A stretch of DNA of 64,000 nucleotides, taken from positions 41,067 through 105,066 of the forward strand of contig JAWAFC010000002.1 in assembly GCA_038890815.1 (NCBI GenBank), in the 5' to 3' direction. Origin of the DNA: Candidatus Micrarchaeia archaeon. Its GTDB lineage: Archaea; Micrarchaeota; Micrarchaeia; Burarchaeales; JACRGF01. Each line of letters begins with the position of its first letter. The first letter of the stretch is position 1. Made by a program: the position numbers and the translations under genes. The notes below the pieces were generated by a model. That model had not been told where the DNA came from. It did not search any database and saw nothing but the letters and a program-made list of their open reading frames with translations. Of this stretch, positions 1 to 64,000 are shown piece after piece.

Positions 1-460
1 ATCATTTCGGCAACGATGTCCACACCGTAATCGAGCAGAGCCATGCTGGCGCCCAGCGTGATGGTGTTTTTCATGAGCACATCAACGCCCAGCTCTCGCG
101 CAATGCGTATGAAGGGCACGTTGAACAGCTCAATGTCTGCCCGCCCCACCTTGCTGGCGGCCTCACCGTCCTTCTCGCCATCGTAAATTAACACGCCACC
201 GGGCTTGAGCTCGCGCGCGTTCTCCTCAATCGTCTGAGCATCGAGCGCCACGAGGATGTCGCAACGGTCGCTGTGCGCGTGCACTGGCCGTTCGCTCACC
301 CTGACGAGAAAGGTGTTGTGCCCTCCCCTGATACGGCTGGGGTAGCCGCTGTCGGTGAAAACATGTAAACCTCCGCGTGCGCACGCCTTGGCGAAGGTCA
401 GGCCGATGGAGGCTATGCCATAGCCTGCCTCCCCTCCGATCTTCCAAACTACGTCCGTCA
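1..460 (-). CDS. 2-oxoacid:ferredoxin oxidoreductase, gamma-type domain. Either a PorG/KorC-like subunit or the N-terminal domain of a fused alpha subunit; the 5'-partial gene continues beyond the window start.
   Basis: Reverse-strand translation from ATG (complement 458-460) gives MTDVVWKIGGEAGYGIASIGLTFAKACARGGLHVFTDSGYPSRIRGGHNTFLVRVSERPVHAHSDRCDILVALDAQTIEENARELKPGGVLIYDG... with no stop before position 1. The G-x-G-x-G nucleotide-binding-like motif and overall pattern match the gamma domain of pyruvate/2-ketoacid ferredoxin oxidoreductases. The listed ORF 226-447 is in a different frame and is rejected. Confidence 0.7.
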
Positions 461-532
461 TCTGTCTAAACCCCATTCGCTTAACTCAAACTATGTTTAA
501 ATGCATTCGTGTTCGGCAAAAGGCTAACAAAA

Positions 533-787
533 TTAGATTATCTTCTCGCCCGTATCTTTCTTAAATAGGTGGATGACATTCACGGGACAGGAATCGGCCG
601 CGCTCTTGTTGCACTCATAGTCCTTCTCCTCAATCTCACGCTCCTCCCAGCCATCCTCGCGCTGCCTGCCGTCTTTCAGCACGCTCTTGCCATCCTCGCC
701 CATGCTCCAGAACTCGGGGCACACGGTAGCACAGGCGGCACAACCAATGCAGTTTGGCCGGTCATGCTCAATCCTGTAACCTGGCAT
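533..787 (-). CDS. fdx: Single-cluster [4Fe-4S]/[3Fe-4S] ferredoxin (Pyrococcus Fd-like), the likely redox partner of the adjacent oxidoreductase.
   Basis: 84 aa containing CIGCAACATVCP and a distal C-x9-CP motif (DYECNKSAADSCPVNV), the signature of small archaeal ferredoxins. Co-directional with the oxidoreductase gene and immediately upstream of it. Confidence 0.7.
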   Translation of the reverse strand: MPGYRIEHDRPNCIGCAACATVCPEFWSMGEDGKSVLKDGRQREDGWEEREIEEKDYECNKSAADSCPVNVIHLFKKDTGEKII

Positions 788-811
788 GCCAATACAACGG
801 CTATAAGCCTA

Positions 812-1162
812 TTAAACTTTTCTTTTGAGTTCCTCCATCGCAGCCGCCAGCTCCTCTGATGAGAGCCCTCGCCCCGCCTTACCATCAAGCCGCACCAAAA
901 TTTTTCCTCTCTCGAAAAACAGCACAGTAGGGACAATGCTGATGGAATACTTTTCCCACAGTGGATTGTCCTCCTCATCAATGACGACCTCCAGCCAATC
1001 CCAGCCCTCAAGCTTGGCGGCGCGGAAAACTGGCAGGAAGGCACGGCAGAACGGGCACCATGTAGCATAGAAGAGAGCCGCCACGCGCTCGTGTTTGGCT
1101 AAGAAGTCAGCCAGCTCGGCCTCGCTCCGCACTTCCACCTTGAACACCTCACAGAGATTCAA
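812..1162 (-). CDS. Thioredoxin-family protein
   Basis: 116 aa with a WCPFC active-site motif (CxxC) in thioredoxin-fold context. Confidence 0.65.
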   Translation of the reverse strand: MNLCEVFKVEVRSEAELADFLAKHERVAALFYATWCPFCRAFLPVFRAAKLEGWDWLEVVIDEEDNPLWEKYSISIVPTVLFFERGKILVRLDGKAGRGLSSEELAAAMEELKRKV

Positions 1163-2012
1163 AAGTTTTTTTCATGAGCAGCGCATCGCCCTCAATATTT
1201 GGAGACTCGCTGATGACGATGCCCGCGCACCGGAATTCCTTGAGCACGGCCAACAGCTCCTTATAGCGGAAGTCGCTCTGGGGCAAGTTCACATGCTTGA
1301 GCTCACCCTTGGCGCCGTAGGTGATTCCCTCAACGTGGCAGTGGAGGTCGCGCAAGATGGCTTTGCCGAGAGATCTCTCGAGCGTGTAGAGCACCTCCCT
1401 GAACTCCTCGCGTGTGTTGTGCCTGCCCGTGCGCGCATGGATGTGGGCCCAGTCAACGCACGGCAGCACGCCCTCAACTTGCTCGCACAGGCTGCATATT
1501 TCCTCGAGCGTGCCGAACTGGGAGGGCTTGCCCGTTGTCTCCAGGCGTAGCTGCACTGGTATGTCCCTGTGCCGCAGTTCGGCTACCATCGCCTCCACCT
1601 GCTTTTTCACATTCTTATAGGCCACCTCGGGGGCATCACCCATATAATAAGCTGGATGAAAGGTAATGCTCCGACCGCCACACTCCCACAGCCGCTCAGC
1701 GCCCTCGAGTATTTTGGCGATGCCTGCCCTCAGCTTGCCCTTTTCCTTTGCATTTAGATTTACGAAATAGCTTCCGTGCGCAGTGAGGAAGATGGAGTGT
1801 TGCTCGGCAGTCGCTTTCACCTGCGGAGCGATTTCCCTGCTCACATTAACACTTCTCACGAACTCGAGCTCCAGCGCTCCCAGCCCGAGCTTTGCAACCT
1901 GCGCGATGCCGTGTAGCGTGTCGTGCGGCTGGGTGGAGAGCGGAATGCCCGCAGTGCCGAACAGCAGCGCGCCCGGTGGCGGAGGCAGCCTTTGCATGAA
2001 AGCCTTTTGCAC
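1149..2012 (-). CDS. nfo: AP endonuclease family 2 (endonuclease IV-like TIM-barrel) protein
   Basis: 287 aa. Blocks HGSYFVNLNA, TFHPA, LETTGKPSQFGT, CVDWAHIHA and LHCHVEG parallel the conserved metal-binding blocks of Endo IV (HDSYLINL, NFHPGS, IENTAGQG, CIDTCHAFA, MHLNDAK). Confidence 0.6.
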   Translation of the reverse strand: MQKAFMQRLPPPPGALLFGTAGIPLSTQPHDTLHGIAQVAKLGLGALELEFVRSVNVSREIAPQVKATAEQHSIFLTAHGSYFVNLNAKEKGKLRAGIAKILEGAERLWECGGRSITFHPAYYMGDAPEVAYKNVKKQVEAMVAELRHRDIPVQLRLETTGKPSQFGTLEEICSLCEQVEGVLPCVDWAHIHARTGRHNTREEFREVLYTLERSLGKAILRDLHCHVEGITYGAKGELKHVNLPQSDFRYKELLAVLKEFRCAGIVISESPNIEGDALLMKKTFESL

Positions 2013-2080
2013 ATAGGCTATAAGAGCATTCTTCTTGCGCGAACAGCCGAGGTTTTATTTCCTTATTGTAAATACAATGC

Positions 2081-3229
2081 ATGAAAGGGGTACCGCCGAA
2101 CGTTTTTTTCCTCGGGCTGGTGAGCCTGCTCAACGACATCGCCAGCGAGGCGATTTTCTCAGTGCTGCCGGCCTTCATGTCGGCCGTGCTGCGCATCGAT
2201 TATGCTGCCATCGGGGTGATCGAGGGGGCTGCCGAGAGCGCGGCGAGCCTTCTCAAGCTGGCCGCGGGGTGGGCGAGCGATAGATGGAGAAGGAGAAAGC
2301 CAATTGTGCTGTTTGGGTATGCGCTGTCGGCTTTTGTAAAGCCCCTCTTCGCGCTGACAACGGGTGTGGCCGATGTCGCGGCCATTCGCGTGCTTGACAG
2401 GATTGGAAAAGGAGTGCGCACCTCGCCCCGCGATGCGCTGGTGGCCGACAGCACCCTTAAGAAGTTTAGGGGGAAGGCCTTCGGCTTTCACAGGGCCATG
2501 GATACGCTGGGCGCGGTTGCAGGCCCTCTGCTGGCCTTTGCCTTTCTCTCCTACTTCGGGACGAGCGAGGCGAGCTACCGAAGCATGTTTCTGCTCACAA
2601 TAATACCGGGCCTGGCCAGCCTGTTGTTGTTGTGGTTTTTTGTGAGCGAGAGAAAAGCGAGAGGGGGAAGGGCGGTGCGGCTGCTCGATTTCTCTTTCCT
2701 GAGCGCTGAGGCCAGGGCCTTCATGCTCGCAGTTTTCGTCTTCTCGCTTGCCAACTATTCGTATGCATTTCTGTTGCTGAGGGCTGGCGAGCTTGGAGCG
2801 GGCACTGCCTTCCTGCCGCTCCTCTACCTCCTTTACAACATCGCGTATGCCTCGCTGGCAGTCCCCGCAGGCACGCTGGCAGACAGGATCGGTGGAAAAA
2901 TTGTGCTGGCCACGGGCTGGTTGGCCTTCATCGCCGTTGGGGTCGGATTTGCGCTGGCGGGCGCTTGGTGGCAGGCCTTGCCGCTTTTTGTGCTTTATGG
3001 GTGTTTCAGCGCTGTGCATGAGACAGTTGTCAGGAGCCAACTCTCGCTGATGGTAGCGCCCGCACGGAGGGGTAGCGCGATGGGGGCGCTGAATCTCCTG
3101 CTGGGGATTGGGGCGCTGCCTGCCAGCGCTGTGATGGGCTGGGTGTGGAGCGCATGGGGTGCGAGCGCGGCCTTTGCCCTGAGCGCGGGCATTGCAGCCG
3201 CCGCACTGCTACTGCTTGCCAAGCGATAG
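2081..3229 (+). CDS. MFS-type transporter
   Basis: 382 aa, ~12 predicted hydrophobic helices, and a D-R-x-G-R-R-like loop (ASDRWRRRKP) typical of the MFS loop 2-3 motif. Confidence 0.7.
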   Translation: MKGVPPNVFFLGLVSLLNDIASEAIFSVLPAFMSAVLRIDYAAIGVIEGAAESAASLLKLAAGWASDRWRRRKPIVLFGYALSAFVKPLFALTTGVADVAAIRVLDRIGKGVRTSPRDALVADSTLKKFRGKAFGFHRAMDTLGAVAGPLLAFAFLSYFGTSEASYRSMFLLTIIPGLASLLLLWFFVSERKARGGRAVRLLDFSFLSAEARAFMLAVFVFSLANYSYAFLLLRAGELGAGTAFLPLLYLLYNIAYASLAVPAGTLADRIGGKIVLATGWLAFIAVGVGFALAGAWWQALPLFVLYGCFSAVHETVVRSQLSLMVAPARRGSAMGALNLLLGIGALPASAVMGWVWSAWGASAAFALSAGIAAAALLLLAKR

Positions 3230-4429
3230 AAACAGCCGCATGAAATCGGTGCCGCTGATGGCTTGCTCAGCCTGTCCGCAGTGCTCATCGTAGGCGCACC
3301 GGTTGTCGTTGTTCTCGCCTTTGCGCCACATGGCAAAGGGCACGGGCGAGCTGGCATGTGTTCTGAGCGCGATGGGCGTTTCGTGATCGGGCGACACAGC
3401 CACCACATAGTCCCAGCCAGAGCGCTCAAGGCCCTTAAGTAGGGGCGCGATGATGCGCGCATCCAGGTTCTCAATCGCCCTCACTTTTTTCCCAGCATCG
3501 CCCTCATGGCCCGTCTCATCGGTCGCCTCGATGTGCACGATGACGAGGTCGTGGGAGCGCAGGGCGAGCAGGGCGGCATTCGCCTTGCCCTCATAATTCG
3601 TGTCCAGATAGCCAGTGGCGCCCGGCACGTTGATGACCGACATGCCGGTCAGCACGCCCATGCCCTTGATCAGATCGACCGCGCTGATGACGGCCGCCCG
3701 AAGCCCCCATTTGCGCTCAAAGGGCTCGAAGGCCGGCTTTCTGCCGATGCCCCAGAACCACACGCTATTGGCGTGCGGCTCGCCACGCGCGGCCTTTTCG
3801 CTGTTGAGCGGATGGGCTGACAGGATGCGCTGGGAAGCTGTGATGAGGTTGTTGAGCAGCTCTGCCGTGCGCCGCCCTGCCGGTGAGCGCGCACGCGGGA
3901 GATGTGGCGCAACCTCCTGGCCGGGGATGTCATGAGGGGGGGTGAGCTGCACCGCATCGCTGTAGTGCTGTCTGAGAACGAGCAGATTGCGGTAGCTCAC
4001 GCCCGCATGGAATTCTATCTCGCCTCGCTTGCCTAGCTGCCTGTCTAGCTCTGCGATGAGTTTCTTTCCATCCCTGCTTGGAATGTGGCCGGCGCTGTAG
4101 TCCGCCATGCGTCCCTCCTTCAGCCACACGAGGTTTGTGCGCACGGCGACATCGTGCGGCCCCATGGCAACTCCCATCGCCGCGGCCTCGATGGGCGCGC
4201 GGCCCGTATAGCAGGCCTTGACATCATAGCCGAGAAGACCAAGCGTTGCCACATCGCTGCCGGGCTCGAACCCCTCTGCCACCGTCCGCACAAGCCCACA
4301 TCTCCCTCTGGCGGCTATGCCGTCCATGTGGGGCTTGCGCGCTGCCTGCAATGGAGTGCGACCGCCCAGCTCAGAAAGAGGGCGGTCGGCCATGCCATCG
4401 CCTATAATTAAGACGAATTTTGTCCTCAT
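3209..4429 (-). CDS. apgM: 2,3-bisphosphoglycerate-independent phosphoglycerate mutase, archaeal type (ApgM)
   Basis: 406 aa starting MRTKFVLIIGDGMADRP, with alkaline-phosphatase-superfamily metal-binding blocks (HIEATDETGHEGD, VSPDHETP). Confidence 0.8.
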   Translation of the reverse strand: MRTKFVLIIGDGMADRPLSELGGRTPLQAARKPHMDGIAARGRCGLVRTVAEGFEPGSDVATLGLLGYDVKACYTGRAPIEAAAMGVAMGPHDVAVRTNLVWLKEGRMADYSAGHIPSRDGKKLIAELDRQLGKRGEIEFHAGVSYRNLLVLRQHYSDAVQLTPPHDIPGQEVAPHLPRARSPAGRRTAELLNNLITASQRILSAHPLNSEKAARGEPHANSVWFWGIGRKPAFEPFERKWGLRAAVISAVDLIKGMGVLTGMSVINVPGATGYLDTNYEGKANAALLALRSHDLVIVHIEATDETGHEGDAGKKVRAIENLDARIIAPLLKGLERSGWDYVVAVSPDHETPIALRTHASSPVPFAMWRKGENNDNRCAYDEHCGQAEQAISGTDFMRLFLSLGKQ

Positions 4430-4432
4430 GTG

Positions 4433-5332
4433 CTAAACAAAAGCGCTGAGAAAGTTGAAAACGTTTTCTCCCAGCGCATCCAGATAATAGCCGCCCTCTA
4501 AGACTGCGAACACCGAAGCGCCGCCGGCCTTTTGCCTGATGAGCTCGCCAACCTTTCGATATGTCCTGCTGTCGGATATCCTTGTCAGCTGGCCACAGCA
4601 GTTGTCCTTGCCAAAAGAATCAAAGCCCGCGCTCACGCCTATCACATCTGGCTCGAATGTGATGTCGGCCAGGTTCGCCCTGAACTTCTCGATGTATTCG
4701 GCATCGCGCACGCCTATGGGCAGCTCCACGTTGCGTATGTGCTCATTGCTCTCGCTCTCAAAGCCCGTGCCCGGATAGATGGAGTCGGCGCGCTGGTGGA
4801 TGGAAAAGTAGAAAACGCGCGGCTCGTTGTAGAAAATCTCCTGCGTGCCGTTGCCATGATGTATGTCGAAGTCTACGATGAGGACGCGCCGCGCGCTGCC
4901 ATCCCTGAGCAGATTTGCAACTGCAACCGCCATGTTGTTCAGATAGCAGAATCCGCCGAATTCAACTTTTTTCGCGTGATGGCCCGGCGGGCGCACGAGC
5001 GCGAAGGCAAACTTCTCCTGCAGGCAGGCGCGTGCCGCGCCTAGCGCAGCGCCCGCAGCGAGCCGCGCGATGGCATAGGTATTTTTGTCAATGGGAGTGT
5101 CGGGAAAATATGTGTGGATGAGCGAGGGGTGTGCGAGCTGGTTGAGATAGCGCGAGTCGTGCACGAGCGAGAGCTCTCTCTCGGTGGCGGGCTTGGGCTC
5201 GACAAGCTCAAACGACAGGCCACTGCCGCGCAGGTATTCCAGTATCACCTGTAGGCGCATGGCGCACTCGGGATGACCCCATCCCGTGTCGTGCTGCAGG
5301 AAGCGCGGAGAGTAGAATATTTTCATCGGCAC
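4433..5332 (-). CDS. Histone deacetylase / acetoin-utilization (AcuC) family deacetylase
   Basis: 299 aa with the HDAC-family zinc-binding region (DFDIHHGNGTQ, GGYYLDAL) and PPGHHA. Confidence 0.75.
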   Translation of the reverse strand: MPMKIFYSPRFLQHDTGWGHPECAMRLQVILEYLRGSGLSFELVEPKPATERELSLVHDSRYLNQLAHPSLIHTYFPDTPIDKNTYAIARLAAGAALGAARACLQEKFAFALVRPPGHHAKKVEFGGFCYLNNMAVAVANLLRDGSARRVLIVDFDIHHGNGTQEIFYNEPRVFYFSIHQRADSIYPGTGFESESNEHIRNVELPIGVRDAEYIEKFRANLADITFEPDVIGVSAGFDSFGKDNCCGQLTRISDSRTYRKVGELIRQKAGGASVFAVLEGGYYLDALGENVFNFLSAFV

Positions 5333-5368
5333 ACAAGGTTTAAGTTGTGCGCAAATTTAAACCCTATC
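5333..5368. promoter_or_regulatory. Bidirectional promoter region with TATA-like boxes serving divergent leaderless genes (HDAC-family on minus, secreted glycoprotein on plus).
   Basis: The sequence ggtttaagttgtgcgcaaatttaaaccc lies between the divergent ATGs at 5332 (minus) and 5369 (plus). A/T boxes sit ~25 nt from each start. Confidence 0.4.
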
Positions 5369-6331
5369 ATGCGCGCGCTGCTGCTGCTGGCGATTGTGGG
5401 CATGGCCGCAGCGGCCTGCAGGCCAGGGGAGATTGTTGGCGTGAAGTGCGAGCTGAACGGCACGCTCCACTACAAGGAGTGTGCGGCCGGCGTGTTCGTG
5501 GCGCGTGAGCGCTCCTGCTTTGCTGAGGGGAAAGCGTGCGATGTTGAGACCGTCGGCTGCGTGCCGGCAGCCAACTGCTCTGCCGACATAATCGAAAAAT
5601 GCCCTGATGGGCGCGAGGTCGTGGTGGCTAAGTGCAATATGAGGATGCTGATCACCCACCAGAGGGTGGTGGTGGGCGTGGCACAGCCCACGGGCGAGAG
5701 CTGCGCAGGCTGCGCGCCTGGCTATGCCTGCGAGAGGGTGGAGAACTACACCGCGCTCGCTGAGAACTTCTCTGTCTCGGTATCGCTCAGGCAACTCGAC
5801 GCCAGCGGGAACCCCAGCAGGTACCACCTCTACACGCTGAGGTCCGGCGAGAATGCCAGCCTAAAAGATTTGAGCGTACGGCTGCTGGCGGCCAATGCGA
5901 GCGTGAGCTGCACTGGGGAAGGGGATGCTGTGATCGGAGGAGAAACGGCTTTGCTTGAGGTCAGCTGGGGACCGGTCAAGAGCAACTTGACGCTCGCCGA
6001 GGGGGAGAAGAGCGGCCGCTATTGCGCAAGCTATTACGCCGTGCCACCTTGTGCTGACATAGACCTCGACATCATGATTCCCCTCGGAGGGATTAGGGAG
6101 GATGCCGCATGTCTGCCGCGCGCGCCGCCCCAACAGCCTCCGGCGCCACAAAATGCCACTCAGCCTCTCAACCTCACCCAACCCCCTGCTCCGAACATAA
6201 CACAGCCAATGCTCCCGCCATCCAATGCCACACCGCAGGCCACGCCTGCGCCACAGCCCCCAAAGTGCCTTGGGATGCTGCTTGTGCTCTCGCTCGGAAT
6301 GATGGCGCTTCGGGCCGTAGGGGTGCGCTAG
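5369..6331 (+). CDS. Secreted Cys-rich putative surface glycoprotein with a Pro/Thr-rich stalk and C-terminal hydrophobic anchor
   Basis: From ATG 5369 the product begins MRALLLLAIVGMAAAAC (signal peptide). It has many Cys and more than 10 N-x-S/T sequons. The C-terminus is NATQPLNLTQPPAPNITQPMLPPSNATPQATPAPQPPKCLGMLLVLSLGMMALRAVGVR. The track ORF start at 5273 overlaps the divergent HDAC gene and is rejected. Confidence 0.55.
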   Translation: MRALLLLAIVGMAAAACRPGEIVGVKCELNGTLHYKECAAGVFVARERSCFAEGKACDVETVGCVPAANCSADIIEKCPDGREVVVAKCNMRMLITHQRVVVGVAQPTGESCAGCAPGYACERVENYTALAENFSVSVSLRQLDASGNPSRYHLYTLRSGENASLKDLSVRLLAANASVSCTGEGDAVIGGETALLEVSWGPVKSNLTLAEGEKSGRYCASYYAVPPCADIDLDIMIPLGGIREDAACLPRAPPQQPPAPQNATQPLNLTQPPAPNITQPMLPPSNATPQATPAPQPPKCLGMLLVLSLGMMALRAVGVR

Positions 6332-6435
6332 CGTCTCTGACTCTGTCAGCCTCGTCATCGCCTTACGGCTGCGCGGTTGTTCATGTCTTCATCGACGCAA
6401 TGTATTATAACTCTGGGCAGATATAAAAGCTTCGT

Positions 6436-7071
6436 ATGTGGGGGGAGCTCGAGCTGCTCATCCTGCTCGCCACAGCGGGCGCTGCGGAGGGATGGGCGCG
6501 CACGACGACGAGGGAGATTGCCGGAAAGGCTGGGGCGAGCCAGCAGAGCGCCTCGCGGTGGCTCGCCAGGTTGGAGAGAGCCGGACTGATTGAGAGGCGC
6601 AGGGGGGCGGTGAGGCTCACAGAAAAGGGCAGGGAAAGGCTGCGGGTCGCGCTGGCAAGCCTCAGCACGATTTTTGCAGGAAAGCGCGTGGTGTTGAGGG
6701 GGGTGGTGTTCACGGGGCTGCGCGATGGCAGGTACTACATGTCGCTCGAAGGATACAGAAAGCAGTTCGCCGAGAAACTCGGGTTCGAGCCCTATCCCGG
6801 AACGCTGAATCTCAGAATAGATGAACCTGAGAAGAAAACCCTGCTCGCGCAGCGAAGGGGCATAGAGATCGGCGGTTTCGAGCACAATGGCAGGGTGTTC
6901 GGCGCGCTCAAGGCATTTCGCGCGAGCGTGAATGGCGTTAAGGGTGCGGTGATAATTCCGGAGCGCTCGCACTATGGAAACGATGTGGTGGAAGTGATTT
7001 CCGAGCACTACCTGAGGAAAAAGCTCGGGCTGAGAGATGGTGACAGGGCGGAAGTGGTCGTCAGGGACTAG
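6436..7071 (+). CDS. ribK: CTP-dependent riboflavin kinase with N-terminal winged-HTH domain
   Basis: 211 aa. The N-terminus carries an HTH (TTREIAGKAGASQQSASRWLARLERAGLIERRR). The C-terminal domain has the PYPGTLNLRI motif characteristic of archaeal MJ0056-type riboflavin kinases. Confidence 0.75.
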   Translation: MWGELELLILLATAGAAEGWARTTTREIAGKAGASQQSASRWLARLERAGLIERRRGAVRLTEKGRERLRVALASLSTIFAGKRVVLRGVVFTGLRDGRYYMSLEGYRKQFAEKLGFEPYPGTLNLRIDEPEKKTLLAQRRGIEIGGFEHNGRVFGALKAFRASVNGVKGAVIIPERSHYGNDVVEVISEHYLRKKLGLRDGDRAEVVVRD

Positions 7072-8288
7072 AGGAGGCTCTCGTAGAGCTCGATGGTCTC
7101 GTGAGCTATTTTTTCCCATGTGAATAGCTTTTCCACGCGCCGCCTGCCCGCCTCGCCCATGGCCTTGGCTGCTCCCTCATCTTCAAGCACACGCGTGAGG
7201 GCCGCGGCTATGCTCTCTGGCTTGTCAGGTTCGCACCAGAAGCCGTTCTTTCCATCCAGCACGCTCTCGCGCAGCCCGCCCAGCCCCACCACGACGGGCT
7301 TGCTCATCGCCATGCCCTCGAGCGACACAATGCCAAAAGGCTCATAGCGCGATGGCGCGCACACCACATCGCAGCAGGCATAGAGCAACAGACGCTCCCT
7401 CTCCTCCACCCATTTGTCTATCAGCACCACCTTATCCTTCAGCCCGTGGCGCACGATGAGCGAGCGTATCTCATCGGCCATCTCGCCACGCCCCAGGATG
7501 ACCAGCCTGGCCTTCGGCACTCTGGCGAGCACGAGCGGCATGGCGCGCACGAGGGAATCAACGCCCTTAACAAAGGTGAGCCTGCCAGTGAACAGGATGA
7601 CCTTGTCATCCTCGGCAAAGCCCAGCCGCTGTCTGCAGGCCGCCCTCTCCTCCGGCGGGAAGTTGGCGATGTTGTACTTCTTTTCATCAACGCCATTCCA
7701 CATCACACGGATGCGCGCGCCCGGGAAGTTCAGCACGTGTAGCTCCTCGCGCATGGCATAGCTGACAGTTATGATCATGTCAGCGTGCTGTGCGGTGGTG
7801 TACTCGAGATTGCGTATGGTGGAGGAGCCCCGCCCCCCGCTCCTGCCGTGCTCTGTGGAGTGCACATGGAAAACCATCGGCTTGCCCGTGTTCTTCTGTG
7901 CGATGACCCCGGCGATGGCCGACAGCCAGTCATGGCACACCACAAGGTCGTAGTTCTCTCTCTTCGCGATTTTGTTGACGAAGAGGTTGGCACTCAGGAA
8001 ATTGTAGGTCAGCACGTCACCAAAGAAGCGCAGGCCCTCGCCCCATCTGCGCAATTCCTCATCGACAAAAACGGGCAACACCGCGGTGGCGTCGGCGACG
8101 ATCGGGCGATGCACATCTATCCTCTCGCCGATTTCCTCGAAAGTCGGCAGATTGGCCCCCTCATTCATGGTGAATACCGTGACCTCATGGCCCATGGCTG
8201 CCAGCTGGGCTGTCATCTCCGCGGCATACGTGCCGAGGCCGCCGATGAAGCGCGGCGGATATTCCCACACGAAGTAGGCGAGCCGCAT
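7068..8288 (-). CDS. GT4/GT5-type glycosyltransferase (glycogen/starch-synthase-like)
   Basis: The start is chosen at MRLAYFVWEYPPRFIGGLGTYAAEMTAQLAAMGHEV (complement 8286-8288), which has a TTTAAA box ~25 nt upstream (8311-8320 region). The C-terminal GT-B motif is RYEPFGIVSLEGMAMSKPVV. The 98-codon upstream extension of the track ORF is Arg/Ala-rich with no homology and is rejected. Confidence 0.65.
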   Translation of the reverse strand: MRLAYFVWEYPPRFIGGLGTYAAEMTAQLAAMGHEVTVFTMNEGANLPTFEEIGERIDVHRPIVADATAVLPVFVDEELRRWGEGLRFFGDVLTYNFLSANLFVNKIAKRENYDLVVCHDWLSAIAGVIAQKNTGKPMVFHVHSTEHGRSGGRGSSTIRNLEYTTAQHADMIITVSYAMREELHVLNFPGARIRVMWNGVDEKKYNIANFPPEERAACRQRLGFAEDDKVILFTGRLTFVKGVDSLVRAMPLVLARVPKARLVILGRGEMADEIRSLIVRHGLKDKVVLIDKWVEERERLLLYACCDVVCAPSRYEPFGIVSLEGMAMSKPVVVGLGGLRESVLDGKNGFWCEPDKPESIAAALTRVLEDEGAAKAMGEAGRRRVEKLFTWEKIAHETIELYESLL

Positions 8289-8335
8289 GAGGCATTTTGG
8301 GGATGGGGATTTAAAAAGCACGCGCCAAAGTGCTG

Positions 8336-8501
8336 CATGCCAGAGCTCGTGGGCCTGTGCGCCATCTGCGGGCGGCCCGCCGTGCAGAGCTGCGGCCTGT
8401 GCGGCCGGCCGGCTTGCGAGCGCCACATCAGGGGAGGAGTATGCGATGCCTGCGCGGGTGGCAGGAGGATGCCCGAAAGAGGTCCGGGCCGTTTTCTCTA
8501 G
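8336..8501 (+). CDS. Small zinc-ribbon protein (54 aa), hypothetical
   Basis: MPELVGLCAICGRPAVQSCGLCGRPACERHIRGGVCDACAGG has a CxxC-x7-CxxC-x3-C-x2-H-x5-CxxC pattern. It lies divergent to the glycosyltransferase start. Weak support; it may be fortuitous in GC-rich DNA. Confidence 0.3.
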
Positions 8502-9031
8502 AGCCAAAGCTCGCTGCCGAGCCAGGCGAGCACGATCGAGCGGATCGTCTTGCCAAGCACGACGGCCACCAGGAACTTCCACCAGGGATAGCGCGTGGCG
8601 CCGGCAACGATGCCTGCCAGATCGAATGCTGGGTTTGGGATGAGCGCGAGGAGGAAGAGCGCGAGCGCGCCGTTGTTTTGCCTGAACATCCAGTCGCGCA
8701 ACGCGCGGTAGCGCACGCCCTCCTTTTTCCTAAAAATCCCCTCCGCGCCGTAGCCGGCGAGATAGCCGCTGAGCTCGCCGAGCCCGCTTCCGAGGCCAGC
8801 CGCAATCCCCAGCAGGAATGGATTGGTGTAGTGGCCGAGTATGACAACGACCGCGAGGCCCGGAACGGGCAGGATTACAGTGGCGCTCGTTACCAGCATC
8901 AACACAAAAACGCCGAAATATCCCCATGCCACAAGCTGTTGCTGGGAAAGCTGTGGGCCCAGCCACAGCGCGAGCGCGGTGATGGCCAACGAGATGGAGA
9001 GAGAAGCGATGGCTTTTCTGTCGATGCGCAT
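8498..9031 (-). CDS. DedA/VTT (SNARE-associated Golgi protein) family membrane protein
   Basis: Start at MRIDRKAIASL. Multi-pass hydrophobic profile. The PWWKFLVAVVLGKTIRSIVLAWLG region resembles the DedA C-terminal block. Confidence 0.5.
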   Translation of the reverse strand: MRIDRKAIASLSISLAITALALWLGPQLSQQQLVAWGYFGVFVLMLVTSATVILPVPGLAVVVILGHYTNPFLLGIAAGLGSGLGELSGYLAGYGAEGIFRKKEGVRYRALRDWMFRQNNGALALFLLALIPNPAFDLAGIVAGATRYPWWKFLVAVVLGKTIRSIVLAWLGSELWL

Positions 9032-9077
9032 ACACCTCTTTCGCAACCATAATAAATATTCGGCGCCTTAAAGGCGC

Positions 9078-9845
9078 GTGCGGCCTTTTGAAGTCGTGGC
9101 TGTGGCCTTTCTTGCAGCGCTCGCCGTGCTGCTGCAGCTTTACCGAGGTTTTTTCGGGGTACAGCTCACGAGCCTGATGTGGATTGATCTGGTCGGCGTG
9201 CCCGCGCTGCTGGCCTTTTTCCTTTTCGGGTTCGAGCACGCGCTGTACGTGAGCGTGCTGACCGCGCTGGCCGTGACCTTCGCCACGCCCGAATCCTGGC
9301 TCGGCGCGAGCGCGAAGTTTGCCGCCACAATGTGCATGCTCATTGTGCCAGCCACATACGCGCTGTATCGGAGGAATTTGGATGTGGGCATGATGGCGGC
9401 CATCCTCGTGGTCGGCACAGCCTACTCGCTGACCGCATTTGTGCTGTCGGGCGCGGTGAATCTGGCGAGCCAGGCATGGATAGAGATCACCGACCCACTT
9501 CTTCTCGGCGTGCTGCCCATACTCGCCATAGCGCTGTATGCCGTTGCGTTGCATGCCCTGTGGAGCAGGCAGAGAAGGATGTTGAGCGCGGATGAGTTCG
9601 CCGCCCCGAAAGTGCTTGCCCAGATGCTGGCCATCTCGCTCATCGTGCGAGGGCTGGTGATGATGGCTGTGTACTATTACTATGCCGGCCCACTGTTTCT
9701 CGGGCAGACAACCGAGGCGATAATGCGCGCGCTTCCCTGGGAGAGGATTTTCTTCTGGAGCGCTCTGCAGGGGAGCGTTGAGGCGCTGGTTGCCTGGGGC
9801 ATCGCCTTTCCGGCTGGTTTTCAGAAAAGATACGGAAGCTGGTGA
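9078..9845 (+). CDS. Integral membrane protein, unknown function (GTG start)
   Basis: 255 aa with 6-7 hydrophobic helices, coding-like composition, and no antisense competitor with homology. Confidence 0.45.
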   Translation: MRPFEVVAVAFLAALAVLLQLYRGFFGVQLTSLMWIDLVGVPALLAFFLFGFEHALYVSVLTALAVTFATPESWLGASAKFAATMCMLIVPATYALYRRNLDVGMMAAILVVGTAYSLTAFVLSGAVNLASQAWIEITDPLLLGVLPILAIALYAVALHALWSRQRRMLSADEFAAPKVLAQMLAISLIVRGLVMMAVYYYYAGPLFLGQTTEAIMRALPWERIFFWSALQGSVEALVAWGIAFPAGFQKRYGSW

Positions 9846-10520
9846 TCAGCGCCTGAGCACCCGCACGCCCCCTTCAGAGCCGATGATCGCCAGCGATGTC
9901 TTGCCCGCAAAAATTCCGTTCTCGAGCACGCCGGGAATGGCATTTATCTCTCTCTCAAGTTTGGCTGGATTGCGTATGATGCCAAAGCGCGCATCGAGCA
10001 GGAAATTGCCGTTGTCGGTGACAAAGCGCTCGCCTCGCTCGTTCAGCCTGTAATCCACCGATGCGCCCATGCGCCTGAGCGCGCGCGCGACCGCGCCGGC
10101 CGCAAAACGGATGACCTCCACGGCCACAACGCCATCCAGCCTTTTCACGAGCTTACGCTCATCGGCGATGACCACAAAACGCTTTGCCAGATAATCCACC
10201 ACCTTCTCCCTCGTCACGGCACCACCGCCAAGTCCCTTAAGCAGGTTGAGGTGTGGGTCAATCTGGTCGGCACCGTCCACGGCCAGATCTATCTGCTCGA
10301 CCTCCTCGAGCGTCACCACGCGTAGGCCGAGCCGGCGGGCGAGCTCCTCCGAGCGCAGCGAGGTCGCCACGCAACGCAGCCCCAGCTTCTCCTCCCTCTC
10401 CCTGGCGGCCACGGCCTCAATGAATCGCGCCGCTGTGCTTCCCGTGCCCAGGCCGAGCGCCATGCCTTCCCTGACCAGCTTGACGGCCTCGCGTGCCGCC
10501 ATCGCCTTTGCCTCCTCCAT
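9846..10520 (-). CDS. rpiA: Ribose-5-phosphate isomerase A
   Basis: 224 aa with GLGTGSTA and DGADQIDPHLNLLKGLGGGAVTREK, the canonical RpiA motifs. Confidence 0.85.
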   Translation of the reverse strand: MEEAKAMAAREAVKLVREGMALGLGTGSTAARFIEAVAAREREEKLGLRCVATSLRSEELARRLGLRVVTLEEVEQIDLAVDGADQIDPHLNLLKGLGGGAVTREKVVDYLAKRFVVIADERKLVKRLDGVVAVEVIRFAAGAVARALRRMGASVDYRLNERGERFVTDNGNFLLDARFGIIRNPAKLEREINAIPGVLENGIFAGKTSLAIIGSEGGVRVLRR

Positions 10521-11105
10521 CTATCCACCCCACAACCTGAAGAAAACCACGCAGGAGAGTGGCACGGTGATGTTGTCATCAAGATGCAAGTTAAAACTTT
10601 CCACGAGCGCGGCGAATGCTGCCAGCGCGAGCGGACCTTCCTCAGCGGGCAGGAAGAGCTGGATGAGCGAGGCCACGATGAAAAATGTCACCAGCCCCTC
10701 CCAGCTTTTGGTCGGGTTGTGCGGGAGAGGATGCCCTCCCTTGCCAAATATCGAGGCGAGGCCATCAGCAAAGGCGAGTATGAAAACGCCTGCGGCGATC
10801 TGCTGTGTGCTGTCCAGAAAAGAGAATAGTAGGAGGAGGCCCATGCCATACCAGAAGGCGCCATAGCCGGGTGGATGGCCCGGCCTCTCCACGAGGCGGA
10901 GGAGGGAGTCAAGCACCGGCGTGCGCTCTCCTTTCATGCTCCTATCCACAAGCCACACGCCGGCCATGAAGCCGAGCGACAGCAGCAGGAGGATGGGCGC
11001 CCTGCCCTCCTGGCCGCTGGCGGCAAGTAGCGCGAGCACGACCGCCCCCACGCCGATGTGCAGGAGCTTCCGCCTGAGCTCGAACGTTATCATCATCTCA
11101 CCCAT
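10521..11105 (-). CDS. CTP-dependent polyprenol/dolichol kinase-like membrane protein (SEC59/COG0170-like; CTP-transferase-1 superfamily)
   Basis: Start at MGEMMITFELRRKLLHIGVG (complement 11103-11105). It has the K-S/T-W-E-G motif (NPTKSWEG) of the CdsA/DolK family and a multi-pass TM profile. The long Arg/Cys-rich N-terminal extension in the track ORF is rejected. Confidence 0.5.
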   Translation of the reverse strand: MGEMMITFELRRKLLHIGVGAVVLALLAASGQEGRAPILLLLSLGFMAGVWLVDRSMKGERTPVLDSLLRLVERPGHPPGYGAFWYGMGLLLLFSFLDSTQQIAAGVFILAFADGLASIFGKGGHPLPHNPTKSWEGLVTFFIVASLIQLFLPAEEGPLALAAFAALVESFNLHLDDNITVPLSCVVFFRLWGG

Positions 11106-11593
11106 GCCTCGGTGATGCGCTCGGCAACCGCATAGCCAAGCACACCGACCACCATGCCGGCCACCACATCGCTGAGGAAATGCACGCCCAGATAGAGCCG
11201 CGAGAAAGCAGTGAAGAGCGCGAGCAGGTAGTAGGGCAGGAATGCGCCCGTGCCTATGGTGGCAGCAAGAAAGAAGAAAACGAGCACGGCATGGCCGCTC
11301 GGAAAGGAATAGTCTGGCGGGCGCGGACAGGAGACTTTCGGTACCACCGCATCGGGCAGGCTGGCATCGCACGGCCGCAGCTCGGCATAGGCGTTCTTCA
11401 GCGCGAGCGTGGCAAACAGCAACAACACAAGCCCAACGAAGATGGTGAGCAGGCGTCGCTTCTGAGAGAAAAATGGAATTGTGGCGATGAAAAGCAGCAG
11501 GGTGAGTGGATACACATGCTCGTGCACGAGGAGAGAAGGATAGGTGAGCAGCGGGTGATCGAGCGAGGCAAACCACGATGTCACTGCATCCAT
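11093..11593 (-). CDS. PAP2-family lipid phosphatase (polyprenyl-diphosphate / phosphatidate phosphatase-like)
   Basis: Start at MDAVTSWF. The PAP2 signature blocks KxxxxxxRP (KNAYAELRP), PSGH (FPSGHAV) and SRxxxxxHxxxD (SRLYLGVHFLSDV) are all present. Confidence 0.7.
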   Translation of the reverse strand: MDAVTSWFASLDHPLLTYPSLLVHEHVYPLTLLLFIATIPFFSQKRRLLTIFVGLVLLLFATLALKNAYAELRPCDASLPDAVVPKVSCPRPPDYSFPSGHAVLVFFFLAATIGTGAFLPYYLLALFTAFSRLYLGVHFLSDVVAGMVVGVLGYAVAERITEAWVR

Positions 11594-11654
11594 GCACAGG
11601 CTTTCCTGCCGAACGCATAAAAACATATTTTAAGGAGAATGGGGAGAGAAGCGC

Positions 11655-12605
11655 ATGCGATTGTTGGCGCTTTTTGTGCTGGCGTTGTCAGCGCTGTCCG
11701 TGCTCGCGGCCCAAGAGTTTGACGCTGTCGTTGTGGGCGTGAGCGGGGCGGCCACGCTCAGGGGCAGCGACGAGCTCAGCGTATACAATTGCAAGCTGCC
11801 CACGCAGGCGCCCCCCAGGATAGAGTTCGACATAGCCAGGCCTGCTCAGTGCGGCGAGGCATTTGTGGTGAATTATGAGAGGTATGACTTTGACCGCAGG
11901 CAGTTCGTGCCGGGAGGACAGCTGTGTATAGTGCCGCCCGCCGCCAACTGTAAGGCAACGGTGCCGATAAAGCTTGGCGGAAGCGGGCGGGGCGAGATTG
12001 AGCTCAAACTCCTCCGCCTCACCGCAACGTGCCAGGGCATCGAATATGCGAGGGAATTCACATTCAGAATAATCCACCAGCCCGATCCGGTCGAGCAGGG
12101 CGTGATGGCGAGCATGGCAGAGGCCAACGCCACAGCGGAGCGGGCGAGGGCTGTGCTGGCTGAGTGTGGCCAGTGCTGCGCCGGAGCTGGCGAGGGCGAG
12201 CTGGCAGCCGTGAGTTCCGCCCTCGCAAGGGCCGCGACCGCGCTCACGGCATGCGATATGGCGGATGCCACGAGCCAGGCGGGGTTGGCAGCACAGAGCG
12301 CGCAGGCCGCGCTGGCGCTCGCCGAAGCCAGGCTGGCCGATTGCCGTGCGAGTGGCGGCATCACCATCACGACACCGAACGTGACTGAGAATGTGACTGA
12401 GAATGTGAGCTGCGCCAACACCTGCCTTCCTGATGAGGAGCAGCTCCCTGACTGCTCATGCATCAAGAAGCCAATCAGCATCGTAGCCGGGAACATCACG
12501 GGGAATGCCACAGTCGCAAATGCCACCACGCCCCCAGCTCGGCCGAGGCCCTGCGGGCTGTTCGCCCTCCTCCTGCTGGCTTGCTTGGCAGTGCTGAGAG
12601 GATAG
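11655..12605 (+). CDS. Secreted Cys-rich putative glycoprotein with C-terminal hydrophobic anchor
   Basis: Signal peptide MRLLALFVLALSALSVLAAQEF, many Cys, tandem NVTENVTENVS sequons, and the C-terminus NITGNATVANATTPPARPRPCGLFALLLLACLAVLRG. Confidence 0.55.
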   Translation: MRLLALFVLALSALSVLAAQEFDAVVVGVSGAATLRGSDELSVYNCKLPTQAPPRIEFDIARPAQCGEAFVVNYERYDFDRRQFVPGGQLCIVPPAANCKATVPIKLGGSGRGEIELKLLRLTATCQGIEYAREFTFRIIHQPDPVEQGVMASMAEANATAERARAVLAECGQCCAGAGEGELAAVSSALARAATALTACDMADATSQAGLAAQSAQAALALAEARLADCRASGGITITTPNVTENVTENVSCANTCLPDEEQLPDCSCIKKPISIVAGNITGNATVANATTPPARPRPCGLFALLLLACLAVLRG

Positions 12606-12606
12606 C

Positions 12607-12909
12607 ATGGGCATACTCGATCTGTTGCTGGGCAAAAAGGAAACTACGAGAGGGCTGTGGTGTCTGCGCTGCAAGTCCTACATCCCTGAGGGAAGCGAGG
12701 AGTGCCCGCGCTGTCATGCCAAAGTCAGCGAGATGTTCAAAATAACCTGCCCGAACTGCAAGAAGGAGATCGCTTGGAATGCAAAGCTCTGTCCGCACTG
12801 TGGAAAGAGTTTCATCGAAACAGAGCAGACCTTCAGGTGCCCGGTATGCGGCTATGAGGCTGGATATAGGATGAACCAATGTCCTGTGTGCAACACGCCG
12901 TTAGTTTAG
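12607..12909 (+). CDS. Multi-zinc-ribbon (double zinc ribbon-like) protein
   Basis: 100 aa with four CxxC pairs (CLRC..CPRC, CPNC..CPHC, CPVC..CPVC). It starts 1 nt after the stop of the upstream secreted-protein gene. Confidence 0.55.
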   Translation: MGILDLLLGKKETTRGLWCLRCKSYIPEGSEECPRCHAKVSEMFKITCPNCKKEIAWNAKLCPHCGKSFIETEQTFRCPVCGYEAGYRMNQCPVCNTPLV

Positions 12910-13583
12910 CTCCCTTTCCTCAGATAAGTTCTGAAGAAATACAGCGAGGCGATGACTGTCGCCACGGCTGCGATGGTTATGGCGGGCGCTGCCATCTGGC
13001 TGAAGGACTCAAGCGCGAAGGCCACGGATTTTGGGGGCGCGCCGGCCACGGCCGTCTTGGCGCTCACCGCAAACGCGCTCGCCCTCTCCGAATCATTCTG
13101 TGCAAGCGCCAGCACAGCAAGCCTTACATAGCCCTCTGCTTCCTCCGTGTCGAGCCCCTGCCTGCTCGCTCTCACTATGCTGTCATTGGCCTCAGCGATG
13201 AGCCGGAGCGCCAGCGCGTGCTGTGAGGGTGAGGGAAGAGGCTTGGCATTGCCCACCTCAATCCTCTGGGGCTGGCCCGACTGCCGAGCGAAGCCATCGG
13301 CGCTGCAATCGCACTTCCATGTGTGATTGCCAGCGGACAGAAACACCGAGCGTGTGAAGGAGGGTGAGCGCACGTCGTAGGAAGAGGAGTCCACAACGAT
13401 GTCGCACTTCCCGCCCGGCACCGCCCCACCCGCATAGCGGTAGCTGCATGTGAGCGAAACCCAGCCCGGCGAAGGCAACGAGGATGGCACGGCCTGCTGG
13501 AACAGCGTCGTGGGCACGTCAACCGGGGCATGCTCTGCGAAGGACAGCGCGATGCACGCCAGCGCGAGCAGAATTTTCAGCAC
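12906..13583 (-). CDS. Secreted/membrane-anchored protein, unknown function
   Basis: Sec-type signal peptide MLKILLALACIALSFA, N-x-S/T sequons, and a single C-terminal TM helix followed by RKGS. Confidence 0.45.
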   Translation of the reverse strand: MLKILLALACIALSFAEHAPVDVPTTLFQQAVPSSLPSPGWVSLTCSYRYAGGAVPGGKCDIVVDSSSYDVRSPSFTRSVFLSAGNHTWKCDCSADGFARQSGQPQRIEVGNAKPLPSPSQHALALRLIAEANDSIVRASRQGLDTEEAEGYVRLAVLALAQNDSERASAFAVSAKTAVAGAPPKSVAFALESFSQMAAPAITIAAVATVIASLYFFRTYLRKGS

Positions 13584-13618
13584 GCTCGTTTTTTATTTGT
13601 CCCGCTTAAAAAATTTCG

Positions 13619-14109
13619 TGTTCGCGGGCATAGACCTGGCGGCGAAAGAGAAAAATCCTTCCGCAGCCTGCCTGCTGGGCAGGAGGGTGCAATGCGCCAC
13701 GCTCCACTCCGACAGGGAGATAATTGCATGGGCGGCGGCCGCAAGGCCCGCGCTCATCGCGCTTGATGCGCCGCTCTCTCTTCCAAGCAAAGGGAGCCTG
13801 CGGGAAGTTGAGAGGGAGTTGATCGCGCGCGGCCTGCGCGTTTTTCCAATTCGGGGGGCCATGCGCGCGCTGGCGAGAAGGGGGATGAGGCTGAGAAGAA
13901 AGCTCGCTGCCCTCGGCATACGGGTCATCGAGGTGCACCCGCGCTCCTCCCTGCTGGCACTCCGTCGACTCGGTCAAAACATCCGCTTTCCTGCGGCCTG
14001 CAGGAGCGAGCACGAGAGGGATGCCTGGCTGGCCGCACTCACGGCAAAGCTTTTTGCCAAAGGGAAGTGTGAGGTGATAGGCAGGGCATTCGCACTGCCC
14101 AGTGCCTAG
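13619..14109 (+). CDS. DUF429-like (RNase-H-fold, predicted nuclease) protein; start uncertain (GTG 13619 proposed)
   Basis: VFAGIDLAAKEKNPSAACLLG...IALDAPLSLP resembles the DUF429 N-terminal catalytic block. A TTTTATTTG/TTAAAAAA box at 13591-13613 directly precedes the GTG. The track ORF starting at 13450 overlaps a convergent gene. Confidence 0.4.
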
Positions 14110-14219
14110 GGCGAGATTTGAACTCGCGACTTCCAGATTTCCCGTCATCGCCCGGGGCTCGGCACTCACATCGCGTGCGATATGAGTCTGGCGCTCTAAC
14201 CAGGCTGAGCTACCTAGGC
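14103..14219 (-). tRNA. tRNA-Met (CAU), elongator-type (G1:C72), with ~41-nt intron at canonical 37/38 position. Could alternatively be tRNA-Ile2 (CAU).
   Basis: Hand-folded. Acceptor GCCUAGG/CCUAGGC with discriminator A; D arm GCUC-AGCCUGGUUAG-AGCG; anticodon stem CCAGA/UCUGG with loop CUCAUA+intron; T arm GCGAG-UUCAAAU-CUCGC. No encoded CCA. Confidence 0.75.
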
Positions 14220-14251
14220 AAAAAACAAGTTGGAATTAACAATAAATAAAC

Positions 14252-14662
14252 TCATCGCTCAAGGGCGAAGGATATCTGCTCGTATTCTCCGCCCGCGCGG
14301 GCGAGCAGGCGGGTGGTTGTGATTTTTCGCGTGGAGTGCGCCCCACACCCGAACTCGCGCGACCACATCCGCATGCTGACGCGGAGGCAGGCGCCCAGCC
14401 TATTCGCGATGCCGCTGAGCTTTGCCTCGGCCTCCGCCCATCTGCCGGCTGCAAGCTCATCGAAAACCCCTAACCCATGCGCCACTTCAATGGCATCATC
14501 GAGAAGCTGGCTGTCGTAGAGAAAGGCATGTCTCTGCGCGAGCGCGCCCTGGGTGAGCGAGAGAAATGGCATGAGGAGCACGATGGCCAGCAGGATGCTG
14601 AGCAGGGCCTCAAGCATGAGCGCAAAACCCCTATCCGCAAACGATGAGCGCATCGAGCTCAC
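14252..14662 (-). CDS. Prepilin-like protein with class III (type IV pilin) signal peptide
   Basis: N-terminus MSSMRSSFADRG|FALMLEALLSILLAIVLLMPF has a basic residue-Gly cleavage context followed by a hydrophobic helix. It is last in a tandem of four such genes. Confidence 0.5.
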   Translation of the reverse strand: MSSMRSSFADRGFALMLEALLSILLAIVLLMPFLSLTQGALAQRHAFLYDSQLLDDAIEVAHGLGVFDELAAGRWAEAEAKLSGIANRLGACLRVSMRMWSREFGCGAHSTRKITTTRLLARAGGEYEQISFALER

Positions 14663-15032
14663 CTGCGACGAGCACTATGCGGCGAATGCACCGGCCGCTT
14701 GCCCCACGCTGGCTCTCGAGGCTTGCGGTGACATTCAGGCGCGCCAGCTTTGCGCCGAATGCCGCCAGCTTGGCCTTATCGATCCTGTTGGGATGCACGA
14801 CCGGCGGCAGCATCTCGCTCTCAGCTGCCTCTGCCTTGACGAGGCGGTCGGCCACGGACAGCAGCAATGCCTCTCTCTCCCAATCCTGCACCGAGGCCGC
14901 CGAGCGCTCATAGAATAGGAAGAGAACGGCAGATACGATGTGGAGCAGCAACAGCACGGCTAGGCTGGCGAGCAGCGCGTCGCTGGCGAGCAGCGCGCCC
15001 TTAGACTTTCTGAAGGAAATATAAGCTCGCAT
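14631..15032 (-). CDS. Prepilin-like protein with class III signal peptide
   Basis: N-terminus MRAYISFRKSKG|ALLASDALLASLAVLLLLHIV; overlapping neighbours give an operon arrangement. Confidence 0.5.
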   Translation of the reverse strand: MRAYISFRKSKGALLASDALLASLAVLLLLHIVSAVLFLFYERSAASVQDWEREALLLSVADRLVKAEAAESEMLPPVVHPNRIDKAKLAAFGAKLARLNVTASLESQRGASGRCIRRIVLVAGELDALIVCG

Positions 15033-15324
15033 TCAGCGCACCCAGCACTTTCGTTGAGGCGGCCTTCCCCCTGACATAGCAGCTGACCTGGTCCACGGGT
15101 GTCGTGCAATTTCCGAGATCGAATGAATGCGAGAACTGGCGAGCATTTGTCGCCAGCGCATCCTGAATGGCAGCGCTGCGAATGGAGATTGCCTTCGCCT
15201 CGAGCGCGGCGTGCTTTTCCGAAAGGCTCCGCGCGCTCGCGCTCAGGCTGCTGATCAACAGGAAGAGGAAGGCCAGATAGGCGGCCAGCACGACCATCGC
15301 CTCGACCGAAGACTGCCCTCTCAA
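15001..15324 (-). CDS. Prepilin-like protein with class III signal peptide
   Basis: N-terminus MRG|QSSVEAMVVLAAYLAFLFLLISS, with Gln at +1 and Glu at +5, reminiscent of type IV pilins. Confidence 0.55.
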   Translation of the reverse strand: MRGQSSVEAMVVLAAYLAFLFLLISSLSASARSLSEKHAALEAKAISIRSAAIQDALATNARQFSHSFDLGNCTTPVDQVSCYVRGKAASTKVLGALNASLYFLQKV

Positions 15325-15782
15325 TAACTCACCACTACCCCCGCGGGGATGAAGGAGGTGAAATTTGCCTCTGGCGAGCGCAACACGATGATGATGTCGC
15401 TCATGAGCGTGAGGCGGCGCGCATGCGGCTCAGCCACGATGAGGCGTGCGCACGCCTCGAGCGGCACGCCCTCGGCACCGCACCACAGGCTCGCATTGAA
15501 GCCATGAAAATCGCCCTGAGTGAGCGTGTGCTCTAGCGAGCGGAGGCGCCAGGCGAGCGCAGCCGAGATGTCGTGGGAAGCCGACAACGCTCGTGCATCC
15601 TGCCGAATGCCATCGAGCAGCGCATGCTTGGCGTCCATCTCGGCGGCATGGGCGCGCTCGATGAGCAGTAGCTCCCACTCGGCAGAGCGCGCCATGCGCA
15701 CGTTATTGAGATAGCTGTGGGAGGCGGCGAGCAGCGCGCTCAGCGCGATGGCGACAAGGAGAAAACTGAAAAAACCTCTCAC
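15321..15782 (-). CDS. Prepilin-like protein with class III signal peptide (first gene of the tandem)
   Basis: N-terminus MRG|FFSFLLVAIALSALLAASHSY. An A/T-rich box (ggatataaaatg, 15800-15812) lies upstream. Confidence 0.5.
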   Translation of the reverse strand: MRGFFSFLLVAIALSALLAASHSYLNNVRMARSAEWELLLIERAHAAEMDAKHALLDGIRQDARALSASHDISAALAWRLRSLEHTLTQGDFHGFNASLWCGAEGVPLEACARLIVAEPHARRLTLMSDIIIVLRSPEANFTSFIPAGVVVSY

Positions 15783-15835
15783 GCAAAGCTAGGCGGGAAA
15801 GGATATAAAATGCTTGTGAGCCAAATTTACGAGGC

Positions 15836-15910
15836 AGCGGGGTAGGGTAGCCTGGAGTGCCCGCTGGGCTCATAACCCAGAGATCGGTGGTTCAAATCCA
15901 CTCCCCGCTA
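15836..15910 (+). tRNA. Initiator tRNA-Met (CAU)
   Basis: 75 nt, no intron. A1:U72 terminal pair and three consecutive G:C pairs (GGG/CCC) at the bottom of the anticodon stem, which are archaeal initiator hallmarks. T arm GGUGG-UUCAAAU-CCACU. Confidence 0.8.
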
Positions 15911-16351
15911 TCGTCTTTCTCTCTCCTCGAGCAGCGCGATGAGGCGGGCAAGTTGCTCGCTGTTCTTAGCGAGCAGCGCGGCGATGAGCCCTTCCTTGTC
16001 CTCTATCTTTCTGAGCGCGCGCCCGGCGCAAATCCTCACCCACTCTCGCTCATCCTCGAGCGCCAGAATGAGCGCGGCCACGCCTGCGGGCGCACGCAGC
16101 TCGCCGAGCAGATAACAGGCGGCCAGGCGCTCGCGCGGTCCGCCCGAGCGGATGAGCTCCTTGGCCACTTCCACCGAGGCTGGCGCGAGGCGGGCGAGCT
16201 TTCTCAGCGCGCGCTCCACTTCCGGCCTTTTTTCCCACCCTTCGCGCGGGGGGTCTTCTATGAAGGCGAGCAGCGAGCCGAAAATCACACGCGCCTTCTT
16301 GAACTTGCTCTCATCGAGCGCACGTTCGCCCTTGGCGGCAGCCAGCCGCAA
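15908..16351 (-). CDS. HEAT-repeat (PBS-lyase HEAT-like) protein
   Basis: 147 aa with repeated ...RxxAxxALGxxGxxxAVxALxxALxDE... units. It lies 12 nt downstream of the large membrane/coiled-coil gene. Confidence 0.55.
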   Translation of the reverse strand: MRLAAAKGERALDESKFKKARVIFGSLLAFIEDPPREGWEKRPEVERALRKLARLAPASVEVAKELIRSGGPRERLAACYLLGELRAPAGVAALILALEDEREWVRICAGRALRKIEDKEGLIAALLAKNSEQLARLIALLEERERR

Positions 16352-16362
16352 TTCCTCGGTTG

Positions 16363-19300
16363 TCAGCTCCTCCCCTCCAGCAGCGCTGCAATCTCCCTCG
16401 CTGCCTCGCTCATCGCGATGAGCACAAACCCCATATCCTCCTGCGGCTTTATCAATGTTATGAGGATGGCCATGCGACCGGCTGCGAGCAACACGAGCCG
16501 GCCCTCTTTCGTGGCGATGATGACATCTTTGACCGCCCCGCGGTGCAGCTCGCTCGAGACCATCTCGGACTTCGCCGCAATGCGGGCCGCCATGGCTGCT
16601 ATGCTCTCGGCATTCATCTCTAGCGGCAGCGTGCTGGCTATCATGAGCCCATCTCGCCGCACCACGGCCGCGGCCTCAATCTTCTGCGAGGCCACGAGCC
16701 GCTGCAGTATGACCTCGAACTGGAACTTTGAGACGGGTGCGGGCCTGAGGCGCACGAGCGCGTTGTTTTCTATGACAAAGCTTTCGGCCGGGTGCTCGGC
16801 CAAATATCGCTCTATGGCCCACTTCCTCCATTTTTCGGGCACGGCCACCAGCATCGACTCAGTGACGGTATCCTGTCTGCGCAACAGGGAGGCGATGTGC
16901 GCGCTCCAGGCAGGCCAGTTGGACAGCATGGCGAGCTTTTCGCGCAGGCTCGCCAGCGCGCCCTCGGCGGCCGACAGCGCGGCCTCTATCTGCTCGCGCA
17001 CGCCTTCGACGCTGTCGAGGGCAGACAGAGCTGCGCGCAGGCGCTCCAGGTCGATGGCATACAACGTCTCGTGCTCGATGCCTACATCAATGCCTTCGGC
17101 AAGACACCTGTTGATCAGCCCATCGGCTTCCTTCAATGTCTGCTCGAGCGAGGCCAGCCTGCCCTGTAGCGCCTCAAATGCCTCAAGTCTTTCGGCCATG
17201 CCCTTCTCGAGCGCTGTGGCCCTCTCGACAGCGGCGTCTATGTCTTTCGCGACCGGTTCACGCGCCTTGAGCGCGGCGCGCAACCTCTCAAGGTTGATCG
17301 ACCTCGCGGCTGTTTCCTCCCGCCATGCGCTGAGACCGACTTTTTTTGCTTTGGCGATCATTTCCTCTACGCGGCTCAGCGCTGCAGCCGCCAGCGCGAT
17401 GCGGTCGGCCTGATTGCGAAAATCTTCAATGACATCGCCGATGTGCGCCTCCAGCCTCTCAAAGGAATTCTCTGTGGCCGTCAGCAGCTCATCGGCGGCC
17501 GCGAACTTCCCGGCCCTGAATAGCTCGCGCACGCGGGCCATCGCGCCCTCCAGATCGAGCGCGCCGACTTCCTTCGCCTCTGCGCTCAGGTCTAACCCAA
17601 GCTTTGCTCCCTGCGCGAGCATGTGTTGGATCACATCGATGCGCTTGGCCAGAATGTCGCGCCTTTCGGTGAGGCCCCTGAAGGCCTCGAGCTTGTCACG
17701 CAAGAGAGGTTTGACCTTGTCATAGCGCGAGGCCTCGGCCTCGAGCGACTTCGCCGCTTCATCGAATGCCCTGCGGCCGGCGGCATCGATGATGTCGGGC
17801 AGCGCGGCCTCTATTTCCGACAGCGTCCTTTCCTCGGCAGTCGTATCCAACCAGCCGCGCGCGGGCTCCAGCTCCTTCCTATCGCCCTCAATGGCCCTGT
17901 GCAGCGCCTCGGCCTTCTCCCGGATCTTGGCGGCCACATCGGACTTGCAATAGCCGCACACATCGCTCACCACGCTTATTGAGCGGCCACATTCCGGGCA
18001 CCGGAATGTCCTGCCCAGCAAGAGCTTGCGCTCCTCGCCTTTCTTCGTCGCAGCCTGGGCGAGCGAGGTCAGCTCGGCCAGCTTTTGGCTGAGGATGGTT
18101 TCGGCTTTGGCCAGCTCATCGGCGCTCCACGCTCTCTTCGCCTCCTCCAGCGCAGCGCTGGCTGGCGAGGCCGTGAGAGCCTTTTGTTCCTCCCTTATGT
18201 CAGCTCCGATTTTTTCTGCCACCTCAAGCGCCGAGCGCGCGGCCGTCTCGGCCTTCTGCACTTTCTCGGCAAGGCCTAACAGCCTCTCCTGCGCGGCCAG
18301 CTTTGCTTCAAGTGCGGCCTTCGCCCTGTCGACCGCGCTGCGCGCCCTTTGCAATTCTATGTTGGCCTGGGCGAGGTTGGCAGCTCTGCAGGCCGCCTCG
18401 CAGGCATCGAGAATGGCGAGCGCGCCACGCGCGGCCTTCTCTTCGGCATCGAACACAAAGCCCTGCCGGCGCGGCTCACGTGTACGCTCGAGCAGCAGCT
18501 CGAGCGACTCGCGCGCGCTCTTGGCCGCCTCGAGGATCTGCGCTTCGTACATGACGGCGCGCACGCCAGTCGGCAGAGGCTTCTCGTAATACCGCGGGCC
18601 CAGCACCGCGCCCTTACAGAAGTCCGCAATCAGGAAGTATAGGGAGAGGAGGCCCAGAAAGATGGAGAACGAGCCAGTGGTTTTGATTAGATCGGCGTTC
18701 AGCGCTTGTAGGAGATCGCTCTCGGCCGTGAGAGGTTGCGGGGGAGGAGCAGTGAGGTAGATGGCCGCAAGCCCGAGGATGGTGAGGCTCATTCCGATTG
18801 CCAGGTAGGCGCCTCTCTGCGTGCCCCCGTGGCCCGCAAATGCATAGATGGCCTCCTTGATGTCCTTTCTGGTGCGCACGGCATTCACGAGAGCGAGGAT
18901 GAACGAAATTCCGCTCCACACTAGCCACAGCGCGACAAGCATGGCTGCGGCAACGATGCCTATGGCCACATGGAAGTTGGAGAGCGAGATGAGGGAGGAC
19001 AGCATGCCCGAGTAAATCCCCTTGACGAGGATGAGCAGGGGCGAGGCCATGGGCTCAAGGCGCGTGAGCGAGAGCTGGGGTTTGCTGAGCCCTTGCGCCC
19101 ACGCCAGCCAGCCTTCGGCTGGCTCGCGGACATCCCTGATGAGGTATACGATTTCGCTCTCGCCCGCCCGCCCCCCGATGTTGCTTTGCCTCCAGCTGAC
19201 AACGAAAGGTGGGCGTGCCGAGATGCCGGTGTAATTCATTCCAAACTCGATTTGGGATAGCTCGGATGCCAAGGGCACGGTTTCGATGAGTGTGAGGTCG

Positions 19301-20130
19301 GAGAATGCCGAGCCTTCGGACATGGAGAGGGTCAGGCGCACGAGCACTGTGTAGCGCTCTGGGGGCTTTGGTGCGCGAGGGGGTGCAGCTTCTGCCGTCC
19401 GGATGCTCGCGATGAATGTCCTCCTGGCATCCTCGAGCAGGTTGAGGCCGATCGGAACCGGCGCGCATACCCCGAGCGCGCTCAGCGAATTGGTCGAGAT
19501 GCCAGCGGCCGAGGCTCTGGCGCGCTCGAAATCGCCCGCTATCCTGTTAAGCTCGCCGAGCGAGGGGCTCGTCTGCACCGTCCTCAGGTCGGCATACAGC
19601 GCGCTCAGAGCCTCATCGAGCCCATGTGAGGCGCGCGAGAACTCGAGCACCGCATGGACGAGCGCATCGCCATAGAGCGCGAGCTTTGCCGCGCACTCTG
19701 GTGATGCGGCGCAGGCCGCCCTGCAGGCCGCGCGGTCCGCACAGGGTGTCTGCACGCCGGCCGCTTTTCGGCAGGCCATCTCGGCAGGCCCGTCCGGCGT
19801 TTGGGAAAAGCGCGAGGCATTGAATGCCGTGAGCAGGCGGTGCGTCTCGGCGAGCTTTGCAGGGTCGAGGAGAAATGACTCGGTGAAGTTGAACCCCTCT
19901 TCCCGCGCCTCAATGACGCCCGATACGAGCACCTGCCTGCTCAGGCTCATCTGCGGTGTGATGTTGTAGGGCTCGAAAAAAAATGAAAACCAGTCCGGCG
20001 CGCCATCCCCGTCGGCATCGCCGCTTGTCCAGTTGGCCAGCACTTCCCGCTCGGGCGCGATGAGCTCACGCCTCTCGAGGCAGCCTGCGAGAAACACGAG
20101 CAGCACGACGAGCGCGAGTTTTTTGCGCAT
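16363..20130 (-). CDS. Large (1255 aa) membrane protein. It has an N-terminal lipoprotein-like signal, an extracellular domain, ~4 TM helices, ~500 aa of coiled coil with an embedded zinc ribbon, and a C-terminal Roadblock/LC7 domain.
   Basis: N-terminus MRKKLALVVLLVFLAGC. TM segments sit around residues 395-520. Long heptad-like Ala/Glu/Lys/Leu-rich segments follow. The zinc ribbon is CPECGRSISVVSDVCGYC. The C-terminus ...AAVVRRDGLMIASTLPLEMNAESIAAMAARIAAKSEMVSSEL...RLVLLAAGRMAILITLIKPQEDMGFVLIAMSEAAREIAALLEG matches the Roadblock/LC7 fold pattern. Confidence 0.65.
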   Translation of the reverse strand: MRKKLALVVLLVFLAGCLERRELIAPEREVLANWTSGDADGDGAPDWFSFFFEPYNITPQMSLSRQVLVSGVIEAREEGFNFTESFLLDPAKLAETHRLLTAFNASRFSQTPDGPAEMACRKAAGVQTPCADRAACRAACAASPECAAKLALYGDALVHAVLEFSRASHGLDEALSALYADLRTVQTSPSLGELNRIAGDFERARASAAGISTNSLSALGVCAPVPIGLNLLEDARRTFIASIRTAEAAPPRAPKPPERYTVLVRLTLSMSEGSAFSDLTLIETVPLASELSQIEFGMNYTGISARPPFVVSWRQSNIGGRAGESEIVYLIRDVREPAEGWLAWAQGLSKPQLSLTRLEPMASPLLILVKGIYSGMLSSLISLSNFHVAIGIVAAAMLVALWLVWSGISFILALVNAVRTRKDIKEAIYAFAGHGGTQRGAYLAIGMSLTILGLAAIYLTAPPPQPLTAESDLLQALNADLIKTTGSFSIFLGLLSLYFLIADFCKGAVLGPRYYEKPLPTGVRAVMYEAQILEAAKSARESLELLLERTREPRRQGFVFDAEEKAARGALAILDACEAACRAANLAQANIELQRARSAVDRAKAALEAKLAAQERLLGLAEKVQKAETAARSALEVAEKIGADIREEQKALTASPASAALEEAKRAWSADELAKAETILSQKLAELTSLAQAATKKGEERKLLLGRTFRCPECGRSISVVSDVCGYCKSDVAAKIREKAEALHRAIEGDRKELEPARGWLDTTAEERTLSEIEAALPDIIDAAGRRAFDEAAKSLEAEASRYDKVKPLLRDKLEAFRGLTERRDILAKRIDVIQHMLAQGAKLGLDLSAEAKEVGALDLEGAMARVRELFRAGKFAAADELLTATENSFERLEAHIGDVIEDFRNQADRIALAAAALSRVEEMIAKAKKVGLSAWREETAARSINLERLRAALKAREPVAKDIDAAVERATALEKGMAERLEAFEALQGRLASLEQTLKEADGLINRCLAEGIDVGIEHETLYAIDLERLRAALSALDSVEGVREQIEAALSAAEGALASLREKLAMLSNWPAWSAHIASLLRRQDTVTESMLVAVPEKWRKWAIERYLAEHPAESFVIENNALVRLRPAPVSKFQFEVILQRLVASQKIEAAAVVRRDGLMIASTLPLEMNAESIAAMAARIAAKSEMVSSELHRGAVKDVIIATKEGRLVLLAAGRMAILITLIKPQEDMGFVLIAMSEAAREIAALLEGRS

Positions 20131-20180
20131 CGTTCCCTAATCGGATTCTGATTTTAAATACTGTCGGAGATTAGTTTTGC

Positions 20181-20290
20181 GCGGGGGTGCCGGAGCCTGG
20201 TCAATCGGGCAGGCCTTAGGATTCGATGGCTGAAGGATGAGAAAGCCTGTGCGCTTAGGCGCTGCAAGAGTTCAAATCTCTTCCCCCGCA
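20181..20290 (+). tRNA. tRNA-Leu (UAG) with ~23-nt intron at 37/38 and long variable arm
   Basis: Acceptor GCGGGGG/CCCCCGC+A; anticodon stem CAGGC/GCCUG with loop CUUAGG[intron]A; variable arm UGCGCUUAGGCGCUGCA; T arm AAGAG-UUCAAAU-CUCUU. No CCA. Confidence 0.75.
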
Positions 20291-20295
20291 CTCCT

Positions 20296-20448
20296 TCACT
20301 TCTTTGCGCGGATTTCCCTTCGCTTCGGGCGAAGCCAGCGATAGCCACACTTGCGGCACTTCTCCGCGCCACGCTTGTTGCGCGCCTTGCACTTCCTACA
20401 AATCCAGATCTGAGCGAGAAAGGCATCCGCGAGAGCGTGCTTGCCCAT
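20296..20448 (-). CDS. rpl40e: 50S ribosomal protein L40e
   Basis: The 50-aa product MGKHALADAFLAQIWICRKCKARNKRGAEKCRKCGYRWLRPKRREIRAKK carries the L40e zinc-ribbon signature C-x2-C...AEKCRKCGY..LRPK. The longer track ORFs here are N-terminal over-extensions. Confidence 0.8.
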   Translation of the reverse strand: MGKHALADAFLAQIWICRKCKARNKRGAEKCRKCGYRWLRPKRREIRAKK

Positions 20449-20493
20449 AACATCACAAGCAAAAGAATTAAGCCAAATAAGTTTTATAACACT

Positions 20494-20583
20494 GCCCCAG
20501 TAGCTCAGCGGTAGAACGGCGTTCCGCCAGAGAGCGCTCGCCTTGTAAGCGAGATGTCGGGAGTTCAAATCTCCCCTGGGGCT
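20494..20583 (+). tRNA. tRNA-Thr (UGU) with a ~16-nt non-canonical intron in the D-loop/D-stem junction
   Basis: Acceptor GCCCCAG/CUGGGGC+U; anticodon arm CUCGC-CUUGUAA-GCGAG; T arm GGGAG-UUCAAAU-CUCCC. About 16 extra nt (ACGGCGUUCCGCCAGA, containing the GGCG-UUC-CGCC hairpin) sit between D-loop and D-stem 3' strand. A TATA-like gttttataac lies at 20481-20490. Confidence 0.65.
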
Positions 20584-20877
20584 TACAGCCCGATCAGCCT
20601 GCTCGCAGGCCTGAACAGCTTTATGTACGTCGCGAGAGCAAACAAGCTCAATGCGAGGATGAGGATGAGCACATCGATGGCTTTTCCGGCTATTCCACGC
20701 CTCTGCAGGGCAAACCGCGCGCCTATGGAAACGTGGAGAAGGAAGGTGGCGAGGAGCGGGAGGTCAATGCTCGTGTGAATTTCGAGCGAGAGCTTTGGGT
20801 CGATGACCGCTCTCGTCATGCCATAGCCCGTTGCAAAGTAGGCGAGGACGAAGAGCAGCAGCATCCAGCCGCTCATC
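20583..20877 (-). CDS. Small (98 aa) membrane protein, hypothetical
   Basis: Start at MSGWMLLLFVLAYFATGYG, with TTTTAAAG ~20 nt upstream on the minus strand and three hydrophobic segments. The track ORF N-terminal extension is rejected. Confidence 0.4.
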
Positions 20878-20906
20878 CTCTGAAGCTTTAAAAGAACGGC
20901 GCACAC

Positions 20907-21638
20907 ATGCATTTCATGGCGGGCGAGGTTAAAAAAATGGATTGGTTTCTTCCCGCAACGCTCGCCTTTCTCGCAATACTGGCCGCCTACTTCCTGCCCA
21001 CCCTTCTGCCCAGGCCCTTCCTGCCGGCAAAGCACTATGCTGCTGCTCAGCTCATCGAGCTTCCTCGGCCAGCGCGTTCAAACATCTCGTTTGAGGATGC
21101 TCTGCTGGCTCGCAGGTCTGTGCGCGACTACACGGATGAGAGCATTTCGCCCAGCGAGCTGGCCGCGCTGCTGTTTGCCGCACAGGGAATGAGTGGGGAG
21201 GGCAAAAGGACAGCGCCATCTGCCGGAGCGCTCTATCCGCTCGAGCTGTATGTGCTCGTTTCGCGCGTGGAGGGCATTGCGCCAGGCGCCTATCATTATA
21301 ACAGCGCGAATAACTCGCTCGAGCTGGTCGCAGCCGGAGACTACAGGGAGAGAATTGCCCGCGCAGCAGCCGACCAGCCTTGGGTGGGAAACGCTGCAGT
21401 GGTGGTGGTGTTTGCAGCGCTCATGCACAGAACAACGGCAAAATACGGCGCGAGGGGCGTGCAGTATGTGTGGATTGAGGCGGGCCATGCCAGCCAGAAC
21501 CTCCTGCTCCAGGCCGCCGCCCTGGGGCTCGGCGCGGTGCCCATCGGGGCATTCAATGAGGATGAGGTGAGGCACCTGCTCAACCTGAGCGCGGACGAGG
21601 AGGTCATCTATCTCAACATCGTGGGCAGACCCGCATAG
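20907..21638 (+). CDS. Nitroreductase-family (SagB-type dehydrogenase-like) protein with N-terminal TM segment
   Basis: 243 aa. RSVRDYTDE, ALYPLELYV and GHASQNLLLQAAALGLGAVPIGAF match nitroreductase-fold blocks. Confidence 0.6.
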   Translation: MHFMAGEVKKMDWFLPATLAFLAILAAYFLPTLLPRPFLPAKHYAAAQLIELPRPARSNISFEDALLARRSVRDYTDESISPSELAALLFAAQGMSGEGKRTAPSAGALYPLELYVLVSRVEGIAPGAYHYNSANNSLELVAAGDYRERIARAAADQPWVGNAAVVVVFAALMHRTTAKYGARGVQYVWIEAGHASQNLLLQAAALGLGAVPIGAFNEDEVRHLLNLSADEEVIYLNIVGRPA

Positions 21639-21669
21639 ATTTAAAAATATATAAGATGAATAAGGGGCG

Positions 21670-21870
21670 ATGGTGAGGGTAAACCTGCTCACATATTTGG
21701 TCATCTTCACTTTCGTCATACTGGTCTATCTGATAGGGCTGTATGTAACGACACCACCCACAGAGCTCGGCGTGCTCCAGCTGATCTTCGGAGCTCAGCT
21801 GGCCATATTCATCGTGCTCGTGGCCGTCTTCGCCGAGCTCTCGGCGCACGAACCCGCAAGGAAAAAGTGA
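21670..21870 (+). CDS. Small (66 aa) two-helix membrane protein, hypothetical
   Basis: Strongly hydrophobic. It lies immediately upstream (4-nt gap) of the acetyltransferase gene. Confidence 0.35.
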   Translation: MVRVNLLTYLVIFTFVILVYLIGLYVTTPPTELGVLQLIFGAQLAIFIVLVAVFAELSAHEPARKK

Positions 21871-21874
21871 CCTC

Positions 21875-22378
21875 ATGCGGCGGCTCGAGCGCTTTGCCTC
21901 CGTCAGCAGGAACTCGCTGTGGGACTGGCCAAAAGTCAAAAATCCGCTCATTGTCGTGCTGAACTTCCTTGTCATACAGATATGCAAGTATCTGCCTTCT
22001 CTCGCTCTCAAAAATATGCTTTACAGGGCAATTGGCGTGCGCGTCGGCAAAAACGCCGCGCTCGGGCTTGGGGTACAACTTGACATCTTCTTCCCAGAGC
22101 TCATCGAGATAGGCGACAACGCCATCATAGGTTATAATGCTACCTTGCTGGCACACGAGTTTTTGGTTGACGAGTTCAGAGTGGGACGAGTAAAAATAGG
22201 TGCGGGCGCGCTCATCGGAGCATGCTCGGTGGTGCTGCCCGGTGTGGAAGTGGGCGAGGGCGCTGTTGTAAGTGCACTGTCGCTCGTAAACAAAGATGTT
22301 CCAAGAGGATGGTTTTGTGGGGGGGTGCCGATAAGGAAAATAAAGAAGTTGACAATTAATAAGCAATTACAATCTTGA
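21875..22378 (+). CDS. Hexapeptide-repeat (left-handed beta-helix) acetyltransferase
   Basis: 167 aa with tandem [LIV]-G-x-x-x-x hexapeptides (IGDNAIIGYNATLLAHE, IGAGALIGACSVVLPGVEVGEGAVV), typical of maltose/galactoside O-acetyltransferase-like enzymes. Confidence 0.65.
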   Translation: MRRLERFASVSRNSLWDWPKVKNPLIVVLNFLVIQICKYLPSLALKNMLYRAIGVRVGKNAALGLGVQLDIFFPELIEIGDNAIIGYNATLLAHEFLVDEFRVGRVKIGAGALIGACSVVLPGVEVGEGAVVSALSLVNKDVPRGWFCGGVPIRKIKKLTINKQLQS

Positions 22379-22417
22379 GAAAAATTATTGCAAAATTAAA
22401 TTTCAAGCTTTTATAGA

Positions 22418-22675
22418 CTAATATTCGGATATTTCAGTTATCACATAAGCGCTTCCTTTTATTCTGCCTTTTTTAAACTTGAATTTTGCATTTTCAGCAG
22501 GTGTTCCTCGCGCAAGCTCGGTGAGCCAGTATTTTAGGTCTTTGACTTGCATGGGAAAAGCTTCACCAATTGCTATTTCAGCTGTCCTTATCGTCCTGAC
22601 TCCTTGCTCACTCGCCTCCTCGAGCAGTTTCGCCAAAATCTCTTTAACAATGTTAAGTTCTTCCATCCCGCTCAC
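22418..22675 (-). CDS. Hypothetical protein (85 aa) in a low-GC patch
   Basis: Coding-like, no recognised motif, convergent with the acetyltransferase. Oligo-T tracts between them act as terminators. Confidence 0.4.
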   Translation of the reverse strand: MSGMEELNIVKEILAKLLEEASEQGVRTIRTAEIAIGEAFPMQVKDLKYWLTELARGTPAENAKFKFKKGRIKGSAYVITEISEY

Positions 22676-22711
22676 TGGGCGAATAGGTTTTAAGGAGGAT
22701 TTAAAATACTT

Positions 22712-23530
22712 TCACTTGCCACGTCCGAACCTTCCTCTTGGTTTGGGCAACTTTAGGTTCGGATAGATTTTTTGGAGGATTTCTGGGGTTGGAAAAACAG
22801 CGTAACCTAGATTGGAGAGCACGAAGCGCATTGTGCCCGCCCTCATGATGATATCGGAATCTCCAACGCCAGACAGCGCTTGTGCAAGCGCTGCAAAACC
22901 CTTCCTTTTTCCAGCAGTGAGCGCATTGGCCTTTCCTTGCACCTCGCTGGAGATCCCCAAAAACTCAAACCCTTTCCTCTGGGCGCTTTCGGCCACGCTG
23001 GCAAAGGCCGCCGCCTTTTCCTCCGGCCTAGTTCTGGCATCAAAGCTCGTCTTCTTTATGCTTATCCATCCTCTGTAGTTGGCCGTAAAGAAGACGCCTT
23101 CACCCAGATCGACCTCCCATTTCAGAGAGGGAAACTGTGCCGCCGGAAAAGCCGACTTGACAAGTGAGGGAGTGAGGCTCACCTCCACGCCCGCATATTC
23201 AAAGAGTTTTTTGAGAAAGCGTGCCTCGCAGGCCGGAAATTTTTCTTCCCCGCTGGCACGGGAGAGGGCTTCTCTTACCTCAGAGGGCCGGATTTCCTTT
23301 AGAGTGGCCACCACCCCTTCCAGCCCTCTCTTTGCGCCGAGTACTCTATTAGCGTAATCGTCGATTTCAGCCAGATTGATTCCGACAAACTCGAATGCCT
23401 TTTCGGCACACTCGGCGCACACAGTTGCGAGGAAAAGCGCAACGTCCTCATTCTTGGCGGCTGTTTCGATGCGGAAGTTCGCTTTCCAGTCTCCTGCCTT
23501 GGCCTGGAATGCGATCTCGTCCATCGTCAA
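22712..23530 (-). CDS. Hypothetical protein (272 aa), translationally coupled to the upstream wHTH gene
   Basis: No recognised motif. The ATGA overlap with the upstream gene suggests an operon. GC is lower than the surroundings. Confidence 0.45.
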   Translation of the reverse strand: MTMDEIAFQAKAGDWKANFRIETAAKNEDVALFLATVCAECAEKAFEFVGINLAEIDDYANRVLGAKRGLEGVVATLKEIRPSEVREALSRASGEEKFPACEARFLKKLFEYAGVEVSLTPSLVKSAFPAAQFPSLKWEVDLGEGVFFTANYRGWISIKKTSFDARTRPEEKAAAFASVAESAQRKGFEFLGISSEVQGKANALTAGKRKGFAALAQALSGVGDSDIIMRAGTMRFVLSNLGYAVFPTPEILQKIYPNLKLPKPRGRFGRGK

Positions 23531-23772
23531 GCCTGCTTGAGGTAGTATCCCGCAGCCTTTTCTCTTGCCTTTCTCACTACAATGCCTTTCTGTACAAGGC
23601 TTGTCAAGGCATTGGACACTTGTCCCTTAGGACGGTTGCATTTCTTCTGCACATCGTCCGCGGTCTTCATCTTGTCCTCGCTCGTCGCTCCAAGCTCCTG
23701 GAGGGCCTTGACGATGATTTGTTCTATTGGTGTAAGTTCGGCCATGCTACCACCTTGCTCTGTTTTCCACAA
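23527..23772 (-). CDS. Small winged-HTH DNA-binding protein
   Basis: MAELTPIEQIIVKALQELGATSEDKMKTADDVQKKCNRPKGQVSNALTSLVQKGIVVRKAREKAAGYYL has a MarR/TrmB-like recognition helix plus wing. The alternative start at 23745 would give 72 aa. Confidence 0.55.
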   Translation of the reverse strand: MWKTEQGGSMAELTPIEQIIVKALQELGATSEDKMKTADDVQKKCNRPKGQVSNALTSLVQKGIVVRKAREKAAGYYLKQA

Positions 23773-23787
23773 ATTAGATTTTTATTA

Positions 23788-24486
23788 TTACCTTCCACAC
23801 CTGAGAATATCGATAAGCTCGCCCGGGAAGCCGGCATGGGCCATCTTCCTGCACACGATGTCGATGTCATATTTGATGCGCAGTATTCTCGCCACGCCGC
23901 TGTCCAGATCTATCAGCGCGGCGCTGGCCCTGTTGTCTCCGTCGCGTGGCTGGCCCACACTACCCGGATTGACCACAGTCCTTCCGTTGAGCGCGGTGGA
24001 ATTCACCAGCGGGCGATGGGTATGGCCAAAGAGGATGAATTCCGCATCTATGCCAGCAAGCTCTGCCGCCAGCGCTTTGTCGCTACCCTTCTCGATGGAC
24101 TGATAGAGCGGGTCGCGGGGTCCGCCGTGCACTGCATATAAGCTCCTGCCACCAATGCTCACCGCAAGCTTGAGCGGAAGGCTCCCGAGAAAATTGATCT
24201 CGGCAACATCCAGCATGCTGTGTGAGTAGCTGCGCGTTGCCTCGGCCAGACGCTCCAGTTTCTCTGAGGAGCACCTGCATGCCACGTTGTTGGCAAGTGC
24301 GTGATCGTGGTTGCCGCGGACAATGTAGCGCGTGCTCCGCCTTACCCACTCCACGCATTCCTTTGGATCCGGGCCGAAATCGACCAGGTCGCCGAGGCAG
24401 AGAACCTCATCGTAGCGCACGGTTGATGCAATGGCTTCGAGCGCTTCGTAGTTGCCGTGAATGTCGCTGATAACCAGGAGCTTCAT
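23788..24486 (-). CDS. Calcineurin-like metallophosphoesterase (YfcE/MJ0936-like)
   Basis: MKLLVISDIHGNYEAL...GDLVDFGPDP...RGNHD...GHTHRP form the classic metallophosphoesterase motif series. Confidence 0.75.
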   Translation of the reverse strand: MKLLVISDIHGNYEALEAIASTVRYDEVLCLGDLVDFGPDPKECVEWVRRSTRYIVRGNHDHALANNVACRCSSEKLERLAEATRSYSHSMLDVAEINFLGSLPLKLAVSIGGRSLYAVHGGPRDPLYQSIEKGSDKALAAELAGIDAEFILFGHTHRPLVNSTALNGRTVVNPGSVGQPRDGDNRASAALIDLDSGVARILRIKYDIDIVCRKMAHAGFPGELIDILRCGR

Positions 24487-24636
24487 GGGGAAAATTTCTG
24501 GAAAGCTAATAAAGTTTTTTCGGAAAATTGCTTCATGTTAACAAGGGCCGATGTGAACGCGCTGGTTTTCACAGCCACAATGGCTGCCTCCTTTTTGCTG
24601 TTCATCCTACTTCTGAGAGCGCTATTCGGCTAAGCC

Positions 24637-25030
24637 TTATCAGAACCAATCGATGACTTCGTCGCTCGTAATAGGAACCTACGGTTCCTATTACCTCCCT
24701 TTTTATTTGCGCGAGGCTCGCTCCTCGTCGAATCGTTGGTTCCGATACCTCCAAACCGCGGGAACCTACGGTTCCCCCAGTTCCAGGTTCCTCCTGACCC
24801 CTCCCTTTTCCATCAATGCTTTTATCCGAGGGGGGAAGGTCAAGGACGAAGGGGGGATACTTCCCCCCTTTGTCTTATCAGAACCGCCAGCGCGGTTCCG
24901 ATACCTCCAGCAACCATTTTCCACCAATGCTTTATCCGAGGGGGGAAGGTCAAGGACGAAGGGGGGAAACCTCCCCCCTTTGTCTAGGGAAGGTCAAGGA
25001 CGAAGGGGGGATACTTCCCCCCTTTGTCTA
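24637..25030. repeat. Hairpin-rich composite repeat element, copy A (~394 bp), with an internally triplicated ~48-bp unit. It abuts the 3' end of tRNA-Thr(GGU).
   Basis: It shares modules with copy B at 33673-33980: ttatcagaaccaa..cg...cttc.tcgctcg.aataggaacc(tac/gta)ggttcctattacctccctttttatttgcgcgaggctcgctcctcgtc...tcgttggttccgat; atcagaaccgccagcgcggttccgatacctccagcaacc; and gaggggggaaggtc[a/t]aggacgaaggggggatacttcccccctttgtct (three copies in A, one in B). Confidence 0.75.
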
Positions 25031-25152
25031 AGCCCCTGGCGAGGATTGAACTCGCGACCTTGTGCTGTATGGCTTCTCGTTGGATGCTACCATGCACACG
25101 CTCTTTCGTGGAACCCGCTTTCCGCGTGGCTCTACCACTGAGCTACAGGGGC
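25031..25152 (-). tRNA. tRNA-Thr (GGU) with two introns: ~29 nt between D-arm and anticodon stem (non-canonical) and ~21 nt at 37/38
   Basis: The 122-nt gene hand-folds to a 72-nt mature tRNA. Acceptor GCCCCUG/CAGGGGC+U; D arm GCUC-AGUGGUA-GAGC; anticodon stem UGUGC/GCACA with loop AUGGUA[intron]A; T arm GCGAG-UUCAAUC-CUCGC. Confidence 0.65.
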
Positions 25153-25155
25153 GTT

Positions 25156-26463
25156 TTATTTAGTTGCAAAAGGGTTTTTGAATTCTATTGTGGCGCTACG
25201 ATCCCGGCCTACAGAGATGGCATAGATCGGCACGCCGGTCAAACGGCCCACGCGCTTTACATAGGCGCGCAACTCGGGAGGCAGCGCGCCGAATCCTTTT
25301 CTGGCGAGCCGTTGCCATTCCTCGTGTGATAGCTCTCGCCAGCCCGGCATCTCTTCATACACCGGCCTGCATTTGGCGAATTCCCGTGGGCTCGATGGAA
25401 CGCTGAACAGCCTCTTTCCTTCAAGCTCATAAGCCGTGCACATCTTGATTTTCTCAAGGCCGCCGAGCACATCGAGCTTGGTTATCACAAGGCCTGTCAA
25501 GCCATTCACGCGGGCGGCATACCGCAGCGAGACGATGTCAAGCCAGCCACACCTCCGTGGTCTGCCCGTGGTGGTGCCGAACTCAACACCTTTTGTGCGG
25601 ATCCACTCGCCGGTCTCATCGGTCAGCTCGGTGGGCACAGGGCCTTCGCCAACTCTTGAGAGGTAGGCCTTTGCCACACCAATAATCTCGTTGATGGCTG
25701 TGGGCGGAACGCCTGCCCCCGTACAGGCTCCGCCGGCAGTTGTGTTGCTGCTCGTGCCGAATGGATACAGGCCGTGGTCGATGTCGAGCATCGTGCCCTG
25801 CGCACCCTCAAACAGCACCCGCCGACCTCGTGCGAGCGCGGCGCACAGCTCGGCGCTCGCGTCACCGACGTATTTTTTCAGTCTCTCCCCGATGGCCGCG
25901 TATTCCCGGAAGATCTCCTCCTCGCTCGGAGCGATCGTCTCGCCGTAGGCCGCCAGCACCCTTTTTTTTATCTCGTACAACGTGGCCAGCTTTTCCTTGA
26001 ACACCTCCCTGTCCACGAGCTCGCACATACGTATGCCCAGGCGTGCAACCTTATCGGCATACGTTGGGCCTATGCCACGCATTGTGGTGCCCGCGCGCCA
26101 CTTTCCCTTTAGCTTCTCCTCAATGCCATCGAGCTGCTTGTGAAAAGGCAGCACAACGTGCGCGCGCTCGCTGATGAGCAGGTTTGGCTCGATGCCCTCC
26201 TCGCGCAGCTTGGCGAGCTCGACCTCGAGCAACAACTTCGGATCCACCACCACGCCGTTGCCAATGATCACCCTCTTCCCACGTATGGCGCCGCTCGGCA
26301 TGATGTGGAACTTGTGCTCGTGACCGCCAACCACAACGGTGTGGCCGGCATTGCTGCCGCCGTTGAACCGCACCACGATGTGTGCGCGCTCGGCGTAGTA
26401 GTCAACTATTTTGCCCTTGCCCTCATCACCCCACTGCGCGCCGACTACGACAACTCCGCTCAT
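25156..26463 (-). CDS. purA: Adenylosuccinate synthetase
   Basis: Start at MSGVVVVGAQWGDEGKGKIVD (P-loop-like GDEGKGK), then GNGVVVDP and GTTxRGIGP blocks. The 7-codon upstream extension in the track ORF is less likely. Confidence 0.85.
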   Translation of the reverse strand: MSGVVVVGAQWGDEGKGKIVDYYAERAHIVVRFNGGSNAGHTVVVGGHEHKFHIMPSGAIRGKRVIIGNGVVVDPKLLLEVELAKLREEGIEPNLLISERAHVVLPFHKQLDGIEEKLKGKWRAGTTMRGIGPTYADKVARLGIRMCELVDREVFKEKLATLYEIKKRVLAAYGETIAPSEEEIFREYAAIGERLKKYVGDASAELCAALARGRRVLFEGAQGTMLDIDHGLYPFGTSSNTTAGGACTGAGVPPTAINEIIGVAKAYLSRVGEGPVPTELTDETGEWIRTKGVEFGTTTGRPRRCGWLDIVSLRYAARVNGLTGLVITKLDVLGGLEKIKMCTAYELEGKRLFSVPSSPREFAKCRPVYEEMPGWRELSHEEWQRLARKGFGALPPELRAYVKRVGRLTGVPIYAISVGRDRSATIEFKNPFATK

Positions 26464-26500
26464 ACAAAAAGCTTTAACGCCCAAGCTTTAAACAATTGTC

Positions 26501-27091
26501 ATGCCCAGGGCGTCCAAAGTCCGCGTCAGGCTCAACCCTCTGCTCGCCGGGTTGGCGAGGGGCCCGCAGGTAATGCTGCCAAAAGACATCGGGCTTGTTC
26601 TGGCATACACGGGCGTGGGCAGGAACAGCACTGCGGTGGATGCCGGTACGGGCAGCGGATTTTTGGCCATAAGCCTGGCGAATGTCTGCCGCAGAGTGGT
26701 CACCTATGAGTGGAGGGAGGAATTCGTAGAGCTGGCAAGACGGAATATAGAAAAAAGCGGGCTGGCGAATATAGAGCTCAAGCATGCGAATGTTTTCGAT
26801 GGCATTGCTGAGAGGGAAGTTGACCTCGTCACCCTCGATCTGGCTAACCCAGAGCGGGCACTGCCGCACGCTGCCTGCGCGCTGAGGCAAGGGGGCTTTG
26901 TGGTGGCCTATGTGCCGCACGCCGAGCAGGCGAGCGCTTTTGTGAGAGCAGTCAGGGCAAGCGGGAGCTTTGAGGAGCCTTTTGTCCTCGAGGCCATCGT
27001 ACGCGAGTACCTCGTCAGAGAGGCTGGCTTCAGGCCTGAGAACAAGGGCATCACGCACACGGGCTATCTGTGCTTTGCGAGAAAGAGATGA
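26501..27091 (+). CDS. trmI: tRNA (adenine-N1)-methyltransferase TrmI/Gcd14-like SAM-dependent methyltransferase
   Basis: 196 aa with the SAM-binding motif VDAGTGSGFLAISLA and a DLANPE block as in archaeal TrmI. Confidence 0.6.
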   Translation: MPRASKVRVRLNPLLAGLARGPQVMLPKDIGLVLAYTGVGRNSTAVDAGTGSGFLAISLANVCRRVVTYEWREEFVELARRNIEKSGLANIELKHANVFDGIAEREVDLVTLDLANPERALPHAACALRQGGFVVAYVPHAEQASAFVRAVRASGSFEEPFVLEAIVREYLVREAGFRPENKGITHTGYLCFARKR

Positions 27092-27095
27092 TGGC

Positions 27096-27521
27096 ATGCT
27101 GGTCGTCAGGAGAGCGGTGAAAAAGGATTTTTCACGCATTCGCGCGCTCGATGTGCTGTGTGAGGGCGTGCGGCTGGCCGACGGCGAGCACACTTGGAGG
27201 GAGTGGATAGCGCACGCTGATGTGTGGGTTGCTGAAAAGGGCAGGAAGCTGCTCGGCGCGGTAGTGCTTTTTCCGACAAAGCGCGGCGACTGGTATCTCC
27301 ACAAGATTTTCGTACACCCTCGCCATAGGCACATGGGAATTGGAAGCGCGCTGCTCGCCAAGGCGCTGCCCGCCCTGAGGGGGAAGAGGATTTTCCTCAC
27401 CGTTTATCCGGGCTTTCCGGGCGCCGTGCACCTCTACAAGAAGTTCGGCTTCAGAATAAAGAGGCTGGAGAGAGGCTACTACAGGAAGAGCGAGCCGAGA
27501 TATGTCATGGAGAGGGCATAG
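27096..27521 (+). CDS. GNAT-family N-acetyltransferase
   Basis: Start at MLVVRRAVKKDF, 5 nt after the trmI stop. The acetyl-CoA-binding motif is HPRHRHMGIGSALLAKA (Q/R-x-x-G-x-G/A). Confidence 0.6.
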   Translation: MLVVRRAVKKDFSRIRALDVLCEGVRLADGEHTWREWIAHADVWVAEKGRKLLGAVVLFPTKRGDWYLHKIFVHPRHRHMGIGSALLAKALPALRGKRIFLTVYPGFPGAVHLYKKFGFRIKRLERGYYRKSEPRYVMERA

Positions 27522-27527
27522 CCTGCC

Positions 27528-28109
27528 CTACCTCTCCCTGAACCTCTTTTCGACAGTGCTCCAGTCAATGGCCTCGAAGAAAGCGGCGATGTAGTCGGCT
27601 CGCCTCAGCCCGTAGTCGAGCATGTAGGCGTGCTCAAAGACATCCATGACGAGGAGGGGCGCGCAGCCCGCGAGATGCCCAACGTCGTGCTCGCCTATCC
27701 ATGTATTGAAGAGCCTGTCTGTCTCCCTGTCATAATACAGGATGGCCCAGCCGATGCCGCGCATGCCGCCCACGCCCTTGAAGTCCTTCTCCCAGCTCTC
27801 GAGGGAACCGAAGTCCTCGACAATCTTTTTGGCAAGCCTCGCGCCTGCCTCGAGTTTCTTCCCCCCTTTTGCCATGTTTTCAAAATACAGCTCGTGCAGC
27901 CTCATGCCGTTGAACTCCCAGCCGAACCTGCGCCTGAGCTCGGCATACTCGGGCGTGCCAGGCGCGAGCGAGGCCAACGCCTCGGCTAGCTTGTTGGTAT
28001 TCGCCACATAGCCCTGGTAGAGAGTGAAGTGGTTTTTTAGCAGGGCGTCGCTGAAGCCTTTTGTTCCAAGCAGGTGCTCAAAATTTTTTGCCTCGTATGC
28101 CATCGTCAC
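27528..28109 (-). CDS. sod: Fe/Mn superoxide dismutase
   Basis: 193 aa; metal ligands sit in the conserved blocks (H in LHxxKHH-like FTLYQGYV..., DVFEHAYMLDY with D-x-W-E-H-A-Y-Y-like motif). Confidence 0.8.
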   Translation of the reverse strand: MTMAYEAKNFEHLLGTKGFSDALLKNHFTLYQGYVANTNKLAEALASLAPGTPEYAELRRRFGWEFNGMRLHELYFENMAKGGKKLEAGARLAKKIVEDFGSLESWEKDFKGVGGMRGIGWAILYYDRETDRLFNTWIGEHDVGHLAGCAPLLVMDVFEHAYMLDYGLRRADYIAAFFEAIDWSTVEKRFRER

Positions 28110-28112
28110 ACC

Positions 28113-28676
28113 CTATATCTTGCCCACCAATTCCAGGCCAGGCTTAAGAGTTTTTTGGCCCGGCCTCCACGAGACTGGACATACCTCTCCCTTGTGTTCT
28201 CTGACATACCTCGCTGCCTGAAGCTTTCTCAGGATTTCTTCGGTGTTCCTGCCTATCGCGTTTGAATGCATCTCAAAAGACTTTATCACGCCATCCGGAT
28301 CGATGATGAATGTGGCGCGCACTGAGATGCCTTCCTCCTCAATATAAGTGCCGTATTCCCTGCACACCCTGCCACCCGGGTCTGCGAGCATTGGGAACTT
28401 GACTTTCTTTATGGCCGGGGAAGTATCGTGCCAGGCTTTGTGCACGAAGACCGTATCGGTGCTGATACTCAACACCTCGGCCCCCAGCTTTTTGAACTCG
28501 TCATAGTAATGCGCGGCCTCCTCGAGCTCGGTGGGACAGATGAAGGTGAAGTCCGCTGGATAGAAAATCAGCACGACCCACTTTCCTCTGTAGTCCGATA
28601 GCCTTATCGTCTTTTCCTTCCCATCGTGAAACGCCTTCAGTTCAAACTCTGGCGCCTTCTGGTCTACCCTCAACAT
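28113..28676 (-). CDS. Peroxiredoxin (Prx/AhpC-TSA family), likely 2-Cys
   Basis: The FTFICPTELE peroxidatic-Cys motif. Start proposed at MLRVDQKAPEF (complement 28674-28676), 25 nt from the palindromic A/T box. It sits directly upstream of sod on the same strand. Confidence 0.75.
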   Translation of the reverse strand: MLRVDQKAPEFELKAFHDGKEKTIRLSDYRGKWVVLIFYPADFTFICPTELEEAAHYYDEFKKLGAEVLSISTDTVFVHKAWHDTSPAIKKVKFPMLADPGGRVCREYGTYIEEEGISVRATFIIDPDGVIKSFEMHSNAIGRNTEEILRKLQAARYVREHKGEVCPVSWRPGQKTLKPGLELVGKI

Positions 28677-28688
28677 GTCATCACCCAT

Positions 28689-28737
28689 TATCCTTTTGAA
28701 GTTAAAATTTTTAACTTTTTGGTTCGAAAAAAATACT
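28689..28737. promoter_or_regulatory. Divergent promoter region with a perfect palindromic A/T box gttaaaatttttaac (28701-28715) between the prx-sod operon and the Lrp/AsnC regulator gene
   Basis: The palindrome is ~25 nt from both the Lrp ATG (28738) and the proposed Prx start (28676). Confidence 0.4.
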
Positions 28738-29166
28738 ATGGATAGGAGAGATCTGATCATATTGAAAGCTCTTGTGGATAATGCGAGGGTCTCCTACACT
28801 GAGCTGGCCAGACGGCTACGCATCACCGAGGCTGCCGTGCGCAAGAGGGTGAAGAGGCTTGAGGCGGAGGGTGTGGTGCAGCGCTACACCGCGGTGGTGG
28901 AGCCTGTGCTGCTGGGCTTTGCCGCCGTGGCGATCGTTGGCGTGGACACGAGGCCGGACGCGCTGCTGCGGACGCATGAGGCACTGAAGCGGATTAAGAA
29001 CGTCAGATACTCGGCGCTCTCGACTGGCGACCACATGCTGTTGTTCGAGGCGTGGTGCAGAGATCAGGCCGAACTGGGCCGCCTAGTCAGGCGCGTCGCG
29101 CGCATGCCCGGCGTGACGCGCGTGTGTCCCGCCGTGCTGATGAAAAGGCGAGAGATGGCTGAGTGA
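28738..29166 (+). CDS. Lrp/AsnC-family transcriptional regulator
   Basis: MDRRDLIILKALVDNARVSYTELARRLRITEAAVRKRVKRLEAEGVV is the canonical Lrp HTH. The C-terminal RAM domain is present. Confidence 0.8.
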   Translation: MDRRDLIILKALVDNARVSYTELARRLRITEAAVRKRVKRLEAEGVVQRYTAVVEPVLLGFAAVAIVGVDTRPDALLRTHEALKRIKNVRYSALSTGDHMLLFEAWCRDQAELGRLVRRVARMPGVTRVCPAVLMKRREMAE

Positions 29167-29384
29167 ATGCAGGGGGAGTAAGGCGAGTCCACGCCTCAAA
29201 GCAGCATCCTTTTGATGCTCCTTCACGCACTACTATGTGTAGCTTTCGGCGTTTAAAAACTCTGCATCACTATAGTGCGGTGACGAGGACGGACTCGTCC
29301 ATTGCCGAAGACTATAAAGCGAAGGAGGGACAGCGCGCTTCCGGAAAATTCGAGGTATGCGAAAGTATTAATAATGCATAGTGC

Positions 29385-29645
29385 TTGCTTATATTAGTGA
29401 AAACTAATATACTCCGAGCAGTCGCTGATTCCACGCGGCTTGAGCTACTTAGAAAAATAAGCGACGGAGAAGTGTGCGCATGCGCTCTGCCGAATTGCGT
29501 TGGCGTTAGCCAGTCCGCGGTTTCCCAACACCTCAAGGTTTTGTTGGACGCGGGTTTGGTGAAAAGGCGCAAGGAGGGAGTGAAGAGGTTGTATTCGCTT
29601 TCTTCGTTGGGCAGAAAAGTTTGGAAAGACATTTCGAGGTGGTAG
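29385..29645 (+). CDS. arsR: ArsR/SmtB-family transcriptional regulator (TTG 29385 per ORF track; GTG 29397 is a plausible leaderless start)
   Basis: LRAVADSTRLELLRKISDGEVCACAL...VSQSAVSQHLKVLLDAGLVKRRKEG matches the ArsR HTH with a CxC metal(loid)-sensing site. A TATA-like gtattaataatgc lies at 29365-29377, and a 22-bp palindrome tatattagtg-aaaa-ctaatata spans 29390-29411 over the start. Confidence 0.7.
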   Translation: MLILVKTNILRAVADSTRLELLRKISDGEVCACALPNCVGVSQSAVSQHLKVLLDAGLVKRRKEGVKRLYSLSSLGRKVWKDISRW

Positions 29646-29646
29646 C

Positions 29647-29874
29647 GTGAGAGTGGAAATTCTTGGTGGCGGTTGCGCCAACTGCAAGAAACTTGAAGAA
29701 AACGTGAGGGCCGCGCTGGCAAAAAAAGGAGTCAATGCAGAGGTAGTTAAAGTGACTGACTTCGGCGAAATAGCGTCTTACGGCGTCCTGCGCACGCCTG
29801 CACTGGCGATAGATGGCAAAGTAGTGGCGGAAGGAAGAATTCCCTCCGTTGAAGAAATAGCAAAGATGTTGTGA
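29647..29874 (+). CDS. Small thioredoxin-fold (redox-active disulfide protein 2-like) protein
   Basis: 75 aa with a GGCANCKK CxxC motif and thioredoxin-fold length. It is sandwiched in the ars-like operon. Confidence 0.6.
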   Translation: MRVEILGGGCANCKKLEENVRAALAKKGVNAEVVKVTDFGEIASYGVLRTPALAIDGKVVAEGRIPSVEEIAKML

Positions 29875-30839
29875 AGCGAATGGGCGCGCTCGAAGACTTT
29901 GGTGCATGGGTTGTTTACGGCGTACTTGGCATGGCCCGTGACAATCCGTTTGCCGAAGCGCTGAATTTTTTCATCTACGACAACATCAAGATATTCCTGT
30001 TGTTGTTCGGAATAACTTTTGTCGTCGGTATAATCCGCAGTTTCATTACGCCCCAGAAAATAAGGGATTTTCTCGCCAGCAGGAAAAACGGGTCGGGAAA
30101 CGTCTTGGCCGCGTTGCTTGGAATACCCACTCCCTTCTGTAGTTGCTCGGTGATTCCGTTGTTCATCGGCTTCATTCGCGCCGGCGTTCCCCTCGGAATA
30201 ACCTTTTCTTTTCTCATCGCGTCTCCGCTCATAAACGAAGTGGCGGTAGTTCTCTTGCTTGGCTTGGTGGGGTGGGAAGTGACGGCGCTTTACATTGGCA
30301 TCGGGTTTGTCGTCGCCGTCGTGGCTGGATTTGTTTTGGGAAAGCTCGGCTTGGAAGACCAGATAGAAGTTTTTGTCAAAGCGTCCCAAGTCAAGTCTGC
30401 TGGCGACGAAAAACGTTTGACGTGGAGAGAACGCGCGCGTACTGCTCTCGAAGAAAGCAAGACCATTACTAGGCAAGTCGCGCCGTACATAATCGTCGGC
30501 ATTGCAGTGGGCGCTCTTATTCACGGCTATGTGCCGCAGGAATTTTTTCTGCAGTACGCCGGCCCCGGCAATCCTTTCGCTGTGCCCGTAGCCGTGTTGA
30601 TAGGAATTCCCCTGTACTCCAATGCCGCAGGAACAATTCCAATTATTCAGGCACTGATGACAAAGGGAATGGCGACGGGAACTGCGTTGGTGCTCATGAT
30701 GTCCATCACCGCCCTGTCTTTTCCACAGTTGCTGATTCTGCGGAAAGTCGTGAAAACAAAACTCCTTGTTTACCTGGTTGTGATATTGGCGGTTTCTTTC
30801 ATGCTGATAGGATACTTGTTTAACGCAATACTACAATGA
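29871..30839 (+). CDS. arsP: ArsP-type permease (organoarsenical efflux permease family, COG0701)
   Basis: 322 aa, ~8 TM helices, and the TPFCSCSVIP motif corresponding to the conserved TPFcSCS signature of ArsP. Confidence 0.65.
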   Translation: MKRMGALEDFGAWVVYGVLGMARDNPFAEALNFFIYDNIKIFLLLFGITFVVGIIRSFITPQKIRDFLASRKNGSGNVLAALLGIPTPFCSCSVIPLFIGFIRAGVPLGITFSFLIASPLINEVAVVLLLGLVGWEVTALYIGIGFVVAVVAGFVLGKLGLEDQIEVFVKASQVKSAGDEKRLTWRERARTALEESKTITRQVAPYIIVGIAVGALIHGYVPQEFFLQYAGPGNPFAVPVAVLIGIPLYSNAAGTIPIIQALMTKGMATGTALVLMMSITALSFPQLLILRKVVKTKLLVYLVVILAVSFMLIGYLFNAILQ

Positions 30840-30851
30840 CGGTGGTTTTAG

Positions 30852-30937
30852 TGCAGGGGGAGAGATTTGAACTCTCGAAGGCCCTGAGGCCACAGGGTCT
30901 TAAGCCCCGCGCTTTTTCCTGGCTCAGCCACCCCTGC
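30852..30937 (-). tRNA. tRNA-Leu (UAA), no intron
   Basis: 86 nt. Acceptor GCAGGGG/CCCCUGC+A; anticodon arm CGGGG-CUUAAGA-CCCUG; long variable arm (GGCC-UCA-GGCC hairpin); T arm GAGAG-UUCAAAU-CUCUC. Confidence 0.75.
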
Positions 30938-30953
30938 AAAAAATGAGCGCTTG

Positions 30954-31685
30954 TTAGCCATACATGGGCCCGAGCTCGCCGGTCTCCCTGTATTTCTGGT
31001 GGGCTGTCTTGGCGTGCTCGAGAATCTCCTTTATCTTTGTCTCGATGTTCCTAGCCTCGGCTATCAGCTCCTTGGTCTCGATGGGCAGGCCCGTGATGTC
31101 GCGCACGGCATCGAGCACCATGGCGGCACCTCTCGGATCTAAATACTCTGGCTTTGCCTCTGCGAGCAGCGAGATGGCGGGGAAGCCCTGGATGGCGGCC
31201 TCGGCCATGAGCACGCCAGACACGCCGGTTGTCGCGCCCTCTTTGATAAGCCGCACGCCGGCCGCCTCCAAACGCCTGAGCAGTTCCCTGTTGGTGGCTA
31301 TGCCAAACACCTCATCTTGCTCTCCCCTGATGCCTATGCCACCTACCGAGATGATCTCCCTCACCCCCCGCCTCTTGCTCCAGGCCAGAATCTCGTGGGC
31401 CAGCTCATGCACCGTACTGAGGGGCACGATGAACTCGCTGAAAAGCACAATGAGATTGAGCTTCTTGCTCTTGTAGATGCGCGCTGGGTGCAGCGGCTGG
31501 TACTCGTGTACGGCTGCGATGGGCGGAAAGCGCTCGCTGGCGATGTAGCCCAGCAGCTCCATGTCAAACTTCTCCACAAGGTAGGAGGCCGCAATCGTCC
31601 CCACGAGGCCGATGCCCGGAAAGCCCTCGATGAGCAGTGGCCTGTTGAGATCAAACTTGCTCGTCTCGATAATCCGCACTGGCAT
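30954..31685 (-). CDS. PAC2-family protein (proteasome-assembly-chaperone-like, COG1938)
   Basis: 243 aa. The N-terminal LIEGFPGIGLVGTIAASYLVEKFDMELLGYIASERFPP matches the PAC2/PbaA family N-terminal block. Confidence 0.55.
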   Translation of the reverse strand: MPVRIIETSKFDLNRPLLIEGFPGIGLVGTIAASYLVEKFDMELLGYIASERFPPIAAVHEYQPLHPARIYKSKKLNLIVLFSEFIVPLSTVHELAHEILAWSKRRGVREIISVGGIGIRGEQDEVFGIATNRELLRRLEAAGVRLIKEGATTGVSGVLMAEAAIQGFPAISLLAEAKPEYLDPRGAAMVLDAVRDITGLPIETKELIAEARNIETKIKEILEHAKTAHQKYRETGELGPMYG

Positions 31686-31716
31686 GGTGGAGAATTGGGC
31701 AAGGATTTATAAAAGG

Positions 31717-33486
31717 CTAAGCCAGCAGGTGCAGGCCGAGCGATAGTTTGAACACGCCGAGCGAGAGGGGAGCGAGGATGAGGAAATACACGAGCGCCTT
31801 GCGTGGGGAGCCCTCCTGAAAAGCCACAAGCAAGCCGGACAGGAAAGCATAGATAATGAGGTAGGCCTGCACGGCATCGAGCGTGGCCGAGAAGAGCGTG
31901 AGGCGCTCAGTAGCCGGCAGCGCGGAGAAGAGCGCGCCTGCTGACAGATTGAGCTCTGCCACCATGTTGGCAACGAGCGCGAGTATGAAGGGAACGAGCA
32001 CACTGCCTCCTATCAGCATCGTGTACTTCTGCATGGCCAGCAGCGCCGCGCGCTCCCTCACGAGCGCGGCAAAGCCCATGATGTCTTCGGCCGTCTCGCG
32101 CACGGCATGTTCGAAAGCCGCACCGGCCGACCAGCCAGCCGCGAGAAGGTGTGTTGCACGTGAGAGCAACAGCGAGTCATTGCGTTCGCCTATCTCAAGC
32201 ACAGCCCGCTCAAGCGGCATGCCCGACCTGACCTGGTTGAGGGCCATGCGGAACTCCTCGCTGAGGGGCCCGAAGCCAGAGCCGGCAATGCTCTCGAGAA
32301 TTCTCTCTACCGAAACACCCCTGGGAAACGAGGAGGCCTGAAACAGCGCATCGGGCAGAAACCTCTCAAGCTCTTTTGTGCGCTGCTCGAGCCTGTAGGA
32401 AAGAGAGAGATAGGTGAGGGCTGGCAGTGCCAGGGGAATTGGGGAGTAGGCCCGCATCGCTGGAGCAGACAGCGAAAGCGCAAGCAGAAGGAGAAAGCAC
32501 AGTATGCCTACGGCGAGGGAGAGGAGGATGAGGCGCTTAGCTCCAAAATGGGCGAAAGGGGCAGGGACCACGGCATCGAGGCGAGCCATTTCCTCCTCGG
32601 AAAGGGGGGATGAAAGGGAGCTGTGCAGAAAGGGTGGGGCTTTCATGCGTATCGCCATGATGACAAGCAGGCCGAGCAAGGGAAAGACCACGAGATAGGC
32701 GAGCCAGATATCGCTCGCGGTGAAAATGGGCGAAAAAATCGCCGAACCCACCACAACGTATGCCTGAAAGAGTGCGGGAATGACGCACGCCACGGCGAGA
32801 AAAAGCAGGCCGAGAAATGACAGCGCAGCCGCATACTCACGCGCGCCAGCTTTCTGAACATCGATGAGCTCATCGGCCAGCCGCTTGAGGGCCTCACCCT
32901 GCCCGCCATGCTGATAGGCTGCCACGAGGTGGGCGACAGCGCGCCTAAATGCCAGCGAGCCCACGCGGCCGGCCAGCCTGCGCAGGGCATCGGGAAAGGT
33001 GGCCCCACCTTTCTTTACCTCATTGAGCACGAGCGCGAGCTCGGCCGAGGTCTGGTAGCGCATGCGCGCCGCGCGCTCGATGGCCTTCTCGAAAGGCGTA
33101 TTGAGCGAAAGCTCGGCGGCCAGAAAACGAAGGAGGAAAGGAAGCTCTGCCTCCAGCTGCGCAGCCCGCCTTTTCGCCTGAAATGCTGGCAAGGATTTGA
33201 GCACGAGGAAGATGAGGGAGAAGGATAGCAGGGAGAGCGACAGGGATGTCGGCGCATCGCGCAAGAGGAAGTAAAACGCGCCGAAGAGAACAGAGGCAAG
33301 GAAAAGCGAGAGTAGGAGGGAACGGAAGAGATAAGAGCGCGCGGGGATGCCCATGCCTGCCTGCTCAAGCTGCGACTGTAGGCACGCGGTTTCCTGCCTA
33401 GTGAAAAGCCAGCTCACGCGAGGTTTTAAATTGGCGGTAAATTTATGCTTGACTGCGATTATCGAAAAACGAGCTCTTCCCTGCAT
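31717..33486 (-). CDS. Type II secretion system F-domain membrane protein (FlaJ/TadC-like platform protein); start uncertain (33486 or ~33354)
   Basis: Two T2SS-F-like repeats (e.g. ...ALRRLAGRVGSLAFRRAVAHLVAAYQHGG...), ~9 TM helices, and a length typical of archaeal FlaJ/TadC homologues. No adjacent secretion ATPase is in the window. Confidence 0.55.
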   Translation of the reverse strand: MQGRARFSIIAVKHKFTANLKPRVSWLFTRQETACLQSQLEQAGMGIPARSYLFRSLLLSLFLASVLFGAFYFLLRDAPTSLSLSLLSFSLIFLVLKSLPAFQAKRRAAQLEAELPFLLRFLAAELSLNTPFEKAIERAARMRYQTSAELALVLNEVKKGGATFPDALRRLAGRVGSLAFRRAVAHLVAAYQHGGQGEALKRLADELIDVQKAGAREYAAALSFLGLLFLAVACVIPALFQAYVVVGSAIFSPIFTASDIWLAYLVVFPLLGLLVIMAIRMKAPPFLHSSLSSPLSEEEMARLDAVVPAPFAHFGAKRLILLSLAVGILCFLLLLALSLSAPAMRAYSPIPLALPALTYLSLSYRLEQRTKELERFLPDALFQASSFPRGVSVERILESIAGSGFGPLSEEFRMALNQVRSGMPLERAVLEIGERNDSLLLSRATHLLAAGWSAGAAFEHAVRETAEDIMGFAALVRERAALLAMQKYTMLIGGSVLVPFILALVANMVAELNLSAGALFSALPATERLTLFSATLDAVQAYLIIYAFLSGLLVAFQEGSPRKALVYFLILAPLSLGVFKLSLGLHLLA

Positions 33487-33672
33487 TCAGAGCGCATCCG
33501 CAACAGCAAAAGATCGTGGCGCAATCCATTTAAACCTCGCCCGTGTAAAATGTTCGGTCAGCGGCCATAGGGGAGGGGCCAGACCCGAACCCATTCCGAA
33601 CTCGGCAGTGAATCCCTCCCACGATGTCGCTTGTACTGCCATGCGGCGGGAAAGCGCATTGCTGCTGGCCAT

Positions 33673-33980
33673 TATCAGAACCAACCGACGGCTTCCTCGC
33701 TCGCAATAGGAACCGTAGGTTCCTATTACCTCCCTTTTTATTTGCGCGAGGCTCGCTCCTCGTCATATCGTTGGTTCCGATCGGAACCGCCAGCGCGGTT
33801 CCGATACCTTCAAACCGCGGAAGGGCTCCGCCCCTCCCCAGTTCCAGGCTCCTCCTGACCCACCCCAATCAGAACCGCCAGCGCGGTTCCGATACCTCCA
33901 GCAACCCCTTTTCTATCCTTTATCCCCGAAGAGGGGGGAAGGTCTAGGACGAAGGGGGGATACTTCCCCCCTTTGTCTAG
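33673..33980. repeat. Hairpin-rich composite repeat element, copy B (~308 bp), in the same orientation as copy A
   Basis: See copy A. It shares >80% identical modules in the same order, with a single copy of the terminal ~48-bp unit. It lies in the intergenic space between two minus-strand genes. Confidence 0.75.
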
Positions 33981-33982
33981 GG

Positions 33983-34489
33983 TCATTGCGCTTTCAGCTG
34001 CAATTCTCCGACCGCTATGCGAACCTCTTCCGGCATTATTGTGAAATGGTGGCGGATGAAGAGAACGCCCTCGAAGCTCTCGTTTGTGTTGAATTGCCTG
34101 TTCTCGCCCGCCTCGTTTCGGCAAGGCACGGGCACAAGGTCGGTGGCTCCTGCTTGTGGGATGGACTTGTTCATCTTTGTCCATTCAGCAGCGGGGAGCA
34201 GACGCACATCGCGCGCCTTGCTCGAGCAGTACAGGCCCGTCACGACTATCTCGCCTGGCATGGCATTCCTCACCCTCAGCGTGAGGTAGCCGTCCGTTGA
34301 TAGCTTGGCTGAACAGCTCAAGCCTGGCGGCAACAGGCACTCCTGCGAGATATTTTTGTCGGCCACTCCGGCGCACTCGCTCAGGCTATCGGCGAGCGAG
34401 CCATTCAGACAGACAAAACTACCCTGAGGCGCTCCGGTGCATCCAAGCAGGATGCCAAGCAGCAGCACAGCGGCCAGCCCTCTCATCAT
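33983..34489 (-). CDS. Secreted lipoprotein-like protein, unknown function
   Basis: Signal MMRGLAAVLLLGILLGC (lipobox-like LLGC), with several Cys and N-x-S/T sequons. Confidence 0.45.
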   Translation of the reverse strand: MMRGLAAVLLLGILLGCTGAPQGSFVCLNGSLADSLSECAGVADKNISQECLLPPGLSCSAKLSTDGYLTLRVRNAMPGEIVVTGLYCSSKARDVRLLPAAEWTKMNKSIPQAGATDLVPVPCRNEAGENRQFNTNESFEGVLFIRHHFTIMPEEVRIAVGELQLKAQ

Positions 34490-34791
34490 TCAACCAACTC
34501 CCCTCTCAGCACAAGGAACATCTCTATGGCTGCTATTATTAGCACGGCCTTGGGAACCGCCCAGGTCAGCGGAAGCCCGGCTTGCCTGTTAGTCACCAAT
34601 ACTCCCTCGATAAAGTTCTCAAACGCGAGCGCGAAGCACACGAGGATGAGCGCGGCGAGCGCGCGCGCTTCCCTTTTCTTTGACAGCGCGTCGATGTAAG
34701 CACGCAACAGCAAAAGGGTAATGGCCGTCCACAGCACTGCAGAAAGCCACAGCGTGCCCACAATGATATCGCTCACGCTTATCCTTTGCAA
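34486..34791 (-). CDS. Small (101 aa) membrane protein, hypothetical; ATGA-coupled to the downstream lipoprotein gene
   Basis: Three hydrophobic helices and a 4-nt overlap with the next gene. Confidence 0.35.
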   Translation of the reverse strand: MQRISVSDIIVGTLWLSAVLWTAITLLLLRAYIDALSKKREARALAALILVCFALAFENFIEGVLVTNRQAGLPLTWAVPKAVLIIAAIEMFLVLRGELVE

Positions 34792-34827
34792 ACATGCTTT
34801 TTAAAATCTCGCACCTATCTTCATTCG

Positions 34828-36087
34828 ATGAAATCATCTGCCATTTCGGGTTTCTACAAGTTGAGCGTCGAGGAGAGAGTCAGGCTGGTGAAAGAGTTCG
34901 CTGGCCTGAGCGAGGCCGAAGTGGCCCTGCTCAGGAACGCGCTGTCCATTGAGACGGCCAACCGCATGATAGAGAATGTCGTGGGCCTTCACGCCCTTCC
35001 CATCGGCATTGCCACATACTTCACCATTAACGGCCGTGAGCTGCTTATCCCGATGGTGATCGAGGAGCCGAGCGTGGTGGCCGCGGCCTCGCACGCCGCG
35101 AAGCTTGCCAGGCCCGGCGGGGGCTTTCAGGCCGAGGCCGATGCCTCCCTCATGATCGGGCAGATCCAGCTGGTGGGCATCGCCGATGCCGAAGGAGCAG
35201 TGGCAGACATCACGGCGCGCGCGAGCGAGCTACTGGCAAGCCTGCAGGATGTCGATGCGGTGCTTGTGAAACATGGTGGCGGACCGAGGGAGTTGAGCGC
35301 GCGCGTGCTCGATACCGCCAGAGGGAGAATGGTGGTGGCAGAGCTGACTGTCGATGTGCGCGATGCCATGGGCGCGAACGCCGTCAATACAATGTGCGAG
35401 AGGCTCGCGCCACAGCTCGAACGCATAACGGGCGGCCGGGCCAGGCTCCGCATACTCACCAACCTTGCCGTAAGACGGCTCGCGCGGGCGCGCGCTGTTT
35501 GGAAGAAGGAGGTTATTGGCGAGGATACCGTGGAGGGGATTCTCGATGGCTGGGCGTTTGCTCAGGCCGATGTCTTCAGATGCGCCACTCACAACAAGGG
35601 CATAATGAATGGCATCGATGCGGTAGCCTTGGCCACGGGCAATGACTGGCGCGCGCTCGAGGCGGGCGCGCATGCCTATGCCGCAAGGAGCGGAAAATAT
35701 GCGCCGCTCACGAGGTACGAAAAGGATGCCCAGGGCAACCTCATAGGCTTCATAGAGCTGCCCATTGCGGTTGGGGTTGTTGGGGGAGCCACGCGAACAC
35801 ATCCCCTGGCGCAGCTTGCGCTCAAAATTATGGGCGTGAGCACCGCGCGTGAGCTCGCCATGGTGATGGCGTGCGTTGGGCTCGCGAATAATTTCGCCGC
35901 GCTGCGCGCGCTGGCCACCGAGGGAATACAGAAAGGACACATGGCGCTGCATGCACGCAACATCGCCATCATGGCTGGCGCACAGGGGAGCGAGATCGAT
36001 GCCGTTGCAGAGGTGTTGGTGTCAGAAGGGAATGTGCGCGTGGACAGGGCAAAGGAGGTTCTCGCACAGCTGAGAAAGGGGCGATGA
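34828..36087 (+). CDS. hmgA: Hydroxymethylglutaryl-CoA reductase (class-II-like, ~420 aa)
   Basis: Start at MKSSAISGFYKLSVEERV. It has an ENVVGLHALPIG block (E-N-V-I/V-G catalytic motif) and DAMGANAVNTMCE (DAMGxN). Its length and N-terminus resemble class II enzymes. Confidence 0.75.
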   Translation: MKSSAISGFYKLSVEERVRLVKEFAGLSEAEVALLRNALSIETANRMIENVVGLHALPIGIATYFTINGRELLIPMVIEEPSVVAAASHAAKLARPGGGFQAEADASLMIGQIQLVGIADAEGAVADITARASELLASLQDVDAVLVKHGGGPRELSARVLDTARGRMVVAELTVDVRDAMGANAVNTMCERLAPQLERITGGRARLRILTNLAVRRLARARAVWKKEVIGEDTVEGILDGWAFAQADVFRCATHNKGIMNGIDAVALATGNDWRALEAGAHAYAARSGKYAPLTRYEKDAQGNLIGFIELPIAVGVVGGATRTHPLAQLALKIMGVSTARELAMVMACVGLANNFAALRALATEGIQKGHMALHARNIAIMAGAQGSEIDAVAEVLVSEGNVRVDRAKEVLAQLRKGR

Positions 36088-36088
36088 G

Positions 36089-37759
36089 GTGCTGACAAAA
36101 CGAGATGTCGTATTGCTGGCTGTAGTGGTTTTCTTCGCCCTTGCCATGGCCTCAATCGATTTTGGGGAGATTGATGCGCGCACCTATCCCCATCTCCTCC
36201 GCATTGAGAAGGGGGAGGGCGCAAATGGTTTTCATGCAGCGCTCGCGGCACTCAAAGGAAGCGGGAGGACTTTACTCAAGAATGTCGCACTGATTCTGCC
36301 TGCCGTGCTGACAGCCATGTCGACGGCATTCGTTTTTCTCACGCTGCTGCCCATCGGCAGATTTCATGCCTTTTTTGCAGCCGTGCTGTATGCATCCTCC
36401 CCACTTGTGCTCGCGAGCTCCACCTCGGGCGTGTTGCTCCCAGAGACATTTGCCCTATTTTTTTACACGCTTTCGGCCCTCCTCTTTCTCTCCTCGCTGA
36501 GGGTGCCCGCGCTCGCGCTCTCCGCCGGCCTGGCATCGCTGGCCGCCGCAATCCTCTCTCCCGATTTCATCTATGCTGCCCTGGCGCTGTTCGTTGCCGG
36601 CCTCCTCCACTCCGCCCTCCACAAGCACTTCCCCCTGCAGCCAGCACTGCTCGCTCTGCCATTCCTCGCTTTTCCGGCCCTTGCCACTCTCCCACAGCTA
36701 TCATTTTCGTCCACGCTCGATCCCTGGAGTTTGCTCACATTCGGCATTGCAGTGTTTCCCCTCGTGCGGTCCGGGCGCATTGAGAGAGAGGAGGTATTCT
36801 TTGGCGTGCTCGCCCTTCTCTCTCTCATACTGGCATGGCATGCCCGTGCGCTCGCACCGACGGGCCTTGCGCTCGCGGCGGGATTTGCGGCAGGCTCGGC
36901 TTTCACATCACAGCGTCATCCGCTCACGGGGCTGGCGGTGCTCGCCTTTTTTGTCTTTCTGTCAATCACCACCGCCTTTGTTGAGCCAGCGCGCGCGCTC
37001 GCTCTCGCCACTGTTCTCACTGTGCTGATCGCTCTCGGCGCATGGATGTACAGGGAGAAAGTGCCCCCCTTCTACGCCATCTCGCTGGCCATGCTGCTCG
37101 CGCTTTTCCACGGCCTGCTTGCTGCACAATTCTCGAAGCAGGCTATCGGGCCCGAGACAAAAGCAGCCATTGCCTGGAGCGCCAACCTGCCCTCCGGTGC
37201 GCGCGTCGCGCTGTGGGGCGACGAAACCGCTTTCGAGTTCGAAAGTGGCCTGCGCGCGCTCGGGGACAGGAATGCGCTGGCGCGCTATCTGCTGTCAAAC
37301 GCTACCACGACCGAACTTGCGCGCGCCGGAGTCACCCATCTCATCATCCCCTTCAGCGTGTTCGATGATTTCGGCGCGTTGCGCGAGGCTGCGCGCTCCA
37401 CGGCACGCCTTGATGCCTTTGCCCCCACAGGCCAATACGTTGTGTTGGGCAACCGCCTTTATGCTGTATTCTCCTCCAAAACGGGCTGGATGTTCTATCC
37501 TGCCGATCCAGACACGGGCAATCTCATAGAGGGCGAGATCCTGCTCGAGAGTGGCGGTAGCCTGCCGACAGGGCGGCTCCTCCTGCTCAAGGCCTCCAAC
37601 ACCAGCGGGCTGGCTCCCGCTGACAGGTTCATCTATCCACGCGCGGGCCTTGAGATCAATCTGCTCAAGCTCTTCTTTCCCGATAGTTTCGGTAAGGCTG
37701 CTGGCGTGAGAGAGCTCAGCCGGGAACAAGGATTGCTCATACTGGAGGTGAGTGAATGA
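36089..37759 (+). CDS. Polytopic membrane protein (556 aa), possibly a GT-C-fold glycosyltransferase; function unassigned
   Basis: About 13 TM helices in the N-terminal 370 aa, followed by a soluble C-terminal domain. It sits between hmgA and the AglH-like gene with 1-4 nt spacing. Confidence 0.45.
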   Translation: MLTKRDVVLLAVVVFFALAMASIDFGEIDARTYPHLLRIEKGEGANGFHAALAALKGSGRTLLKNVALILPAVLTAMSTAFVFLTLLPIGRFHAFFAAVLYASSPLVLASSTSGVLLPETFALFFYTLSALLFLSSLRVPALALSAGLASLAAAILSPDFIYAALALFVAGLLHSALHKHFPLQPALLALPFLAFPALATLPQLSFSSTLDPWSLLTFGIAVFPLVRSGRIEREEVFFGVLALLSLILAWHARALAPTGLALAAGFAAGSAFTSQRHPLTGLAVLAFFVFLSITTAFVEPARALALATVLTVLIALGAWMYREKVPPFYAISLAMLLALFHGLLAAQFSKQAIGPETKAAIAWSANLPSGARVALWGDETAFEFESGLRALGDRNALARYLLSNATTTELARAGVTHLIIPFSVFDDFGALREAARSTARLDAFAPTGQYVVLGNRLYAVFSSKTGWMFYPADPDTGNLIEGEILLESGGSLPTGRLLLLKASNTSGLAPADRFIYPRAGLEINLLKLFFPDSFGKAAGVRELSREQGLLILEVSE

Positions 37760-38772
37760 ACCTCGATTTTGGCATTTCGCTGACAGTTGTGTTCGCGCTG
37801 TCCTTTTTCACCGTCCTTCTCACCACACCGCTGCTGGCGCGCAAAATAGCCGCGGCCGGACTGCTCGCGCCAGATCTCAACAAGCGCGGCAGGCCCGCCG
37901 TTCCGAGAATAGGCGGCGTGGCGGTGATCTTCGGCTTCGCTCTCGCCACACTGCTCTCGCTGCAGCTCTCTACCCACCTCCTCAACGTCCCCCTCATGCT
38001 GGCGAGCATCGCAACCGTGCTTCTCATTGCGTTGCTCGGTCTTCTCGACGATATCTTGCGCATTCGCGATGTCTGGCGTGTGGTGCTGCCTGCATTCGCC
38101 GCACTCCCCCTCATGGCCGTGAAGGCCGGCACGAGCGTACTCACCATTCCTCTCATCGGTCCGGTGGAGACCGATCTTGGCGTTTTTGTGCTGCCCTTTC
38201 TGGGACCTGTTGATGTCAACCTATATGTTCTCCTTCTCATCCCGATCGGCGTGGTGGCCTCAAGCAATCTCATCAATCTCCTAGCCGGTTTCAACGGCCT
38301 TGAGGCCGGAAGCGGCGCGATCGTCAGCGCCTCGCTCCTGGCCACCCTTCTGCTCCTACCACCAAACCCGGGCACTGCCGTGGCCGGTTTCTTGCTCGCG
38401 GCCATGCTCGGTGCTTGCCTCGCTTTCCTGCCGTTCAACTGGTTTCCGGCGCGCGTTTTTCCCGGCAATGTGCTCACCTATGCCATAGGCGCGCTCATCG
38501 TGGCCGCCGTGGTTTCCGCTAACTTCGAGCGTGCGGGCGTCATCGCGCTCACCCCGCAGATTGTAGAATTCTTTCTCAAGGCGCGCTCACGCTTTCAGGC
38601 CGAGAACTTTGGCAGGCCCGACAAGCAGGGGAGGCTGCACTACAGCGGCAAGATATGTTCGCTCACACATCTCATCATGCGGCTCTTCAAGCCAACCGAG
38701 CCGCAGCTCGTGGTCGTGCTCCTGCTGCTACAAGCGCTTTTCGGCCTGCTGGCCATGGCCAGCGTGCTCTAG
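37756..38772 (+). CDS. UDP-HexNAc:polyprenyl-phosphate HexNAc-1-phosphate transferase (MraY/WecA/AglH family)
   Basis: 338 aa, ~10 TM helices, a DDxxD-like GLLDDILRIRD motif and an NLINLLAGFNGLEAG block conserved in the PNPT family. Confidence 0.7.
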   Translation: MNLDFGISLTVVFALSFFTVLLTTPLLARKIAAAGLLAPDLNKRGRPAVPRIGGVAVIFGFALATLLSLQLSTHLLNVPLMLASIATVLLIALLGLLDDILRIRDVWRVVLPAFAALPLMAVKAGTSVLTIPLIGPVETDLGVFVLPFLGPVDVNLYVLLLIPIGVVASSNLINLLAGFNGLEAGSGAIVSASLLATLLLLPPNPGTAVAGFLLAAMLGACLAFLPFNWFPARVFPGNVLTYAIGALIVAAVVSANFERAGVIALTPQIVEFFLKARSRFQAENFGRPDKQGRLHYSGKICSLTHLIMRLFKPTEPQLVVVLLLLQALFGLLAMASVL

Positions 38773-39491
38773 CGCCCGCGCGTGACCAAATCTATTATGC
38801 TGATTATCTGATTGAGATATTCATAGTCGTGAATGCGACCGATATCCATCCAGTACTCATCAAAAACATAGCCATACACGGGCCTGCCGGCCGCCAGCAT
38901 GGCCGGGAAAACATCTTTGGCGAAGTCCTTGCCCGGCGATATGAAATCGAACACCTCGGGCTCAAGCACATACACGCCAGCATTGATGAGGTTGGTGAGG
39001 ATGGGCTTTTCCTGAAACTTCGTTATGCGCCCATGCTTGTCGACTTCCGCTATCCCGTACTCCAGCGGCATTCCCTGCCTTTTGAGCCCGAGCGTGGCCA
39101 CCGCCCTTTTCTCCCGATGCCATCTTACCATCTTCTGCAAATCAACTGTGGTGAGGTGGTCACCCATCACCACAACAAACGTATCCTTAACCTCTTTTCT
39201 CGCTGGATAGATTGAGCCCGCGGTATTCATGGGCCTTTTCTCCTCAATGTAGGAGATGTTCACGCCCCACCTACTGCCGTTTCCGAAATGCTCGCGGATG
39301 CATTCCCCGAGATAGCCTATGGTCAGCGTGATGTTGGTTATTCCGTTTGCCTTCAGGTTCTCCACCACGAATTCGAGGATGGGCCTTTTGCCAAGCGGCA
39401 ACATTGGTTTGGGAATTGTGTATGTGTATGGCCGCAGCCGCGTGCCTTCCCCGCCACACAACACAAATGCCCTCGTATCATGCATTGACAT
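38769..39491 (-). CDS. Sugar-phosphate nucleotidyltransferase (short G1P thymidylyl/uridylyl-transferase-like)
   Basis: Start at MSMHDTRAFVLCGGEGTRLRPYTYTIPKPMLPLGKRPIL (G-x-G-T-R-L-x-P-x-T motif). The Cys/Trp-rich upstream extension in the track ORF is rejected. Confidence 0.65.
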   Translation of the reverse strand: MSMHDTRAFVLCGGEGTRLRPYTYTIPKPMLPLGKRPILEFVVENLKANGITNITLTIGYLGECIREHFGNGSRWGVNISYIEEKRPMNTAGSIYPARKEVKDTFVVVMGDHLTTVDLQKMVRWHREKRAVATLGLKRQGMPLEYGIAEVDKHGRITKFQEKPILTNLINAGVYVLEPEVFDFISPGKDFAKDVFPAMLAAGRPVYGYVFDEYWMDIGRIHDYEYLNQIISIIDLVTRGR

Positions 39492-40233
39492 CGCCTCTGT
39501 GAGCATCCAGCCACTTGCCCGTGAACACGAATCCATGCACCAGCCCTGCCTTTGCCAGCTCGGGCAACACATCGCGCTCCAGCGAGCCGCTCTTTGGCAA
39601 GAAGTCAAATATCCTTGGCTCAAGCACATATACACCCGCATTCACCAGCCTGCTCGGCTCTTTTCCGGGTGGAGGCTTTTCCACAAAACCCTTGACGCGC
39701 ACTCCCTCGAGCTCCACCGCACCGTAGCGTGAGGCATTCTTCACCTCAGTCAGCGCCATCGTGACCAACGGCCTCTCTCTGGCATGCTGCGCGAGCATGC
39801 TCATGAGATCGAAATCACACAGCGTGTCCGCATACAGCAGCAGGAAGGTGTTTTTCACAACGCTCCTCGCCAGCGCCAGCGCGCCGGCCGTGCCACGCGG
39901 GCTTTCCTCAAACAGGAACCTGATGCTCGGTACGGCATCGCCCGCACTTTCGACCAATGGGCTGTTCCCCACCACAATGACCTCTTGCACGCCGAACCCG
40001 CCGAGCCAGGCGAGGATGCGCGACAACACCGCTCGCTTTCTGTCTGATGGTCTAACACCCTTTCCCCCTGCCAATATGACTGCGGTAGCCGGCATACTCT
40101 CGGCGAGCGCAGCCCTGAGGAGCATCTCTATGGCATGCGAGCGTGACTTGACTCTCTCACCGTCCACCATAGCGTCTATGCGCGCCAGCAGCGCTGGATC
40201 TATGCTGATGGCGATCTTTTCCTTTTGTTTCAT
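39478..40233 (-). CDS. Ribbon-helix-helix (CopG/Arc-like) domain fused to a sugar-phosphate nucleotidyltransferase domain
   Basis: The N-terminal ~45 aa KEKIAISIDPALLARIDAMVDGERVKSRSHAIEMLLRAAL has the beta-alpha-alpha RHH pattern. It is followed by AVILAGGKGVRP...VGNSPLVE...GTAGAL...LLYADTLCDFDL of the NTP-transferase fold. Confidence 0.55.
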   Translation of the reverse strand: MKQKEKIAISIDPALLARIDAMVDGERVKSRSHAIEMLLRAALAESMPATAVILAGGKGVRPSDRKRAVLSRILAWLGGFGVQEVIVVGNSPLVESAGDAVPSIRFLFEESPRGTAGALALARSVVKNTFLLLYADTLCDFDLMSMLAQHARERPLVTMALTEVKNASRYGAVELEGVRVKGFVEKPPPGKEPSRLVNAGVYVLEPRIFDFLPKSGSLERDVLPELAKAGLVHGFVFTGKWLDAHRGDVNA

Positions 40234-40261
40234 ACCATTTCATACTTTGAAAGAAATACTT

Positions 40262-41620
40262 TTAAAGGAGTCGTCTCACCCTCGTCGCCCACTCCTGCAT
40301 GAGCGCGTTGGCCCTCTCCGCGCTCTTTGCCTCTGCGAACACCCTTATGTAATTCTCTGTGCCGGATGCGCGCGCGATCACCCAGCCATCCCTGACATCA
40401 AGTCGAGCACCATCGATTGTGGTGAGCCTGCCCCTCCCAGCCATCTCCTCGGCAATGCGCGCGACGGCCTCGGCCTTCTTTTGTGGGGGGACCTCAATTT
40501 TCGTCTTGGCATTGTAGTAGCGCGGCAATTCAGCGAGCAGCTCCGACAGCCTTTTCCCCTCCACAGCCATGCGCTCCACGATCTTTGCCGCACTATAGAA
40601 ACCATCTTTCCCCCAACTGTGTTCGGGCCATACGACTCCCCCCACCTCCTCACCGCCGATTACTGCACCGATCTCGCGCATCCTCTCACTTATGTATGGC
40701 GCGCCCACCTTGCAGTAGACAGTTTCCTGACCAAATTTTTTTGCGATGTCCTCAACCGCCCTGGTTGTCGACACTGTCGAGACCACGGGCCCCCTATGGC
40801 TTTCCAGTTTTATGCGCGCACAAAGCGCAAAAACCCTATCACCTATGACATAGTTGCCGCGCTCATCGACCATGACAACTCTATCGCAATCGCCATCCCA
40901 AGCCATGCCGGCATCGGCACCCGCCTCCCTGACAGACTCGATCAGATCCTTTATGTTGGCTTCGGTTGGCTCGCTGGCCCTGCCCGGAAAAAATCCATCC
41001 GGCTGACTGTTCAATGCCTCAACCCGGCATCCTAGCCTTCTGAAGAGGGTGGGCCCGATGCCGCATGCCGTGCCATTGCCACAATCCAATATCAGGCTTA
41101 GTCTGGCCCTCGCAATCGCCTTGCGGTCAACGGCCGCGGCCACCGCACGAATGTATTCGCCCTGCGCGCTCCCATCCGCTCTCTCGCCTCCAACCTCCCC
41201 CCACGTGACGTGTTTTCTCCTGCCCTCAAAAATTCTCTCTATCTCCTCCCCCCGCTCTCTCGAGACTGCCATGCCCTGCCCATCAACAAACTTGAGCGCG
41301 TTCCACTCGGGCGGATTGTGCGAGGCCGTGATGATGACCGCGCCGGCCGTGCCCCCCTGTCTCACCCTCCACTCCACGAGTGGCGATGGCGCAATGCCAA
41401 GCCTCACAACATCGTTGCCCGCGCTCAGCAGGCCTGCCAGCACGGCATGCTCGAGCACCTCGCCCGTCACCCTCGTATCCCTGGCCACAAGTATTGTGCC
41501 CTTGCCGGCCCACTCGGCAAATGCATTGCAAAGGCCGGCCACAAAATCGGGCGTCAGCTCATCGTAGAGCCGCCTCACGCCATTGGTGCCGAAATATTTT
41601 GCCACGAAGCCTAAACACAA
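40262..41620 (-). CDS. Phosphoglucomutase/phosphomannomutase (alpha-D-phosphohexomutase family)
   Basis: 452 aa with the TASHNP active-site serine loop (ITASHNPPEWNALKF), a GDGDCDR metal loop (WDGDCDRV), and a sugar-binding GEE...S block. Confidence 0.8.
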   Translation of the reverse strand: MCLGFVAKYFGTNGVRRLYDELTPDFVAGLCNAFAEWAGKGTILVARDTRVTGEVLEHAVLAGLLSAGNDVVRLGIAPSPLVEWRVRQGGTAGAVIITASHNPPEWNALKFVDGQGMAVSRERGEEIERIFEGRRKHVTWGEVGGERADGSAQGEYIRAVAAAVDRKAIARARLSLILDCGNGTACGIGPTLFRRLGCRVEALNSQPDGFFPGRASEPTEANIKDLIESVREAGADAGMAWDGDCDRVVMVDERGNYVIGDRVFALCARIKLESHRGPVVSTVSTTRAVEDIAKKFGQETVYCKVGAPYISERMREIGAVIGGEEVGGVVWPEHSWGKDGFYSAAKIVERMAVEGKRLSELLAELPRYYNAKTKIEVPPQKKAEAVARIAEEMAGRGRLTTIDGARLDVRDGWVIARASGTENYIRVFAEAKSAERANALMQEWATRVRRLL

Positions 41621-41631
41621 ACAACCTTTTT

Positions 41632-42003
41632 ATGTCTGAGCGAGACAATCTCCCTATGGCCGAGCTGCTCAGGAGAATAAGAAATTTCCTTGCCGAGCAA
41701 TGGTGGAGGTTTCTCATCGGCATTTCCTTCCTCACCCTCATCAACTTCATCCTGCTCGTGCTGACCGCCAGCGATAAGCTCAAGGCGCTTACGGGCGTGC
41801 GCTTCACTGCCGAGGTGGTGCTGCTTCTCGTTCCGCTCGCCATCATTGCGGTGTGGCTGTGGGGGCTCATTCTCGAGAAGTACATCAAATTCCCACAGCA
41901 GCAGGAGAGGGAGGCCTGGAAGAGAAGCCCCATCTGGCAGGAGACCCATCGCAAGCTCGATGAGATACTGGCCAGGCTTGCCAGGCTGGAGAGAAAGCGA
42001 TGA
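41632..42003 (+). CDS. Small (123 aa) two-helix membrane protein, hypothetical, leading the nucleotide-sugar operon
   Basis: ATG at 41632 with an A/T box (gaaatatttt) ~35 nt upstream. Its stop overlaps (ATGA) the start of the UDP-xylose synthase gene. Confidence 0.4.
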   Translation: MSERDNLPMAELLRRIRNFLAEQWWRFLIGISFLTLINFILLVLTASDKLKALTGVRFTAEVVLLLVPLAIIAVWLWGLILEKYIKFPQQQEREAWKRSPIWQETHRKLDEILARLARLERKR

Positions 42004-42920
42004 GAGTCCTTGTGACAGGCGGAGCTGGCTTCATAGGCTCACACCTGTGCGAATTTCTCTCAAAGAGGCATGAGGTGTGGTGCCTTGACAACCTGCTCAC
42101 GGGCAGCAGGGACAACATCGCGGGCCTCGATGTGAATTTTGTTCGGCATGACATCACACGAGCGCCCCCTCGCGGCATCCCGGCTCCCCAACTCATCTTC
42201 CATCTCGCCTCGCCCGCCAGCCCGCGGGACTATCAGGCGCGGCCAATCGAAACGCTCCTCGCAAATGCTCTCGGCACAAAACACATCCTCGACTACGCTC
42301 TCGCTTGCGACGCCCGTGTGTTGCACGCCAGCACGAGCGAGGTGTATGGAGACCCACTACAGCACCCACAGACAGAGAGCTATTGGGGTAACGTAAATCC
42401 CATTGGCCCGCGCTCCTGCTATGATGAGGGCAAACGCTTTGCCGAAGCGCTGTGCATGGCCTATCACAGGCAAAGGGGTGCAGACGTCGTCATCGCACGC
42501 ATCTTCAACACATACGGTCCGCGCATGAGACCGGACGATGGCAGGGTAGTGCCCAATCTCATTGTTCAGGCGCTTGCCGGCCAGCCCCTCACAATTTATG
42601 GAAGTGGCAGGCAGACGCGCTCCTTCTGCTACATTCAGGATATGGTGGAAGGACTTGTCAGGCTCGCCTTCAGCAATCTTTCGGGCGATGTGTTCAACAT
42701 CGGAAACCCAAAAGAGCATTCCATACTTGAGCTGGCAAAAATAATCCTCGCAGAGACAGGCTCAAAATCTAAAATAGTCTTCAGGCCACTGCCAATAGAC
42801 GACCCACGCAGGAGGAGGCCCGACATCACAAAGATAGCGCGTGCGATAGGGTGGAGGCCGGTCACGCCGCTGAGGGCGGGGCTGCGCGCCACCATAGCAT
42901 GGTTCAAGGAGAGGATGTGA
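42000..42920 (+). CDS. uxs: UDP-glucuronate decarboxylase (UDP-xylose synthase)
   Basis: MRVLVTGGAGFIGSHL Rossmann start plus the highly diagnostic TSEVYGDPLQHPQTESYWGNVNPIGPRSCYDEGKRFAE block. Confidence 0.8.
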   Translation: MRVLVTGGAGFIGSHLCEFLSKRHEVWCLDNLLTGSRDNIAGLDVNFVRHDITRAPPRGIPAPQLIFHLASPASPRDYQARPIETLLANALGTKHILDYALACDARVLHASTSEVYGDPLQHPQTESYWGNVNPIGPRSCYDEGKRFAEALCMAYHRQRGADVVIARIFNTYGPRMRPDDGRVVPNLIVQALAGQPLTIYGSGRQTRSFCYIQDMVEGLVRLAFSNLSGDVFNIGNPKEHSILELAKIILAETGSKSKIVFRPLPIDDPRRRRPDITKIARAIGWRPVTPLRAGLRATIAWFKERM

Positions 42921-43849
42921 TGGCGAGAATACTCATCACTGGCGGGGCTGGCTTTATTGGCAGCAATCTCGCGCACGTGCTGTGTAAAAAGAACGATGTC
43001 GTTGTGCTTGATGATTTCTCCACCGGGAGGAGGGAAAACCTTGAGGGCGCTGACATCGAGCTCGTTGTGGGAAGCGTGTGCGATCTAAATGCCGTCAGGC
43101 GCGCCTGCCAGGGCGTAGATTTCGTGCTACACCAGGCTGCCCTTCCCAGCGTGCCACGTTCGGTGACGGACCCGCTCGCGACCAATGCAGCAAACGTCAC
43201 AGGCACCCTGAATGTGCTCATCGCAGCGCGCGATGCCGGCGTTAAGCGCATAGTGTATGCCTCCTCCTCAGCCGTTTATGGTGAGCAGAAGGCGAGAAGG
43301 AAAAGCGAGCGCCTTTCCCCTAATCCGATCTCCCCGTATGCCGCCAGCAAGCTTGCTGGCGAGCTTTATTGCAGAGTTTTTTTCCAGACCTACGGCCTCG
43401 AGACCGTGTGTCTGCGCTATTTCAATGTTTTTGGCCCGCGCCAGAATCCAACCGGCGAATATGCCGCGGTTGTTCCGAGGTTTATCAGCGCGCTACTGCG
43501 CGGCGTTCCCCCAGTGATTTACGGCGATGGCAGACAGTCGCGCGACTTCACATATGTGGACAATGTTGTGCAGGCCAACATCTTGGCTATGAAGGCAAAG
43601 GGCGCTGCAGGGAAAGTTTTTAACATCGCGTGTGGAAAAGCCTACAGCGTGCTCACCCTGCTTCACACGCTCGAAAAAATCATTGGGAAAAAATCCACTC
43701 CAAAATTCCTCCCTCCGAGACAGGGCGATATCCGCCACTCGCTGGCCGACATCGAGTTGGCGCGGCGCGTGCTCGGTTATAGACCGACAGTTGGCTTTGA
43801 GGAGGGCTTGAGAAAAACTGTTGCATGGTTTGAGGCGAGGGATGTCTGA
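42920..43849 (+). CDS. NAD-dependent nucleotide-sugar 4-epimerase (WbpP/Gne-like, SDR family)
   Basis: Start at MARILITGGAGFIGSNL, with SSSAVYG and the YAASKLAGE catalytic YxxxK. The track ORF start 42851 would overlap the previous gene. Confidence 0.7.
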   Translation: MARILITGGAGFIGSNLAHVLCKKNDVVVLDDFSTGRRENLEGADIELVVGSVCDLNAVRRACQGVDFVLHQAALPSVPRSVTDPLATNAANVTGTLNVLIAARDAGVKRIVYASSSAVYGEQKARRKSERLSPNPISPYAASKLAGELYCRVFFQTYGLETVCLRYFNVFGPRQNPTGEYAAVVPRFISALLRGVPPVIYGDGRQSRDFTYVDNVVQANILAMKAKGAAGKVFNIACGKAYSVLTLLHTLEKIIGKKSTPKFLPPRQGDIRHSLADIELARRVLGYRPTVGFEEGLRKTVAWFEARDV

Positions 43850-45184
43850 ATGAACTATGCAAGCCTCAGGAAAAAAATCAGCGAGAAGAGCGCGCTCGTG
43901 TGCGTGGTTGGCCAGGGCTACGTTGGTATTCACCTTTCGGTCGCTTTTGCGCGCGCCGGCTTCCGCACAACAGGCTTTGACATAAGCGAAAAGCGCATTG
44001 CCGAGCTGTCACGCTGTTATGACAGCGCCGGGGAAGTCGGCGAGGACACGCTCCGCGAGCTGCAGGCGAGCGGAAAGCTCGCCTTTACCACGAATCCAGC
44101 TTCCATCAGCGAGGCTGATTTTATCTTGCTCGCCCTCCCCAGCCTCCTCACAAAGAAAAAGGAGCCGGACCTATCAGCTATTCGCGCTGCAAGCGAAACT
44201 GTCGGAAAGCATATGAAGCGCGGCGCGGTTGTCGTGCTCGAGTCAAGCGTCTACCCTGGTGTGACTGAGGAAGAGGTTCTTCCGCGCCTGGAGGAGCTCT
44301 CTGGCATGAGAGCTGGCATCGATTTCTCTGTAGGCTATTCGCCGGAGCGTGTGAATCCGGGCGACCCAGAACATTCGTTAGAGAAAATTGTGAAGGTGGT
44401 TGCCGGCCTGGATGACGAGACGACCGATCTCCTTGCTTTTCTCTATGGCCACATAACAAAGGCTGGCACATTCAAGGCCAAAAACATCAAGACTGCCGAG
44501 GCTGCCAAAATCATCGAGAACATTCAGCGCGACCTCAACATTGCGCTCATGAATGAGTTCGCCATCATCTTTGAGCGCATGGGCCTTAGCATATGGGATG
44601 TGTTAGAGGTTGCGAAGACGAAATGGAACTTCATACCATTTAAGCCAGGCCTTGTGGGCGGTTATTGCGTACCCGTCAATCCCTATTACCTCGTATACAA
44701 GGCGCGAAGGCTCGGCTATCGCCCAAGAGTCATGCTTGCCGGCCGAAGCACGAACGACTCCATGCCAAAACACATTGTCAGTTTGACAGAGAAGGCGCTT
44801 GCGAGGGTGGGGAAAAAAACAAAGGGCTCGCGCGTGCTGGTGCTTGGCCTGAGCTTTAAGGAGAACGTACGTGATCCGAGGTTTTCCCCTGTCAAGGAGG
44901 TTATTAAGGGTCTGAAGAGAAAAGGCTGTGCTGTGCTCGCGCATGACCCCCTCCTCTTTAAGTTTGATGTGGAGAAGGAATTTGGAGTAAAAAATCTTGA
45001 TAATTTTGGGATGGCTAGTGGTGTGGATGCAATAATTCTTGCTACAGGTCACAACGAATTTAGGAAAATACCTCTGAGCGAGCTGAGGCGAATCTGCAAC
45101 GAAAAGCCTGTGTTGGTTGACACGAGGAATTTCTTCAGCGAAAAGGAAGGGGAATCGGCCGGATTCATAGTAGTGCGACTATAG
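43850..45184 (+). CDS. UDP-N-acetylhexosamine 6-dehydrogenase (WbpO/TviB/WecC-like nucleotide-sugar dehydrogenase)
   Basis: 444 aa. It has the N-terminal Rossmann VCVVGQGYVGIHLSVAFA, a catalytic-Cys region, and the C-terminal VLVLGLSFKENVRDPRFSP block typical of the UDP-Glc/GDP-Man dehydrogenase family. Confidence 0.7.
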   Translation: MNYASLRKKISEKSALVCVVGQGYVGIHLSVAFARAGFRTTGFDISEKRIAELSRCYDSAGEVGEDTLRELQASGKLAFTTNPASISEADFILLALPSLLTKKKEPDLSAIRAASETVGKHMKRGAVVVLESSVYPGVTEEEVLPRLEELSGMRAGIDFSVGYSPERVNPGDPEHSLEKIVKVVAGLDDETTDLLAFLYGHITKAGTFKAKNIKTAEAAKIIENIQRDLNIALMNEFAIIFERMGLSIWDVLEVAKTKWNFIPFKPGLVGGYCVPVNPYYLVYKARRLGYRPRVMLAGRSTNDSMPKHIVSLTEKALARVGKKTKGSRVLVLGLSFKENVRDPRFSPVKEVIKGLKRKGCAVLAHDPLLFKFDVEKEFGVKNLDNFGMASGVDAIILATGHNEFRKIPLSELRRICNEKPVLVDTRNFFSEKEGESAGFIVVRL

Positions 45185-45203
45185 GTCAAGCGCAATCCAT
45201 TGA

Positions 45204-47072
45204 CTAAAATTCAATTTTAAAGGCATCGCTCCATAGCTCAAGCTCAAGCAGCGCCCACAGCTTGTAGGAATACGCGGCCCTACCTTTCCTGTGCTCATTG
45301 AGCATCCTGAACACTTCGTCCTTGCTGAACAGTTTTGCGCATACTCTACCTTCTGCTATTTTTTGCTCAAGGAACTCGCCAACCTCTTTCTTGAACCATG
45401 GACCGAGCGGAATTCCGAACCCACGTTTTTTCCTTTCCAGAATCTCCAGCGGAAGCCACGGCTTAAGGGCGCGCTTGAACACATGTTTAGTCTCGAGCCC
45501 ACGGAGCTTAAGGTCGCTAGGAATTGTCGCGGCAAACTCAACAAACTCGTGATCGAGCAATGGTGCTCTCGCCTCAAGACTGTGCGCCATGCTCGTTCTG
45601 TCTACTTTTGCAAGAATATCATCGGGCAAATAGGTATTGAAATCTGCGTACATCATCTTGTCCAGTTGTGTCTTTGCATTGCGCTTTGCAAAACAGGCCG
45701 TAATCGATTTCTGGGACGCCGCCTTTTTTAAGCTTGCGAGCCTGCCCTCTTTATACAGCCTTTCTCTTTCCTCGTTGCGATAGAACGACACAAGCTCGGC
45801 ATATCTCTCCGGAAGTGGGAGTCGTGCGAGGGCTTCGAACTTCTCTGCGCGCTGCGCGAGCAGGTGCATCCCAACAAAAGAGAGTGCTTTTTTTGCGGCC
45901 GCCACGCCGATAGCTCTGAGTGGTTGTGGGATTTTTGCATATCCTCTAAGCAACATATCAATAACATACCTATCATAGCCAGCGAAATTCTCATCGCCAC
46001 CATCCCCAGACAACACAACCGTCACATAGCGTCTCGCAAACTCTGAGACCATATAAGTCGGAACTGCACTTGCATCTGCGAAAGGCTCGTCTAAGTACCA
46101 TGCAATTTTTGGAAGATTTTTTATCACGTCTTTTGGATAGAGAATCTTCTCATAATGCTTTGTCCCTAGATGCTCGCTTACCTCTCTTGCGAAAGAGAGT
46201 TCGCTGTAGTCACTTTCCTCGAATCCGATGGTGAAGGTCTTGACATCCTCCGTAGCAACTTTCGTCATCGCAGCGACAACCGCGCTGGAATCTATCCCTC
46301 CCGAAAGAAAGGCGCCGAGCGGAACATCGCTTATAAGGCGCATGCTCACGCTCTCTTTGAGCCTCGAAATAATTTCATTCTCCCAAGCCTCCATACTCAT
46401 CTTCAGGGGTCTGTACCATATATCCCAATATCTATGCAACTCCATCCCTTTTTTTGTCACCAATGCATAATGTGCTGCCTGAAGTTTCTTGGCACCTAAA
46501 AAAATCGTTCTCGGCGCTGGAATATACTGCAGTGCTAAGAACTCGTCGAGCGCGCGCCAATCAATAACCTTACTGATCACGCCACTTTCACTCAGCGCCT
46601 TAAGCTCGGATGCAAAATAAAAAACTCCATCGCGCCACGAATAATAAAGTGGCTTTTTCCCTAATCTATCTCTAGCCAAAAAGAGCATCTTTCTCTTTGC
46701 GTCCCACAGTGCGAATGCAAACATCCCACGCAGACGGGACAGGCAGGCTGTCCCCCACTCCTCATATGCATGAACAATTGTCTCTGTATCGCTCTTTGTT
46801 GTAAAGCGATGTCCACGTAGTTCAAGCTCTTTACGGAGTTGTTGGTAATTGTATATCTCCCCATTGAAAACGATATGGACATCCCCATCCTCATTGCTCT
46901 GTGGTTGATGGCCAGTCTTAAGATCTATAACACTTAGCCTACGCATGCCAAGCGCAACGTTTCGCTCAGCAAATATACCCCAGTCGTCTGGCCCACGGTG
47001 ACGTAAGAGCGCTAGCATACGCTTCAGAATGTTTGCGTCGCCAGGACCCAGAAAACCCGCGATGCCACACAC
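45204..47072 (-). CDS. asnB: Asparagine synthetase-like glutamine amidotransferase (AsnB/WbpS-type), paralogue 1
   Basis: 622 aa. The N-terminal MCGIAGFLG has Cys2 as the Ntn nucleophile. The central ...SGGIDSS... PP-loop ATP-pyrophosphatase motif is LSGGIDSSAVVA. Confidence 0.8.
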   Translation of the reverse strand: MCGIAGFLGPGDANILKRMLALLRHRGPDDWGIFAERNVALGMRRLSVIDLKTGHQPQSNEDGDVHIVFNGEIYNYQQLRKELELRGHRFTTKSDTETIVHAYEEWGTACLSRLRGMFAFALWDAKRKMLFLARDRLGKKPLYYSWRDGVFYFASELKALSESGVISKVIDWRALDEFLALQYIPAPRTIFLGAKKLQAAHYALVTKKGMELHRYWDIWYRPLKMSMEAWENEIISRLKESVSMRLISDVPLGAFLSGGIDSSAVVAAMTKVATEDVKTFTIGFEESDYSELSFAREVSEHLGTKHYEKILYPKDVIKNLPKIAWYLDEPFADASAVPTYMVSEFARRYVTVVLSGDGGDENFAGYDRYVIDMLLRGYAKIPQPLRAIGVAAAKKALSFVGMHLLAQRAEKFEALARLPLPERYAELVSFYRNEERERLYKEGRLASLKKAASQKSITACFAKRNAKTQLDKMMYADFNTYLPDDILAKVDRTSMAHSLEARAPLLDHEFVEFAATIPSDLKLRGLETKHVFKRALKPWLPLEILERKKRGFGIPLGPWFKKEVGEFLEQKIAEGRVCAKLFSKDEVFRMLNEHRKGRAAYSYKLWALLELELWSDAFKIEF

Positions 47073-47081
47073 ACAAAACCC

Positions 47082-48032
47082 TCAACCATTCTCCCTAAAC
47101 CATCTCACAAACTTCTTGATACCTTCATCAATTGACGTACGCGGCTCATATCCAAGCATCCGTCGCGCTTTCGAGATGTCCGCATACGTTATTGGAACAT
47201 CACCGGGCTGAGGAGGAAGATGCGTGATCTTTGCTTTTTTCCCAACATTTTTTTCTATGAGCGTAATAAGCTCGTTGAGCGAAACAGTTCGTGAGCCACC
47301 TAAGTTAAATATCTCGAAACTGAATGGCTTTTCGAGTGCAGCGAGTATTCCCTGTACGATGTCATCTATGTAGGTATAGTCTCTTTTCATGCTACCGTCC
47401 CCAAAAACTGGAATCTCTTTTCCTTCGCTGATGAGGCGAACGAACTTGTGGATAGCCAAATCTGGCCTCTGGCGCGGGCCATAAACTGTGAAAAGGCGTA
47501 GCACTGTCACAGGTATGCCATACAGATGGCTGTAGGTGAAACAGAACAGTTCTGCCGCGCGCTTGCTTGCAGCATACGGTGAGATGGGCTGGGCTATGGG
47601 ATCTTCCTCACTGAACGGCACTTTGTTGTTTATGCCGTACACGCTGCTGGAGGAGCCGAAAATGAATGTTTTGAGTTTCGCGTTTTTGCATGCCTCAAGC
47701 AAGCTGATGGTTCCATTCACGTTTACATCCGCATATTCGAGTGGCCTTTCTAGCGAAGGGCGCACACCTGCCTTCGCTGCGAGGTGGATGACTGCTTCCG
47801 GTTTTGCCTGCGCGACAAGACTCTTCATTCTTTTTGTATCGCGAATGTCAGCCCGGACTAGTTTGAAAAGTCTGTTTTTCTTAAGCGCAGCGATGTTTCT
47901 TTCTTTTATTCTGCGGTTATAGAGGAAGGAATCAAAGTTGTCTACTCCTATGACGTTGTTTCCTCTACTAACCAGCGCCTCACACACATGCGAGCCGATG
48001 AAGCCTGCTGCACCAGTAACTAAAATCCTCAT
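47082..48032 (-). CDS. NAD-dependent epimerase/dehydratase (UDP-glucuronate 4-epimerase-like SDR)
   Basis: MRILVTGAAGFIGSHV with the YAASKRAAE YxxxK catalytic motif. Confidence 0.7.
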   Translation of the reverse strand: MRILVTGAAGFIGSHVCEALVSRGNNVIGVDNFDSFLYNRRIKERNIAALKKNRLFKLVRADIRDTKRMKSLVAQAKPEAVIHLAAKAGVRPSLERPLEYADVNVNGTISLLEACKNAKLKTFIFGSSSSVYGINNKVPFSEEDPIAQPISPYAASKRAAELFCFTYSHLYGIPVTVLRLFTVYGPRQRPDLAIHKFVRLISEGKEIPVFGDGSMKRDYTYIDDIVQGILAALEKPFSFEIFNLGGSRTVSLNELITLIEKNVGKKAKITHLPPQPGDVPITYADISKARRMLGYEPRTSIDEGIKKFVRWFRENG

Positions 48033-48060
48033 GAGAAAATTTTGGCGATGAAATTAAAAA

Positions 48061-49014
48061 CTATCCTCTTCCGATGTCAGACCGTCTTCCAAAAACGAAC
48101 ATAAGTATCCCAATGCAGAAAAAGACCCCCTGCAGGAGTTTGAGCGCCAGCGCCGGAATATACTCCCAGTCTCTTCTTTTTAATGCCAGCAGGGCAAACC
48201 AAAGCGCGATGATGTCGAATGGAAGCGAGAGCAGCGCGAGCAATGGATGCGAAAATACTGTGAAAGCTACCAATGCGGCGAACGATACTAACAAGCCAGG
48301 CAGTCGGACGAACTCCAGCCTTCTTGTCTTTATCATGTAAATCGGTGCAGTCCTGCCATACCACAGCGCGCTCTTGACGAATTCACTAAATGATTCTGGC
48401 ACATTAGAGTACTGAATTGCCCTGCGCTCCAAGACCTCAATTAAACCCTTTTTCTTACAATATGCTTTCAGCCTTTCTCTGAGCTCCATGTCTTCGCCCA
48501 CCCCCAATTTTGCAAACCCACCGACATCGAAAAACACCGTTCGGCGTATCGCGCCGGCTGCAGACATCGTCCCATCAAAAGGTCCTGCAAACGATGGGTA
48601 ATGAAAATATTGCTGCTTAAGGTAAAGCCTCTCAAACCAAGTATGCACGACAAACTGGTAACGCGTCATGACACCAGCTACACGTGGATCTTTGAAATGT
48701 CTCAATACACGAAAGAAGTAAGCTCTGTTGTATCCATCAAAGTCGGCGTCACAAAAAGTAAGAAAAGGGGCATTTGTGGCCCTCGCACCCTGATTTCGTG
48801 CGCCCGCTGGGCCGGTCTTTTCTTTTTGGTGCAGTACTTTACAGCCAAACTTTCTTGCAACTGTAACTGTACCATCGGTGCTTCCACCATCAACTACGAT
48901 GATCTCCTTGTCCGGATACGGATTTTTTGTCAGATTGTACAATAGCTTCTCGAGTTTCTTTTCCTCATTAAGTGCTGGGATGATTATTGCAACTTTCCCA
49001 AAACTCTTTTTCAC
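48061..49014 (-). CDS. Family-2 glycosyltransferase with C-terminal TM helices (Dpm1/AglJ-like)
   Basis: The N-terminus VAIIIPALNEEKKLEKLL...IIVVDGGSTDGT...DADF has the GT2 DxD context. Two or three C-terminal hydrophobic helices follow. Confidence 0.65.
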   Translation of the reverse strand: MKKSFGKVAIIIPALNEEKKLEKLLYNLTKNPYPDKEIIVVDGGSTDGTVTVARKFGCKVLHQKEKTGPAGARNQGARATNAPFLTFCDADFDGYNRAYFFRVLRHFKDPRVAGVMTRYQFVVHTWFERLYLKQQYFHYPSFAGPFDGTMSAAGAIRRTVFFDVGGFAKLGVGEDMELRERLKAYCKKKGLIEVLERRAIQYSNVPESFSEFVKSALWYGRTAPIYMIKTRRLEFVRLPGLLVSFAALVAFTVFSHPLLALLSLPFDIIALWFALLALKRRDWEYIPALALKLLQGVFFCIGILMFVFGRRSDIGRG

Positions 49015-50177
49015 TCAATCAACTCTCTATACAGCTCATGATGCTTTTTTGCAGTCATGCGAATATCATGATGTTTTCTCGCATAAGCAAATGCTCTCGT
49101 TCCGATTTTTCTATTGAGTTTGGTATCTTCAAGCAGCATGCGGGTGGTCTCAATCAATTTATTGAAATCTCCTTTTGCATGAAAACCGATTTTCTCCTTG
49201 CACAAGACCTCATCCGGGTCAACATTTAGCGAAACAACGGGAGTTTTCCTCAGCCAAGCCTGAATAAACGTATTGGGAAAACCAGCGCTATCGCTTGTAT
49301 CGACAAGCACACTTGCTCTGGCAATAATGGCGTTAACTTTTTCTAAAGATTGAAATGGAAGTATTTCGACATTTTCCGTTTTCTTAGCGAGCTCGAGCGT
49401 TTTCGCGAAAATGTTGTAAGTCTTTCCCATTATATCTTTCTCCTGTATTGCTCCGACCATGACAAACTTATAATGTGGGAATTTTTGCGCGAGCTCGATA
49501 AACTGCATTGGAAATTTATAGTCAGCAGTCCTCCCTACCCACACTGCAAACGGAGGATCGGATTTTTTTGGGAGACTTTTCGGTACCGGGTGGCCAGAAG
49601 GAATGATACGAATATCCGCATTAGGCATGCATTGAGCCATTGCTTTGCGGAGGTATTCTGCAGTAGCAATAATTACATTGGCGTTTTTGAGCCCATAAAG
49701 ATAAAGTCTTTTTTTAATTGTATTTCTGAAAAACCCCCTCCACATATTTCCAGACAGCGTACAGTCATCGATGTGCGCGATGGAGAAGACAAAAGGTCTG
49801 GCATTCTTCTTTGCATGATGCGCGAAATAACCCGTTGCGATGTTGCTCCCCCTCTGGTGATAAATGTCCGCTTTAAAGGAGTTGAGCACGCGCGTGAAGA
49901 AAGGGTGAGAATAAGTAAGAAAGGAATTGAGCGCGAAGAAGGGAGCCGCTTCCACCAAATCCCATAGCGAGCGCTTGAAAGTCCTCACCTTGTGGAGTAT
50001 CTGTCCCTTCCTAACAATTGTTTCTGGCTGCCCCTCGTCATCAACCAAATAGTGTGTTTGCCAACCAAGCCTTTGTAACTCCTTCCCGATCAAGTAAAGC
50101 TGTATCTCAGCGCCCCCCACTCTTCTGCTCACGAGCGGATGACCCATTGTATAGTAGCAAACGCTTTTCCCGCTCAT
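49011..50177 (-). CDS. Family-4 (GT-B) glycosyltransferase
   Basis: 388 aa with a GT-B fold pattern and a C-terminal E-x7-E-like region. The ATGA overlap with the downstream GT2 gene indicates an operon. Confidence 0.6.
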   Translation of the reverse strand: MSGKSVCYYTMGHPLVSRRVGGAEIQLYLIGKELQRLGWQTHYLVDDEGQPETIVRKGQILHKVRTFKRSLWDLVEAAPFFALNSFLTYSHPFFTRVLNSFKADIYHQRGSNIATGYFAHHAKKNARPFVFSIAHIDDCTLSGNMWRGFFRNTIKKRLYLYGLKNANVIIATAEYLRKAMAQCMPNADIRIIPSGHPVPKSLPKKSDPPFAVWVGRTADYKFPMQFIELAQKFPHYKFVMVGAIQEKDIMGKTYNIFAKTLELAKKTENVEILPFQSLEKVNAIIARASVLVDTSDSAGFPNTFIQAWLRKTPVVSLNVDPDEVLCKEKIGFHAKGDFNKLIETTRMLLEDTKLNRKIGTRAFAYARKHHDIRMTAKKHHELYRELIE

Positions 50178-51856
50178 CTCTTGCTCACCATGATGTTTCC
50201 CATTACGAGATGTCTAAGCCCAGACCGCTCCATTGTGTAAAGCGCATCTGTAGGCGAGCACACCATCGGCTCACCATGGAGGTTGAAGCTCGTGTTCAGC
50301 ACGCCACCGATTCCTGTCTCTTTTTCAAAATATTCCAGTATCCTGTAGTAGTCAGGATTGCTCCAATTTTCGAGTATTTGTGGCCTGAGTGTGAAATCGG
50401 CGGGATGCATGGCCGCGACAAGCTCCTTGCGCGCGAGCGGCTTCGAGCGGAAGGCCATTATCATGTAAGGTGCAGGAATCTTTTTCGGATTGATAAGATA
50501 GTCATCTGCTCTTTCCGCGGACAGCGTGGGCGCAAATGGCATCCAAAAGTCCCTGCTCTTTATCTGCTCGTTGATGATGCGTACGGTCTCCCATGTGCTT
50601 GGGTTTGCGAGAATTGCCCGGTTCCCGAGACTCCGTGCACCCCATTCCATTCTGCCGGAGCAGCGTGCGACTATCTCGCCCTCAGCAAGTAGGCCCGCGA
50701 TTTCTTTGGCGATATTCTTACATCGTCTTACATCGTAGTTTTTCCCGAGACGCGCGAGTGCCTCCTTGATTTCTTTTTCGCCGAACTCCATCCCTAAGTA
50801 GAGGTCCTTTAGTGGTGTAGTAGGCGCGTCCTGTCCAGCCAATTCCTTGTAGGCGTAGAATACCGCACCGAAGGGCGTACTTTCGTCTCCGCATGATGGC
50901 AACGGGTAGAGTTCCTCCACTTCTGGAAGTTCGCTGATGAGCATGTTAGCCTTGACGTTCATGAAAACGCCACCTGAGAGAATAACACGCCTTACGCCTG
51001 TTTTTTTTACTGCAGCTCTCACCCACCTCACAAGCAGGTCTTCTGTCAGCCGCTGCACACTCGCTGCAATGTTATCGAACCTCTCGTGTTTGAGCATTTC
51101 ATCTAGATAGAAGAGCGAGCGCTGTGTGTTAAAAGCCGACTTGAACGAGAGCTCGTTCTCATCTAACCAAATCATGGGCTTAAACACCCTCTCATAAGTC
51201 TTTTTGTAATACTCTTTCGCATAGGGCGCGAGGCCCATGAGTTTGTACTCATGCTCGAGTGGCTTCATTCCCATATAGATTGTTGTCGCGGCGTACACAA
51301 GGCCAATTGAGGCCTCCAGCGGTGTTGCGGCGATCCTTCTGATTCTTCCCTCGCGCGCAATGTTGACCGTCGCGCACAGGCCATCTCCCTCGCCATCGAG
51401 CGTGAGCACGAGGGCTTCCTCGATTCCATCAGTCATGCCAAAATAGCCCGCATAGGCATGACAGGTATGGTGGTCTATGAAATGGATTTTACTCTCCGGA
51501 ACGCCAAGTCTTTTCAAGAGGATTTTTTTAACTGCCTTTCTGCCAGCCGCGCTCCTTCTTTTCCGAATAAAGTGAACAAGTGGGAGGGCAATGACGCGAA
51601 GAATCGGGTGGGCGTAGTCTATTGTTGCCCAAATGCTTCTTGCGGCGCTCGGCATGCCAAGTGCAACCCCACGTGCCTTTTCGTAGTCGGAATGATTTTC
51701 TGTCGAAACGACCGCAACCGCATCCAATTCTTCGCCCGTGATCCCCTCGCTTTCAAGAACCCATTTCCACGAATTTGCGGGTACTGCGTCCTCATTTTTC
51801 CTGCGCGTAAACCTTTCCTCGCTCACCGCCCTAACTATTTTTCCGTCTTTGAGCAA
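50174..51856 (-). CDS. NodU/CmcH-family carbamoyltransferase (COG2192). The annotated TTG start truncates a conserved N-terminus; an in-frame ATT at complement 51899-51901 may be the true start.
   Basis: ...LLKDGKIVRAVSEERFTRRKNEDAVP matches the family N-terminal block. The 14 codons upstream in-frame (IYILGIVFGHNSTVA) match the family consensus M-Y-I-L-G-I...H-D-S-A-A, with ATT in place of ATG. Confidence 0.7.
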   Translation of the reverse strand: MLKDGKIVRAVSEERFTRRKNEDAVPANSWKWVLESEGITGEELDAVAVVSTENHSDYEKARGVALGMPSAARSIWATIDYAHPILRVIALPLVHFIRKRRSAAGRKAVKKILLKRLGVPESKIHFIDHHTCHAYAGYFGMTDGIEEALVLTLDGEGDGLCATVNIAREGRIRRIAATPLEASIGLVYAATTIYMGMKPLEHEYKLMGLAPYAKEYYKKTYERVFKPMIWLDENELSFKSAFNTQRSLFYLDEMLKHERFDNIAASVQRLTEDLLVRWVRAAVKKTGVRRVILSGGVFMNVKANMLISELPEVEELYPLPSCGDESTPFGAVFYAYKELAGQDAPTTPLKDLYLGMEFGEKEIKEALARLGKNYDVRRCKNIAKEIAGLLAEGEIVARCSGRMEWGARSLGNRAILANPSTWETVRIINEQIKSRDFWMPFAPTLSAERADDYLINPKKIPAPYMIMAFRSKPLARKELVAAMHPADFTLRPQILENWSNPDYYRILEYFEKETGIGGVLNTSFNLHGEPMVCSPTDALYTMERSGLRHLVMGNIMVSKR

Positions 51857-51921
51857 AGCTACTGTGCTGTTGTGGCCGAAGACTATCCCTAAAATATAAA
51901 TAGTTCCACCCGGTACTTATT

Positions 51922-53097
51922 ATGTGTGCGAGGTTTAAAAAAATGATTCGCGTTTTTTTCAACCTGTCTCCGCGCCACAGGGTTCGCTTCCGCGAGACTG
52001 TCTGGCATCCACCTCCAGGAGTTATCTATGTGAACAAAATCCCTCCCACCTGGAAGGATACAAACATCAGCCCGGCAGATCCACTGCGAGAGCGTGCTAC
52101 AAATCTTTTGAAAAAAGTTATTGATATTTTCCGTATTCCGAACATCCGCCTCGCCCGTCCGAACCTCCCATGCGACCTTATCCATGCACCCGGCCAGCTT
52201 TTGCTCAATCGCCAGCAGTGGGTGACAGAGATTGACAACCCTGCGGTTCTCACTCTTTATAATCTCAACACGCTCTACTCACGAATAGGTCAGTTTTGGA
52301 TAAAGCGATTTCTCCGCTCACGCCACTGCGGAGGGGTTATTGCTATTAGCCAGGCGGCAAAAAAAAGCCTTGCGAATGTTCTACGTGATGATGAAATAAA
52401 CTCAAAAACTTCTGTTGTTTATCCTTTCGTACGTCTCTCGCCCTTTAGGAAAAAGCCGAGCGAGCACATCCGTCTCCTGTATGTGAGCACTAGTTTCTTC
52501 CGCAAGGGGGCGCGCGAGCTCCTCAAGGCATTCGAGAGGCTTAACAAGATGTTCCCCAATAAGCTTTCGCTCACTCTTGTCACAAACGCCCCCAAGGAAT
52601 ACATCTCACGCTATTCACGTTTTCCCAACATCCGTCTCCTTCCCGCAAACATTCCGAAGGAAATTCTTTATCGCGACTTTTTTTCGGATGCCGACATTTT
52701 TGTTGTTCCGACTTACCAGGACAGCTTCGGCCTCGTCAATCTCGAGGCCATGAGCGCCGGCCTGCCAGTTGTTGCTACTGATCTTTTCGCACTACCCGAG
52801 ATGGTAGAAGACGGTAGAAACGGCTTCCTGCTACCGTGCCCCATACCTTATTTTAGGCCGGATTACACACCGAATCCTGCCGTATGGTCATTGAACTTGG
52901 AGGAGTACTGCAGCCGAAAGGAGTTTCCGGAAATAGTCAATGGGCTGATCGAAAAGTTGACCATACTCATTGAGGACGAAAAACTCAGGAGGCAAATGGG
53001 CGAACGCTCACTGAAAGCTGTTAAGGAAGGAAAGTTCAGCGAGAAAGTTCGCGCGGCCTCACTTATTCAAGCTTACCGCCGCGCGTTGGGTGAGTGA
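51922..53097 (+). CDS. Family-4 glycosyltransferase; start uncertain
   Basis: The C-terminal GT4 signature [39 protein letters not shown] (E-x7-E) is present. The N-terminal ~35 aa of the track ORF may be a 5' over-extension. Confidence 0.65.
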
Positions 53098-53098
53098 A

Positions 53099-55033
53099 TT
53101 GTGCGGAATAGGTGGAATCTACTGTTTCAATGGTGGAAAAGTACGAAAGGCCGCTCTTAAAAGTATGATCTCGGTCCTGCGCCACAGGGGGCCGAACGGC
53201 TGTGGTGTGAGGGTCTTCGACTCGGCAGGCCTTGCTCATACACGCCTAAGCATTATCGACCTTTCGAAGCGCGCCACACAGCCAATGAGCAATGAGGATG
53301 GCAACTTATGGATCGTGCTTAATGGCGAAGTATACAACTACCGTAAGCTCAGAAGCGAGCTCACGCAAAAAGGCCACCGTTTCAGGAGCGCGAGCGACAC
53401 TGAGGTCATTCTCCATCTTTATGAAGAAGAGGGCGAGCGTTGCTTGTCACGCCTACGCGGAATGTTCGCATTCGCGCTTTACGACAGAAGAAAGAACGAA
53501 ATGTTTCTCGCACGCGACAGGATAGGCGAGAAGCCTCTCGTATATGGGATTTTCAATAACGTTCTATATTTCGCCTCGGAGATTCCCGCCATTCTCAATG
53601 CTTCCGGCTGTCCTAGAGAAATCGACCTTGAGGCTCTCCATCATTACTTCTCTGATTCTTGGTATCATCCCCCCGCGCCCTACACGATCTTTAAGGGAAT
53701 TAGGAAGCTGCCAGCTGGTTGCTTCGCGCGCGCCACAAGAGAGGGACTCTGCATCAGGAAATATTGGTCTCTCGACTTTGGCAGAAAAAGCAAGGCAAGT
53801 GAGGCCGAGTTGTGCAGAAGCCTGCGCAATAGGTTGCGCGAGGCAGTGAGATTGCAACTCGAGAGCGATGTGCCAGTTGGCATCATGCTGTCTGGTGGCA
53901 TCGACTCTTCCTCCATAGTGCTGGCCATGCGCGAGCTTGGGGTGCAGACCATCCGCTCTTTTGCTGTTGGCTTCAGCAAGGATGACGAGGAGCTACAGCG
54001 TGCGCGCCTCGCAGCAAAATTTTTTGGCACAAAACATACCGAGCTCATAATAAAGGCCGATGATATCTCACGCTTGCCAGAGATGATCGCGCTTTATGGA
54101 GAGCCCATCAGTCTGTTGCCTGCGTTCTACACGTTCGAGCTCTCAAGGCTCATGAATCGACATGTCACGGTTGTGCTCACTGGCAACGGCGGCGATGAGC
54201 TCTTCGGAGGATACGACTACTATAACAGAGTGCGCCTACTCTCTATTCTCTCACGTATTGATTTCCTTTTACCGCATTCTCTGTTTGGACTAGCCGGCAG
54301 AGCGCTCGGCGCGCTCTTTACAAAAGGCTTTCTTTCCGAAATCGCATTGGGCTTGCGTATTCTTGGTAGCAGTTTTTTCAAGAGAAAGGGCTTGTCGGCT
54401 CGCGAGGATGGCGAGCGGCTCCGCCGTTCTCTCTACTCCCCGGCAGTGCGTGAAAAACTGGCACGCTCGGATACTGGAAGACTGCTCGATGACGCTTTCG
54501 CCGAACCGCAGTGCGGAAGCTACTTTGATCGTGTGCTATACGCAGACCTGACCGTAGGCAACTCGCACTCCGTAGTGGTCTCAAGCGACGTGGGCGGCAT
54601 GGCACACGCGCTTGAGATGCGCTCCCCTTTTCTCGACCCAGGGCTTCTTGAGTTCTCCTCCATCCTGCCTGAACGAATGAAAGTTCGTTCTCTTTTTGAC
54701 CCCTCACAGAACAAGTACATCCTCAAGAAAGCTATTGAGAGCGATGTGCCCGCGGAGATCGTATCTGCAAAAAAAATGGGCTTCGGGTTCAACATTCCTT
54801 GGCGTGCCTGGATGAAAACGAAGTGGAGGCGCACCATACATAGCCTGTTGTTTGATGGCTCGCTTGCCCGCTCGGGTCTGTTCGACATGAACTTCGTTAA
54901 AAAAATTTTTGAAGAGAATTCAAGCGGAAGAGCAGACCACTCTAGACTACTTTTTGCTCTAGTTGTCTTCTCGATCTGGTACAAGCTCTTTATTGAGCGC
55001 GTTTCTGTGAAAAGACTAAAACTTAAATTCTGA
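53099..55033 (+). CDS. asnB: Asparagine synthetase-like glutamine amidotransferase, paralogue 2 (TTG start placing Cys at position 2)
   Basis: From TTG 53099 the product begins (M)CGIGGIYCF. The track start at GTG 53090 would place the catalytic Cys at position 5, which is incompatible with Ntn amidotransferases. The PP-loop is MLSGGIDSSSIV. Confidence 0.75.
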   Translation: MCGIGGIYCFNGGKVRKAALKSMISVLRHRGPNGCGVRVFDSAGLAHTRLSIIDLSKRATQPMSNEDGNLWIVLNGEVYNYRKLRSELTQKGHRFRSASDTEVILHLYEEEGERCLSRLRGMFAFALYDRRKNEMFLARDRIGEKPLVYGIFNNVLYFASEIPAILNASGCPREIDLEALHHYFSDSWYHPPAPYTIFKGIRKLPAGCFARATREGLCIRKYWSLDFGRKSKASEAELCRSLRNRLREAVRLQLESDVPVGIMLSGGIDSSSIVLAMRELGVQTIRSFAVGFSKDDEELQRARLAAKFFGTKHTELIIKADDISRLPEMIALYGEPISLLPAFYTFELSRLMNRHVTVVLTGNGGDELFGGYDYYNRVRLLSILSRIDFLLPHSLFGLAGRALGALFTKGFLSEIALGLRILGSSFFKRKGLSAREDGERLRRSLYSPAVREKLARSDTGRLLDDAFAEPQCGSYFDRVLYADLTVGNSHSVVVSSDVGGMAHALEMRSPFLDPGLLEFSSILPERMKVRSLFDPSQNKYILKKAIESDVPAEIVSAKKMGFGFNIPWRAWMKTKWRRTIHSLLFDGSLARSGLFDMNFVKKIFEENSSGRADHSRLLFALVVFSIWYKLFIERVSVKRLKLKF

Positions 55034-56528
55034 TTGCACCTCTCGCTATTTTCAGTAGTTCGGCGGGTTCCACTGCCCTGAAAAGAAAAAGTAGCAGGCC
55101 GTAGGCAAGTGTGGCGACCAGACCAAAAAACAGTAATATCCTCCAGCTGGATTCGAAACCGGCGAGAAGCTGTGAGAGCACGAGCAGGCAGATGAGAGAG
55201 GCCACGGCTGGCTTGAGCAGAAGTTGTACGTCGAACGGAATGTCCGCGTGCCTGAGCGCGTAGGCTGTAATAACTCCTGCAGACAGGAACTTCATTGCCA
55301 GTATGGATGCCACTATTCCCATTAGGCCGAACACCGGAATAAGCGTTACATAGAGGAGGACCTGAAGAACGGTGGTAGCGAAGTTTATTCGTGCGGATAT
55401 GTCAATCCTTCCTGTGCCTGTCAGTAGCATGTCTGCAGCCTGAAAGAGTGTGAAGGCAATTGTCAGAGGCGACAGATAGACAAGAAGCGTGCTGGCCTCC
55501 GCATACTGAATCCCATAAACTAATTTCACAAAGCCCGGTGCGAGTAGGGCTATGCCCAATACTGCCCAAAAAGAAAAGGCGAGCCCATACTGTAGTGTCT
55601 TTTTGTACATTACCGCTTTCTTCTCAGGTTTCCTTGCATAAGAAGAAACAAAAACAGCCGAGCTGAACGGGAACACTGAGTTAGGGAAGTTTGCCCACGA
55701 AAAGGCTGTTCGAAAAATGCCAATAGCAGAGGCAGGCAAGAAGAGCGCCGTTATCGGCGCGTCGATAAACATAGAAATAAGATAGTTAAACGTAACAAGC
55801 GTGCCATAAGCGAAATATCTCCTTACAACCTTCGGCATACCCTCAATCGTTGTCTCGAAATTCGGGAAAAGAACCCTTCTCTTTGCATAAAGCAGCGCAA
55901 TCGCGAGTGTCAGGCTCGCTGCAGCTGACAGCACGAAAGCCCAGAGCACGCTCACAAAACCCCCAAATGCAAAGAAAAAGATGAACGGAAGGATTGCCCT
56001 TAGCCCAAAGTGTGTCGCGGTTGTCAGGAAAGTGTAAAACGATTTTCTGAGAGCCGAGAACACCGTAGCATAAAACCCAGACAATGAGTAGAGTGCAGTA
56101 AGAAGAGCGCTCACCTTAATTGGTTCCGAAAGGGACGGATTCTTGAGGCCGAGGGCTATCCATGGCGCTAGGAGAAAAAGGAGTGCTGCAGCGAGCGCCG
56201 ACAGCATCCACTTAGATTTCTCGAAGAACCTGAAGTACGCCCACGCACGCTCGCCGTGTCTCTGGGGGATAAAGTAGAGGGCTGCCATTCCGATGCCGAA
56301 CTCGGTGAAGAACAACCACAGGCTCGAGACTGCTATCACTAGGGAGAGCAGGCCGAACCCCTCGCTTCCCAACAGCGTAGGAAAAAACCACACGTATACG
56401 AGGCTTGTCACTACTGTGGAGTACTGCGCTGCGACCGCGAAAACGTTCTCACGCGCCACTACCAAATACCATGGGGGTTTTTTCTTCATTGCCTCACGGG
56501 CATCTTCCACACATGAAAATGAACCCAT
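55023..56528 (-). CDS. Wzx-like oligosaccharide flippase (MOP/polysaccharide biosynthesis protein family)
   Basis: Start at MGSFSCVEDA (complement 56526-56528), 2 nt after the stop of the upstream gene. About 14 TM helices, with the family architecture. Confidence 0.65.
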   Translation of the reverse strand: MGSFSCVEDAREAMKKKPPWYLVVARENVFAVAAQYSTVVTSLVYVWFFPTLLGSEGFGLLSLVIAVSSLWLFFTEFGIGMAALYFIPQRHGERAWAYFRFFEKSKWMLSALAAALLFLLAPWIALGLKNPSLSEPIKVSALLTALYSLSGFYATVFSALRKSFYTFLTTATHFGLRAILPFIFFFAFGGFVSVLWAFVLSAAASLTLAIALLYAKRRVLFPNFETTIEGMPKVVRRYFAYGTLVTFNYLISMFIDAPITALFLPASAIGIFRTAFSWANFPNSVFPFSSAVFVSSYARKPEKKAVMYKKTLQYGLAFSFWAVLGIALLAPGFVKLVYGIQYAEASTLLVYLSPLTIAFTLFQAADMLLTGTGRIDISARINFATTVLQVLLYVTLIPVFGLMGIVASILAMKFLSAGVITAYALRHADIPFDVQLLLKPAVASLICLLVLSQLLAGFESSWRILLFFGLVATLAYGLLLFLFRAVEPAELLKIARGAIRI

Positions 56529-56530
56529 CA

Positions 56531-57229
56531 CTATTTTTTCCCTACATACAAAAGCTCGGAGCCGTTTCCTGGGAGAAAAGGGCCTCCCGGAAGCAAGTAG
56601 CTCAACATGAACATGCGGTAACTGAAAGATTCGCACACAACTGTTTTGAACCCGCTTATCTCAAGTGCTTGCCTAAGCGACAGTCTTGTAAACGGCTTTA
56701 CGTGCGTGGGGTCCGACCAAAAGCTGAATCCCACTTTTTCAATGTCCGGAGTCCGAATGATGATTATGCCGTCCCTTTTTAGTCGGCTGTGGAGACCTTT
56801 AAGCACTGAAACAGGGTCATCCAGATGCTCCAGAACATGGTTTAGGATTAGCACGTCCACAGAATTTTTTGCCAAAGGAATCTTTTTCCGCACGTCAGCC
56901 TGACAGAAAACAATCCCTTTTGCTTCTAGTTTTTTTCTGTATGTCGCATCGATATCCACCGCAATCTTTTCCTTTATCCTCCGGTCCATCAGAGAGAGCG
57001 CCCAGCCATCGCCAGGCCCAATCTCCACAACCGACAGGCCTGGTTTGTTGCAGTACCGGTCAATAAAAAATTTCAGAAATACCGCGTAGTGGTTTTTTTG
57101 TCCAATTTGTGAGACAGCCTTCCTTTCCAACAAGTAGGTAATCCACCTGGAAAGCAATCCCTTCTTTTCCCGATATCTCTCTGCGACCTTTAGGTATCCC
57201 ATTGAATTCGCCTTACCTCCTTTTTTCAT
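56531..57229 (-). CDS. Class I SAM-dependent methyltransferase
   Basis: VVEIGPGDGWALSLM glycine-rich SAM motif I, followed by DVLILNHVLEHL (motif II/III). Confidence 0.6.
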   Translation of the reverse strand: MKKGGKANSMGYLKVAERYREKKGLLSRWITYLLERKAVSQIGQKNHYAVFLKFFIDRYCNKPGLSVVEIGPGDGWALSLMDRRIKEKIAVDIDATYRKKLEAKGIVFCQADVRKKIPLAKNSVDVLILNHVLEHLDDPVSVLKGLHSRLKRDGIIIIRTPDIEKVGFSFWSDPTHVKPFTRLSLRQALEISGFKTVVCESFSYRMFMLSYLLPGGPFLPGNGSELLYVGKK

Positions 57230-57959
57230 GGCGCGTCCCGCCAGGAGGAAGTACCCCCTCCATCATCCTGTTCGCCGCGCGGTAGCTCTCTATTGTGCCT
57301 ATGTCGAGCCAGTAGTCTGGGTCATACACGAAGCCAGCGAGCCTGCCTTCCCTTGCGAGCTTTGGGAATACCACCTCCTCCACCTTTGCTTTCCTGTGCG
57401 GGAGGAGCTCGAGCACACTCTTGCTAAGGACATAATAGCCAGCATTGGCTAGGTTGCTGGGCGCTTCCTCCTTCCTCGGCTTCTCCACAAACTTCGTGAC
57501 TAAGTCGTCCTTAAGCTCGGCAATGCCGAACCTGCTTACCTCATGCCACGGAACCCTGAACAGCGCTATTGTAGCGAGCTTTTCTTTTTTCCTATGGAAT
57601 TTCACCATCTCTCCAATGTCTATATTCGTAACATTGTCCCCGTACGCCACGACAATATCCTCGTTTATCTCCTTTTCCACGCACACAGCCCTCAGGTCGC
57701 CACCTGTTTCCCATCCAAGCGTCTGTACTGTCTCGATCACGATGTTGTCACGGGGAGTGTGCCTGAGATAATTTTCCAGCGTCTCGCGCATGTGCGACAC
57801 TGCTACATAAATTGTTTTGATTTCCCTACAGGTAAGGAGGTTATCGATAACGTAGTCGATGACTGGTTTCCCTCCAACGGGCAGAAGTGGTTTTGGGATA
57901 GCATATGTCAGTGGGCGAAGCCTCGTCCCTTTCCCTGCAGCCAATATTACAGCCTTCAT
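57213..57959 (-). CDS. Sugar-phosphate nucleotidyltransferase (glucose-1-phosphate thymidylyl/uridylyl-transferase-like)
   Basis: Start at MKAVILAAGKGTRLRPLTYAIPKPLLPVGGKPVIDYVIDNL. The track ORF start at 58043 would overlap the upstream ugd gene. Confidence 0.7.
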   Translation of the reverse strand: MKAVILAAGKGTRLRPLTYAIPKPLLPVGGKPVIDYVIDNLLTCREIKTIYVAVSHMRETLENYLRHTPRDNIVIETVQTLGWETGGDLRAVCVEKEINEDIVVAYGDNVTNIDIGEMVKFHRKKEKLATIALFRVPWHEVSRFGIAELKDDLVTKFVEKPRKEEAPSNLANAGYYVLSKSVLELLPHRKAKVEEVVFPKLAREGRLAGFVYDPDYWLDIGTIESYRAANRMMEGVLPPGGTRHEKRR

Positions 57960-57963
57960 CTTT

Positions 57964-59280
57964 TCACCCAACGCTTTTCCTCCCAATCCCCCTGTAGCAA
58001 AGACCGGCAAGTGCTTTTCTTGGTAGCACGTCTCTTCCTTCAATCACGACCGCTGGCTTGCTGGCCATAAGCGAAAAGTCCTTTTGAGAAAGCCGCTTAT
58101 ATTCTTTCCATGCTGTAAGGATGATGCATGCATCAGAACCCTTCAACGCAGCATGCGCGCTTTCGGCATATGCAATTTTTTCACCGAAGGTATTTTTCGC
58201 GTTCTCCATTGCTTTTGGATCATGCGCTATGACCGAAGCGCCCTCCTTTAGCAGCGCAGGGATCACTTTCAGAGATGGCGCCTCCCTCATGTCGTCAGTA
58301 TTCTCTTTGAAGGCAAGGCCTAGCACCGCGATGCGCTTCCCGCGCAAAGTCCCGAGCGCTTCCTTTGCCAGCTCGATTGTTTTGAGCGGCTGCTGTGCAT
58401 TCACATCCAGCACGGCCTGGATTATCCTTGGCTCAACGCCTACGCTCCTGGCTGTGTGCGCAAGTGAGGCAACATCCTTTGGAAAGCAGCTTCCGCCGAA
58501 GCCAACGCCAGCATTCAAGAAGGCCCGTCCGATCCTCCTGTCGAGACCCATGCCATCAGCAATATCATATACATCAATTCCGAGCTTCTGGCAGATGTTC
58601 GCAATCTCATTGATAAAGGAAATTTTTGTGGCAAGAAAGGCGTTGCTTGCGTACTTTATCATCTCGGCAGTCCGCCAGTCAGTCTGCAGGAAAGGACACT
58701 TGAAACGTGTGTAGAGCTTGCGCATCGCAGTGACATCCATTTTATTCTGCGCTCCGACGACAATCCTGTCCGGGTTGAAGAAATCGAAAACTGCATTTCC
58801 TTCTCTGAGAAACTCCGGGTTGGCACACGCGCCGAAGCCATCACCGAATTTTTTTCCGCTCGTCTTCTCAATTATCCCAACAATTTTTTCTGTAGTGCCC
58901 GGTGGGACTGTGCTCTTGACAACAACTACCGGGCGTTTTTTGCTTTCCGCGAGCGCCCTGCCAATGTTCGAGGCTGCCTCCTCAACAAACCGCAGGTCTG
59001 TCGAGCCATCCGCTCTGCTCGGTGTGCCTACGCAGATGAAGACTATCTCCGACTCAGCAATCGCGCTTTTTCCATTGGTCGTTGCCGATAGCTTTTTTCT
59101 CTTAACATTTTTTCTGATCAGCACGTCGAGGCCAGGCTCGAATACGGGCGCGCGTCCGCTGTTGATGGCATTTACCTTTTCTTTGTCAACATCAATGCAC
59201 GTTACGTGGTTGCCCAGCTCGGCTAGTCCAGCAGCCTGCACAGAGCCGACATAGCCAACGCCGACAACAGCGATTCTCAT
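57964..59280 (-). CDS. ugd: UDP-glucose 6-dehydrogenase
   Basis: MRIAVVGVGYVGSV Rossmann start, the catalytic Cys region GFGGSCFPKD, and the C-terminal VLGLAFKENTDDMREAPS block. Confidence 0.8.
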   Translation of the reverse strand: MRIAVVGVGYVGSVQAAGLAELGNHVTCIDVDKEKVNAINSGRAPVFEPGLDVLIRKNVKRKKLSATTNGKSAIAESEIVFICVGTPSRADGSTDLRFVEEAASNIGRALAESKKRPVVVVKSTVPPGTTEKIVGIIEKTSGKKFGDGFGACANPEFLREGNAVFDFFNPDRIVVGAQNKMDVTAMRKLYTRFKCPFLQTDWRTAEMIKYASNAFLATKISFINEIANICQKLGIDVYDIADGMGLDRRIGRAFLNAGVGFGGSCFPKDVASLAHTARSVGVEPRIIQAVLDVNAQQPLKTIELAKEALGTLRGKRIAVLGLAFKENTDDMREAPSLKVIPALLKEGASVIAHDPKAMENAKNTFGEKIAYAESAHAALKGSDACIILTAWKEYKRLSQKDFSLMASKPAVVIEGRDVLPRKALAGLCYRGIGRKSVG

Positions 59281-59335
59281 ATAATGTCTTTGGCATGTAA
59301 TTATTAATGTACATTTCTACTAAGCTAAGAAAAGC

Positions 59336-60517
59336 ATGCGCATCTGCATGGTATCAACCGATTTTCCATATGCCACCGCTAGGGGCGTGATCACCCAAGG
59401 CGGAGGTGGGGCCTGCATCGCCCAGCTAGTGGAGGCACTCCTTCGAAGAGGGCATAAGGTTACTGTAGTCACGCGAGCCGAAGAAAGCGGCCCCGTAAAG
59501 GAATTGTTTAACATTCCAATTATACGCACGCGTTTCGCCTGGCTAGGCTTCCGTGAGAGCAAAATAACCCACTCGCTGTTTTCCTTGCCAGCGCTCTTTC
59601 GCGTGCTGGCAAGCGGACACTTCGATCTTATTCACGCTCACAATCCAGCAGCCGCGCTTCCATCTATCCTCGCTGCCCGTTGGTTCTGCCTCCCCTTACT
59701 TCTCACCATGCACGGCCCCTGGGCGAGTGTGAGGCAGCGTGCTGTCATCAGATGGCTTGCGCGCAGAATAGAGCACATAGCACTGCTAGGGGCTGACCAT
59801 ATCACTGCCGATTCACACGCGTTACTGAACGAACTTGTGGCAATTCATCACCTCTCACGCTCGAAATTCACCTGCATCCCAAACGCTGTGGACACCACAA
59901 TGTTTTCTCCGGAAAAGATGACGCAGTCTGCCGCACGACGAAAACTTGGCCTCCCCGCAAAAGGAAAGGTTGTTTTGTTTACTGGCAGGTTTGTGGCAGA
60001 GAAGGGCTTGCCCGATCTCCTCGAAGCAGCATCCATACTTTTGGGGAAAGGCGAAAAATTCACCCTACTCTTAATTGGTGGCGGTTTTGATGAGCATGTC
60101 GTCAGGGATTGGTTAGCACGGCACAATGGCTTCCGCAACCACATCATCGTTAAGCCTTACGTCGCGTACGAGAACATGCCAATAGCGTACATTGCCAGCG
60201 ATGTGTTTGCACTTCCTTCCCTAGCCGAAGGCATGTCACGTTCTCTGATGGAGGCCGTAGCGTGCGGCAGGCCAGTTATCGCGACAGATGTAGGAGGTAA
60301 TCCCGAGATAGTGCAGAGGGAATTTGGCATGCTGGTTCCGCCGCGAAACCCACCGGCTCTGGCCGAAGCCATCCACGTACTCCTCGCAGACGAGAAAAAA
60401 AGGAAAAAGATGGGAATGGCGGCGAGGGCTTTTGCCCAAAAACACCTGAGCATCGCTGCAAGGGTGCGCGCCTTCGAAAAAATCTACGAAAAACTGGTGG
60501 CGGGATGTGCGGAATAG
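59336..60517 (+). CDS. Family-4 glycosyltransferase
   Basis: The GT4 C-terminal motif EGMSRSLMEAVACGRPVIATDVGGNPEIV. Confidence 0.65.
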   Translation: MRICMVSTDFPYATARGVITQGGGGACIAQLVEALLRRGHKVTVVTRAEESGPVKELFNIPIIRTRFAWLGFRESKITHSLFSLPALFRVLASGHFDLIHAHNPAAALPSILAARWFCLPLLLTMHGPWASVRQRAVIRWLARRIEHIALLGADHITADSHALLNELVAIHHLSRSKFTCIPNAVDTTMFSPEKMTQSAARRKLGLPAKGKVVLFTGRFVAEKGLPDLLEAASILLGKGEKFTLLLIGGGFDEHVVRDWLARHNGFRNHIIVKPYVAYENMPIAYIASDVFALPSLAEGMSRSLMEAVACGRPVIATDVGGNPEIVQREFGMLVPPRNPPALAEAIHVLLADEKKRKKMGMAARAFAQKHLSIAARVRAFEKIYEKLVAGCAE

Positions 60518-62262
60518 CCGGCTACTGTGGCGAAGGGGACAGACAGCTCGTGCGGAAGATGCTCAAGACTATTTCCTACAGGGGACCTGACGATGAGGGG
60601 GTGTATGTTGATGACCGCGCCGGCCTAGGCAACCGGCGCCTCAGCATCATCGATCTCAAGACAGGCAGACAGCCCATTTCGAACGAGGACGGGAGCGTGT
60701 GGATTGTATACAACGGCGAGCTATACAACCACCTCCTGTTGCGCGCCGAGCTCGAAGCCAGGCGCCATCGCTTCGTCACTCGCAGCGACACTGAGGTGTT
60801 CGTACATGCTTATGAAGAGTGGGGTCCTGCCTTTGTCGAACGGCTTCGCGGTATGTATGCGTTCGCGCTGTGGGACAGTAGGAAAAAACAACTTCTCCTC
60901 GCAAGAGATGAAGCTGGCGTCAAACCACTTTACTACTCGCTCCGCAATGGAACCCTCTACTTCGGCTCCGAAATTAAGTGCATGTTGGAAAACAAAGACC
61001 TTCCGCACGCCCTTTATCTCCCTGCGGTTGACTGCTATTTCTCCTTTGGAAGCGTTTTCGGAAGCCAGACGATGTTCGAGGGAATAAAAAAGCTAGAGCC
61101 CGGGACGTACGCTCTCTACAGCGCGCGCGCAAAACGCCTGACATTCAAGCGCTTTTGGCGCCTGCGTTTTGCCCCTTCTATTCGCTCGCTTCACGAAGCA
61201 TCAGAGCGCCTGTTCGACCTTCTTAAGGAAAGTGTGGAGCTCCAGCTGATGTCCGATGTTCCACTAGGCGCCTTTCTTTCTGGCGGCATTGACTCGAGTG
61301 GGGTGGTCGCATTCATGTCAAAAGCGCTTCAGAGACCAGTCAGGACATTCACCATCGGCTTTGACGAGGAGAGCGACGAGCTTACATTCGCCAGGGAGGT
61401 AAGCGAGCTTTTCGGAACGCATCACAGGGAAAAAATTGTTGAGGATGATGATGCGGTCAGATTGCTTCCAGTGCTTCCATATTATTTCGACGACTTGACG
61501 GGCGATGCAGCTGCTGTGCCGACATTTTTTGTCGCAAAGCTAGCCCACCGCTTTGTTAAGACAGTGCTCACGGGCGAAGGGGGCGACGAGCTGTTCGCCG
61601 GCTATAACCGCTATAAGATATTCTCACCATGGTTCGACTTTATCCCAAAAAGCATCCGCTTATATTTTTTTGAAAGCGTGGTGAGTATTTTTCAAGATGC
61701 GCACAAGAGAGCTTTTTACTCCCCTCGCCTCCTCGCCGCAAAGCGTGATTGGTCTGCTGTTTTCCTGCGCCCGTATTTTGAAGGGAAGGTGGGTGGCCTT
61801 GACCAAGCTCTCGCCTTTGGCTTTGAGCAAGTCCTGCCAAATCAGCTGCTTGCTAAAGTTGATAGAGCTGCTATGGCGAATTCGCTCGAGGCACGTGTGC
61901 CGCTGCTCGACAAAGAACTTGCTACATTTTCAGGGAGATTATTCCCTAGCCTGAAAATGAGCGGAATCCAGGGAAAATTCGTGCTGCGAAAAGTTATGGA
62001 GCGGATTCTCCCAAAACGCATTATCCAGAGACCAAAACATGGATTTGACGTTCCATGGCAAAGATGGTTCTCGGGAGAAGTCGGTGAATTCGCAGAACAA
62101 GTTTTTGATGAGGGAACAAACAACTTACTCCTCGCTTCAGCGGTTAAAAAAGAAATGCGTCGTGCCTCCTTCTCTGGGAAAGGCAAGAAGCCGCTCATGC
62201 GCGCCTGGCATATCCTACTGTTTGAGCTGTGGATGAGAAGGTGGTTTCCGGATGAGTACTGA
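60505..62262 (+). CDS. asnB: Asparagine synthetase-like glutamine amidotransferase, paralogue 3
   Basis: MCGIAGYCG N-terminus and the FLSGGIDSSGVVA PP-loop. Confidence 0.8.
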   Translation: MCGIAGYCGEGDRQLVRKMLKTISYRGPDDEGVYVDDRAGLGNRRLSIIDLKTGRQPISNEDGSVWIVYNGELYNHLLLRAELEARRHRFVTRSDTEVFVHAYEEWGPAFVERLRGMYAFALWDSRKKQLLLARDEAGVKPLYYSLRNGTLYFGSEIKCMLENKDLPHALYLPAVDCYFSFGSVFGSQTMFEGIKKLEPGTYALYSARAKRLTFKRFWRLRFAPSIRSLHEASERLFDLLKESVELQLMSDVPLGAFLSGGIDSSGVVAFMSKALQRPVRTFTIGFDEESDELTFAREVSELFGTHHREKIVEDDDAVRLLPVLPYYFDDLTGDAAAVPTFFVAKLAHRFVKTVLTGEGGDELFAGYNRYKIFSPWFDFIPKSIRLYFFESVVSIFQDAHKRAFYSPRLLAAKRDWSAVFLRPYFEGKVGGLDQALAFGFEQVLPNQLLAKVDRAAMANSLEARVPLLDKELATFSGRLFPSLKMSGIQGKFVLRKVMERILPKRIIQRPKHGFDVPWQRWFSGEVGEFAEQVFDEGTNNLLLASAVKKEMRRASFSGKGKKPLMRAWHILLFELWMRRWFPDEY

Positions 62263-63124
62263 CCATCACAAACGCCTCGAAGCCGCGCTAACACGTATTT
62301 ATGCATCCATTTCGCGCAGGCCATCTCGCTCGTACTACGAGAGCCAGCTTAGAAACTGGCGCGATGAAATTGTAAGCCATGAGCTCATCGCAGCACAACT
62401 CCTTCAGCAACTCCAGAAATGGACAAGCTCCAAAACATATTGCCGTATATTGGATGTAGGATGCGGCACGGGCGATTTGGTCCTTGCTTTTGCAAAGAAC
62501 ACTTCCGCAACAGGCATCGACATAGATCACCAGTTCATTAAGGCTGCAAAACTTAAAGCAGTTTACCTCAGAAGGAAAAAAGCGCGTTTTTTTGTTGCAA
62601 GAGCAGAGAACCTGCCGTTTCCAGACAATTATTTTGATCTAGTTGTTTGCAAAACAACTCTCGAGCATGTAAACGATGTGGAAAAAGCCATTTCCGAAAT
62701 GGTTCGTGTACTTAAACCAGGTGGCTGGATGTATATAGAGGCGCCAAACTATTTCTGGATTTGGGAGGGACATTATGGGCTTTTTATGTTTCCTCTTCTT
62801 CCCAAATCACTTTTCAAGTTATATGCACGCTTGGTCGGTAAAGATCCAGCATTTATTCAGTACATCAATTACCTAACTCCTTGGCAGCTCGAGCATTTGA
62901 TGAAAAAGTTTGGGTTATGGTTTAAAAATCTCTCACCGGAGAGATACCGACGAATCATGACGCACCCTGAAGAGCTCTCAAAGGACTCTAAGCCAAGACA
63001 TTTTTGGCTTCTCAGAATACTTTCGCGGATCGGACTCTCACAACTTTTAAGTGCACTCATGTTATCGCTTAAATTCTATCCATCGCTTATCTACCTCGCG
63101 CAAAAGCCAAAAGGGGCAAACTGA
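62252..63124 (+). CDS. Class I SAM-dependent methyltransferase
   Basis: ILDVGCGTGDLVLAF (motif I) and DLVVCKTTLEHV (motif II). Confidence 0.6.
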   Translation: MSTDHHKRLEAALTRIYASISRRPSRSYYESQLRNWRDEIVSHELIAAQLLQQLQKWTSSKTYCRILDVGCGTGDLVLAFAKNTSATGIDIDHQFIKAAKLKAVYLRRKKARFFVARAENLPFPDNYFDLVVCKTTLEHVNDVEKAISEMVRVLKPGGWMYIEAPNYFWIWEGHYGLFMFPLLPKSLFKLYARLVGKDPAFIQYINYLTPWQLEHLMKKFGLWFKNLSPERYRRIMTHPEELSKDSKPRHFWLLRILSRIGLSQLLSALMLSLKFYPSLIYLAQKPKGAN

Positions 63125-64000
63125 TGGAGTGTGTGATCACCGGCGGTGCCGGTTTCATCGGCTCGCATCTTGCCGATGCGTTGATCGCAAAGGGCCGTAC
63201 TACAGTAATCGTTGATAATTTAGTTGAAGGAAAGAGAGAAAACATAAACCCAATGGCGCGTTTTTTCAAAGTCGATCTCTTACGTACCGAGCTTTTCCGC
63301 ATTTTTAAAGGAGCTGACAGCGTTTTCCATTTTGCAGCCGACCCGTTTGTCCGCCGGAGCACCGAAAATCCTGAGCTGAGCTTCCGGCAGAATGTGCTCA
63401 CAACCTTCCGCGTGCTCGAGGCCTGCAGAAAAGCTGATGTAAAGCAAATCGTTTTTGCGTCGTCAAGCGTTGTTTACGGAGAAGCAAAACAGATTCCAAC
63501 TCCAGAAGACGCCCCTCTTGAACCTATCAGCAACTACGGCGCTAGCAAACTTGCGGGCGAGGCCTACTGCTCTTCCTACGCTCATTCCTATGGTATACGC
63601 GCTACCGTTCTGCGCTATGCCAATATTTTCGGTCCACGCGCCCGCCATGGCGTGATGTGGGATTTCTACTGGAAGCTGCGGCACAATCCCGCCAGACTTG
63701 AAATCCTCGGAGATGGAAAGCAGAAAAAAAGCTATCTCTTTGTGAGTGATGCTATTTCCGCTACACTAATCGCCGCAGAAAGACAGAAGCGGATTTTTGA
63801 AATATTCAATGTCGGAAGCGAGGAGGCAATTACTGTGAATAGGATTGCACGCGTTGTGTGCCGTGAACTTGGTGTGCGCCCGCGTTTCGTCTATACAGGT
63901 GGAAGGCGCGGCTGGCCCGGTGACATTCCGTGCATGTTGCTTAGCATTGACAAGCTAAAGCGCTTGGGCTGGAGGTCGAAAGTCCCATTCGTGGAGGGGG
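63124..64000 (+). CDS. NAD-dependent nucleotide-sugar epimerase/dehydratase (GalE-like SDR), 3'-partial at window end
   Basis: MECVITGGAGFIGSHL and the YGASKLAGE catalytic motif. The reading frame is open to position 64000. Confidence 0.7.
   Translation, partial: MECVITGGAGFIGSHLADALIAKGRTTVIVDNLVEGKRENINPMARFFKVDLLRTELFRIFKGADSVFHFAADPFVRRSTENPELSFRQNVLTTFRVLEACRKADVKQIVFASSSVVYGEAKQIPTPEDAPLEPISNYGASKLAGEAYCSSYAHSYGIRATVLRYANIFGPRARHGVMWDFYWKLRHNPARLEILGDGKQKKSYLFVSDAISATLIAAERQKRIFEIFNVGSEEAITVNRIARVVCRELGVRPRFVYTGGRRGWPGDIPCMLLSIDKLKRLGWRSKVPFVEG

Follow-up and report, generated by a model that had tools for sequence, protein, structure and literature searches.

The window analysed here is the whole 64,000-nt stretch of DNA from a Candidatus Micrarchaeia archaeon, and at positions 24637-25030 it carries a non-coding element of 394 bp, which we refer to as copy A. 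Just to the left of copy A is the TAA stop codon (24631-24633) of a small ORF on the + strand (24535-24633), which encodes a hydrophobic protein of 32 amino acids, is called as a gene on Logan contig L023 and is conserved in the related MAG JAWCPB01. To the right lies tRNA-Thr(GGU) on the - strand (25031-25152), containing a 29-nt intron in the D-arm and a canonical intron of 21 nt. The Rfam tRNA model matches 25031-25152 on this strand with 46 bits, covering model positions 1-71 with two insertions of 30 and 24 nt, and ARAGORN calls tRNA-Thr(GGU) once both introns are removed in silico, in agreement with the first-pass annotation, which had placed the end of the element at the 3' end of this tRNA. 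Copy A is flanked by direct repeats of the sequence CTAAGCC at 24630-24636 and 25028-25034, the right one overlapping the last 4 nt of tRNA-Thr. These repeats form a putative target-site duplication, of which 5-7 bp are attributable to the target. An overlapping ORF (24653-25141), which covers both repeats and tRNA, is missing at the empty site of the relative, in line with the earlier statement that the ORFs here are spurious.

From left to right, copy A begins with module T-long (24637-24752), which is formed by an outer stem TATCAGAACCAA...TTGGTTCCGATA with the tail CCTCC and encloses two hairpins. The same outer stem recurs in other copies with four different interiors. One of the enclosed hairpins (24668-24694) has a perfect 12-bp stem (24668-24679 paired with 24683-24694) and is followed by CTCCCTTTTTATTTG at 24695-24709; both this stem and the embedded T-tract (ctccctttttatttg, 24695-24709) had been noticed before and are confirmed. 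Together, the hairpin and CTCCCTTTTTATTTG (24668-24709) would be the strongest terminator-like site for the upstream small ORF. The other enclosed hairpin is cgagg-ctcgct-cctcg (24712-24727). Module C (24754-24801) consists of the linker CCGAACCGCG, the hairpin GGGAACC-TAC-GGTTCCC and the linker CCAGTTCCAGGTTCCTCCTGACCCC. This module is 100% identical to two stretches of the MAG (L007, 303-353 and L012, 100-150), and its hairpin is swapped for a different one in copy B, L013 and L024. Linker L (CCCTTTTCCATCAATGCTTTTATCC, 24803-24827), a variant of the H cassette's 5' part that lacks a hairpin, is followed by the first copy of module G (24828-24875), in which GAGGGGGGAAGGTCAAGGAC precedes a 13-bp G6/C6 hairpin (24845-24874). 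Module T-short (24876-24915; TATCAGAACCGC-CAGC-GCGGTTCCGATA plus CCTCCAGCAACC), a second, shortened L linker (24916-24937) and two further copies of module G, copy 2 (24938-24985, loop AAACCT) and copy 3 (24987-25029), complete the element. All of these modules are oriented on the + strand, and no H hairpin is present in copy A.

The G unit had been described as a tandem triplication. Its three occurrences are indeed present, but only the last two stand in tandem (period 44); copy 3 is 5'-truncated by the first 5 nt, and copy 1 lies 110 nt upstream with another hairpin module in between. Tandem Repeats Finder likewise gives only a single 2-copy tandem of 44 nt, and with spacings of 110 and 44 nt there is no CRISPR-like repeat/spacer periodicity, as already noted in the first-pass annotation, so that a CRISPR or any other regular tandem array is ruled out. 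The other hairpins listed earlier are also present, except that the loop of gaaccgc...gcggttc is CAGC (4 nt) and not 'cag'. The hairpin-rich nature of 24637-25030 is supported by RNA folding: the + strand of copy A has a minimum free energy of -185.7 kcal/mol compared to -133.4 +/- 5.5 for shuffled sequences (z = -9.6). The - strand gives z = -7.0, and the three folding z-scores obtained overall are -9.6, -7.0 and -7.0. As to the small-RNA module considered in the first-pass annotation, a + strand RNA of full length is made less likely by the T5 tract, which is met after 60 nt on that strand. Among the stem mismatches, counted by hand, the G.U wobble falls on the - strand in five cases and on the + strand in two, a mixed outcome that is not decisive and does not single out one strand as the functional RNA.

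A second copy in the same orientation, copy B, is confirmed at 33671-33980. Copies A and B consist of the same ordered and co-oriented modules (T, C/P, L, G, H/K) and differ by gains or losses of whole modules. Copy B starts with T-long (33671-33781; hairpin 33703-33729, T-tract 33730-33744), followed by an extra T-short (33779-33812) that has no equivalent at the matching position in copy A, this indel being bounded by the direct repeat GGTTCCGAT. Module C2 (33813-33861) has the same linkers as module C with a different hairpin (GGAAGGGC-TCC-GCCCCTCC); a further T-short (33867-33906) and a single module G (33931-33978) follow, all on the + strand. This module G is 100% identical to the G modules of L010, L011 and L014 in the MAG and ends 4 nt short of the stop codon of a convergent gene of 167 amino acids (33983-34486, - strand). 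The start of copy B coincides with the 3' end of a 5S rRNA gene (33557-33670, + strand, 63 bits in Rfam), which was missing from the earlier description. A resemblance of the left flank of copy A to the 5S 3' end proved to be due to chance, as the small ORF ends in this conserved stretch also in the MAG, where the element is absent. In the search for an empty site of copy B, synteny around the MAG ortholog of the neighbouring T2SS-F gene stops at ~33470, and the Logan contig carrying the other neighbour terminates within the element. The 5S gene and copy B mark a break in synteny between the genomes.

Copy A is a member of an undescribed family of non-coding, hairpin-built repeats in the small genomes of a hot-spring genus of Micrarchaeia. 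In ~72 kb of DNA sampled from the Candidatus Micrarchaeia MAG JAWCPB01 (GCA_038870455.1) the family occupies at least 11 further sites, which confirms that it is a dispersed repeat. Self-BLAST reveals 13 intergenic islands, two of them in the window, in addition to copies in introns. A scan of 185,579 species genomes with the G6-hairpin pattern yielded 11 matches at 9 loci, all of them in MAG JAWCPB01. Orientation and order of the modules are uniform in all 13 islands, and G-G dimers are arranged head-to-tail. The modules follow a fixed grammar, in which T is followed by C or P, L and G (1-2 copies), an optional second T-L-G and then H-K arrays, with exchangeable hairpins linked by nearly invariant, pyrimidine-rich linkers. 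The number of modules varies between copies, and so does the 5' start (T, P or C), while the 3' end is common to them.

As the first-pass annotation had supposed, the family corresponds to no catalogued one, having neither a match to an Rfam RNA family nor to a deposited mobile element. At gathering and E-value thresholds, Rfam 15 finds only tRNA and 5S rRNA, the matches within the elements being sub-threshold hairpin look-alikes. Searches with blastn against PLSDB and INPHARED gave no match. Among four module patterns scanned against IMG/VR, two were without match and one had a single hairpin-only match; an 18-mer pattern had eight matches there that are due to chance and lack hairpin context. 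A fifth pattern had no match either. Single hairpin-only matches to the G6 pattern in the metagenome scan are likewise due to chance, and matches in genomes outside the Micrarchaeia are hairpin-only, including an Aquificaceae terminator (L006) whose likeness to the G hairpin is due to convergence. A derivation from, or mimicry of, the 3' end of 16S rRNA (GGAACCTGCGG...GATCACCTCC) is not significant, with E = 0.02 for the best 14-mer and a similar 13-mer outside the elements. Readings as C/D-box, ORB-like or Helitron-like sequences were discarded on inspection by eye, as the defining motifs or the polarity do not fit.

In the MAG, the site orthologous to copy A is free of the element (...TTCGTTTAA|AGCCCCTGG), and the stop codon of the small ORF directly abuts the 3' end of tRNA-Thr. 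The empty site contains one copy of the repeat (TTTAA|AGCCCC), compared to CTAAGCC[394 bp]CTAAGCC in the window. Copy A occupies an otherwise zero-length spacer between stop codon and tRNA 3' end, and the duplication of 5-7 bp leaves both genes intact. The reverse case is found at an L40e-like gene, where a 115-bp element lies between this gene and tRNA-Leu(UAG) in the MAG and none is present in the window; the window tRNA-Leu is inverted relative to the MAG at this site. Occupied and orthologous sites are comparable at three places, and the two genomes differ at each of them; two sites are insertion-polymorphic. The insertion polymorphism that the first-pass annotation had proposed to look for is thus seen as an occupied and an empty site with a short flanking duplication. 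The comparison indicates that copy A was gained or lost after the two sister species split. Its presence in one genome and absence from the other could alternatively result if the other lineage had lost the element by precise deletion between the 7-bp repeats; L027, considered as an outgroup for polarity, is not syntenic.

Between the two genomes, composite stretches are 92-95% identical over 116-156 nt and single modules are 100% identical over 40-51 nt, with modules ranging overall from 92 to 100%, whereas the DNA of orthologous genes is 79-87% identical. At 87% identity, the chance of 51 identical bases out of 51 is ~8e-4. By these figures, similarity between the genomes is far greater for the modules than for orthologous genes. 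We give a probability of about one half to the reading that copy A represents an insertion of an interspersed repeat that is modular, non-coding and specific to the lineage, and that would be for archaea what mosaic repeats such as BOX elements and BIMEs are for bacteria. On the best reading, the family is non-autonomous and its turnover continues.

The H cassette of the intergenic arrays is also the unit that fills tRNA introns, namely introns 1 and 2 of Thr(GGU) and those of Thr(UGU), tRNA-X and Val(CAC). The Val(CAC) intron reads rcH-rcK-rcH and matches the intergenic arrays of L010-L012, and in-silico splicing of the H(-K) intron of Val(CAC) at L013 restores a tRNA. At L010, an orphan 5' half of tRNA-Arg(CCG), which Rfam does not call, leads directly into an H-K array; its 3' half is not found in the DNA examined. 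Because a distant relative has the same intron architecture with no intergenic family, the intron form appears to be the older one. These observations speak for a different origin, in which the elements would be debris of tRNA loci and not mobile elements, H-K introns and tRNA leader/trailer pieces having been scattered and concatenated by illegitimate or short-homology recombination. Disruption, inversion and duplication of tRNAs would contribute, with no dedicated mobility system. The inversion of tRNA-Leu beside an element, the break in synteny at the 5S gene and copy B, and indels bounded by short direct repeats are all consistent with such an origin. However, the introns hold only H and K modules; T, C/P and G are never seen inside a tRNA gene, and copy A lacks any H hairpin. 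Moreover, a 394-bp block of nine modules in a zero-length spacer, with a clean short duplication, has the look of a single insertion, and random debris would hardly yield modules that are nearly identical between species. We therefore regard an origin from debris as rather unlikely.

It is possible, and we suggest it tentatively, that the H(-K) cassette itself is mobile between tRNA introns, the hairpin loops of other modules and the intergenic mosaic elements. The DNA that forms the intergenic repeats would then also enlarge the tRNA introns of this lineage and perhaps give rise to new ones, and element-mediated recombination may lead to intron gain or loss, tRNA inversion and possibly split tRNA genes, of which the tRNA-Arg 5' half at L010 could be an example. 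If true, the mobile cassette would provide a sequence-level handle on the spread of archaeal tRNA introns.

The position of the elements relative to genes is also precise. In six out of six cases, 0-7 nt separate the G end from the 3' end of a convergent gene or tRNA, and in four out of four the T end follows a co-directional gene, 0-6 nt past its 3' end; copies A and B are abutted by gene 3' ends on both sides. Among the ~22 assessable element ends, 8 are at the ends of stable-RNA genes, compared to roughly 10% expected (p ~9e-4). The first-pass annotation had singled out tRNA 3' ends as targets; enrichment at stable-RNA gene ends bears this out in part, but the family is also located at tRNA 5' ends, a 5S gene and the stop codons of protein genes. 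Selection alone in compact genomes could explain much of the gene-end pattern. The two strands differ as well, with 11 terminator-like sites (hairpin plus T-run) on the + strand and none on the - strand, versus 1.2 expected, and with 29 runs of at least four T on the + strand and 9 on the - strand over all islands. One T5 run is located 60 nt past the stop of the small ORF and another (33735-33739) ~65 nt past the end of the 5S gene. At 7 of the 9 adjacent stable-RNA genes, by a hand tally, the T-run-free strand is the tRNA-sense strand. Such sequence signals are the basis for a putative role as terminator or insulator.

The hairpins themselves are maintained. At the variable stem positions of the H hairpin, pairing within a copy is kept in 37 out of 40 cases, versus 50% when arms are swapped between copies, with 2-4 pair types per variable position, and whole hairpins are exchanged between identical linkers across copies. 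The compensatory changes that had been suggested as a check are thus found, hairpins being kept via compensatory or swapped stems. Together with the conservation between species above that of coding DNA, the strict strand polarity of T-runs, the tRNA-sense tally, the enrichment at stable-RNA gene ends and the juxtaposition to gene 3' ends, this would suit modules that are selected functional RNA or DNA structures. They might serve as 3'-end, processing or stability signals for tRNA, 5S rRNA and mRNA, or as arrays of binding sites for a protein recognising GGAACC/GGTTCC and the G6 hairpin, and would be kept by selection and concerted evolution, not by selfish spread. However, five of the six window tRNAs and most genes have no element, orthologous sites differ in occupancy, so that no given gene needs one, module number and order vary freely, and a match in Rfam is absent. 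Function of this kind as the primary explanation is quite improbable.

If copy A is an insertion of an interspersed repeat, as we prefer, the composite would have been copied from a donor copy, either whole or as the 5'-variable part of a unit, and, being non-autonomous, it would be mobilised in trans by an enzyme. After insertion, recombination between short repeated motifs (GAACC/GGTTCC, GGTTCCGAT) and local tandem duplication may have remodelled it. The element would persist only where it is harmless, that is at gene 3' ends, in tRNA and 5S flanks and inside tRNA introns, and an inserted element could serve as a one-way cassette at gene 3' ends. Transcription of the upstream gene would be stopped by hairpins plus T5 on the + strand. 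The - strand without a T-run would allow read-through and place a G6/C6 hairpin 0-7 nt behind the 3' end of the convergent gene.

The element had earlier been called MITE-like. Dispersed copies and insertion polymorphism support this description loosely, but terminal inverted repeats are absent, the flanking duplications are uneven and no transposase is found in the window. No complementarity exists between the left end TTATCAGAACCAATCG and the right end GGGGGGATACTTCCCCCCTTTGTCT, and inverted repeats are confined to the interior of modules. Short, non-coding, multi-copy DNA, the flanking duplication of 5-7 bp at copy A and the TA dinucleotides at both ends of copies A and B would suit a classical MITE whose transposase, of the DDE or IS200/IS605 type, has its gene elsewhere in the genome. 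However, the ends of such a MITE should be inverted repeats, which TTATCAGAACC... on the left and ...CCCCCCTTTGTCT on the right are not, and the variable 5' starts (T, P or C) with a common 3' end do not agree with it either. The duplications are inconsistent in length, with 5-7 bp at copy A, a perfect 46 bp of the PolD gene 3' end at L003 and none recognisable at other copies, and such unevenness fits no known transposase well. A search for an empty-site homolog of L003 found no close ortholog, the best being 66% identical. Pfam domains of transposases, integrases and reverse transcriptases are absent from 40 window ORFs and from the gene tables of L023, L024 and L025, and Y1_Tnp (RAYT, IS200/IS605-type) has no match in the window. 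We consider a classical MITE very improbable.

Integrative elements that target tRNAs are known to disrupt archaeal tRNA genes (PMC3293823), and the adjoining tRNA 3' ends as well as the att-like length of the 46-bp duplication at L003 would be in line with att-site remnants, left as a scar by a plasmid or virus with site-specific integration into the 3' ends of tRNA and other genes. This is scarcely credible, however, as the modules contain no tRNA-derived sequence, the family lies beside different tRNAs, a 5S gene and protein genes alike, viral contigs, phages and plasmids have no match, and no integrase is encoded nearby.

As for known systems, BOX elements of Streptococcus pneumoniae have the structure boxA-boxB(n)-boxC, in which the boxA and boxC ends are partly complementary and act as inverted ends, and they can affect neighbouring transcripts. 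Like them, the Micrarchaeia family is modular, non-coding, intergenic and strongly folding, has internal tandem modules that vary in number, encodes no protein and has no known dedicated transposase. However, BOX elements are bacterial and have inverted ends, whereas the ends of the Micrarchaeia family are unrelated, its modules are co-oriented and one cassette is common to tRNA introns. Archaeal MITEs (Sulfolobus SM1-SM4 and haloarchaeal PATEs) have inverted or subterminal hairpin ends that come from a recognisable IS, and their target duplications are fixed or absent. They share with our family that it is small, non-autonomous, multi-copy and insertion-polymorphic archaeal DNA, but the latter has no inverted ends and no IS parent was identified. 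Archaeal termination depends mainly on oligo-T. A hairpin with a T-rich tail, present on a single strand and immediately past the 3' ends of genes, resembles an intrinsic terminator. In contrast to a simple terminator, the element comprises several modules in 300-400 bp and recurs across loci and species with 92-100% identity.

The REPs and BIMEs of Proteobacteria combine short GC-rich palindromes and other motifs in mosaic clusters at gene 3' ends or between convergent genes, and roles in termination and mRNA stabilisation have been proposed for them (PMC2817692, PMC3733652). The Micrarchaeia family similarly consists of short imperfect extragenic palindromes at gene 3' ends, and the dimensions of the G hairpin match those reported for CGTC REPs, with a 4-nt loop, flanking CGTC/TGTC and a stem of 9 bp whose first two pairs are A-T. 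However, the orientation of REPs alternates within BIMEs, where head-to-tail dimers are seldom seen (PMC3733652), whereas all Micrarchaeia modules are head-to-tail without alternation. The tetranucleotide tag, which stays unpaired in REPs, is part of a pairing in the Micrarchaeia family, REPs are reported only in bacteria (PMC2817692, PMC3733652), and no RAYT accompanies the family in the window. Archaeal tRNA introns with bulge-helix-bulge (BHB) motifs have been proposed to undergo 'transposition' in Thermoproteales (PMC4090602, PMC4033280), and the splicing endonuclease of Micrarchaeum has broad specificity (PMC3239211). The H(-K) cassette is actual tRNA-intron content in this lineage, with an identical intron sequence in two isoacceptors, and intron size and presence differ between congeners. 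Unlike such introns, copies A and B are situated beyond the ends of the genes for tRNA-Thr and 5S rRNA, and no T, C/P or G module was seen in an intron.

The genomes of DPANN archaea are among the smallest and most compact known, and for this reason a family of mosaic repeats of 100-500 bp with ongoing turnover is unexpected in them. To our knowledge, descriptions of BOX/BIME-type mosaic repeats come essentially from bacteria alone. Because one cassette is common to the family and to tRNA introns, in a lineage with unusual introns and a splicing endonuclease of broad specificity, the family offers a concrete and testable system for the origin and movement of archaeal tRNA introns. Should the strand asymmetry have a function, genomes that have hardly any intergenic space would possess in this element a portable one-way stop for transcription. 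The repeats coincide with a synteny breakpoint and a tRNA inversion between sister species and also break short-read assemblies, as contigs L023, L036, L007, L012 and L013 all end in an element.

The repeat element that abuts tRNA-Thr(GGU) (copy A, 24637–25030) is rich in hairpins. Inspection of its sequence agrees with the first-pass annotation and locates a perfect 12-bp hairpin (24668–24694) followed by CTCCCTTTTTATTTG, a GAACCGC/GCGGTTC hairpin with a CAGC loop, a hairpin with the stem cgagg/cctcg, and a G6/C6 hairpin that is present three times. RNA folding against shuffled controls gives z = −9.6 on the + strand (element orientation) and −7.0 on the − strand for copy A, and z = −7.0 for copy B. 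The tandem triplication of a ~48-bp unit proposed earlier is right in number only: the G6/C6 unit is present three times (24828–24875, 24938–24985 and 24987–25029, the third without its first 5 nt), but the tandem arrangement is limited to the last two (period 44). With this one two-unit tandem, repeat analysis excludes a CRISPR array, as had been judged before. The second copy is real; copy B (33671–33980) begins at the 3′ end of the 5S rRNA gene (33557–33670). The two introns claimed for tRNA-Thr(GGU) are also present. Rfam places this tRNA at 25031–25152 (− strand) with two insertions, and ARAGORN calls it Thr(GGU) once an intron of 29 nt in the D-arm and a canonical one of 21 nt are removed in silico.

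The closest genome among those accessible is the related Micrarchaeia MAG JAWCPB01 (isolate JZ-2_201808_bins_178). Self-comparison of the window and ~72 kb of this MAG reveals 13 intergenic islands of 115–515 bp, all of which are assembled from common building blocks. Module T has an outer stem TATCAGAACC...GGTTCCGATA plus CCTCC, with an interior that is short or one of several long versions. Module C or P consists of the linker CCGAACC, a hairpin and the linker CCAGTTCCAGGTTCCTCCTGACCCC or a variant of it, L is a T-rich linker, and G is GAGGGGGGAAGGTCNAGGAC plus the G6/C6 hairpin. Module H comprises CCGTCAACGC, a T-run/A-run hairpin and GGGTTG, while K is a small GC hairpin. Within each island all modules are co-oriented, and their order is always T, C/P, L, G, (T-L-G), (H-K)n. 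The series in copy A is T-long, C, L, G, T-short, L′, G, G′ and that in copy B is T-long, T-short′, C2, T-short, L-like, G; the two differ by insertion or deletion of whole modules. Transitions at the two CpG sites separate the L linker motif of copy A (CCATCAATGC / CCACCAATGC, at 24809–24818 and 24921–24930) from the H motif, which makes L look like an old, decayed 5′ part of the H cassette.

The family is best explained as a lineage-specific, non-autonomous mosaic interspersed repeat, comparable to the bacterial BOX elements and BIMEs, with copying or loss of elements after the two species separated. When 185,579 species, each represented by a single genome, were scanned for the G6 hairpin pattern, the nine loci recovered all lay in JAWCPB01; the rest of the matches, outside this MAG, are isolated hairpins. 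We found no description of such repeats in the literature on Micrarchaeota or other DPANN archaea, and REP super-families are catalogued in bacteria only (PMC3733652). No Rfam family matches the element, no counterpart was found in viral contigs, phages or plasmids, and its likeness to the 3′ end of 16S rRNA does not reach significance. Genes of the window also occur on two Logan contigs of run SRR27730023, each of which terminates within an element copy. Short-read contigs of both genomes (Logan contigs L023 and L036; MAG loci L007, L012 and L013) repeatedly end inside repeat copies, and copy number in the MAGs is therefore probably underestimated. An AT-rich Aquificaceae MAG contig carries a gene-terminal hairpin (L006, 2126–2160, gaggggggtcgaaggggggatacttccccccttcgtttt) near-identical to that of the G module, including the preceding G-run, with a T-run after it; this likeness is probably convergence on a G6/C6 terminator.

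Occupancy differs between the two genomes, whose orthologous DNA is 79–87% identical (protein identity 90% for PurA and 86% for T2SS-F). At the MAG locus orthologous to the copy A site (L024) the element is absent, and a conserved ORF of 32 aa ends with its stop codon immediately next to the tRNA-Thr 3′ end (TTCGTTTAA|AGCCCCTGG). In the window, CTAAGCC flanks the 394-bp block of copy A on each side, and because of this duplication both the ORF and tRNA-Thr are intact. The reverse case is a 115-bp element in the MAG that separates a zinc-ribbon gene of 50 aa, probably L40e, from the 5′ end of tRNA-Leu(UAG); the window has no element at this site. The orientation of tRNA-Leu(UAG) relative to its flanks is inverted between the genomes. 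The window gene (20181–20290, +) has a 23-nt canonical intron and is called neither by ARAGORN nor by Rfam at gathering threshold; its MAG ortholog is intronless, and the two anticodon stems differ by a compensatory change from C-G to G-C. Near copy B, synteny ends at ~33470, beside the 5S gene (break at ~33470–33560 in the window and at 5222 in MAG locus L025), where the MAG instead has an HD-domain gene at a distance of 27 nt from T2SS-F. Modules are 92–95% identical between the genomes over 116–156 nt, and single modules 100% identical over 40–51 nt, which is higher than the identity of orthologous genes (the chance of 51/51 identities at an 87% background is ~8e-4). The differing occupancy and this excess of module identity indicate activity, exchange or strong constraint of the family after the species split.

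The earlier proposal of a MITE-like element holds as far as the copies are dispersed and insertion-polymorphic. However, the element has no terminal inverted repeats, and no transposase, integrase or reverse-transcriptase domain was found in the window or the annotated loci. Flanking duplications are inconsistent, being 5–7 bp at copy A and 46 bp in MAG locus L003 (6607–6652 and 6774–6819). In L003 a 121-bp element is located 46 bp inside the 3′ end of the PolD gene (DNA polymerase II large subunit), and the perfect duplication around it, much longer than usual target-site duplications, restores the end of the reading frame and the stop codon. Because duplication lengths are inconsistent and the 5′ start is variable but the 3′ end shared, the family fits poorly with a classical transposase. 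On the favoured reading of a mosaic repeat, the element is remodelled through recombination between its own short motifs and survives only at harmless positions: at the 3′ ends of genes, beside stable-RNA genes and within tRNA introns.

The expectation that tRNA 3′ ends are targets is partly right, in broadened form: 8 of ~22 assessable element ends lie against a tRNA, a tRNA fragment or a 5S gene (roughly 10% expected, p ~9e-4), and others adjoin protein-gene 3′ ends. The terminal G module lies 0–7 nt from the 3′ end of an opposite-strand gene or tRNA (6/6) and the terminal T module 0–6 nt after the 3′ end of a same-strand gene (4/4). The copy A region has 11 hairpin-plus-T sites on the + strand, against 1.2 expected, and none on the − strand. 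Across all islands, runs of at least four T number 29 on the + and nine on the − strand, the latter all originating in H arms. By hand tally, the sense strand of adjacent stable-RNA genes is the T-run-free strand of the element in 7/9. This strand asymmetry suggests a predicted role as a one-way 3′-end cassette, which would terminate transcription on the + strand and would permit read-through on the − strand, placing a stable hairpin immediately behind the convergent gene.

A covariance check across copies, recommended at first pass, gave a clear signal for H. Four stem positions vary across ten distinct H copies, with two to four pair types each; they pair in 37/40 within-copy cases, compared with 50% when arms are exchanged between copies. 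The G stem is invariant, with variation confined to the loop and one upstream base. C/P hairpins and T interiors are swapped whole between linkers that stay identical, a pattern that favours exchange of cassettes through recombination over gradual compensatory drift for these two modules.

Besides intergenic arrays, the H cassette is found in tRNA introns of the MAG, always antisense to the + orientation (6/6). It occupies the D-arm and canonical introns of tRNA-Thr(GGU), the D-arm intron of tRNA-Thr(UGU), whose sequence is the same as in Thr(GGU), and the D-arm intron of a further tRNA in locus L009. Two copies lie in the 113-nt canonical intron of tRNA-Val(CAC) (L013, 1079–1263, +), called by neither ARAGORN nor Rfam before in-silico splicing; its rcH-rcK-rcH arrangement (rc, reverse complement) matches the unit of the intergenic arrays in L010–L012. 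In L012 an H cassette exactly substitutes the T-long stem interior. The window Thr introns are shorter than their MAG orthologs and without the hairpin. ARAGORN reports 20494–20583 (+) as a 90-nt tRNA-Trp(CCA), which is an artefact, since removal of an 18-nt D-arm intron leaves a normal tRNA-Thr(UGU); this intron has the position of Thr(GGU) intron 1 and is 31 nt shorter than in the MAG. The H(-K) cassette, common to tRNA introns and intergenic repeats, could tentatively be regarded as a mobile unit. The main rival to a mosaic interspersed repeat, which sees the family as debris left by recombination at intron-rich tRNA loci, appears unlikely to us.

A distant Micrarchaeota genome (L027; PurA 60% identical, 46% GC) lacks the repeat family, yet its multi-intron tRNAs (9078–9365 and 18930–19148) have introns designed as the H cassette, with CGTTAACG, a T-rich/A-rich hairpin and GGTT. 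Long AT-rich palindromes (ttttctttctttt...aaaagaaagaaaa) beside the conserved CGTTAACG recur between different tRNA genes. From this comparison we infer that the intron form is ancient, whereas the family expanded between genes only in the high-GC genus. Micrarchaeum is known to have a splicing endonuclease of broad specificity (PMC3239211), and in Caldiarchaeum mobile elements have been proposed to disrupt tRNA genes (PMC3293823). In L010 (1319–1358, +) a sequence that reads as the 5′ half of tRNA-Arg(CCG), comprising acceptor, D-arm and anticodon stem and loop, continues directly into an rcH-rcK-rcH array and a reversed G module. It has no Rfam call, and no 3′ half is present nearby or in the window and MAG loci sampled; it could represent a split tRNA gene or what remains of a disrupted one. 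A further intron-containing tRNA lies at 14103–14219 (−) in the window (Rfam 60.8 bits, no ARAGORN call). The window also has a region of lower GC (~36000–63000, 45–53% vs ~60%) with many glycosyltransferases, sugar-nucleotide enzymes, three asparagine-synthase paralogues and a polysaccharide flippase, which looks like a surface-glycan gene island.

Follow-up and report, generated by a model that had tools for sequence, protein, structure and literature searches.

A compact arsR–arsE–arsP-like cassette at the 3' end of a tRNA-Leu gene in a Micrarchaeota genome

The cassette described here lies in a window of 64 kb (the whole stretch of DNA that was analysed) from a Candidatus Micrarchaeia MAG, a member of the Micrarchaeota (DPANN), where it forms an accessory insert beside a tRNA gene (Table 1). 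It is a three-gene metalloid-resistance operon, real but ordinary, that comprises a sensor-repressor, a tiny thioredoxin-like protein, and an export permease. Operons of this kind are common in bacteria and archaea alike. Only 1 nt separates arsR from the thioredoxin-like gene, which is preceded by a GAGGTGG Shine-Dalgarno-like site, and 5 nt separate the latter from the permease gene, or a 4-nt overlap joins the two if the permease starts at GTG 29871. The operon organisation proposed in an earlier, sequence-only reading of the same DNA holds, and the positions given there for the genes, for TPFCSCS, and for the palindrome are all correct. The assignment of the genes to the ArsR, thioredoxin-fold, and ArsP families likewise holds against profile matches. 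No arsC, acr3, or arsM gene stands alongside the cassette in the window.

Table 1. Coordinates of the cassette and its surroundings in the 64-kb window.
Feature	Position	Strand	Description
Distal copy of 11-nt direct repeat, TGCAGGGGGAG	29168..29178	+	identical to the 3'-terminal 11 nt of tRNA-Leu in + strand sense
Lineage-specific spacer	29188..29361	.	between synteny breakpoint and cassette promoter; no recognisable function
Putative archaeal TATA box, AAAGTATTAATAAT	29362..29375	+	-35 to -22 from GTG 29397
Palindrome, candidate ArsR operator	29390..29411	.	spans the arsR start codon
arsR	29397..29645	+	minimal 82-aa ArsR/SmtB winged-helix repressor with alpha-3 Cys27-x-Cys29 site
arsE-like gene	29647..29874	+	75-aa MTH895/ArsE-family thioredoxin fold, redox-active C10-A-N-C13
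arsP-like permease (PF03773/COG0701)	29880..30839	+	319 aa, TPFCSCS within membrane segment
tRNA-Leu(UAA)	30851..30937	-	ARAGORN and Rfam; convergent with the permease gene, 11 nt from its stop

arsR most likely starts at GTG 29397, a codon aligned with the ATG or GTG of six homologs, whereas the mechanical start of the open reading frame is TTG 29385. The encoded protein matches the HTH_5 winged-helix profile PF01022 (E=1.4e-14, 54.1 bits) and NF033788 (81.9 bits, cutoff 55). Its motif E-V-C27-A-C29 conforms to an E-x-C-x-C pattern that is invariant across 11 homologs, among which a third cysteine, C34, is present in the window protein only. The best match in the PDB is CadC, on whose CVC the CxC of ArsR is aligned. 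In comparison with the Cys32/Cys34/Cys37 site of the R773 type, the CxC pair of ArsR is invariant, and its third cysteine stands at +5 instead of +3 and is not shared by the relatives.

The middle gene product matches PF13192 (Thioredoxin_3) with 99.4 bits, TIGR00412, which NCBIfam names the MTH895/ArsE family, with 100.8 bits (cutoff 62), and the solved structure of MTH895 (PDB 1ILO) over its full length (E=8.5e-16). It carries the motif GGGC-AN-C, and both GxGCxxC and the cis-Pro TP are invariant among 14 homologs.

The permease matches PF03773 (ArsP_1) with 257.4 bits (cutoff 32.3) over profile positions 2-293 of 294, and carries the motif IPTPFCSCSVIPLF. Its membrane segment holds IPTPFCSCSVIP, in which TPFC(S/T)CS is invariant among 14 aligned homologs and corresponds to the 'tPF-C(S/T)C' of ArsP cluster 2, where C(S/T)C is preceded by tPF (Yang et al. 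2015, PMC4435449). ATG 29880 is the start that is conserved in homologs and used by NCBI, the alternative GTG 29871 giving 322 aa; an exact-sequence look-up of the 322-aa form returned no match, as the database entry, which is 100% identical to the permease (P0001, 'permease, Ca. Micrarchaeia'), begins at the ATG. A metagenome scan with the permease yielded 7 loci only, and a structure search found no solved structure for PF03773. The same family also includes the Cu/Zn exporter SO_0444 and the SaoE exporters.

Upstream of arsR, the TATA box aligns without gaps with a conserved TTTAAATATATAA at -33 to -21 in six related cassettes. Its distance from GTG 29397 implies a leaderless arsR mRNA with a predicted transcription start, and no Shine-Dalgarno sequence precedes arsR. 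A scan for sigma-70 promoters and intrinsic terminators was set aside as uninformative in an archaeal host. The palindrome over the start codon is better than first described, as its arms are perfect over 9 bp (TATATTAGT, 29390-29398, and ACTAATATA, 29403-29411) around a GAAA spacer, and the window holds no second copy of it.

Perfect inverted repeats of at least 8 bp with spacers of up to 10 nt are, however, not rare in the window, where 47 nested matches in ~27 loci were found against 17±5 in Markov shuffles, so the chance of finding one inside a given promoter is ~1-2%, and the palindrome owes its weight to its conservation in relatives. At -6, a 20-bp type with the halves ATAT(A/T)AGTnn and AAACTnATAT ranks first among 20-mers in the window (8/10 pairs) and in L027 (7/10); at -22, it ranks among the top 20-mers in L001 (9/10), L029 (8/10), L002 (7/10), and L005 (6/10). 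The related cassettes thus carry it either at the position seen in the window or, in these last four, 16 bp upstream. On the basis of this recurrence, it is plausible that the palindrome serves as the ArsR operator. Alternatively, an A/T-rich archaeal promoter and conserved N-terminal K-T-N-I codons may have produced the palindrome incidentally, ArsR then binding elsewhere or regulating other targets. Short perfect inverted repeats being fairly common here, the self-complementarity of ATAT cores in such promoters, and the upstream shift in four relatives would all suit that explanation, as would the right arm, which is coding and lies within codons 2-5 (K-T-N-I), so that part of its conservation may reflect coding constraint. 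We nevertheless consider it unlikely, because the 10+10 type recurs at either of two fixed registers in each of the six close cassettes, in spite of their unrelated genomic contexts and hosts of 36-58% GC. Moreover, the Thr codon ACT is identical in 6/6, both registers overlap the interval between TATA box and start where archaeal repressors act, and no other copy exists in the window. If the palindrome is indeed the operator, the comparative data offer AAACTnATAT as a candidate half-site for this archaeal clade of ArsR proteins.

The same gene set recurs well beyond this genome. An arsR–Thioredoxin_3–ArsP_1 triad in the same order is found in six other Micrarchaeota genomes and in Chlorohelix, and the thioredoxin-like gene adjoins the permease gene or shares an operon with it in 13/14 informative loci, among them 6/6 of the bacterial plasmid contexts examined, where the thioredoxin-like gene encodes ~78 aa. 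In the sequence-only reading, the thioredoxin-fold gene was called an uncommon partner for arsP. It is in fact the usual one, and its family was already counted among the determinants of ars operons by Castillo & Saier in 2010 (PMC2963123) and carries the name ArsE in NCBIfam and in a preprint on Pseudodesulfovibrio mercurii ND132, in which an arsenic-induced arsR5-arsP-arsE(PF13192)-DGC operon is described (bioRxiv 10.1101/2022.10.17.512643).

The arsenic link of the window cassette rests on its homologs. Permeases that are 50–60% identical adjoin ACR3, ArsC, ArsA, or ArsM genes: in Methanoregula, a 60%-identical permease precedes a bona fide ACR3 (447 bits, cutoff 283), that of Sulfuricella lies within arsR-arsC-acr3-…-arsM-trx-arsC, and that of Comamonas lies downstream of arsA-arsC-acr3. 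At L002, where the permease is 82% identical, an ArsC-like LMW phosphatase is encoded two genes downstream. ArsP exports MAs(III) and Rox(III), and not As(III) (PMC6205960). Judging from family and motif membership and from the homologs within ars operons, an organoarsenical substrate is plausible for the window permease.

The architecture and regulation would be the same if the sensor and the permease handled inorganic As(III)/Sb(III), Cd/Zn/Cu, or a reactive compound of sulfur or selenium, the thioredoxin-like protein then acting in general thiol repair. The best solved relative of ArsR is a Cd sensor, the cassette has no other ars genes, and some permease homologs have rhodanese, CDF, or DUF2703 genes for neighbours, those of Citrobacter and Comamonas being flanked by rhodanese, CDF, OsmC, and DUF2703 genes. 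In addition, the only NCBIfam equivalogs that the permease matches are SaoE and the SO_0444 Cu/Zn exporter; these matches are weak, however, and fall far under the cutoffs (144.3 vs 325 and 121.5 vs 300 bits, respectively). As the closest homologs outside the Micrarchaeota are those that adjoin ACR3, ArsC, ArsA, or ArsM, the middle gene belongs to a family named after ArsE, and the ND132 operon is induced by arsenic, we regard a substrate other than an organoarsenical as possible, though on the unlikely side.

The system is proposed to work as follows. Transcription would begin ~25 nt downstream of the TATA box and give a leaderless arsR mRNA. A dimer of the 82-aa ArsR, bound to the 9-4-9 palindrome astride the start of transcription and translation, would block RNA polymerase. 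Binding of a thiophilic trivalent metalloid to the invariant Cys27-x-Cys29, most likely methylarsenite or another trivalent organoarsenical, or As(III), would release the repressor. The permease would then export the compound by means of its membrane-embedded Cys-Ser-Cys pair, supported by the thiol-disulfide chemistry of the CxxC protein, which may keep the permease cysteines reduced, or may reduce or hand over thiol-bound arsenicals. ArsE itself has a reported role within ArsEFG in the detoxification of roxarsone and nitarsone, which is attributed to Chen, Zhang, and Rosen (2019).

The cassette had been described as low in GC within a neighbourhood of ~62%; it does lie below its flanks (50.2-50.5%, against 58.0% in the ±5 kb flanks and 56.0% in the whole window), but the neighbourhood does not reach the value given. 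In 1.7-kb windows it is ~1.2 SD low, the 44-64 kb region being lower still, and GC3 is 0.49-0.59 in the cassette genes against 0.63-0.79 in the neighbouring genes, the soluble arsR and thioredoxin-like genes being low as well. The upstream spacer is indeed ~220 bp long; however, its GC content is 49.5%, and it is A/T-rich, as had been stated for its whole length, only in its last ~35 bp, which hold the promoter.

Both ends of the insert can be located by comparison with relatives. In L006, the same flanks are present (Lrp 95%, PAC2 90%, and FlaJ 85% identical), but the slot holds an unrelated 372-aa GH53-like gene. Homology between the window and L006 stops at ~29187, ~9 nt beyond the distal copy of an 11-nt repeat that starts 2 nt past the Lrp/AsnC stop codon and is kept as TGCAGAGGGAG at the equivalent place in L006. 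On the right, the alignments with both L006 and L034 resume exactly at the 3' end of tRNA-Leu, whose terminus (30852-30862 on the + strand) is at once the proximal repeat and the synteny breakpoint; in L034 (PAC2 83% identical), a DNA methylase adjoins the same tRNA. The window contains exactly two exact copies of the 11-mer, 29168-29178 and 30852-30862, a repeat that was noticed post hoc and whose score a looser null attains in 2.5% of segments. Between the copies lie the three cassette genes only, and neither there nor among the neighbours (Lrp, Prx, SOD, PAC2, FlaJ) is there an integrase or recombinase. The spacer left of the promoter resembles neither L006 nor any of the other cassette loci. 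For 29180-29400, the possibility of an RNA element or a pseudogene was considered and rejected (no Rfam match, a fold z-score of -1.17, and a 72-aa ORF without a Pfam match). A 26-nt match to the tRNA-Leu end at 20267-20292 is no second att remnant, as it belongs to another intron-containing tRNA, and the 372-aa genes of L006 and L025, equal in length, are unrelated in sequence.

These observations bear out the horizontal acquisition suggested in the sequence-only reading: the slots of L006 and L034 hold unrelated genes, and the six other Micrarchaeota genomes carry the cassette in a different context each. Adjacency to a tRNA is no general property of the cassette in those genomes. The donor was probably another Micrarchaeota lineage of ~51% GC, and as the cassette DNA is only ~73% identical to its nearest sampled relative, either the transfer took place some time ago or the sampled genomes do not include the donor. 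We find it rather improbable that the cassette is ancestral and that the relatives have since lost or replaced it, with its lower GC then being a matter of membrane-protein gene composition instead of foreign origin. That history would suit the fact that all examined Micrarchaeota with a close permease carry the triad, that the closest permease homologs all come from Micrarchaeota, and that the GC content is only ~1.2 SD low among 1.7-kb windows. It would not account for a context that differs in every genome, nor for the three cargos, each unrelated to the others, that three close relatives carry at this tRNA end. A membrane-protein effect is also at odds with the low GC3 of the soluble arsR and thioredoxin-like genes. 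Although the GC of the cassette falls short of that of its flanks by 7.5 points in the window and by 6.1 points in L001, it tracks that of the host in five other genomes, where it equals or exceeds the flanks, so low GC is not intrinsic to it. Taken as a whole, the locus is probably best explained as a self-contained accessory arsR–arsE–arsP operon that was laterally acquired into a slot at the 3' end of tRNA-Leu(UAA) and that functions by the ArsR/ArsP mechanism proposed above.

In this Micrarchaeia lineage, the interval between Lrp and the tRNA-Leu(UAA) 3' end might, more speculatively, be a site-specific hotspot at which short promoter-carrying cassettes that lack an integrase are exchanged in trans, with copies of the tRNA terminus as the repeats involved. 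Three cargos have been seen in the slot to date: arsR-arsE-arsP, a gene for a secreted glycosidase-like protein, and a DNA methylase. We hold this to be quite unlikely; if true, the hotspot would provide genome-reduced DPANN archaea with an integron-like route for trading accessory functions. The variable slot itself is a minor lead on the exchange of accessory genes in DPANN genomes.

As the comparisons show, the cassette and its promoter move from genome to genome as one unit. The window cassette adds one further case from the Micrarchaeota to a very widespread, biochemically under-studied module of ArsR, an ArsE-type mini-thioredoxin, and an ArsP-family permease. For annotation, the thioredoxin-like gene should be treated as the normal partner of these permeases, and the label "organoarsenical" as one derived from homology.

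Each part of the cassette has counterparts among known systems. Like R773 ArsR and pI258 CadC, the repressor is a winged-helix HTH_5 protein whose recognition region begins with a cysteine pair of the ELCxC type, and where those proteins are autoregulated through a palindrome that overlaps the promoter, the palindrome described here is a candidate operator. In contrast to both, the window ArsR is far smaller and has no N-terminal arm or alpha-5 extension, its clade has two conserved cysteines only, and its gene has a putative archaeal TATA promoter and a predicted leaderless mRNA. Campylobacter jejuni ArsP, a methylarsenite/roxarsone(III) efflux permease of PF03773, resembles the window permease in its full-length family match, its membrane-embedded C(S/T)C, and an adjoining arsR. 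Unlike it, the window permease is archaeal and has no acr3 or arsC in its operon, and the likeness consists of family profile and motif. The middle protein is like MTH895 of Methanothermobacter (1ILO; TIGR00412, 'redox-active disulfide protein 2') in having ~75-77 aa, one thioredoxin-fold domain, and an identical GCANC site; for MTH895/ArsE-type proteins, any biochemical role with a permease is putative.

The insertion resembles tRNA-targeted genomic islands in that it directly borders a tRNA gene at its 3' end, has a distal direct repeat of the terminal 11 nt, varies in content among close relatives, and is atypical in composition. It differs from them in being only 1.7 kb long and free of any integrase or other mobility gene, and in its short repeat, which is also present in a relative with different cargo. 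As for the operon itself, that of ND132 is from a bacterium and has the order R-P-E-DGC, whereas the window has the order R-E-P and no DGC-domain gene; both combine an ArsR regulator with a PF03773 permease and a PF13192 ArsE.

The cassette was found as the sequence-only reading had described it, with its three genes and its palindrome, and minor numerical corrections. The three genes lie on one strand and form an operon, as had been proposed: the intergenic gaps measure 1 nt and 5 nt, and the second gene is preceded by a GAGGTGG site. The GTG start of arsR matches the ATG/GTG starts of six homologs in an alignment, and profile searches matched its product to PF01022 and NF033788 (81.9 bits, cutoff 55). 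The thioredoxin-fold protein matched PF13192 and the "MTH895/ArsE family" profile (100.8 bits, cutoff 62), and aligns end to end with MTH895 (PDB 1ILO, E=8.5e-16), with an identical GCANC active site. The permease start is kept in homologs and was chosen by NCBI, its motif stretch reads IPTPFCSCSVIP, and its 100% database match comes from a source named Candidatus Micrarchaeia MAG. Lrp/AsnC, peroxiredoxin, SOD, PAC2, and FlaJ-like genes, all of ordinary archaeal housekeeping type, surround the cassette.

Features of the window and of related loci (L001, L002, L005, L029, other Micrarchaeota; L006, L034, close relatives sharing the flanking genes; L023, Methanoregula)
Feature	Position	Details
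ArsR/SmtB regulator gene	TTG 29385 (mechanical ORF start); GTG 29397 (preferred)	82 aa from GTG
Thioredoxin-fold protein	29647-29874	75 aa; PF13192 + TIGR00412
Permease	start ATG 29880	PF03773 "ArsP_1", 257 bits, full length
tRNA-Leu(UAA)		convergent with permease, only 11 nt past its stop
Slot-bounding repeat TGCAGGGGGAG	29168-29178 and 30852-30862	latter is the tRNA's last 11 nt
Palindrome	29390-29411	
tRNA gene	14103-14219 (-)	Rfam 60.8 bits; missed by ARAGORN
tRNA gene	20181-20290 (+)	Rfam 40.6 bits; missed by ARAGORN
Hairpin modules	24615-25030 and 33650-33980	second starts at 3' end of 5S rRNA (33557-33670)
Low-GC domain	~44000-64000	gene GC 44-54%, GC3 0.44-0.58
Degenerate arsR 5' end	L005 5407-5450	ATGAACATTGATATAGCCCGAGCGATATCGCG…
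Ferredoxin-like genes	L001 6957-7361; L002 6957-7337; L029 5024-5266	4Fe-4S motifs; 3' of permease
tRNA-Leu(UAA) intron	L034 6780-6890 (JGI Ga0137716_10022820)	anticodon loop, about 113 nt
tRNA-Leu T-arm insertion	L006 5838-5878 (JAWCPB010000035.1)	about 38 nt
Methanoregula cluster	L023 1-8611	

The only lead that we regard as mildly novel is the site itself, a variable tRNA-Leu slot with three different cargos in three relatives. In L006, a GTDB genome contig, FlaJ (85%), PAC2 (90%), tRNA-Leu, Lrp (95%), and Prx occur in the window's order, and the slot between the tRNA and Lrp holds an unrelated 372-aa gene, weakly GH53-like. Homology between the two ends on the left at ~29187 and resumes on the right exactly at the tRNA 3' terminus. 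In the third relative, L034 (PAC2 83%), a DNA methylase lies beside the same tRNA end. The suggested horizontal acquisition is thus supported by unrelated genes in the same slot of L006 and L034. TGCAGGGGGAG has only two exact copies in the 64 kb, both at slot boundaries, and the distal one is kept in L006 with one mismatch. A loose null gives 2.5% of random segments an alignment score this high against the tRNA region; the exact geometry (tRNA terminus, direct orientation, breakpoint) makes a chance repeat less likely, although the repeat was noticed post hoc. No integrase is present at the cassette.

The low GC content attributed to the cassette holds at 50.2-50.5%, about 1.2 SD low (1.7-kb windows), and the surroundings are less GC-rich than had been stated (58.0% in the ±5 kb flanks, 56.0% in the whole window). 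GC3 of its genes (0.49-0.59 versus 0.63-0.79 in the neighbours) is among the lowest in the 1-44 kb domain (60% GC); the 44-64 kb domain is even lower in GC than the cassette. The preceding spacer has the described size of ~220 bp, but at 49.5% GC it is A/T-rich only in its promoter-proximal ~35 bp. Cassette GC stays at ~50-51% in L001, L002, and the window irrespective of host GC; it falls below the flanks by 7.5 points in the window and by 6.1 points in L001, and equals or exceeds them in five other genomes. This pattern is consistent with an acquisition, still unameliorated, from a lineage near 51% GC. The nearest sampled cassette shares only about 73% DNA identity, so either the transfer dates back some time or its donor has not been sampled. 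Compared with window positions 1-44 kb (gene GC about 60%, GC3 0.70-0.77), the ~44000-64000 domain is compositionally far more anomalous than the cassette; it may represent an acquired island of large size.

Other tRNA genes and hairpins were also observed. The L006 tRNA-Leu, missed by ARAGORN, carries its insertion, probably a non-canonical intron, between GAGAG and ATTTGAAC (window orientation); the window's copy lacks it. The two further tRNA genes of the window presumably contain introns, because they are 110-117 nt long. The L034 intron consists of tandem GGAACC…GGTTCC hairpins of a family also present at window positions 24877, 33780, and 33868. The two hairpin modules share a 132-nt segment (86% identical) that includes GTAATAGGAACC-N3-GGTTCCTATTAC followed by a T-run, and contain GACGAAGGGGGGA-N4-TCCCCCCTTTGTC in four copies and ATCrGAACCGC-CAGC-GCGGTTCCGATACCTCC in three. 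They have no match in Rfam; arrays of terminators are one possible reading, a small family of mobile hairpins another.

In the ArsRs of related cassettes, E-x-C-x-C is invariant in all 11 aligned sequences, and the CxC pair lines up with CVC of CadC, while C34, the third cysteine of the window ArsR, is not conserved among relatives. Such a pair of cysteines would be suited to a ligand with two-fold coordination, e.g., MAs(III). The palindrome was confirmed and proved slightly better than the sequence-only reading had it, with perfect 9-bp arms, TATATTAGT and ACTAATATA, around a GAAA spacer; its right arm is partly coding (K-T-N-I). It has no second copy in the window, but comparable perfect inverted repeats are not rare there (~27 loci; 47 nested hits versus 17±5 expected), and its weight therefore rests on position and conservation. 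With the start codon as anchor, a gapless alignment of the regions upstream of arsR in the six closest cassettes shows a TATA-like element at -33 to -21 (TTTAAATATATAA in relatives, AAAGTATTAATAAT in the window) and no Shine-Dalgarno sequence, which implies leaderless arsR mRNAs. A 20-bp palindrome of the type ATAT(A/T)AGTnn|AAACTnATAT recurs in these regions. At -6, where it straddles the start codon, it is the best 20-mer of L027 (7/10 pairs) and of the window (8/10); at -22 it ranks among the best in L001 (9/10), L029 (8/10), L002 (7/10), and L005 (6/10). Both registers fall within the TATA-to-start interval, where a bound repressor would block initiation in an archaeon. This recurrence, in hosts of 36 to 58% GC, supports, but does not prove, the plausible reading of the palindrome as a candidate autoregulatory ArsR operator. 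The degenerate second arsR 5' coding end in L005, ~110 bp upstream of the real start, may be a remnant of cassette duplication or replacement.

The window cassette has no further ars gene, unlike homologous loci. In Methanoregula, a permease of 60% identity precedes a bona fide ACR3 (447.7 bits, cutoff 282.8), a Sulfuricella homolog sits inside arsR–arsC–acr3–…–arsM–trx–arsC, and a Comamonas homolog comes after arsA–arsC–acr3. In L002 (permease 82% identical), an ArsC-like LMW phosphatase, under equivalog cutoffs, lies two genes downstream. ArsP homologs share a universal C(S/T)C motif, preceded by tPF in cluster 2 (Yang et al. 2015, PMC4435449); the window permease fits this cluster 2 pattern, TPFC(S/T)CS is invariant across aligned homologs, and scores for SaoE and SO_0444, other named PF03773 clades, are well under both cutoffs. 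According to reviews, CjArsP exports MAs(III) and Rox(III), not As(III) (PMC6205960), and by homology the substrate here would be an organoarsenical. The L023 cluster also holds two PF03773 permeases, Thioredoxin_3, three DGC-domain proteins, and DUF166 beside its ACR3, and continues with MtrA-like, CdhD-like, and ferredoxin genes, which suggests a corrinoid methyl-transfer module tied to arsenic genes. A small ferredoxin-like gene, present after the permease in several related cassettes, is absent from the window. It begins 58 nt past the permease stop codon in L029 and overlaps that codon in L001 and L002; the weak best NCBIfam match of the L002 protein is HgcB ferredoxin, far under cutoff.

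The sequence-only reading, partly supported overall, had considered the thioredoxin gene an uncommon partner for the permease, which is refuted by several sets of loci and by the literature. All close homologs of the permease (72-82% identity) belong to Micrarchaeota, and the order arsR–Thioredoxin_3–ArsP_1 occurs in L001, L002, L005, L025, L027, and L029, each in a different genomic context. Across all fetched loci, tblastn placed a thioredoxin-like gene adjacent to the permease or in its operon in 13 of 14 informative cases. A ~78-aa "thioredoxin family protein" likewise pairs with the permease (45-51% identical) in 6/6 bacterial plasmid/chromid contexts, four of which include an ArsR-family regulator gene, and the Chlorohelix set is exactly arsR–trx–permease. 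A "redox-active disulfide protein 2" was listed as an ars-operon determinant in 2010 (Castillo & Saier, PMC2963123), and a preprint on P. mercurii ND132 describes an As-induced operon arsR5–arsP–arsE(PF13192)–DGC. The cassette thus belongs to a known, widespread ars-type kind.

Follow-up and report, generated by a model that had tools for sequence, protein, structure and literature searches.

Two copies of a composite repeat, A and B, occupy intergenic spaces in the Micrarchaeia DNA described here, a stretch of 64 kb that was analyzed as a whole and is called the window below (Table 1). Copy A starts 3 nt past the stop codon of a conserved 32-aa ORF, and its right end lies 1 nt from the 3' end of a tRNA-Thr(GGU) gene. 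This tRNA gene was missed by ARAGORN and also by Rfam at the gathering threshold. Copy B starts 2 nt past a 5S rRNA gene, which is missing from an earlier note on this DNA, and it ends 4 nt from the stop codon of ORF168, a convergent gene on the minus strand. The joins between the 32-aa ORF and tRNA-Thr and between 5S and ORF168 are corroborated by synteny in a related genome, Cand. Micrarchaeia JZ-2_201808_bins_178 (GCA_038870455.1; hereafter the sister MAG, with L-numbers for fetched loci), in which the 5S-ORF168 adjacency is kept. An apparent similarity of A and B that extends 22 nt further to the left, into the 3' end of 5S and the small ORF, was rejected as chance because these nucleotides encode the C-terminus of the small ORF, which is conserved in the sister MAG where the repeat is missing.

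Table 1. Positions of the two repeat copies, the modules of copy B, neighboring features and intron-borne M4 units (window coordinates unless a fetched locus is named)
Feature	Position	Strand	Description
32-aa ORF	24535-24633	+	conserved; MLTRADVNALVFTATMAASFLLFILLLRALFG; gene call in Logan, with conservation in the sister MAG
Copy A	24637-25029	+	module order M1, M5a, M6-M3, M2, M6'-M3, M3'
tRNA-Thr(GGU)	25031-25152	-	two introns; Rfam 46 bits; manual parse and alignment to the MAG orthologue
Synteny breakpoint relative to the sister MAG	33467-33527	.	separates the FlaJ promoter region from the 5S promoter
5S rRNA gene	33557-33670	+	Rfam RF00001, 63 bits
Copy B, composite repeat	33672-33978	+	module order M1, M2, M5a', M2, M6'', M3
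Copy B, M1	33672-33781	+	long imperfect hairpin with outer arms ATCAGAACCAACCGA...TCGTTGGTTCCGAT
Copy B, first M2 hairpin	33780-33811	+	ATCGGAACC-GCCAGCGC-GGTTCCGAT, then ACCTTC
Copy B, M5a'	33812-33866	+	outer helix of GAACC/GGTTC type, variant inner hairpin GGAAGGGC-tcc-GCCCCTCC, then CCCCAGTTCCAGGCTCCTCCTGACCC
Copy B, second M2 hairpin	33868-33899	+	equals the M2 of copy A and of sister-MAG loci L002 and L009
Copy B, M6'' and single terminal M3	33900-33978	+	M3 unit is GGGGAAGGTCTAGGACGAAGGGGGGATACTTCCCCCCTTTGTCT
ORF168	33983-34489	-	167-168 aa; no Pfam hit; 73% identical orthologue in L016
M4 in tRNA introns, sister MAG	L015:3540-3700		orthologue of window 25031-25152
M4 in tRNA introns, sister MAG	L015 near 7900-7960		orthologue of window 20494-20583
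M4 in tRNA introns, sister MAG	L004:1890-1960; L008:1135-1210; L016:2500-2580		

Copy B is assembled from hairpins of several kinds. The interior of its M1 holds a perfect hairpin, AATAGGAACC-gta-GGTTCCTATT, together with a T5ATTT tract. Its first M2 has GGTTCCGAT at either boundary, and copy A has no M2 at the equivalent position. The M6'' module corresponds, in degenerate form, to the left arm of the M4 hairpin described below, and the single M3 matches M3 units of L005, L006 and L009 at 100% identity. Within the window, the terminal hairpin GACGAAGGGGGGATACTTCCCCCCTTTGTC is matched four times (three times in copy A and once in copy B), GAACCGCCAGCGCGGTTCCGATACC three times (once in A and twice in B) and AATAGGAACCnnnGGTTCCTATTACCTCCC twice. 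The three most distinctive module patterns are confined, within these 64 kb, to copies A and B, and module patterns gave no match in 100 dinucleotide shuffles. A repeat scan of the entire window yielded no further non-genic repeat family. Both copies out-fold shuffled controls on both strands (z-scores of -7 to -10), and for copy B the z-score is -7.0 on the plus strand and -9.6 on the minus strand. Pairs of G·U type occur on the plus strand in M3 and on the minus strand in M1 and M2, and fold energies fail to discriminate between the strands.

The earlier note had described copy B as a second copy of a composite repeat that has the same modules as copy A, in the same order and orientation, but a single terminal unit. 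That a second copy exists is borne out by the absence of its patterns from shuffled sequence and by its collinearity with copy A; its composite nature is confirmed by the module anatomy, and it does end in one terminal M3. In pairwise alignment, the two copies are collinear and co-oriented at a mean column identity of 79%, so this part of the description stands, whereas the module content is not the same. Relative to copy A, copy B carries an extra 24-nt M2 hairpin following the first module and has no counterpart of two units of copy A, one of 70 nt (M6+M3) and the final M3 of 44 nt. The arrangement and count of units within each copy come from a single MAG assembly across a repeat. The inner hairpin of M5 also differs, reading GGAAGGGC-tcc-GCCCCTCC in copy B and GGGAACC-tac-GGTTCCC in copy A. 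The change of a hairpin loop from tac to gta with preservation of the stem had been taken as a hint of selection on structure, and this did not hold up. According to the repeat finder, the 25-nt palindrome of one copy is, over its full length, the exact reverse complement of that in the other, at 100% complementarity. Because such a flip is a single event that leaves the stem undisturbed, the loop difference is no evidence of selection.

Copies A and B belong to a sequence family that is multi-copy and dispersed. An exact-pattern scan for M3 across 185,579 species, each represented by one genome, returned nine loci, all of them in one other MAG, the sister MAG introduced above. This genome contains at least 11 further intergenic module sites on at least 10 contigs. 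BLAST searches conducted module by module add sites in L003, L015 and L016, and in the fetched loci they delineate about 15 sites, at every one of which the modules are co-oriented and arranged head-to-tail. Several contigs of the sister MAG terminate within repeats. For the source organism, three independent Logan unitigs have an end within copy A or B (window positions 24699, 33702 and 33953), as multi-copy sequence breaks short-read assembly.

Searches beyond these two genomes returned no further members. None of the modules is present in the loci examined from more distant Micrarchaeota. A loop-degenerate M3 pattern produced two matches in a scan of JGI metagenomes, both unrelated, one being a terminator in an AT-rich contig and the other a tract of low complexity, so the family appears to be absent from that collection. 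Scans of IMG/VR with M3, M2, M5a and M4 gave no hits and thus no sign of a viral or plasmid origin. In Rfam 15, including permissive scans of both copies, only 5S rRNA and tRNA reach threshold; the hits on the repeat are generic hairpins that fall 40-80 bits below gathering. Exact-protein look-ups found the source organism in one sample only.

The family comprises about six modules of 25-115 nt. Each is a hairpin or a half-hairpin, many are formed around GAACC/GGTTC stems, and they follow one another head-to-tail with fixed polarity, their number and combination differing between arrays. M1 forms a long imperfect hairpin, ATCAGAACCAAYCGA...TCGTTGGTTCCGAT, whose apical part varies; in the window, its apex is a perfect hairpin of 10-12 bp that is followed by the T5ATTT tract. 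M2 shares the ends of M1 but closes them over a short loop. In M5, an outer GAACC/GGTTC helix is combined with an inner hairpin, which occurs in at least four sequence versions, with pairing kept and four pairs changed on both sides. M3 has the form G6-N-G6-loop-C6 and terminates in ...CCCCCCTTTGTCT. M4 has the form TTCCGTCAACGCTTTT-stem-loop-AAAAGGGTTG, and a GC hairpin and a T-run often come after it. The sister MAG has M4 in abundance and the window has none, although the M6 of copies A and B is its degenerate left arm. Two other identities for the repeat, an ORB-like replication origin and a C/D-box sRNA, were rejected on account of the many dispersed copies, and also because there is no dyad ORB core in the first case and no acceptable C box in the second.

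Module sequences are far more conserved between the two genomes than is orthologous DNA, with an identity of ~95% for modules versus 81% for orthologous sequence. Among 15 M3 units, identity is 95% within as well as between genomes. Forty of the 44 positions are invariant, and variation is limited to one linker position and the loop.

Occupancy at orthologous sites differs between the two genomes. The relevant loci of the sister MAG were fetched by way of purA, FlaJ and HMG-CoA reductase homologues, and its DNA is 81.2% identical to the window over 27.7 kb. At site A, purA, tRNA-Thr, the 32-aa ORF, a metallophosphoesterase gene and a DUF2666 gene follow one another in the same order in both. 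The site is empty in the sister MAG, where the stop codon of the 32-aa ORF directly abuts the 3' end of tRNA-Thr without any trace of a repeat. In the window, the corresponding position holds an insert of ~393 nt flanked by AAGCC or CTAAGCC (5-7 bp), of which the empty site has a single copy. The longer form, CTAAGCC, lies at 24630-24636 and 25028-25034; its leading CT is ambiguous because M3 always ends in ...TCT, and AAGCC is the unambiguous part.

At site B, the sister MAG keeps the order 5S-ORF168-HMGR with only a remnant of the repeat, such that the 5S gene is followed by 27 nt and then by the stop codon of the ORF168 orthologue. These 27 nt correspond to the first 27 nt of M1 (window 33673-33699), and ~280 nt (33700-33980) are missing. 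Because half a hairpin arm remains, the difference was probably caused by a deletion in the MAG lineage. The family is carried by two genomes only, so that insertion and deletion are not always separable, and the direction of change was assigned by parsimony alone. The remnant itself (L016:9109-9135) is identical to copy A (24637-24662) and has four differences from copy B (33673-33699). This match suggests either homogenisation between copies or independent insertions at the 3' end of the 5S gene.

Some inserts are flanked by direct target duplications. In addition to the 5-7 bp at copy A, a duplication of 10 bp is found in L005, where an M4 unit harbors a 47-nt M3 unit that has a copy of TCCGTCAACG on either side, and one of 9 bp accompanies the internal M2 of copy B. 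The longest is 45 bp and occurs at L001:6607-6820, where a 129-nt M5-M3 element lies between two perfect direct copies of a gene 3' end. Several sites have no evident flanking duplication, and the absence of a fixed duplication length fits no known transposase. The L001 element is wedged between the stop codon of one gene and the TATA box of the next, and its target duplication is unusually long for prokaryotes.

We consider copies A and B to be independent members of a lineage-specific, dispersed family of modular hairpins in a small clade of hot-spring Micrarchaeia that would have spread duplicatively and non-autonomously, a reading to which we assign a probability of roughly 0.7. According to this proposal, the modules would spread by duplication as non-autonomous DNA elements, either through mobilisation in trans or through copying by template switching during replication or repair. 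New units may land preferentially in or next to existing units and in this way give rise to composites, and units would also be lost through deletion. The arrays are found directly after stop codons and where tRNA, 5S and protein genes have their 3' ends, mostly in the gap between two convergent genes, and they would survive only in such spaces, the few that a compact genome tolerates. Because nearly all T-runs and hairpin-plus-T tails are on a single strand, a plausible side effect is polar termination or insulation of transcription, which would not be needed for the modules to exist.

The defined ends of the elements argue for the involvement of a site- or structure-specific enzyme. No transposase-like or multi-copy mobile-element ORF was found in an all-against-all comparison of ORFs from ~190 kb of window and fetched loci, and the annotated orthologous loci contain no Pfam families for transposases, integrases or reverse transcriptases. 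The Pfam results for 52 window ORFs are a summary of the 25 most frequent families, from which a single transposase hit could escape.

A more specific proposal can be formulated, although we hold it to be rather improbable. The family would constitute a new mobile archaeal element with ends ...CCCCCCTTTGTCT on the right and CCGAACC... or ATCAGAACC... on the left, which inserts in one polarity at gene 3' ends, produces duplications of 5-45 bp and invades tRNA introns in the form of M4. If true, this would provide a directly observable route for the growth and spread of non-canonical tRNA introns in Micrarchaeota. What remains is a clade-restricted, sequence-conserved family of modular hairpins in an ultra-small DPANN genome. 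If the modules are mobile, their filled and empty sites are recent enough to work out an insertion mechanism that falls outside the standard transposase signatures, and the clade allows a test of repeat invasion as a contributor to the tRNA intron load of Micrarchaea.

By analogy, the family appears comparable to BOX, REP/BIME or MITE elements. BOX elements of Streptococcus pneumoniae are dispersed, structured, non-coding repeats with the arrangement boxA-boxB(n)-boxC and without a dedicated transposase. The likeness lies in short intergenic composites that are built from few module types with fixed polarity and variable internal number. Strong predicted secondary structure, dispersed multi-copy occurrence, non-coding character and the lack of a dedicated transposase are likewise common to both. 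In contrast to BOX elements, the Micrarchaeia repeats are found in an archaeal DPANN host and not in a bacterium, and no sequence relationship is known. They also have more module types, some of them nested, a related module in tRNA introns and flanking duplications of variable length.

With REP, BIME and REPIN sequences (PMC3733652, PMC2817692, PMC3116915) the family shares palindromes of 20-40 nt, G+C-rich stems and mosaic intergenic clusters at gene 3' ends, and also species-specific families whose occupancy differs between related genomes. However, REPs carry an unpaired GTAG or CGTC tag (PMC3733652), whereas M3 starts with GACG (CGTC on the other strand), which is paired with TGTC/TTTGTC in the stem. 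REPs typically occur as inverted (head-to-head or tail-to-tail) dimers or in alternating orientation, whereas the Micrarchaeia units are all head-to-tail at the 15 sites. No RAYT gene (IS200/IS605-like Y1 HUH) was seen in the window and the fetched loci, and copy number is so far in the tens and not in the hundreds.

MITEs have been reported at high density in some DPANN genomes (PMC11602168). Like them, the repeats are non-coding, dispersed in multiple copies, intergenic and polymorphic in presence or absence between relatives. The M1 sub-module has imperfect inverted termini of 15-16 nt, and some copies have flanking direct repeats. The inverted termini ATCAGAACC...GGTTCCGAT are found in both M1 and M2 and extend to ~15 nt in M1. 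The composites (M1...M3 and M5b...M3) are without a convincing TIR, having only a weak match of 8 in 10 between ACCCAGGGGG and ACAAAGGGGG. MITEs have a target site duplication of fixed length (2-10 bp), whereas duplications here are 5-7, 9, 10 or 45 bp or are lacking. No parent IS was found in ~190 kb, and the units are mostly smaller than MITEs and are concatenated in a single orientation. Membership among MITEs or REP/RAYT elements therefore fails on duplication length, on unit orientation and on the lack of an unpaired GTAG/CGTC tag (definitions from PMC3733652 and PMC11602168).

The placement and polarity of the composites bear on whether the modules are instead selected host cis-elements, such as polar terminators or insulators, stabilisers of RNA 3' ends or protein-binding arrays, that are present in many copies by virtue of their function. 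Composites are positioned within 0-4 nt of gene 3' ends. In 7 of 7 defined cases, a gene on the opposite strand has its 3' end directly at their right (M3 or M4) end; their left end abuts a co-oriented 3' end in six cases and a 5' end in three. Runs of four or more T residues number 29 on the repeat strand and 8 on the opposite strand, and the terminator-like hairpin-plus-T matches inside A and B are all on the plus strand. In the window, both the 5S gene and the small ORF have the T5ATTT tract ~60 nt downstream, and the same genes have no element in the sister MAG. The closeness of the composites to gene 3' ends and the asymmetry of the T-runs are in keeping with a host function, as is the M5 helix that is maintained through changes on both of its sides. 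Likewise, in the 15 M3 copies, 40 of 44 positions are invariant although the two genomes are only 81% identical, which could reflect selection on each copy for a cellular function.

Even so, we regard host function as an unlikely reason for the existence of the modules. Sites A and B are empty or nearly so in a sister genome that has the same flanking genes, which indicates that the elements are dispensable at both sites. Moreover, the number and combination of modules vary freely, and the loci examined from outgroup Micrarchaeota are wholly without them. For transcription termination in archaea, oligo-T suffices and hairpins of this kind are not needed. Host function and mobility are compatible and not mutually exclusive.

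The family is tied through M4 to differences in the intron content of tRNA genes. In the sister MAG, the introns of at least seven tRNA genes harbor M4, which runs antisense to the tRNA in every case and in some cases is present as a tandem pair. In the window, the introns of the orthologous tRNA-Thr and tRNA-Trp genes are shorter and have no M4. The same module also forms tandem arrays after M3 in intergenic composites. This pattern looks like a repeat invasion that enlarges tRNA introns. Similar cases are known from the archaeal Thermoproteales, whose transposed or duplicated tRNA introns are cited in PMC3239211, and from Micrarchaeum ARMAN-2 with its intron-rich tRNAs (PMC3239211). The common features are near-identical short sequences that recur across the introns of different tRNA genes of one genome and an intron content that differs between close relatives. 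Relative to these cases, M4 differs in being present also in intergenic arrays and in having apparently been added into pre-existing introns, seen in the sister MAG only, and not as a whole intron.

A further reading takes its cue from these introns. The modules would be related to bulge-helix-bulge tRNA introns and would spread at the RNA level by way of reverse splicing or reverse transcription, with the intergenic composites as by-products. The recurrence of M4 in one orientation relative to the tRNA, its tandem arrays in composites and its absence from the orthologous window introns agree with such a route. The varying length of the target duplications and the common 3' ends are reminiscent of retroposition, and Micrarchaeum tRNAs are highly intron-disrupted (PMC3239211). 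Nevertheless, we find this route very doubtful. No reverse transcriptase was seen in the window and the loci examined, and the window has no M4, copies A and B holding only its degenerate left arm as M6. In addition, the orientation bias in tRNA genes might be explained by selection against T-runs on the sense strand, which would be terminators for archaeal RNA polymerase.

Several further observations concern tRNA genes near the repeats. The tRNA-Thr(GGU) gene (minus strand) and the tRNA-Trp gene at 20494-20583 (plus strand) of the window have similar short introns at the same D-arm position (…GTTCCRC.A.AGAGCG…), which suggests intron duplication between tRNA genes. An unannotated tRNA-Leu-like gene, probably with an intron, is located at window ~20170-20292 (plus strand) and has the opposite orientation at L015:8262-8350. 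A truncated M5-M3 composite at L015:8150-8261 abuts the 5' end of this gene, indicating a small local inversion beside a repeat.

The earlier note had proposed that the two copies bracket the 8.6-kb block between them (25031-33672) as a substrate for recombination or as footprints of cassette capture. Indeed, the two copies are directly repeated, measure 300-400 nt and share stretches of at least 90% identity, a synteny break relative to the sister MAG occurs close to copy B, and a low-GC segment inside the block is swapped for an unrelated gene in that MAG. Against these points, the genes of the block are housekeeping genes (purA, trmI, prx-sod, tRNAs, PAC2 and FlaJ) and include no recombinase, and a deletion between A and B as direct repeats would take out essential genes. 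The gene content is the same in the sister MAG except for the arsR-trx-arsP segment and the region upstream of FlaJ. The core order FlaJ-PAC2...trmI-purA is kept in two outgroup Micrarchaeota (FlaJ 42-43% identical), whose loci contain none of the modules, and this conservation in distant Micrarchaeota argues that the block is not a captured cassette.

Judged from such comparisons, the interval between A and B is ordinary ancestral housekeeping chromosome. The note had also looked to synteny for a rearrangement breakpoint at the repeats. The order across site A is unchanged without the repeat and thus offers no breakpoint. A break near B does exist, but it lies outside the copy, ~150 nt to its left and beyond the 5S gene, and the sister MAG keeps the 5S gene, the M1 remnant and ORF168 together. 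On this evidence, neither copy is a rearrangement junction. The repeats are also dispersed across many other loci and are not confined to the ends of the block, which, with the conserved order and the lack of cargo or recombinase genes, sets the arrangement apart from an attL/attR pair or a composite transposon; the note's own conclusion that this is not an attL/attR duplication at a tRNA gene was correct. A role for A and B as functional ends, be it of a cassette that was captured or is mobile or of a segment prone to deletion or inversion, is therefore scarcely credible and, on the sequence comparisons, largely refuted.

The break itself most likely arose in the sister lineage. In the outgroups, FlaJ adjoins a PGM/sugar cluster; in the window this cluster is 7 kb from FlaJ, and in the sister MAG the cluster stands in a different context. 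The placement of FlaJ beside the PGM/sugar cluster in the outgroups makes rearrangement in the sister lineage the parsimonious choice. Upstream of FlaJ, where the window has the 5S gene, the sister MAG has genes for HD, a 133-aa protein, FlaI, DUF192, UPPS and GGR, and upstream of its 5S gene it has TBP, L21e and Rpb4; none of these genes is found in the window.

Two other features of the window deserve mention. The lower-GC arsR-thioredoxin-ArsP segment (29186-30864) adjoins tRNA-Leu(UAA) at 30851-30937. In its place, L013:7839-9094 carries an unrelated gene of 372 aa with no Pfam hit, a variable slot beside a tRNA gene. To the right of the repeats, positions 37756-63400 are occupied by a large cell-surface sugar cluster with genes for glycosyltransferases, epimerases and NTP-transferases, and it includes three asparagine-synthase-like paralogues that are 37-44% identical.
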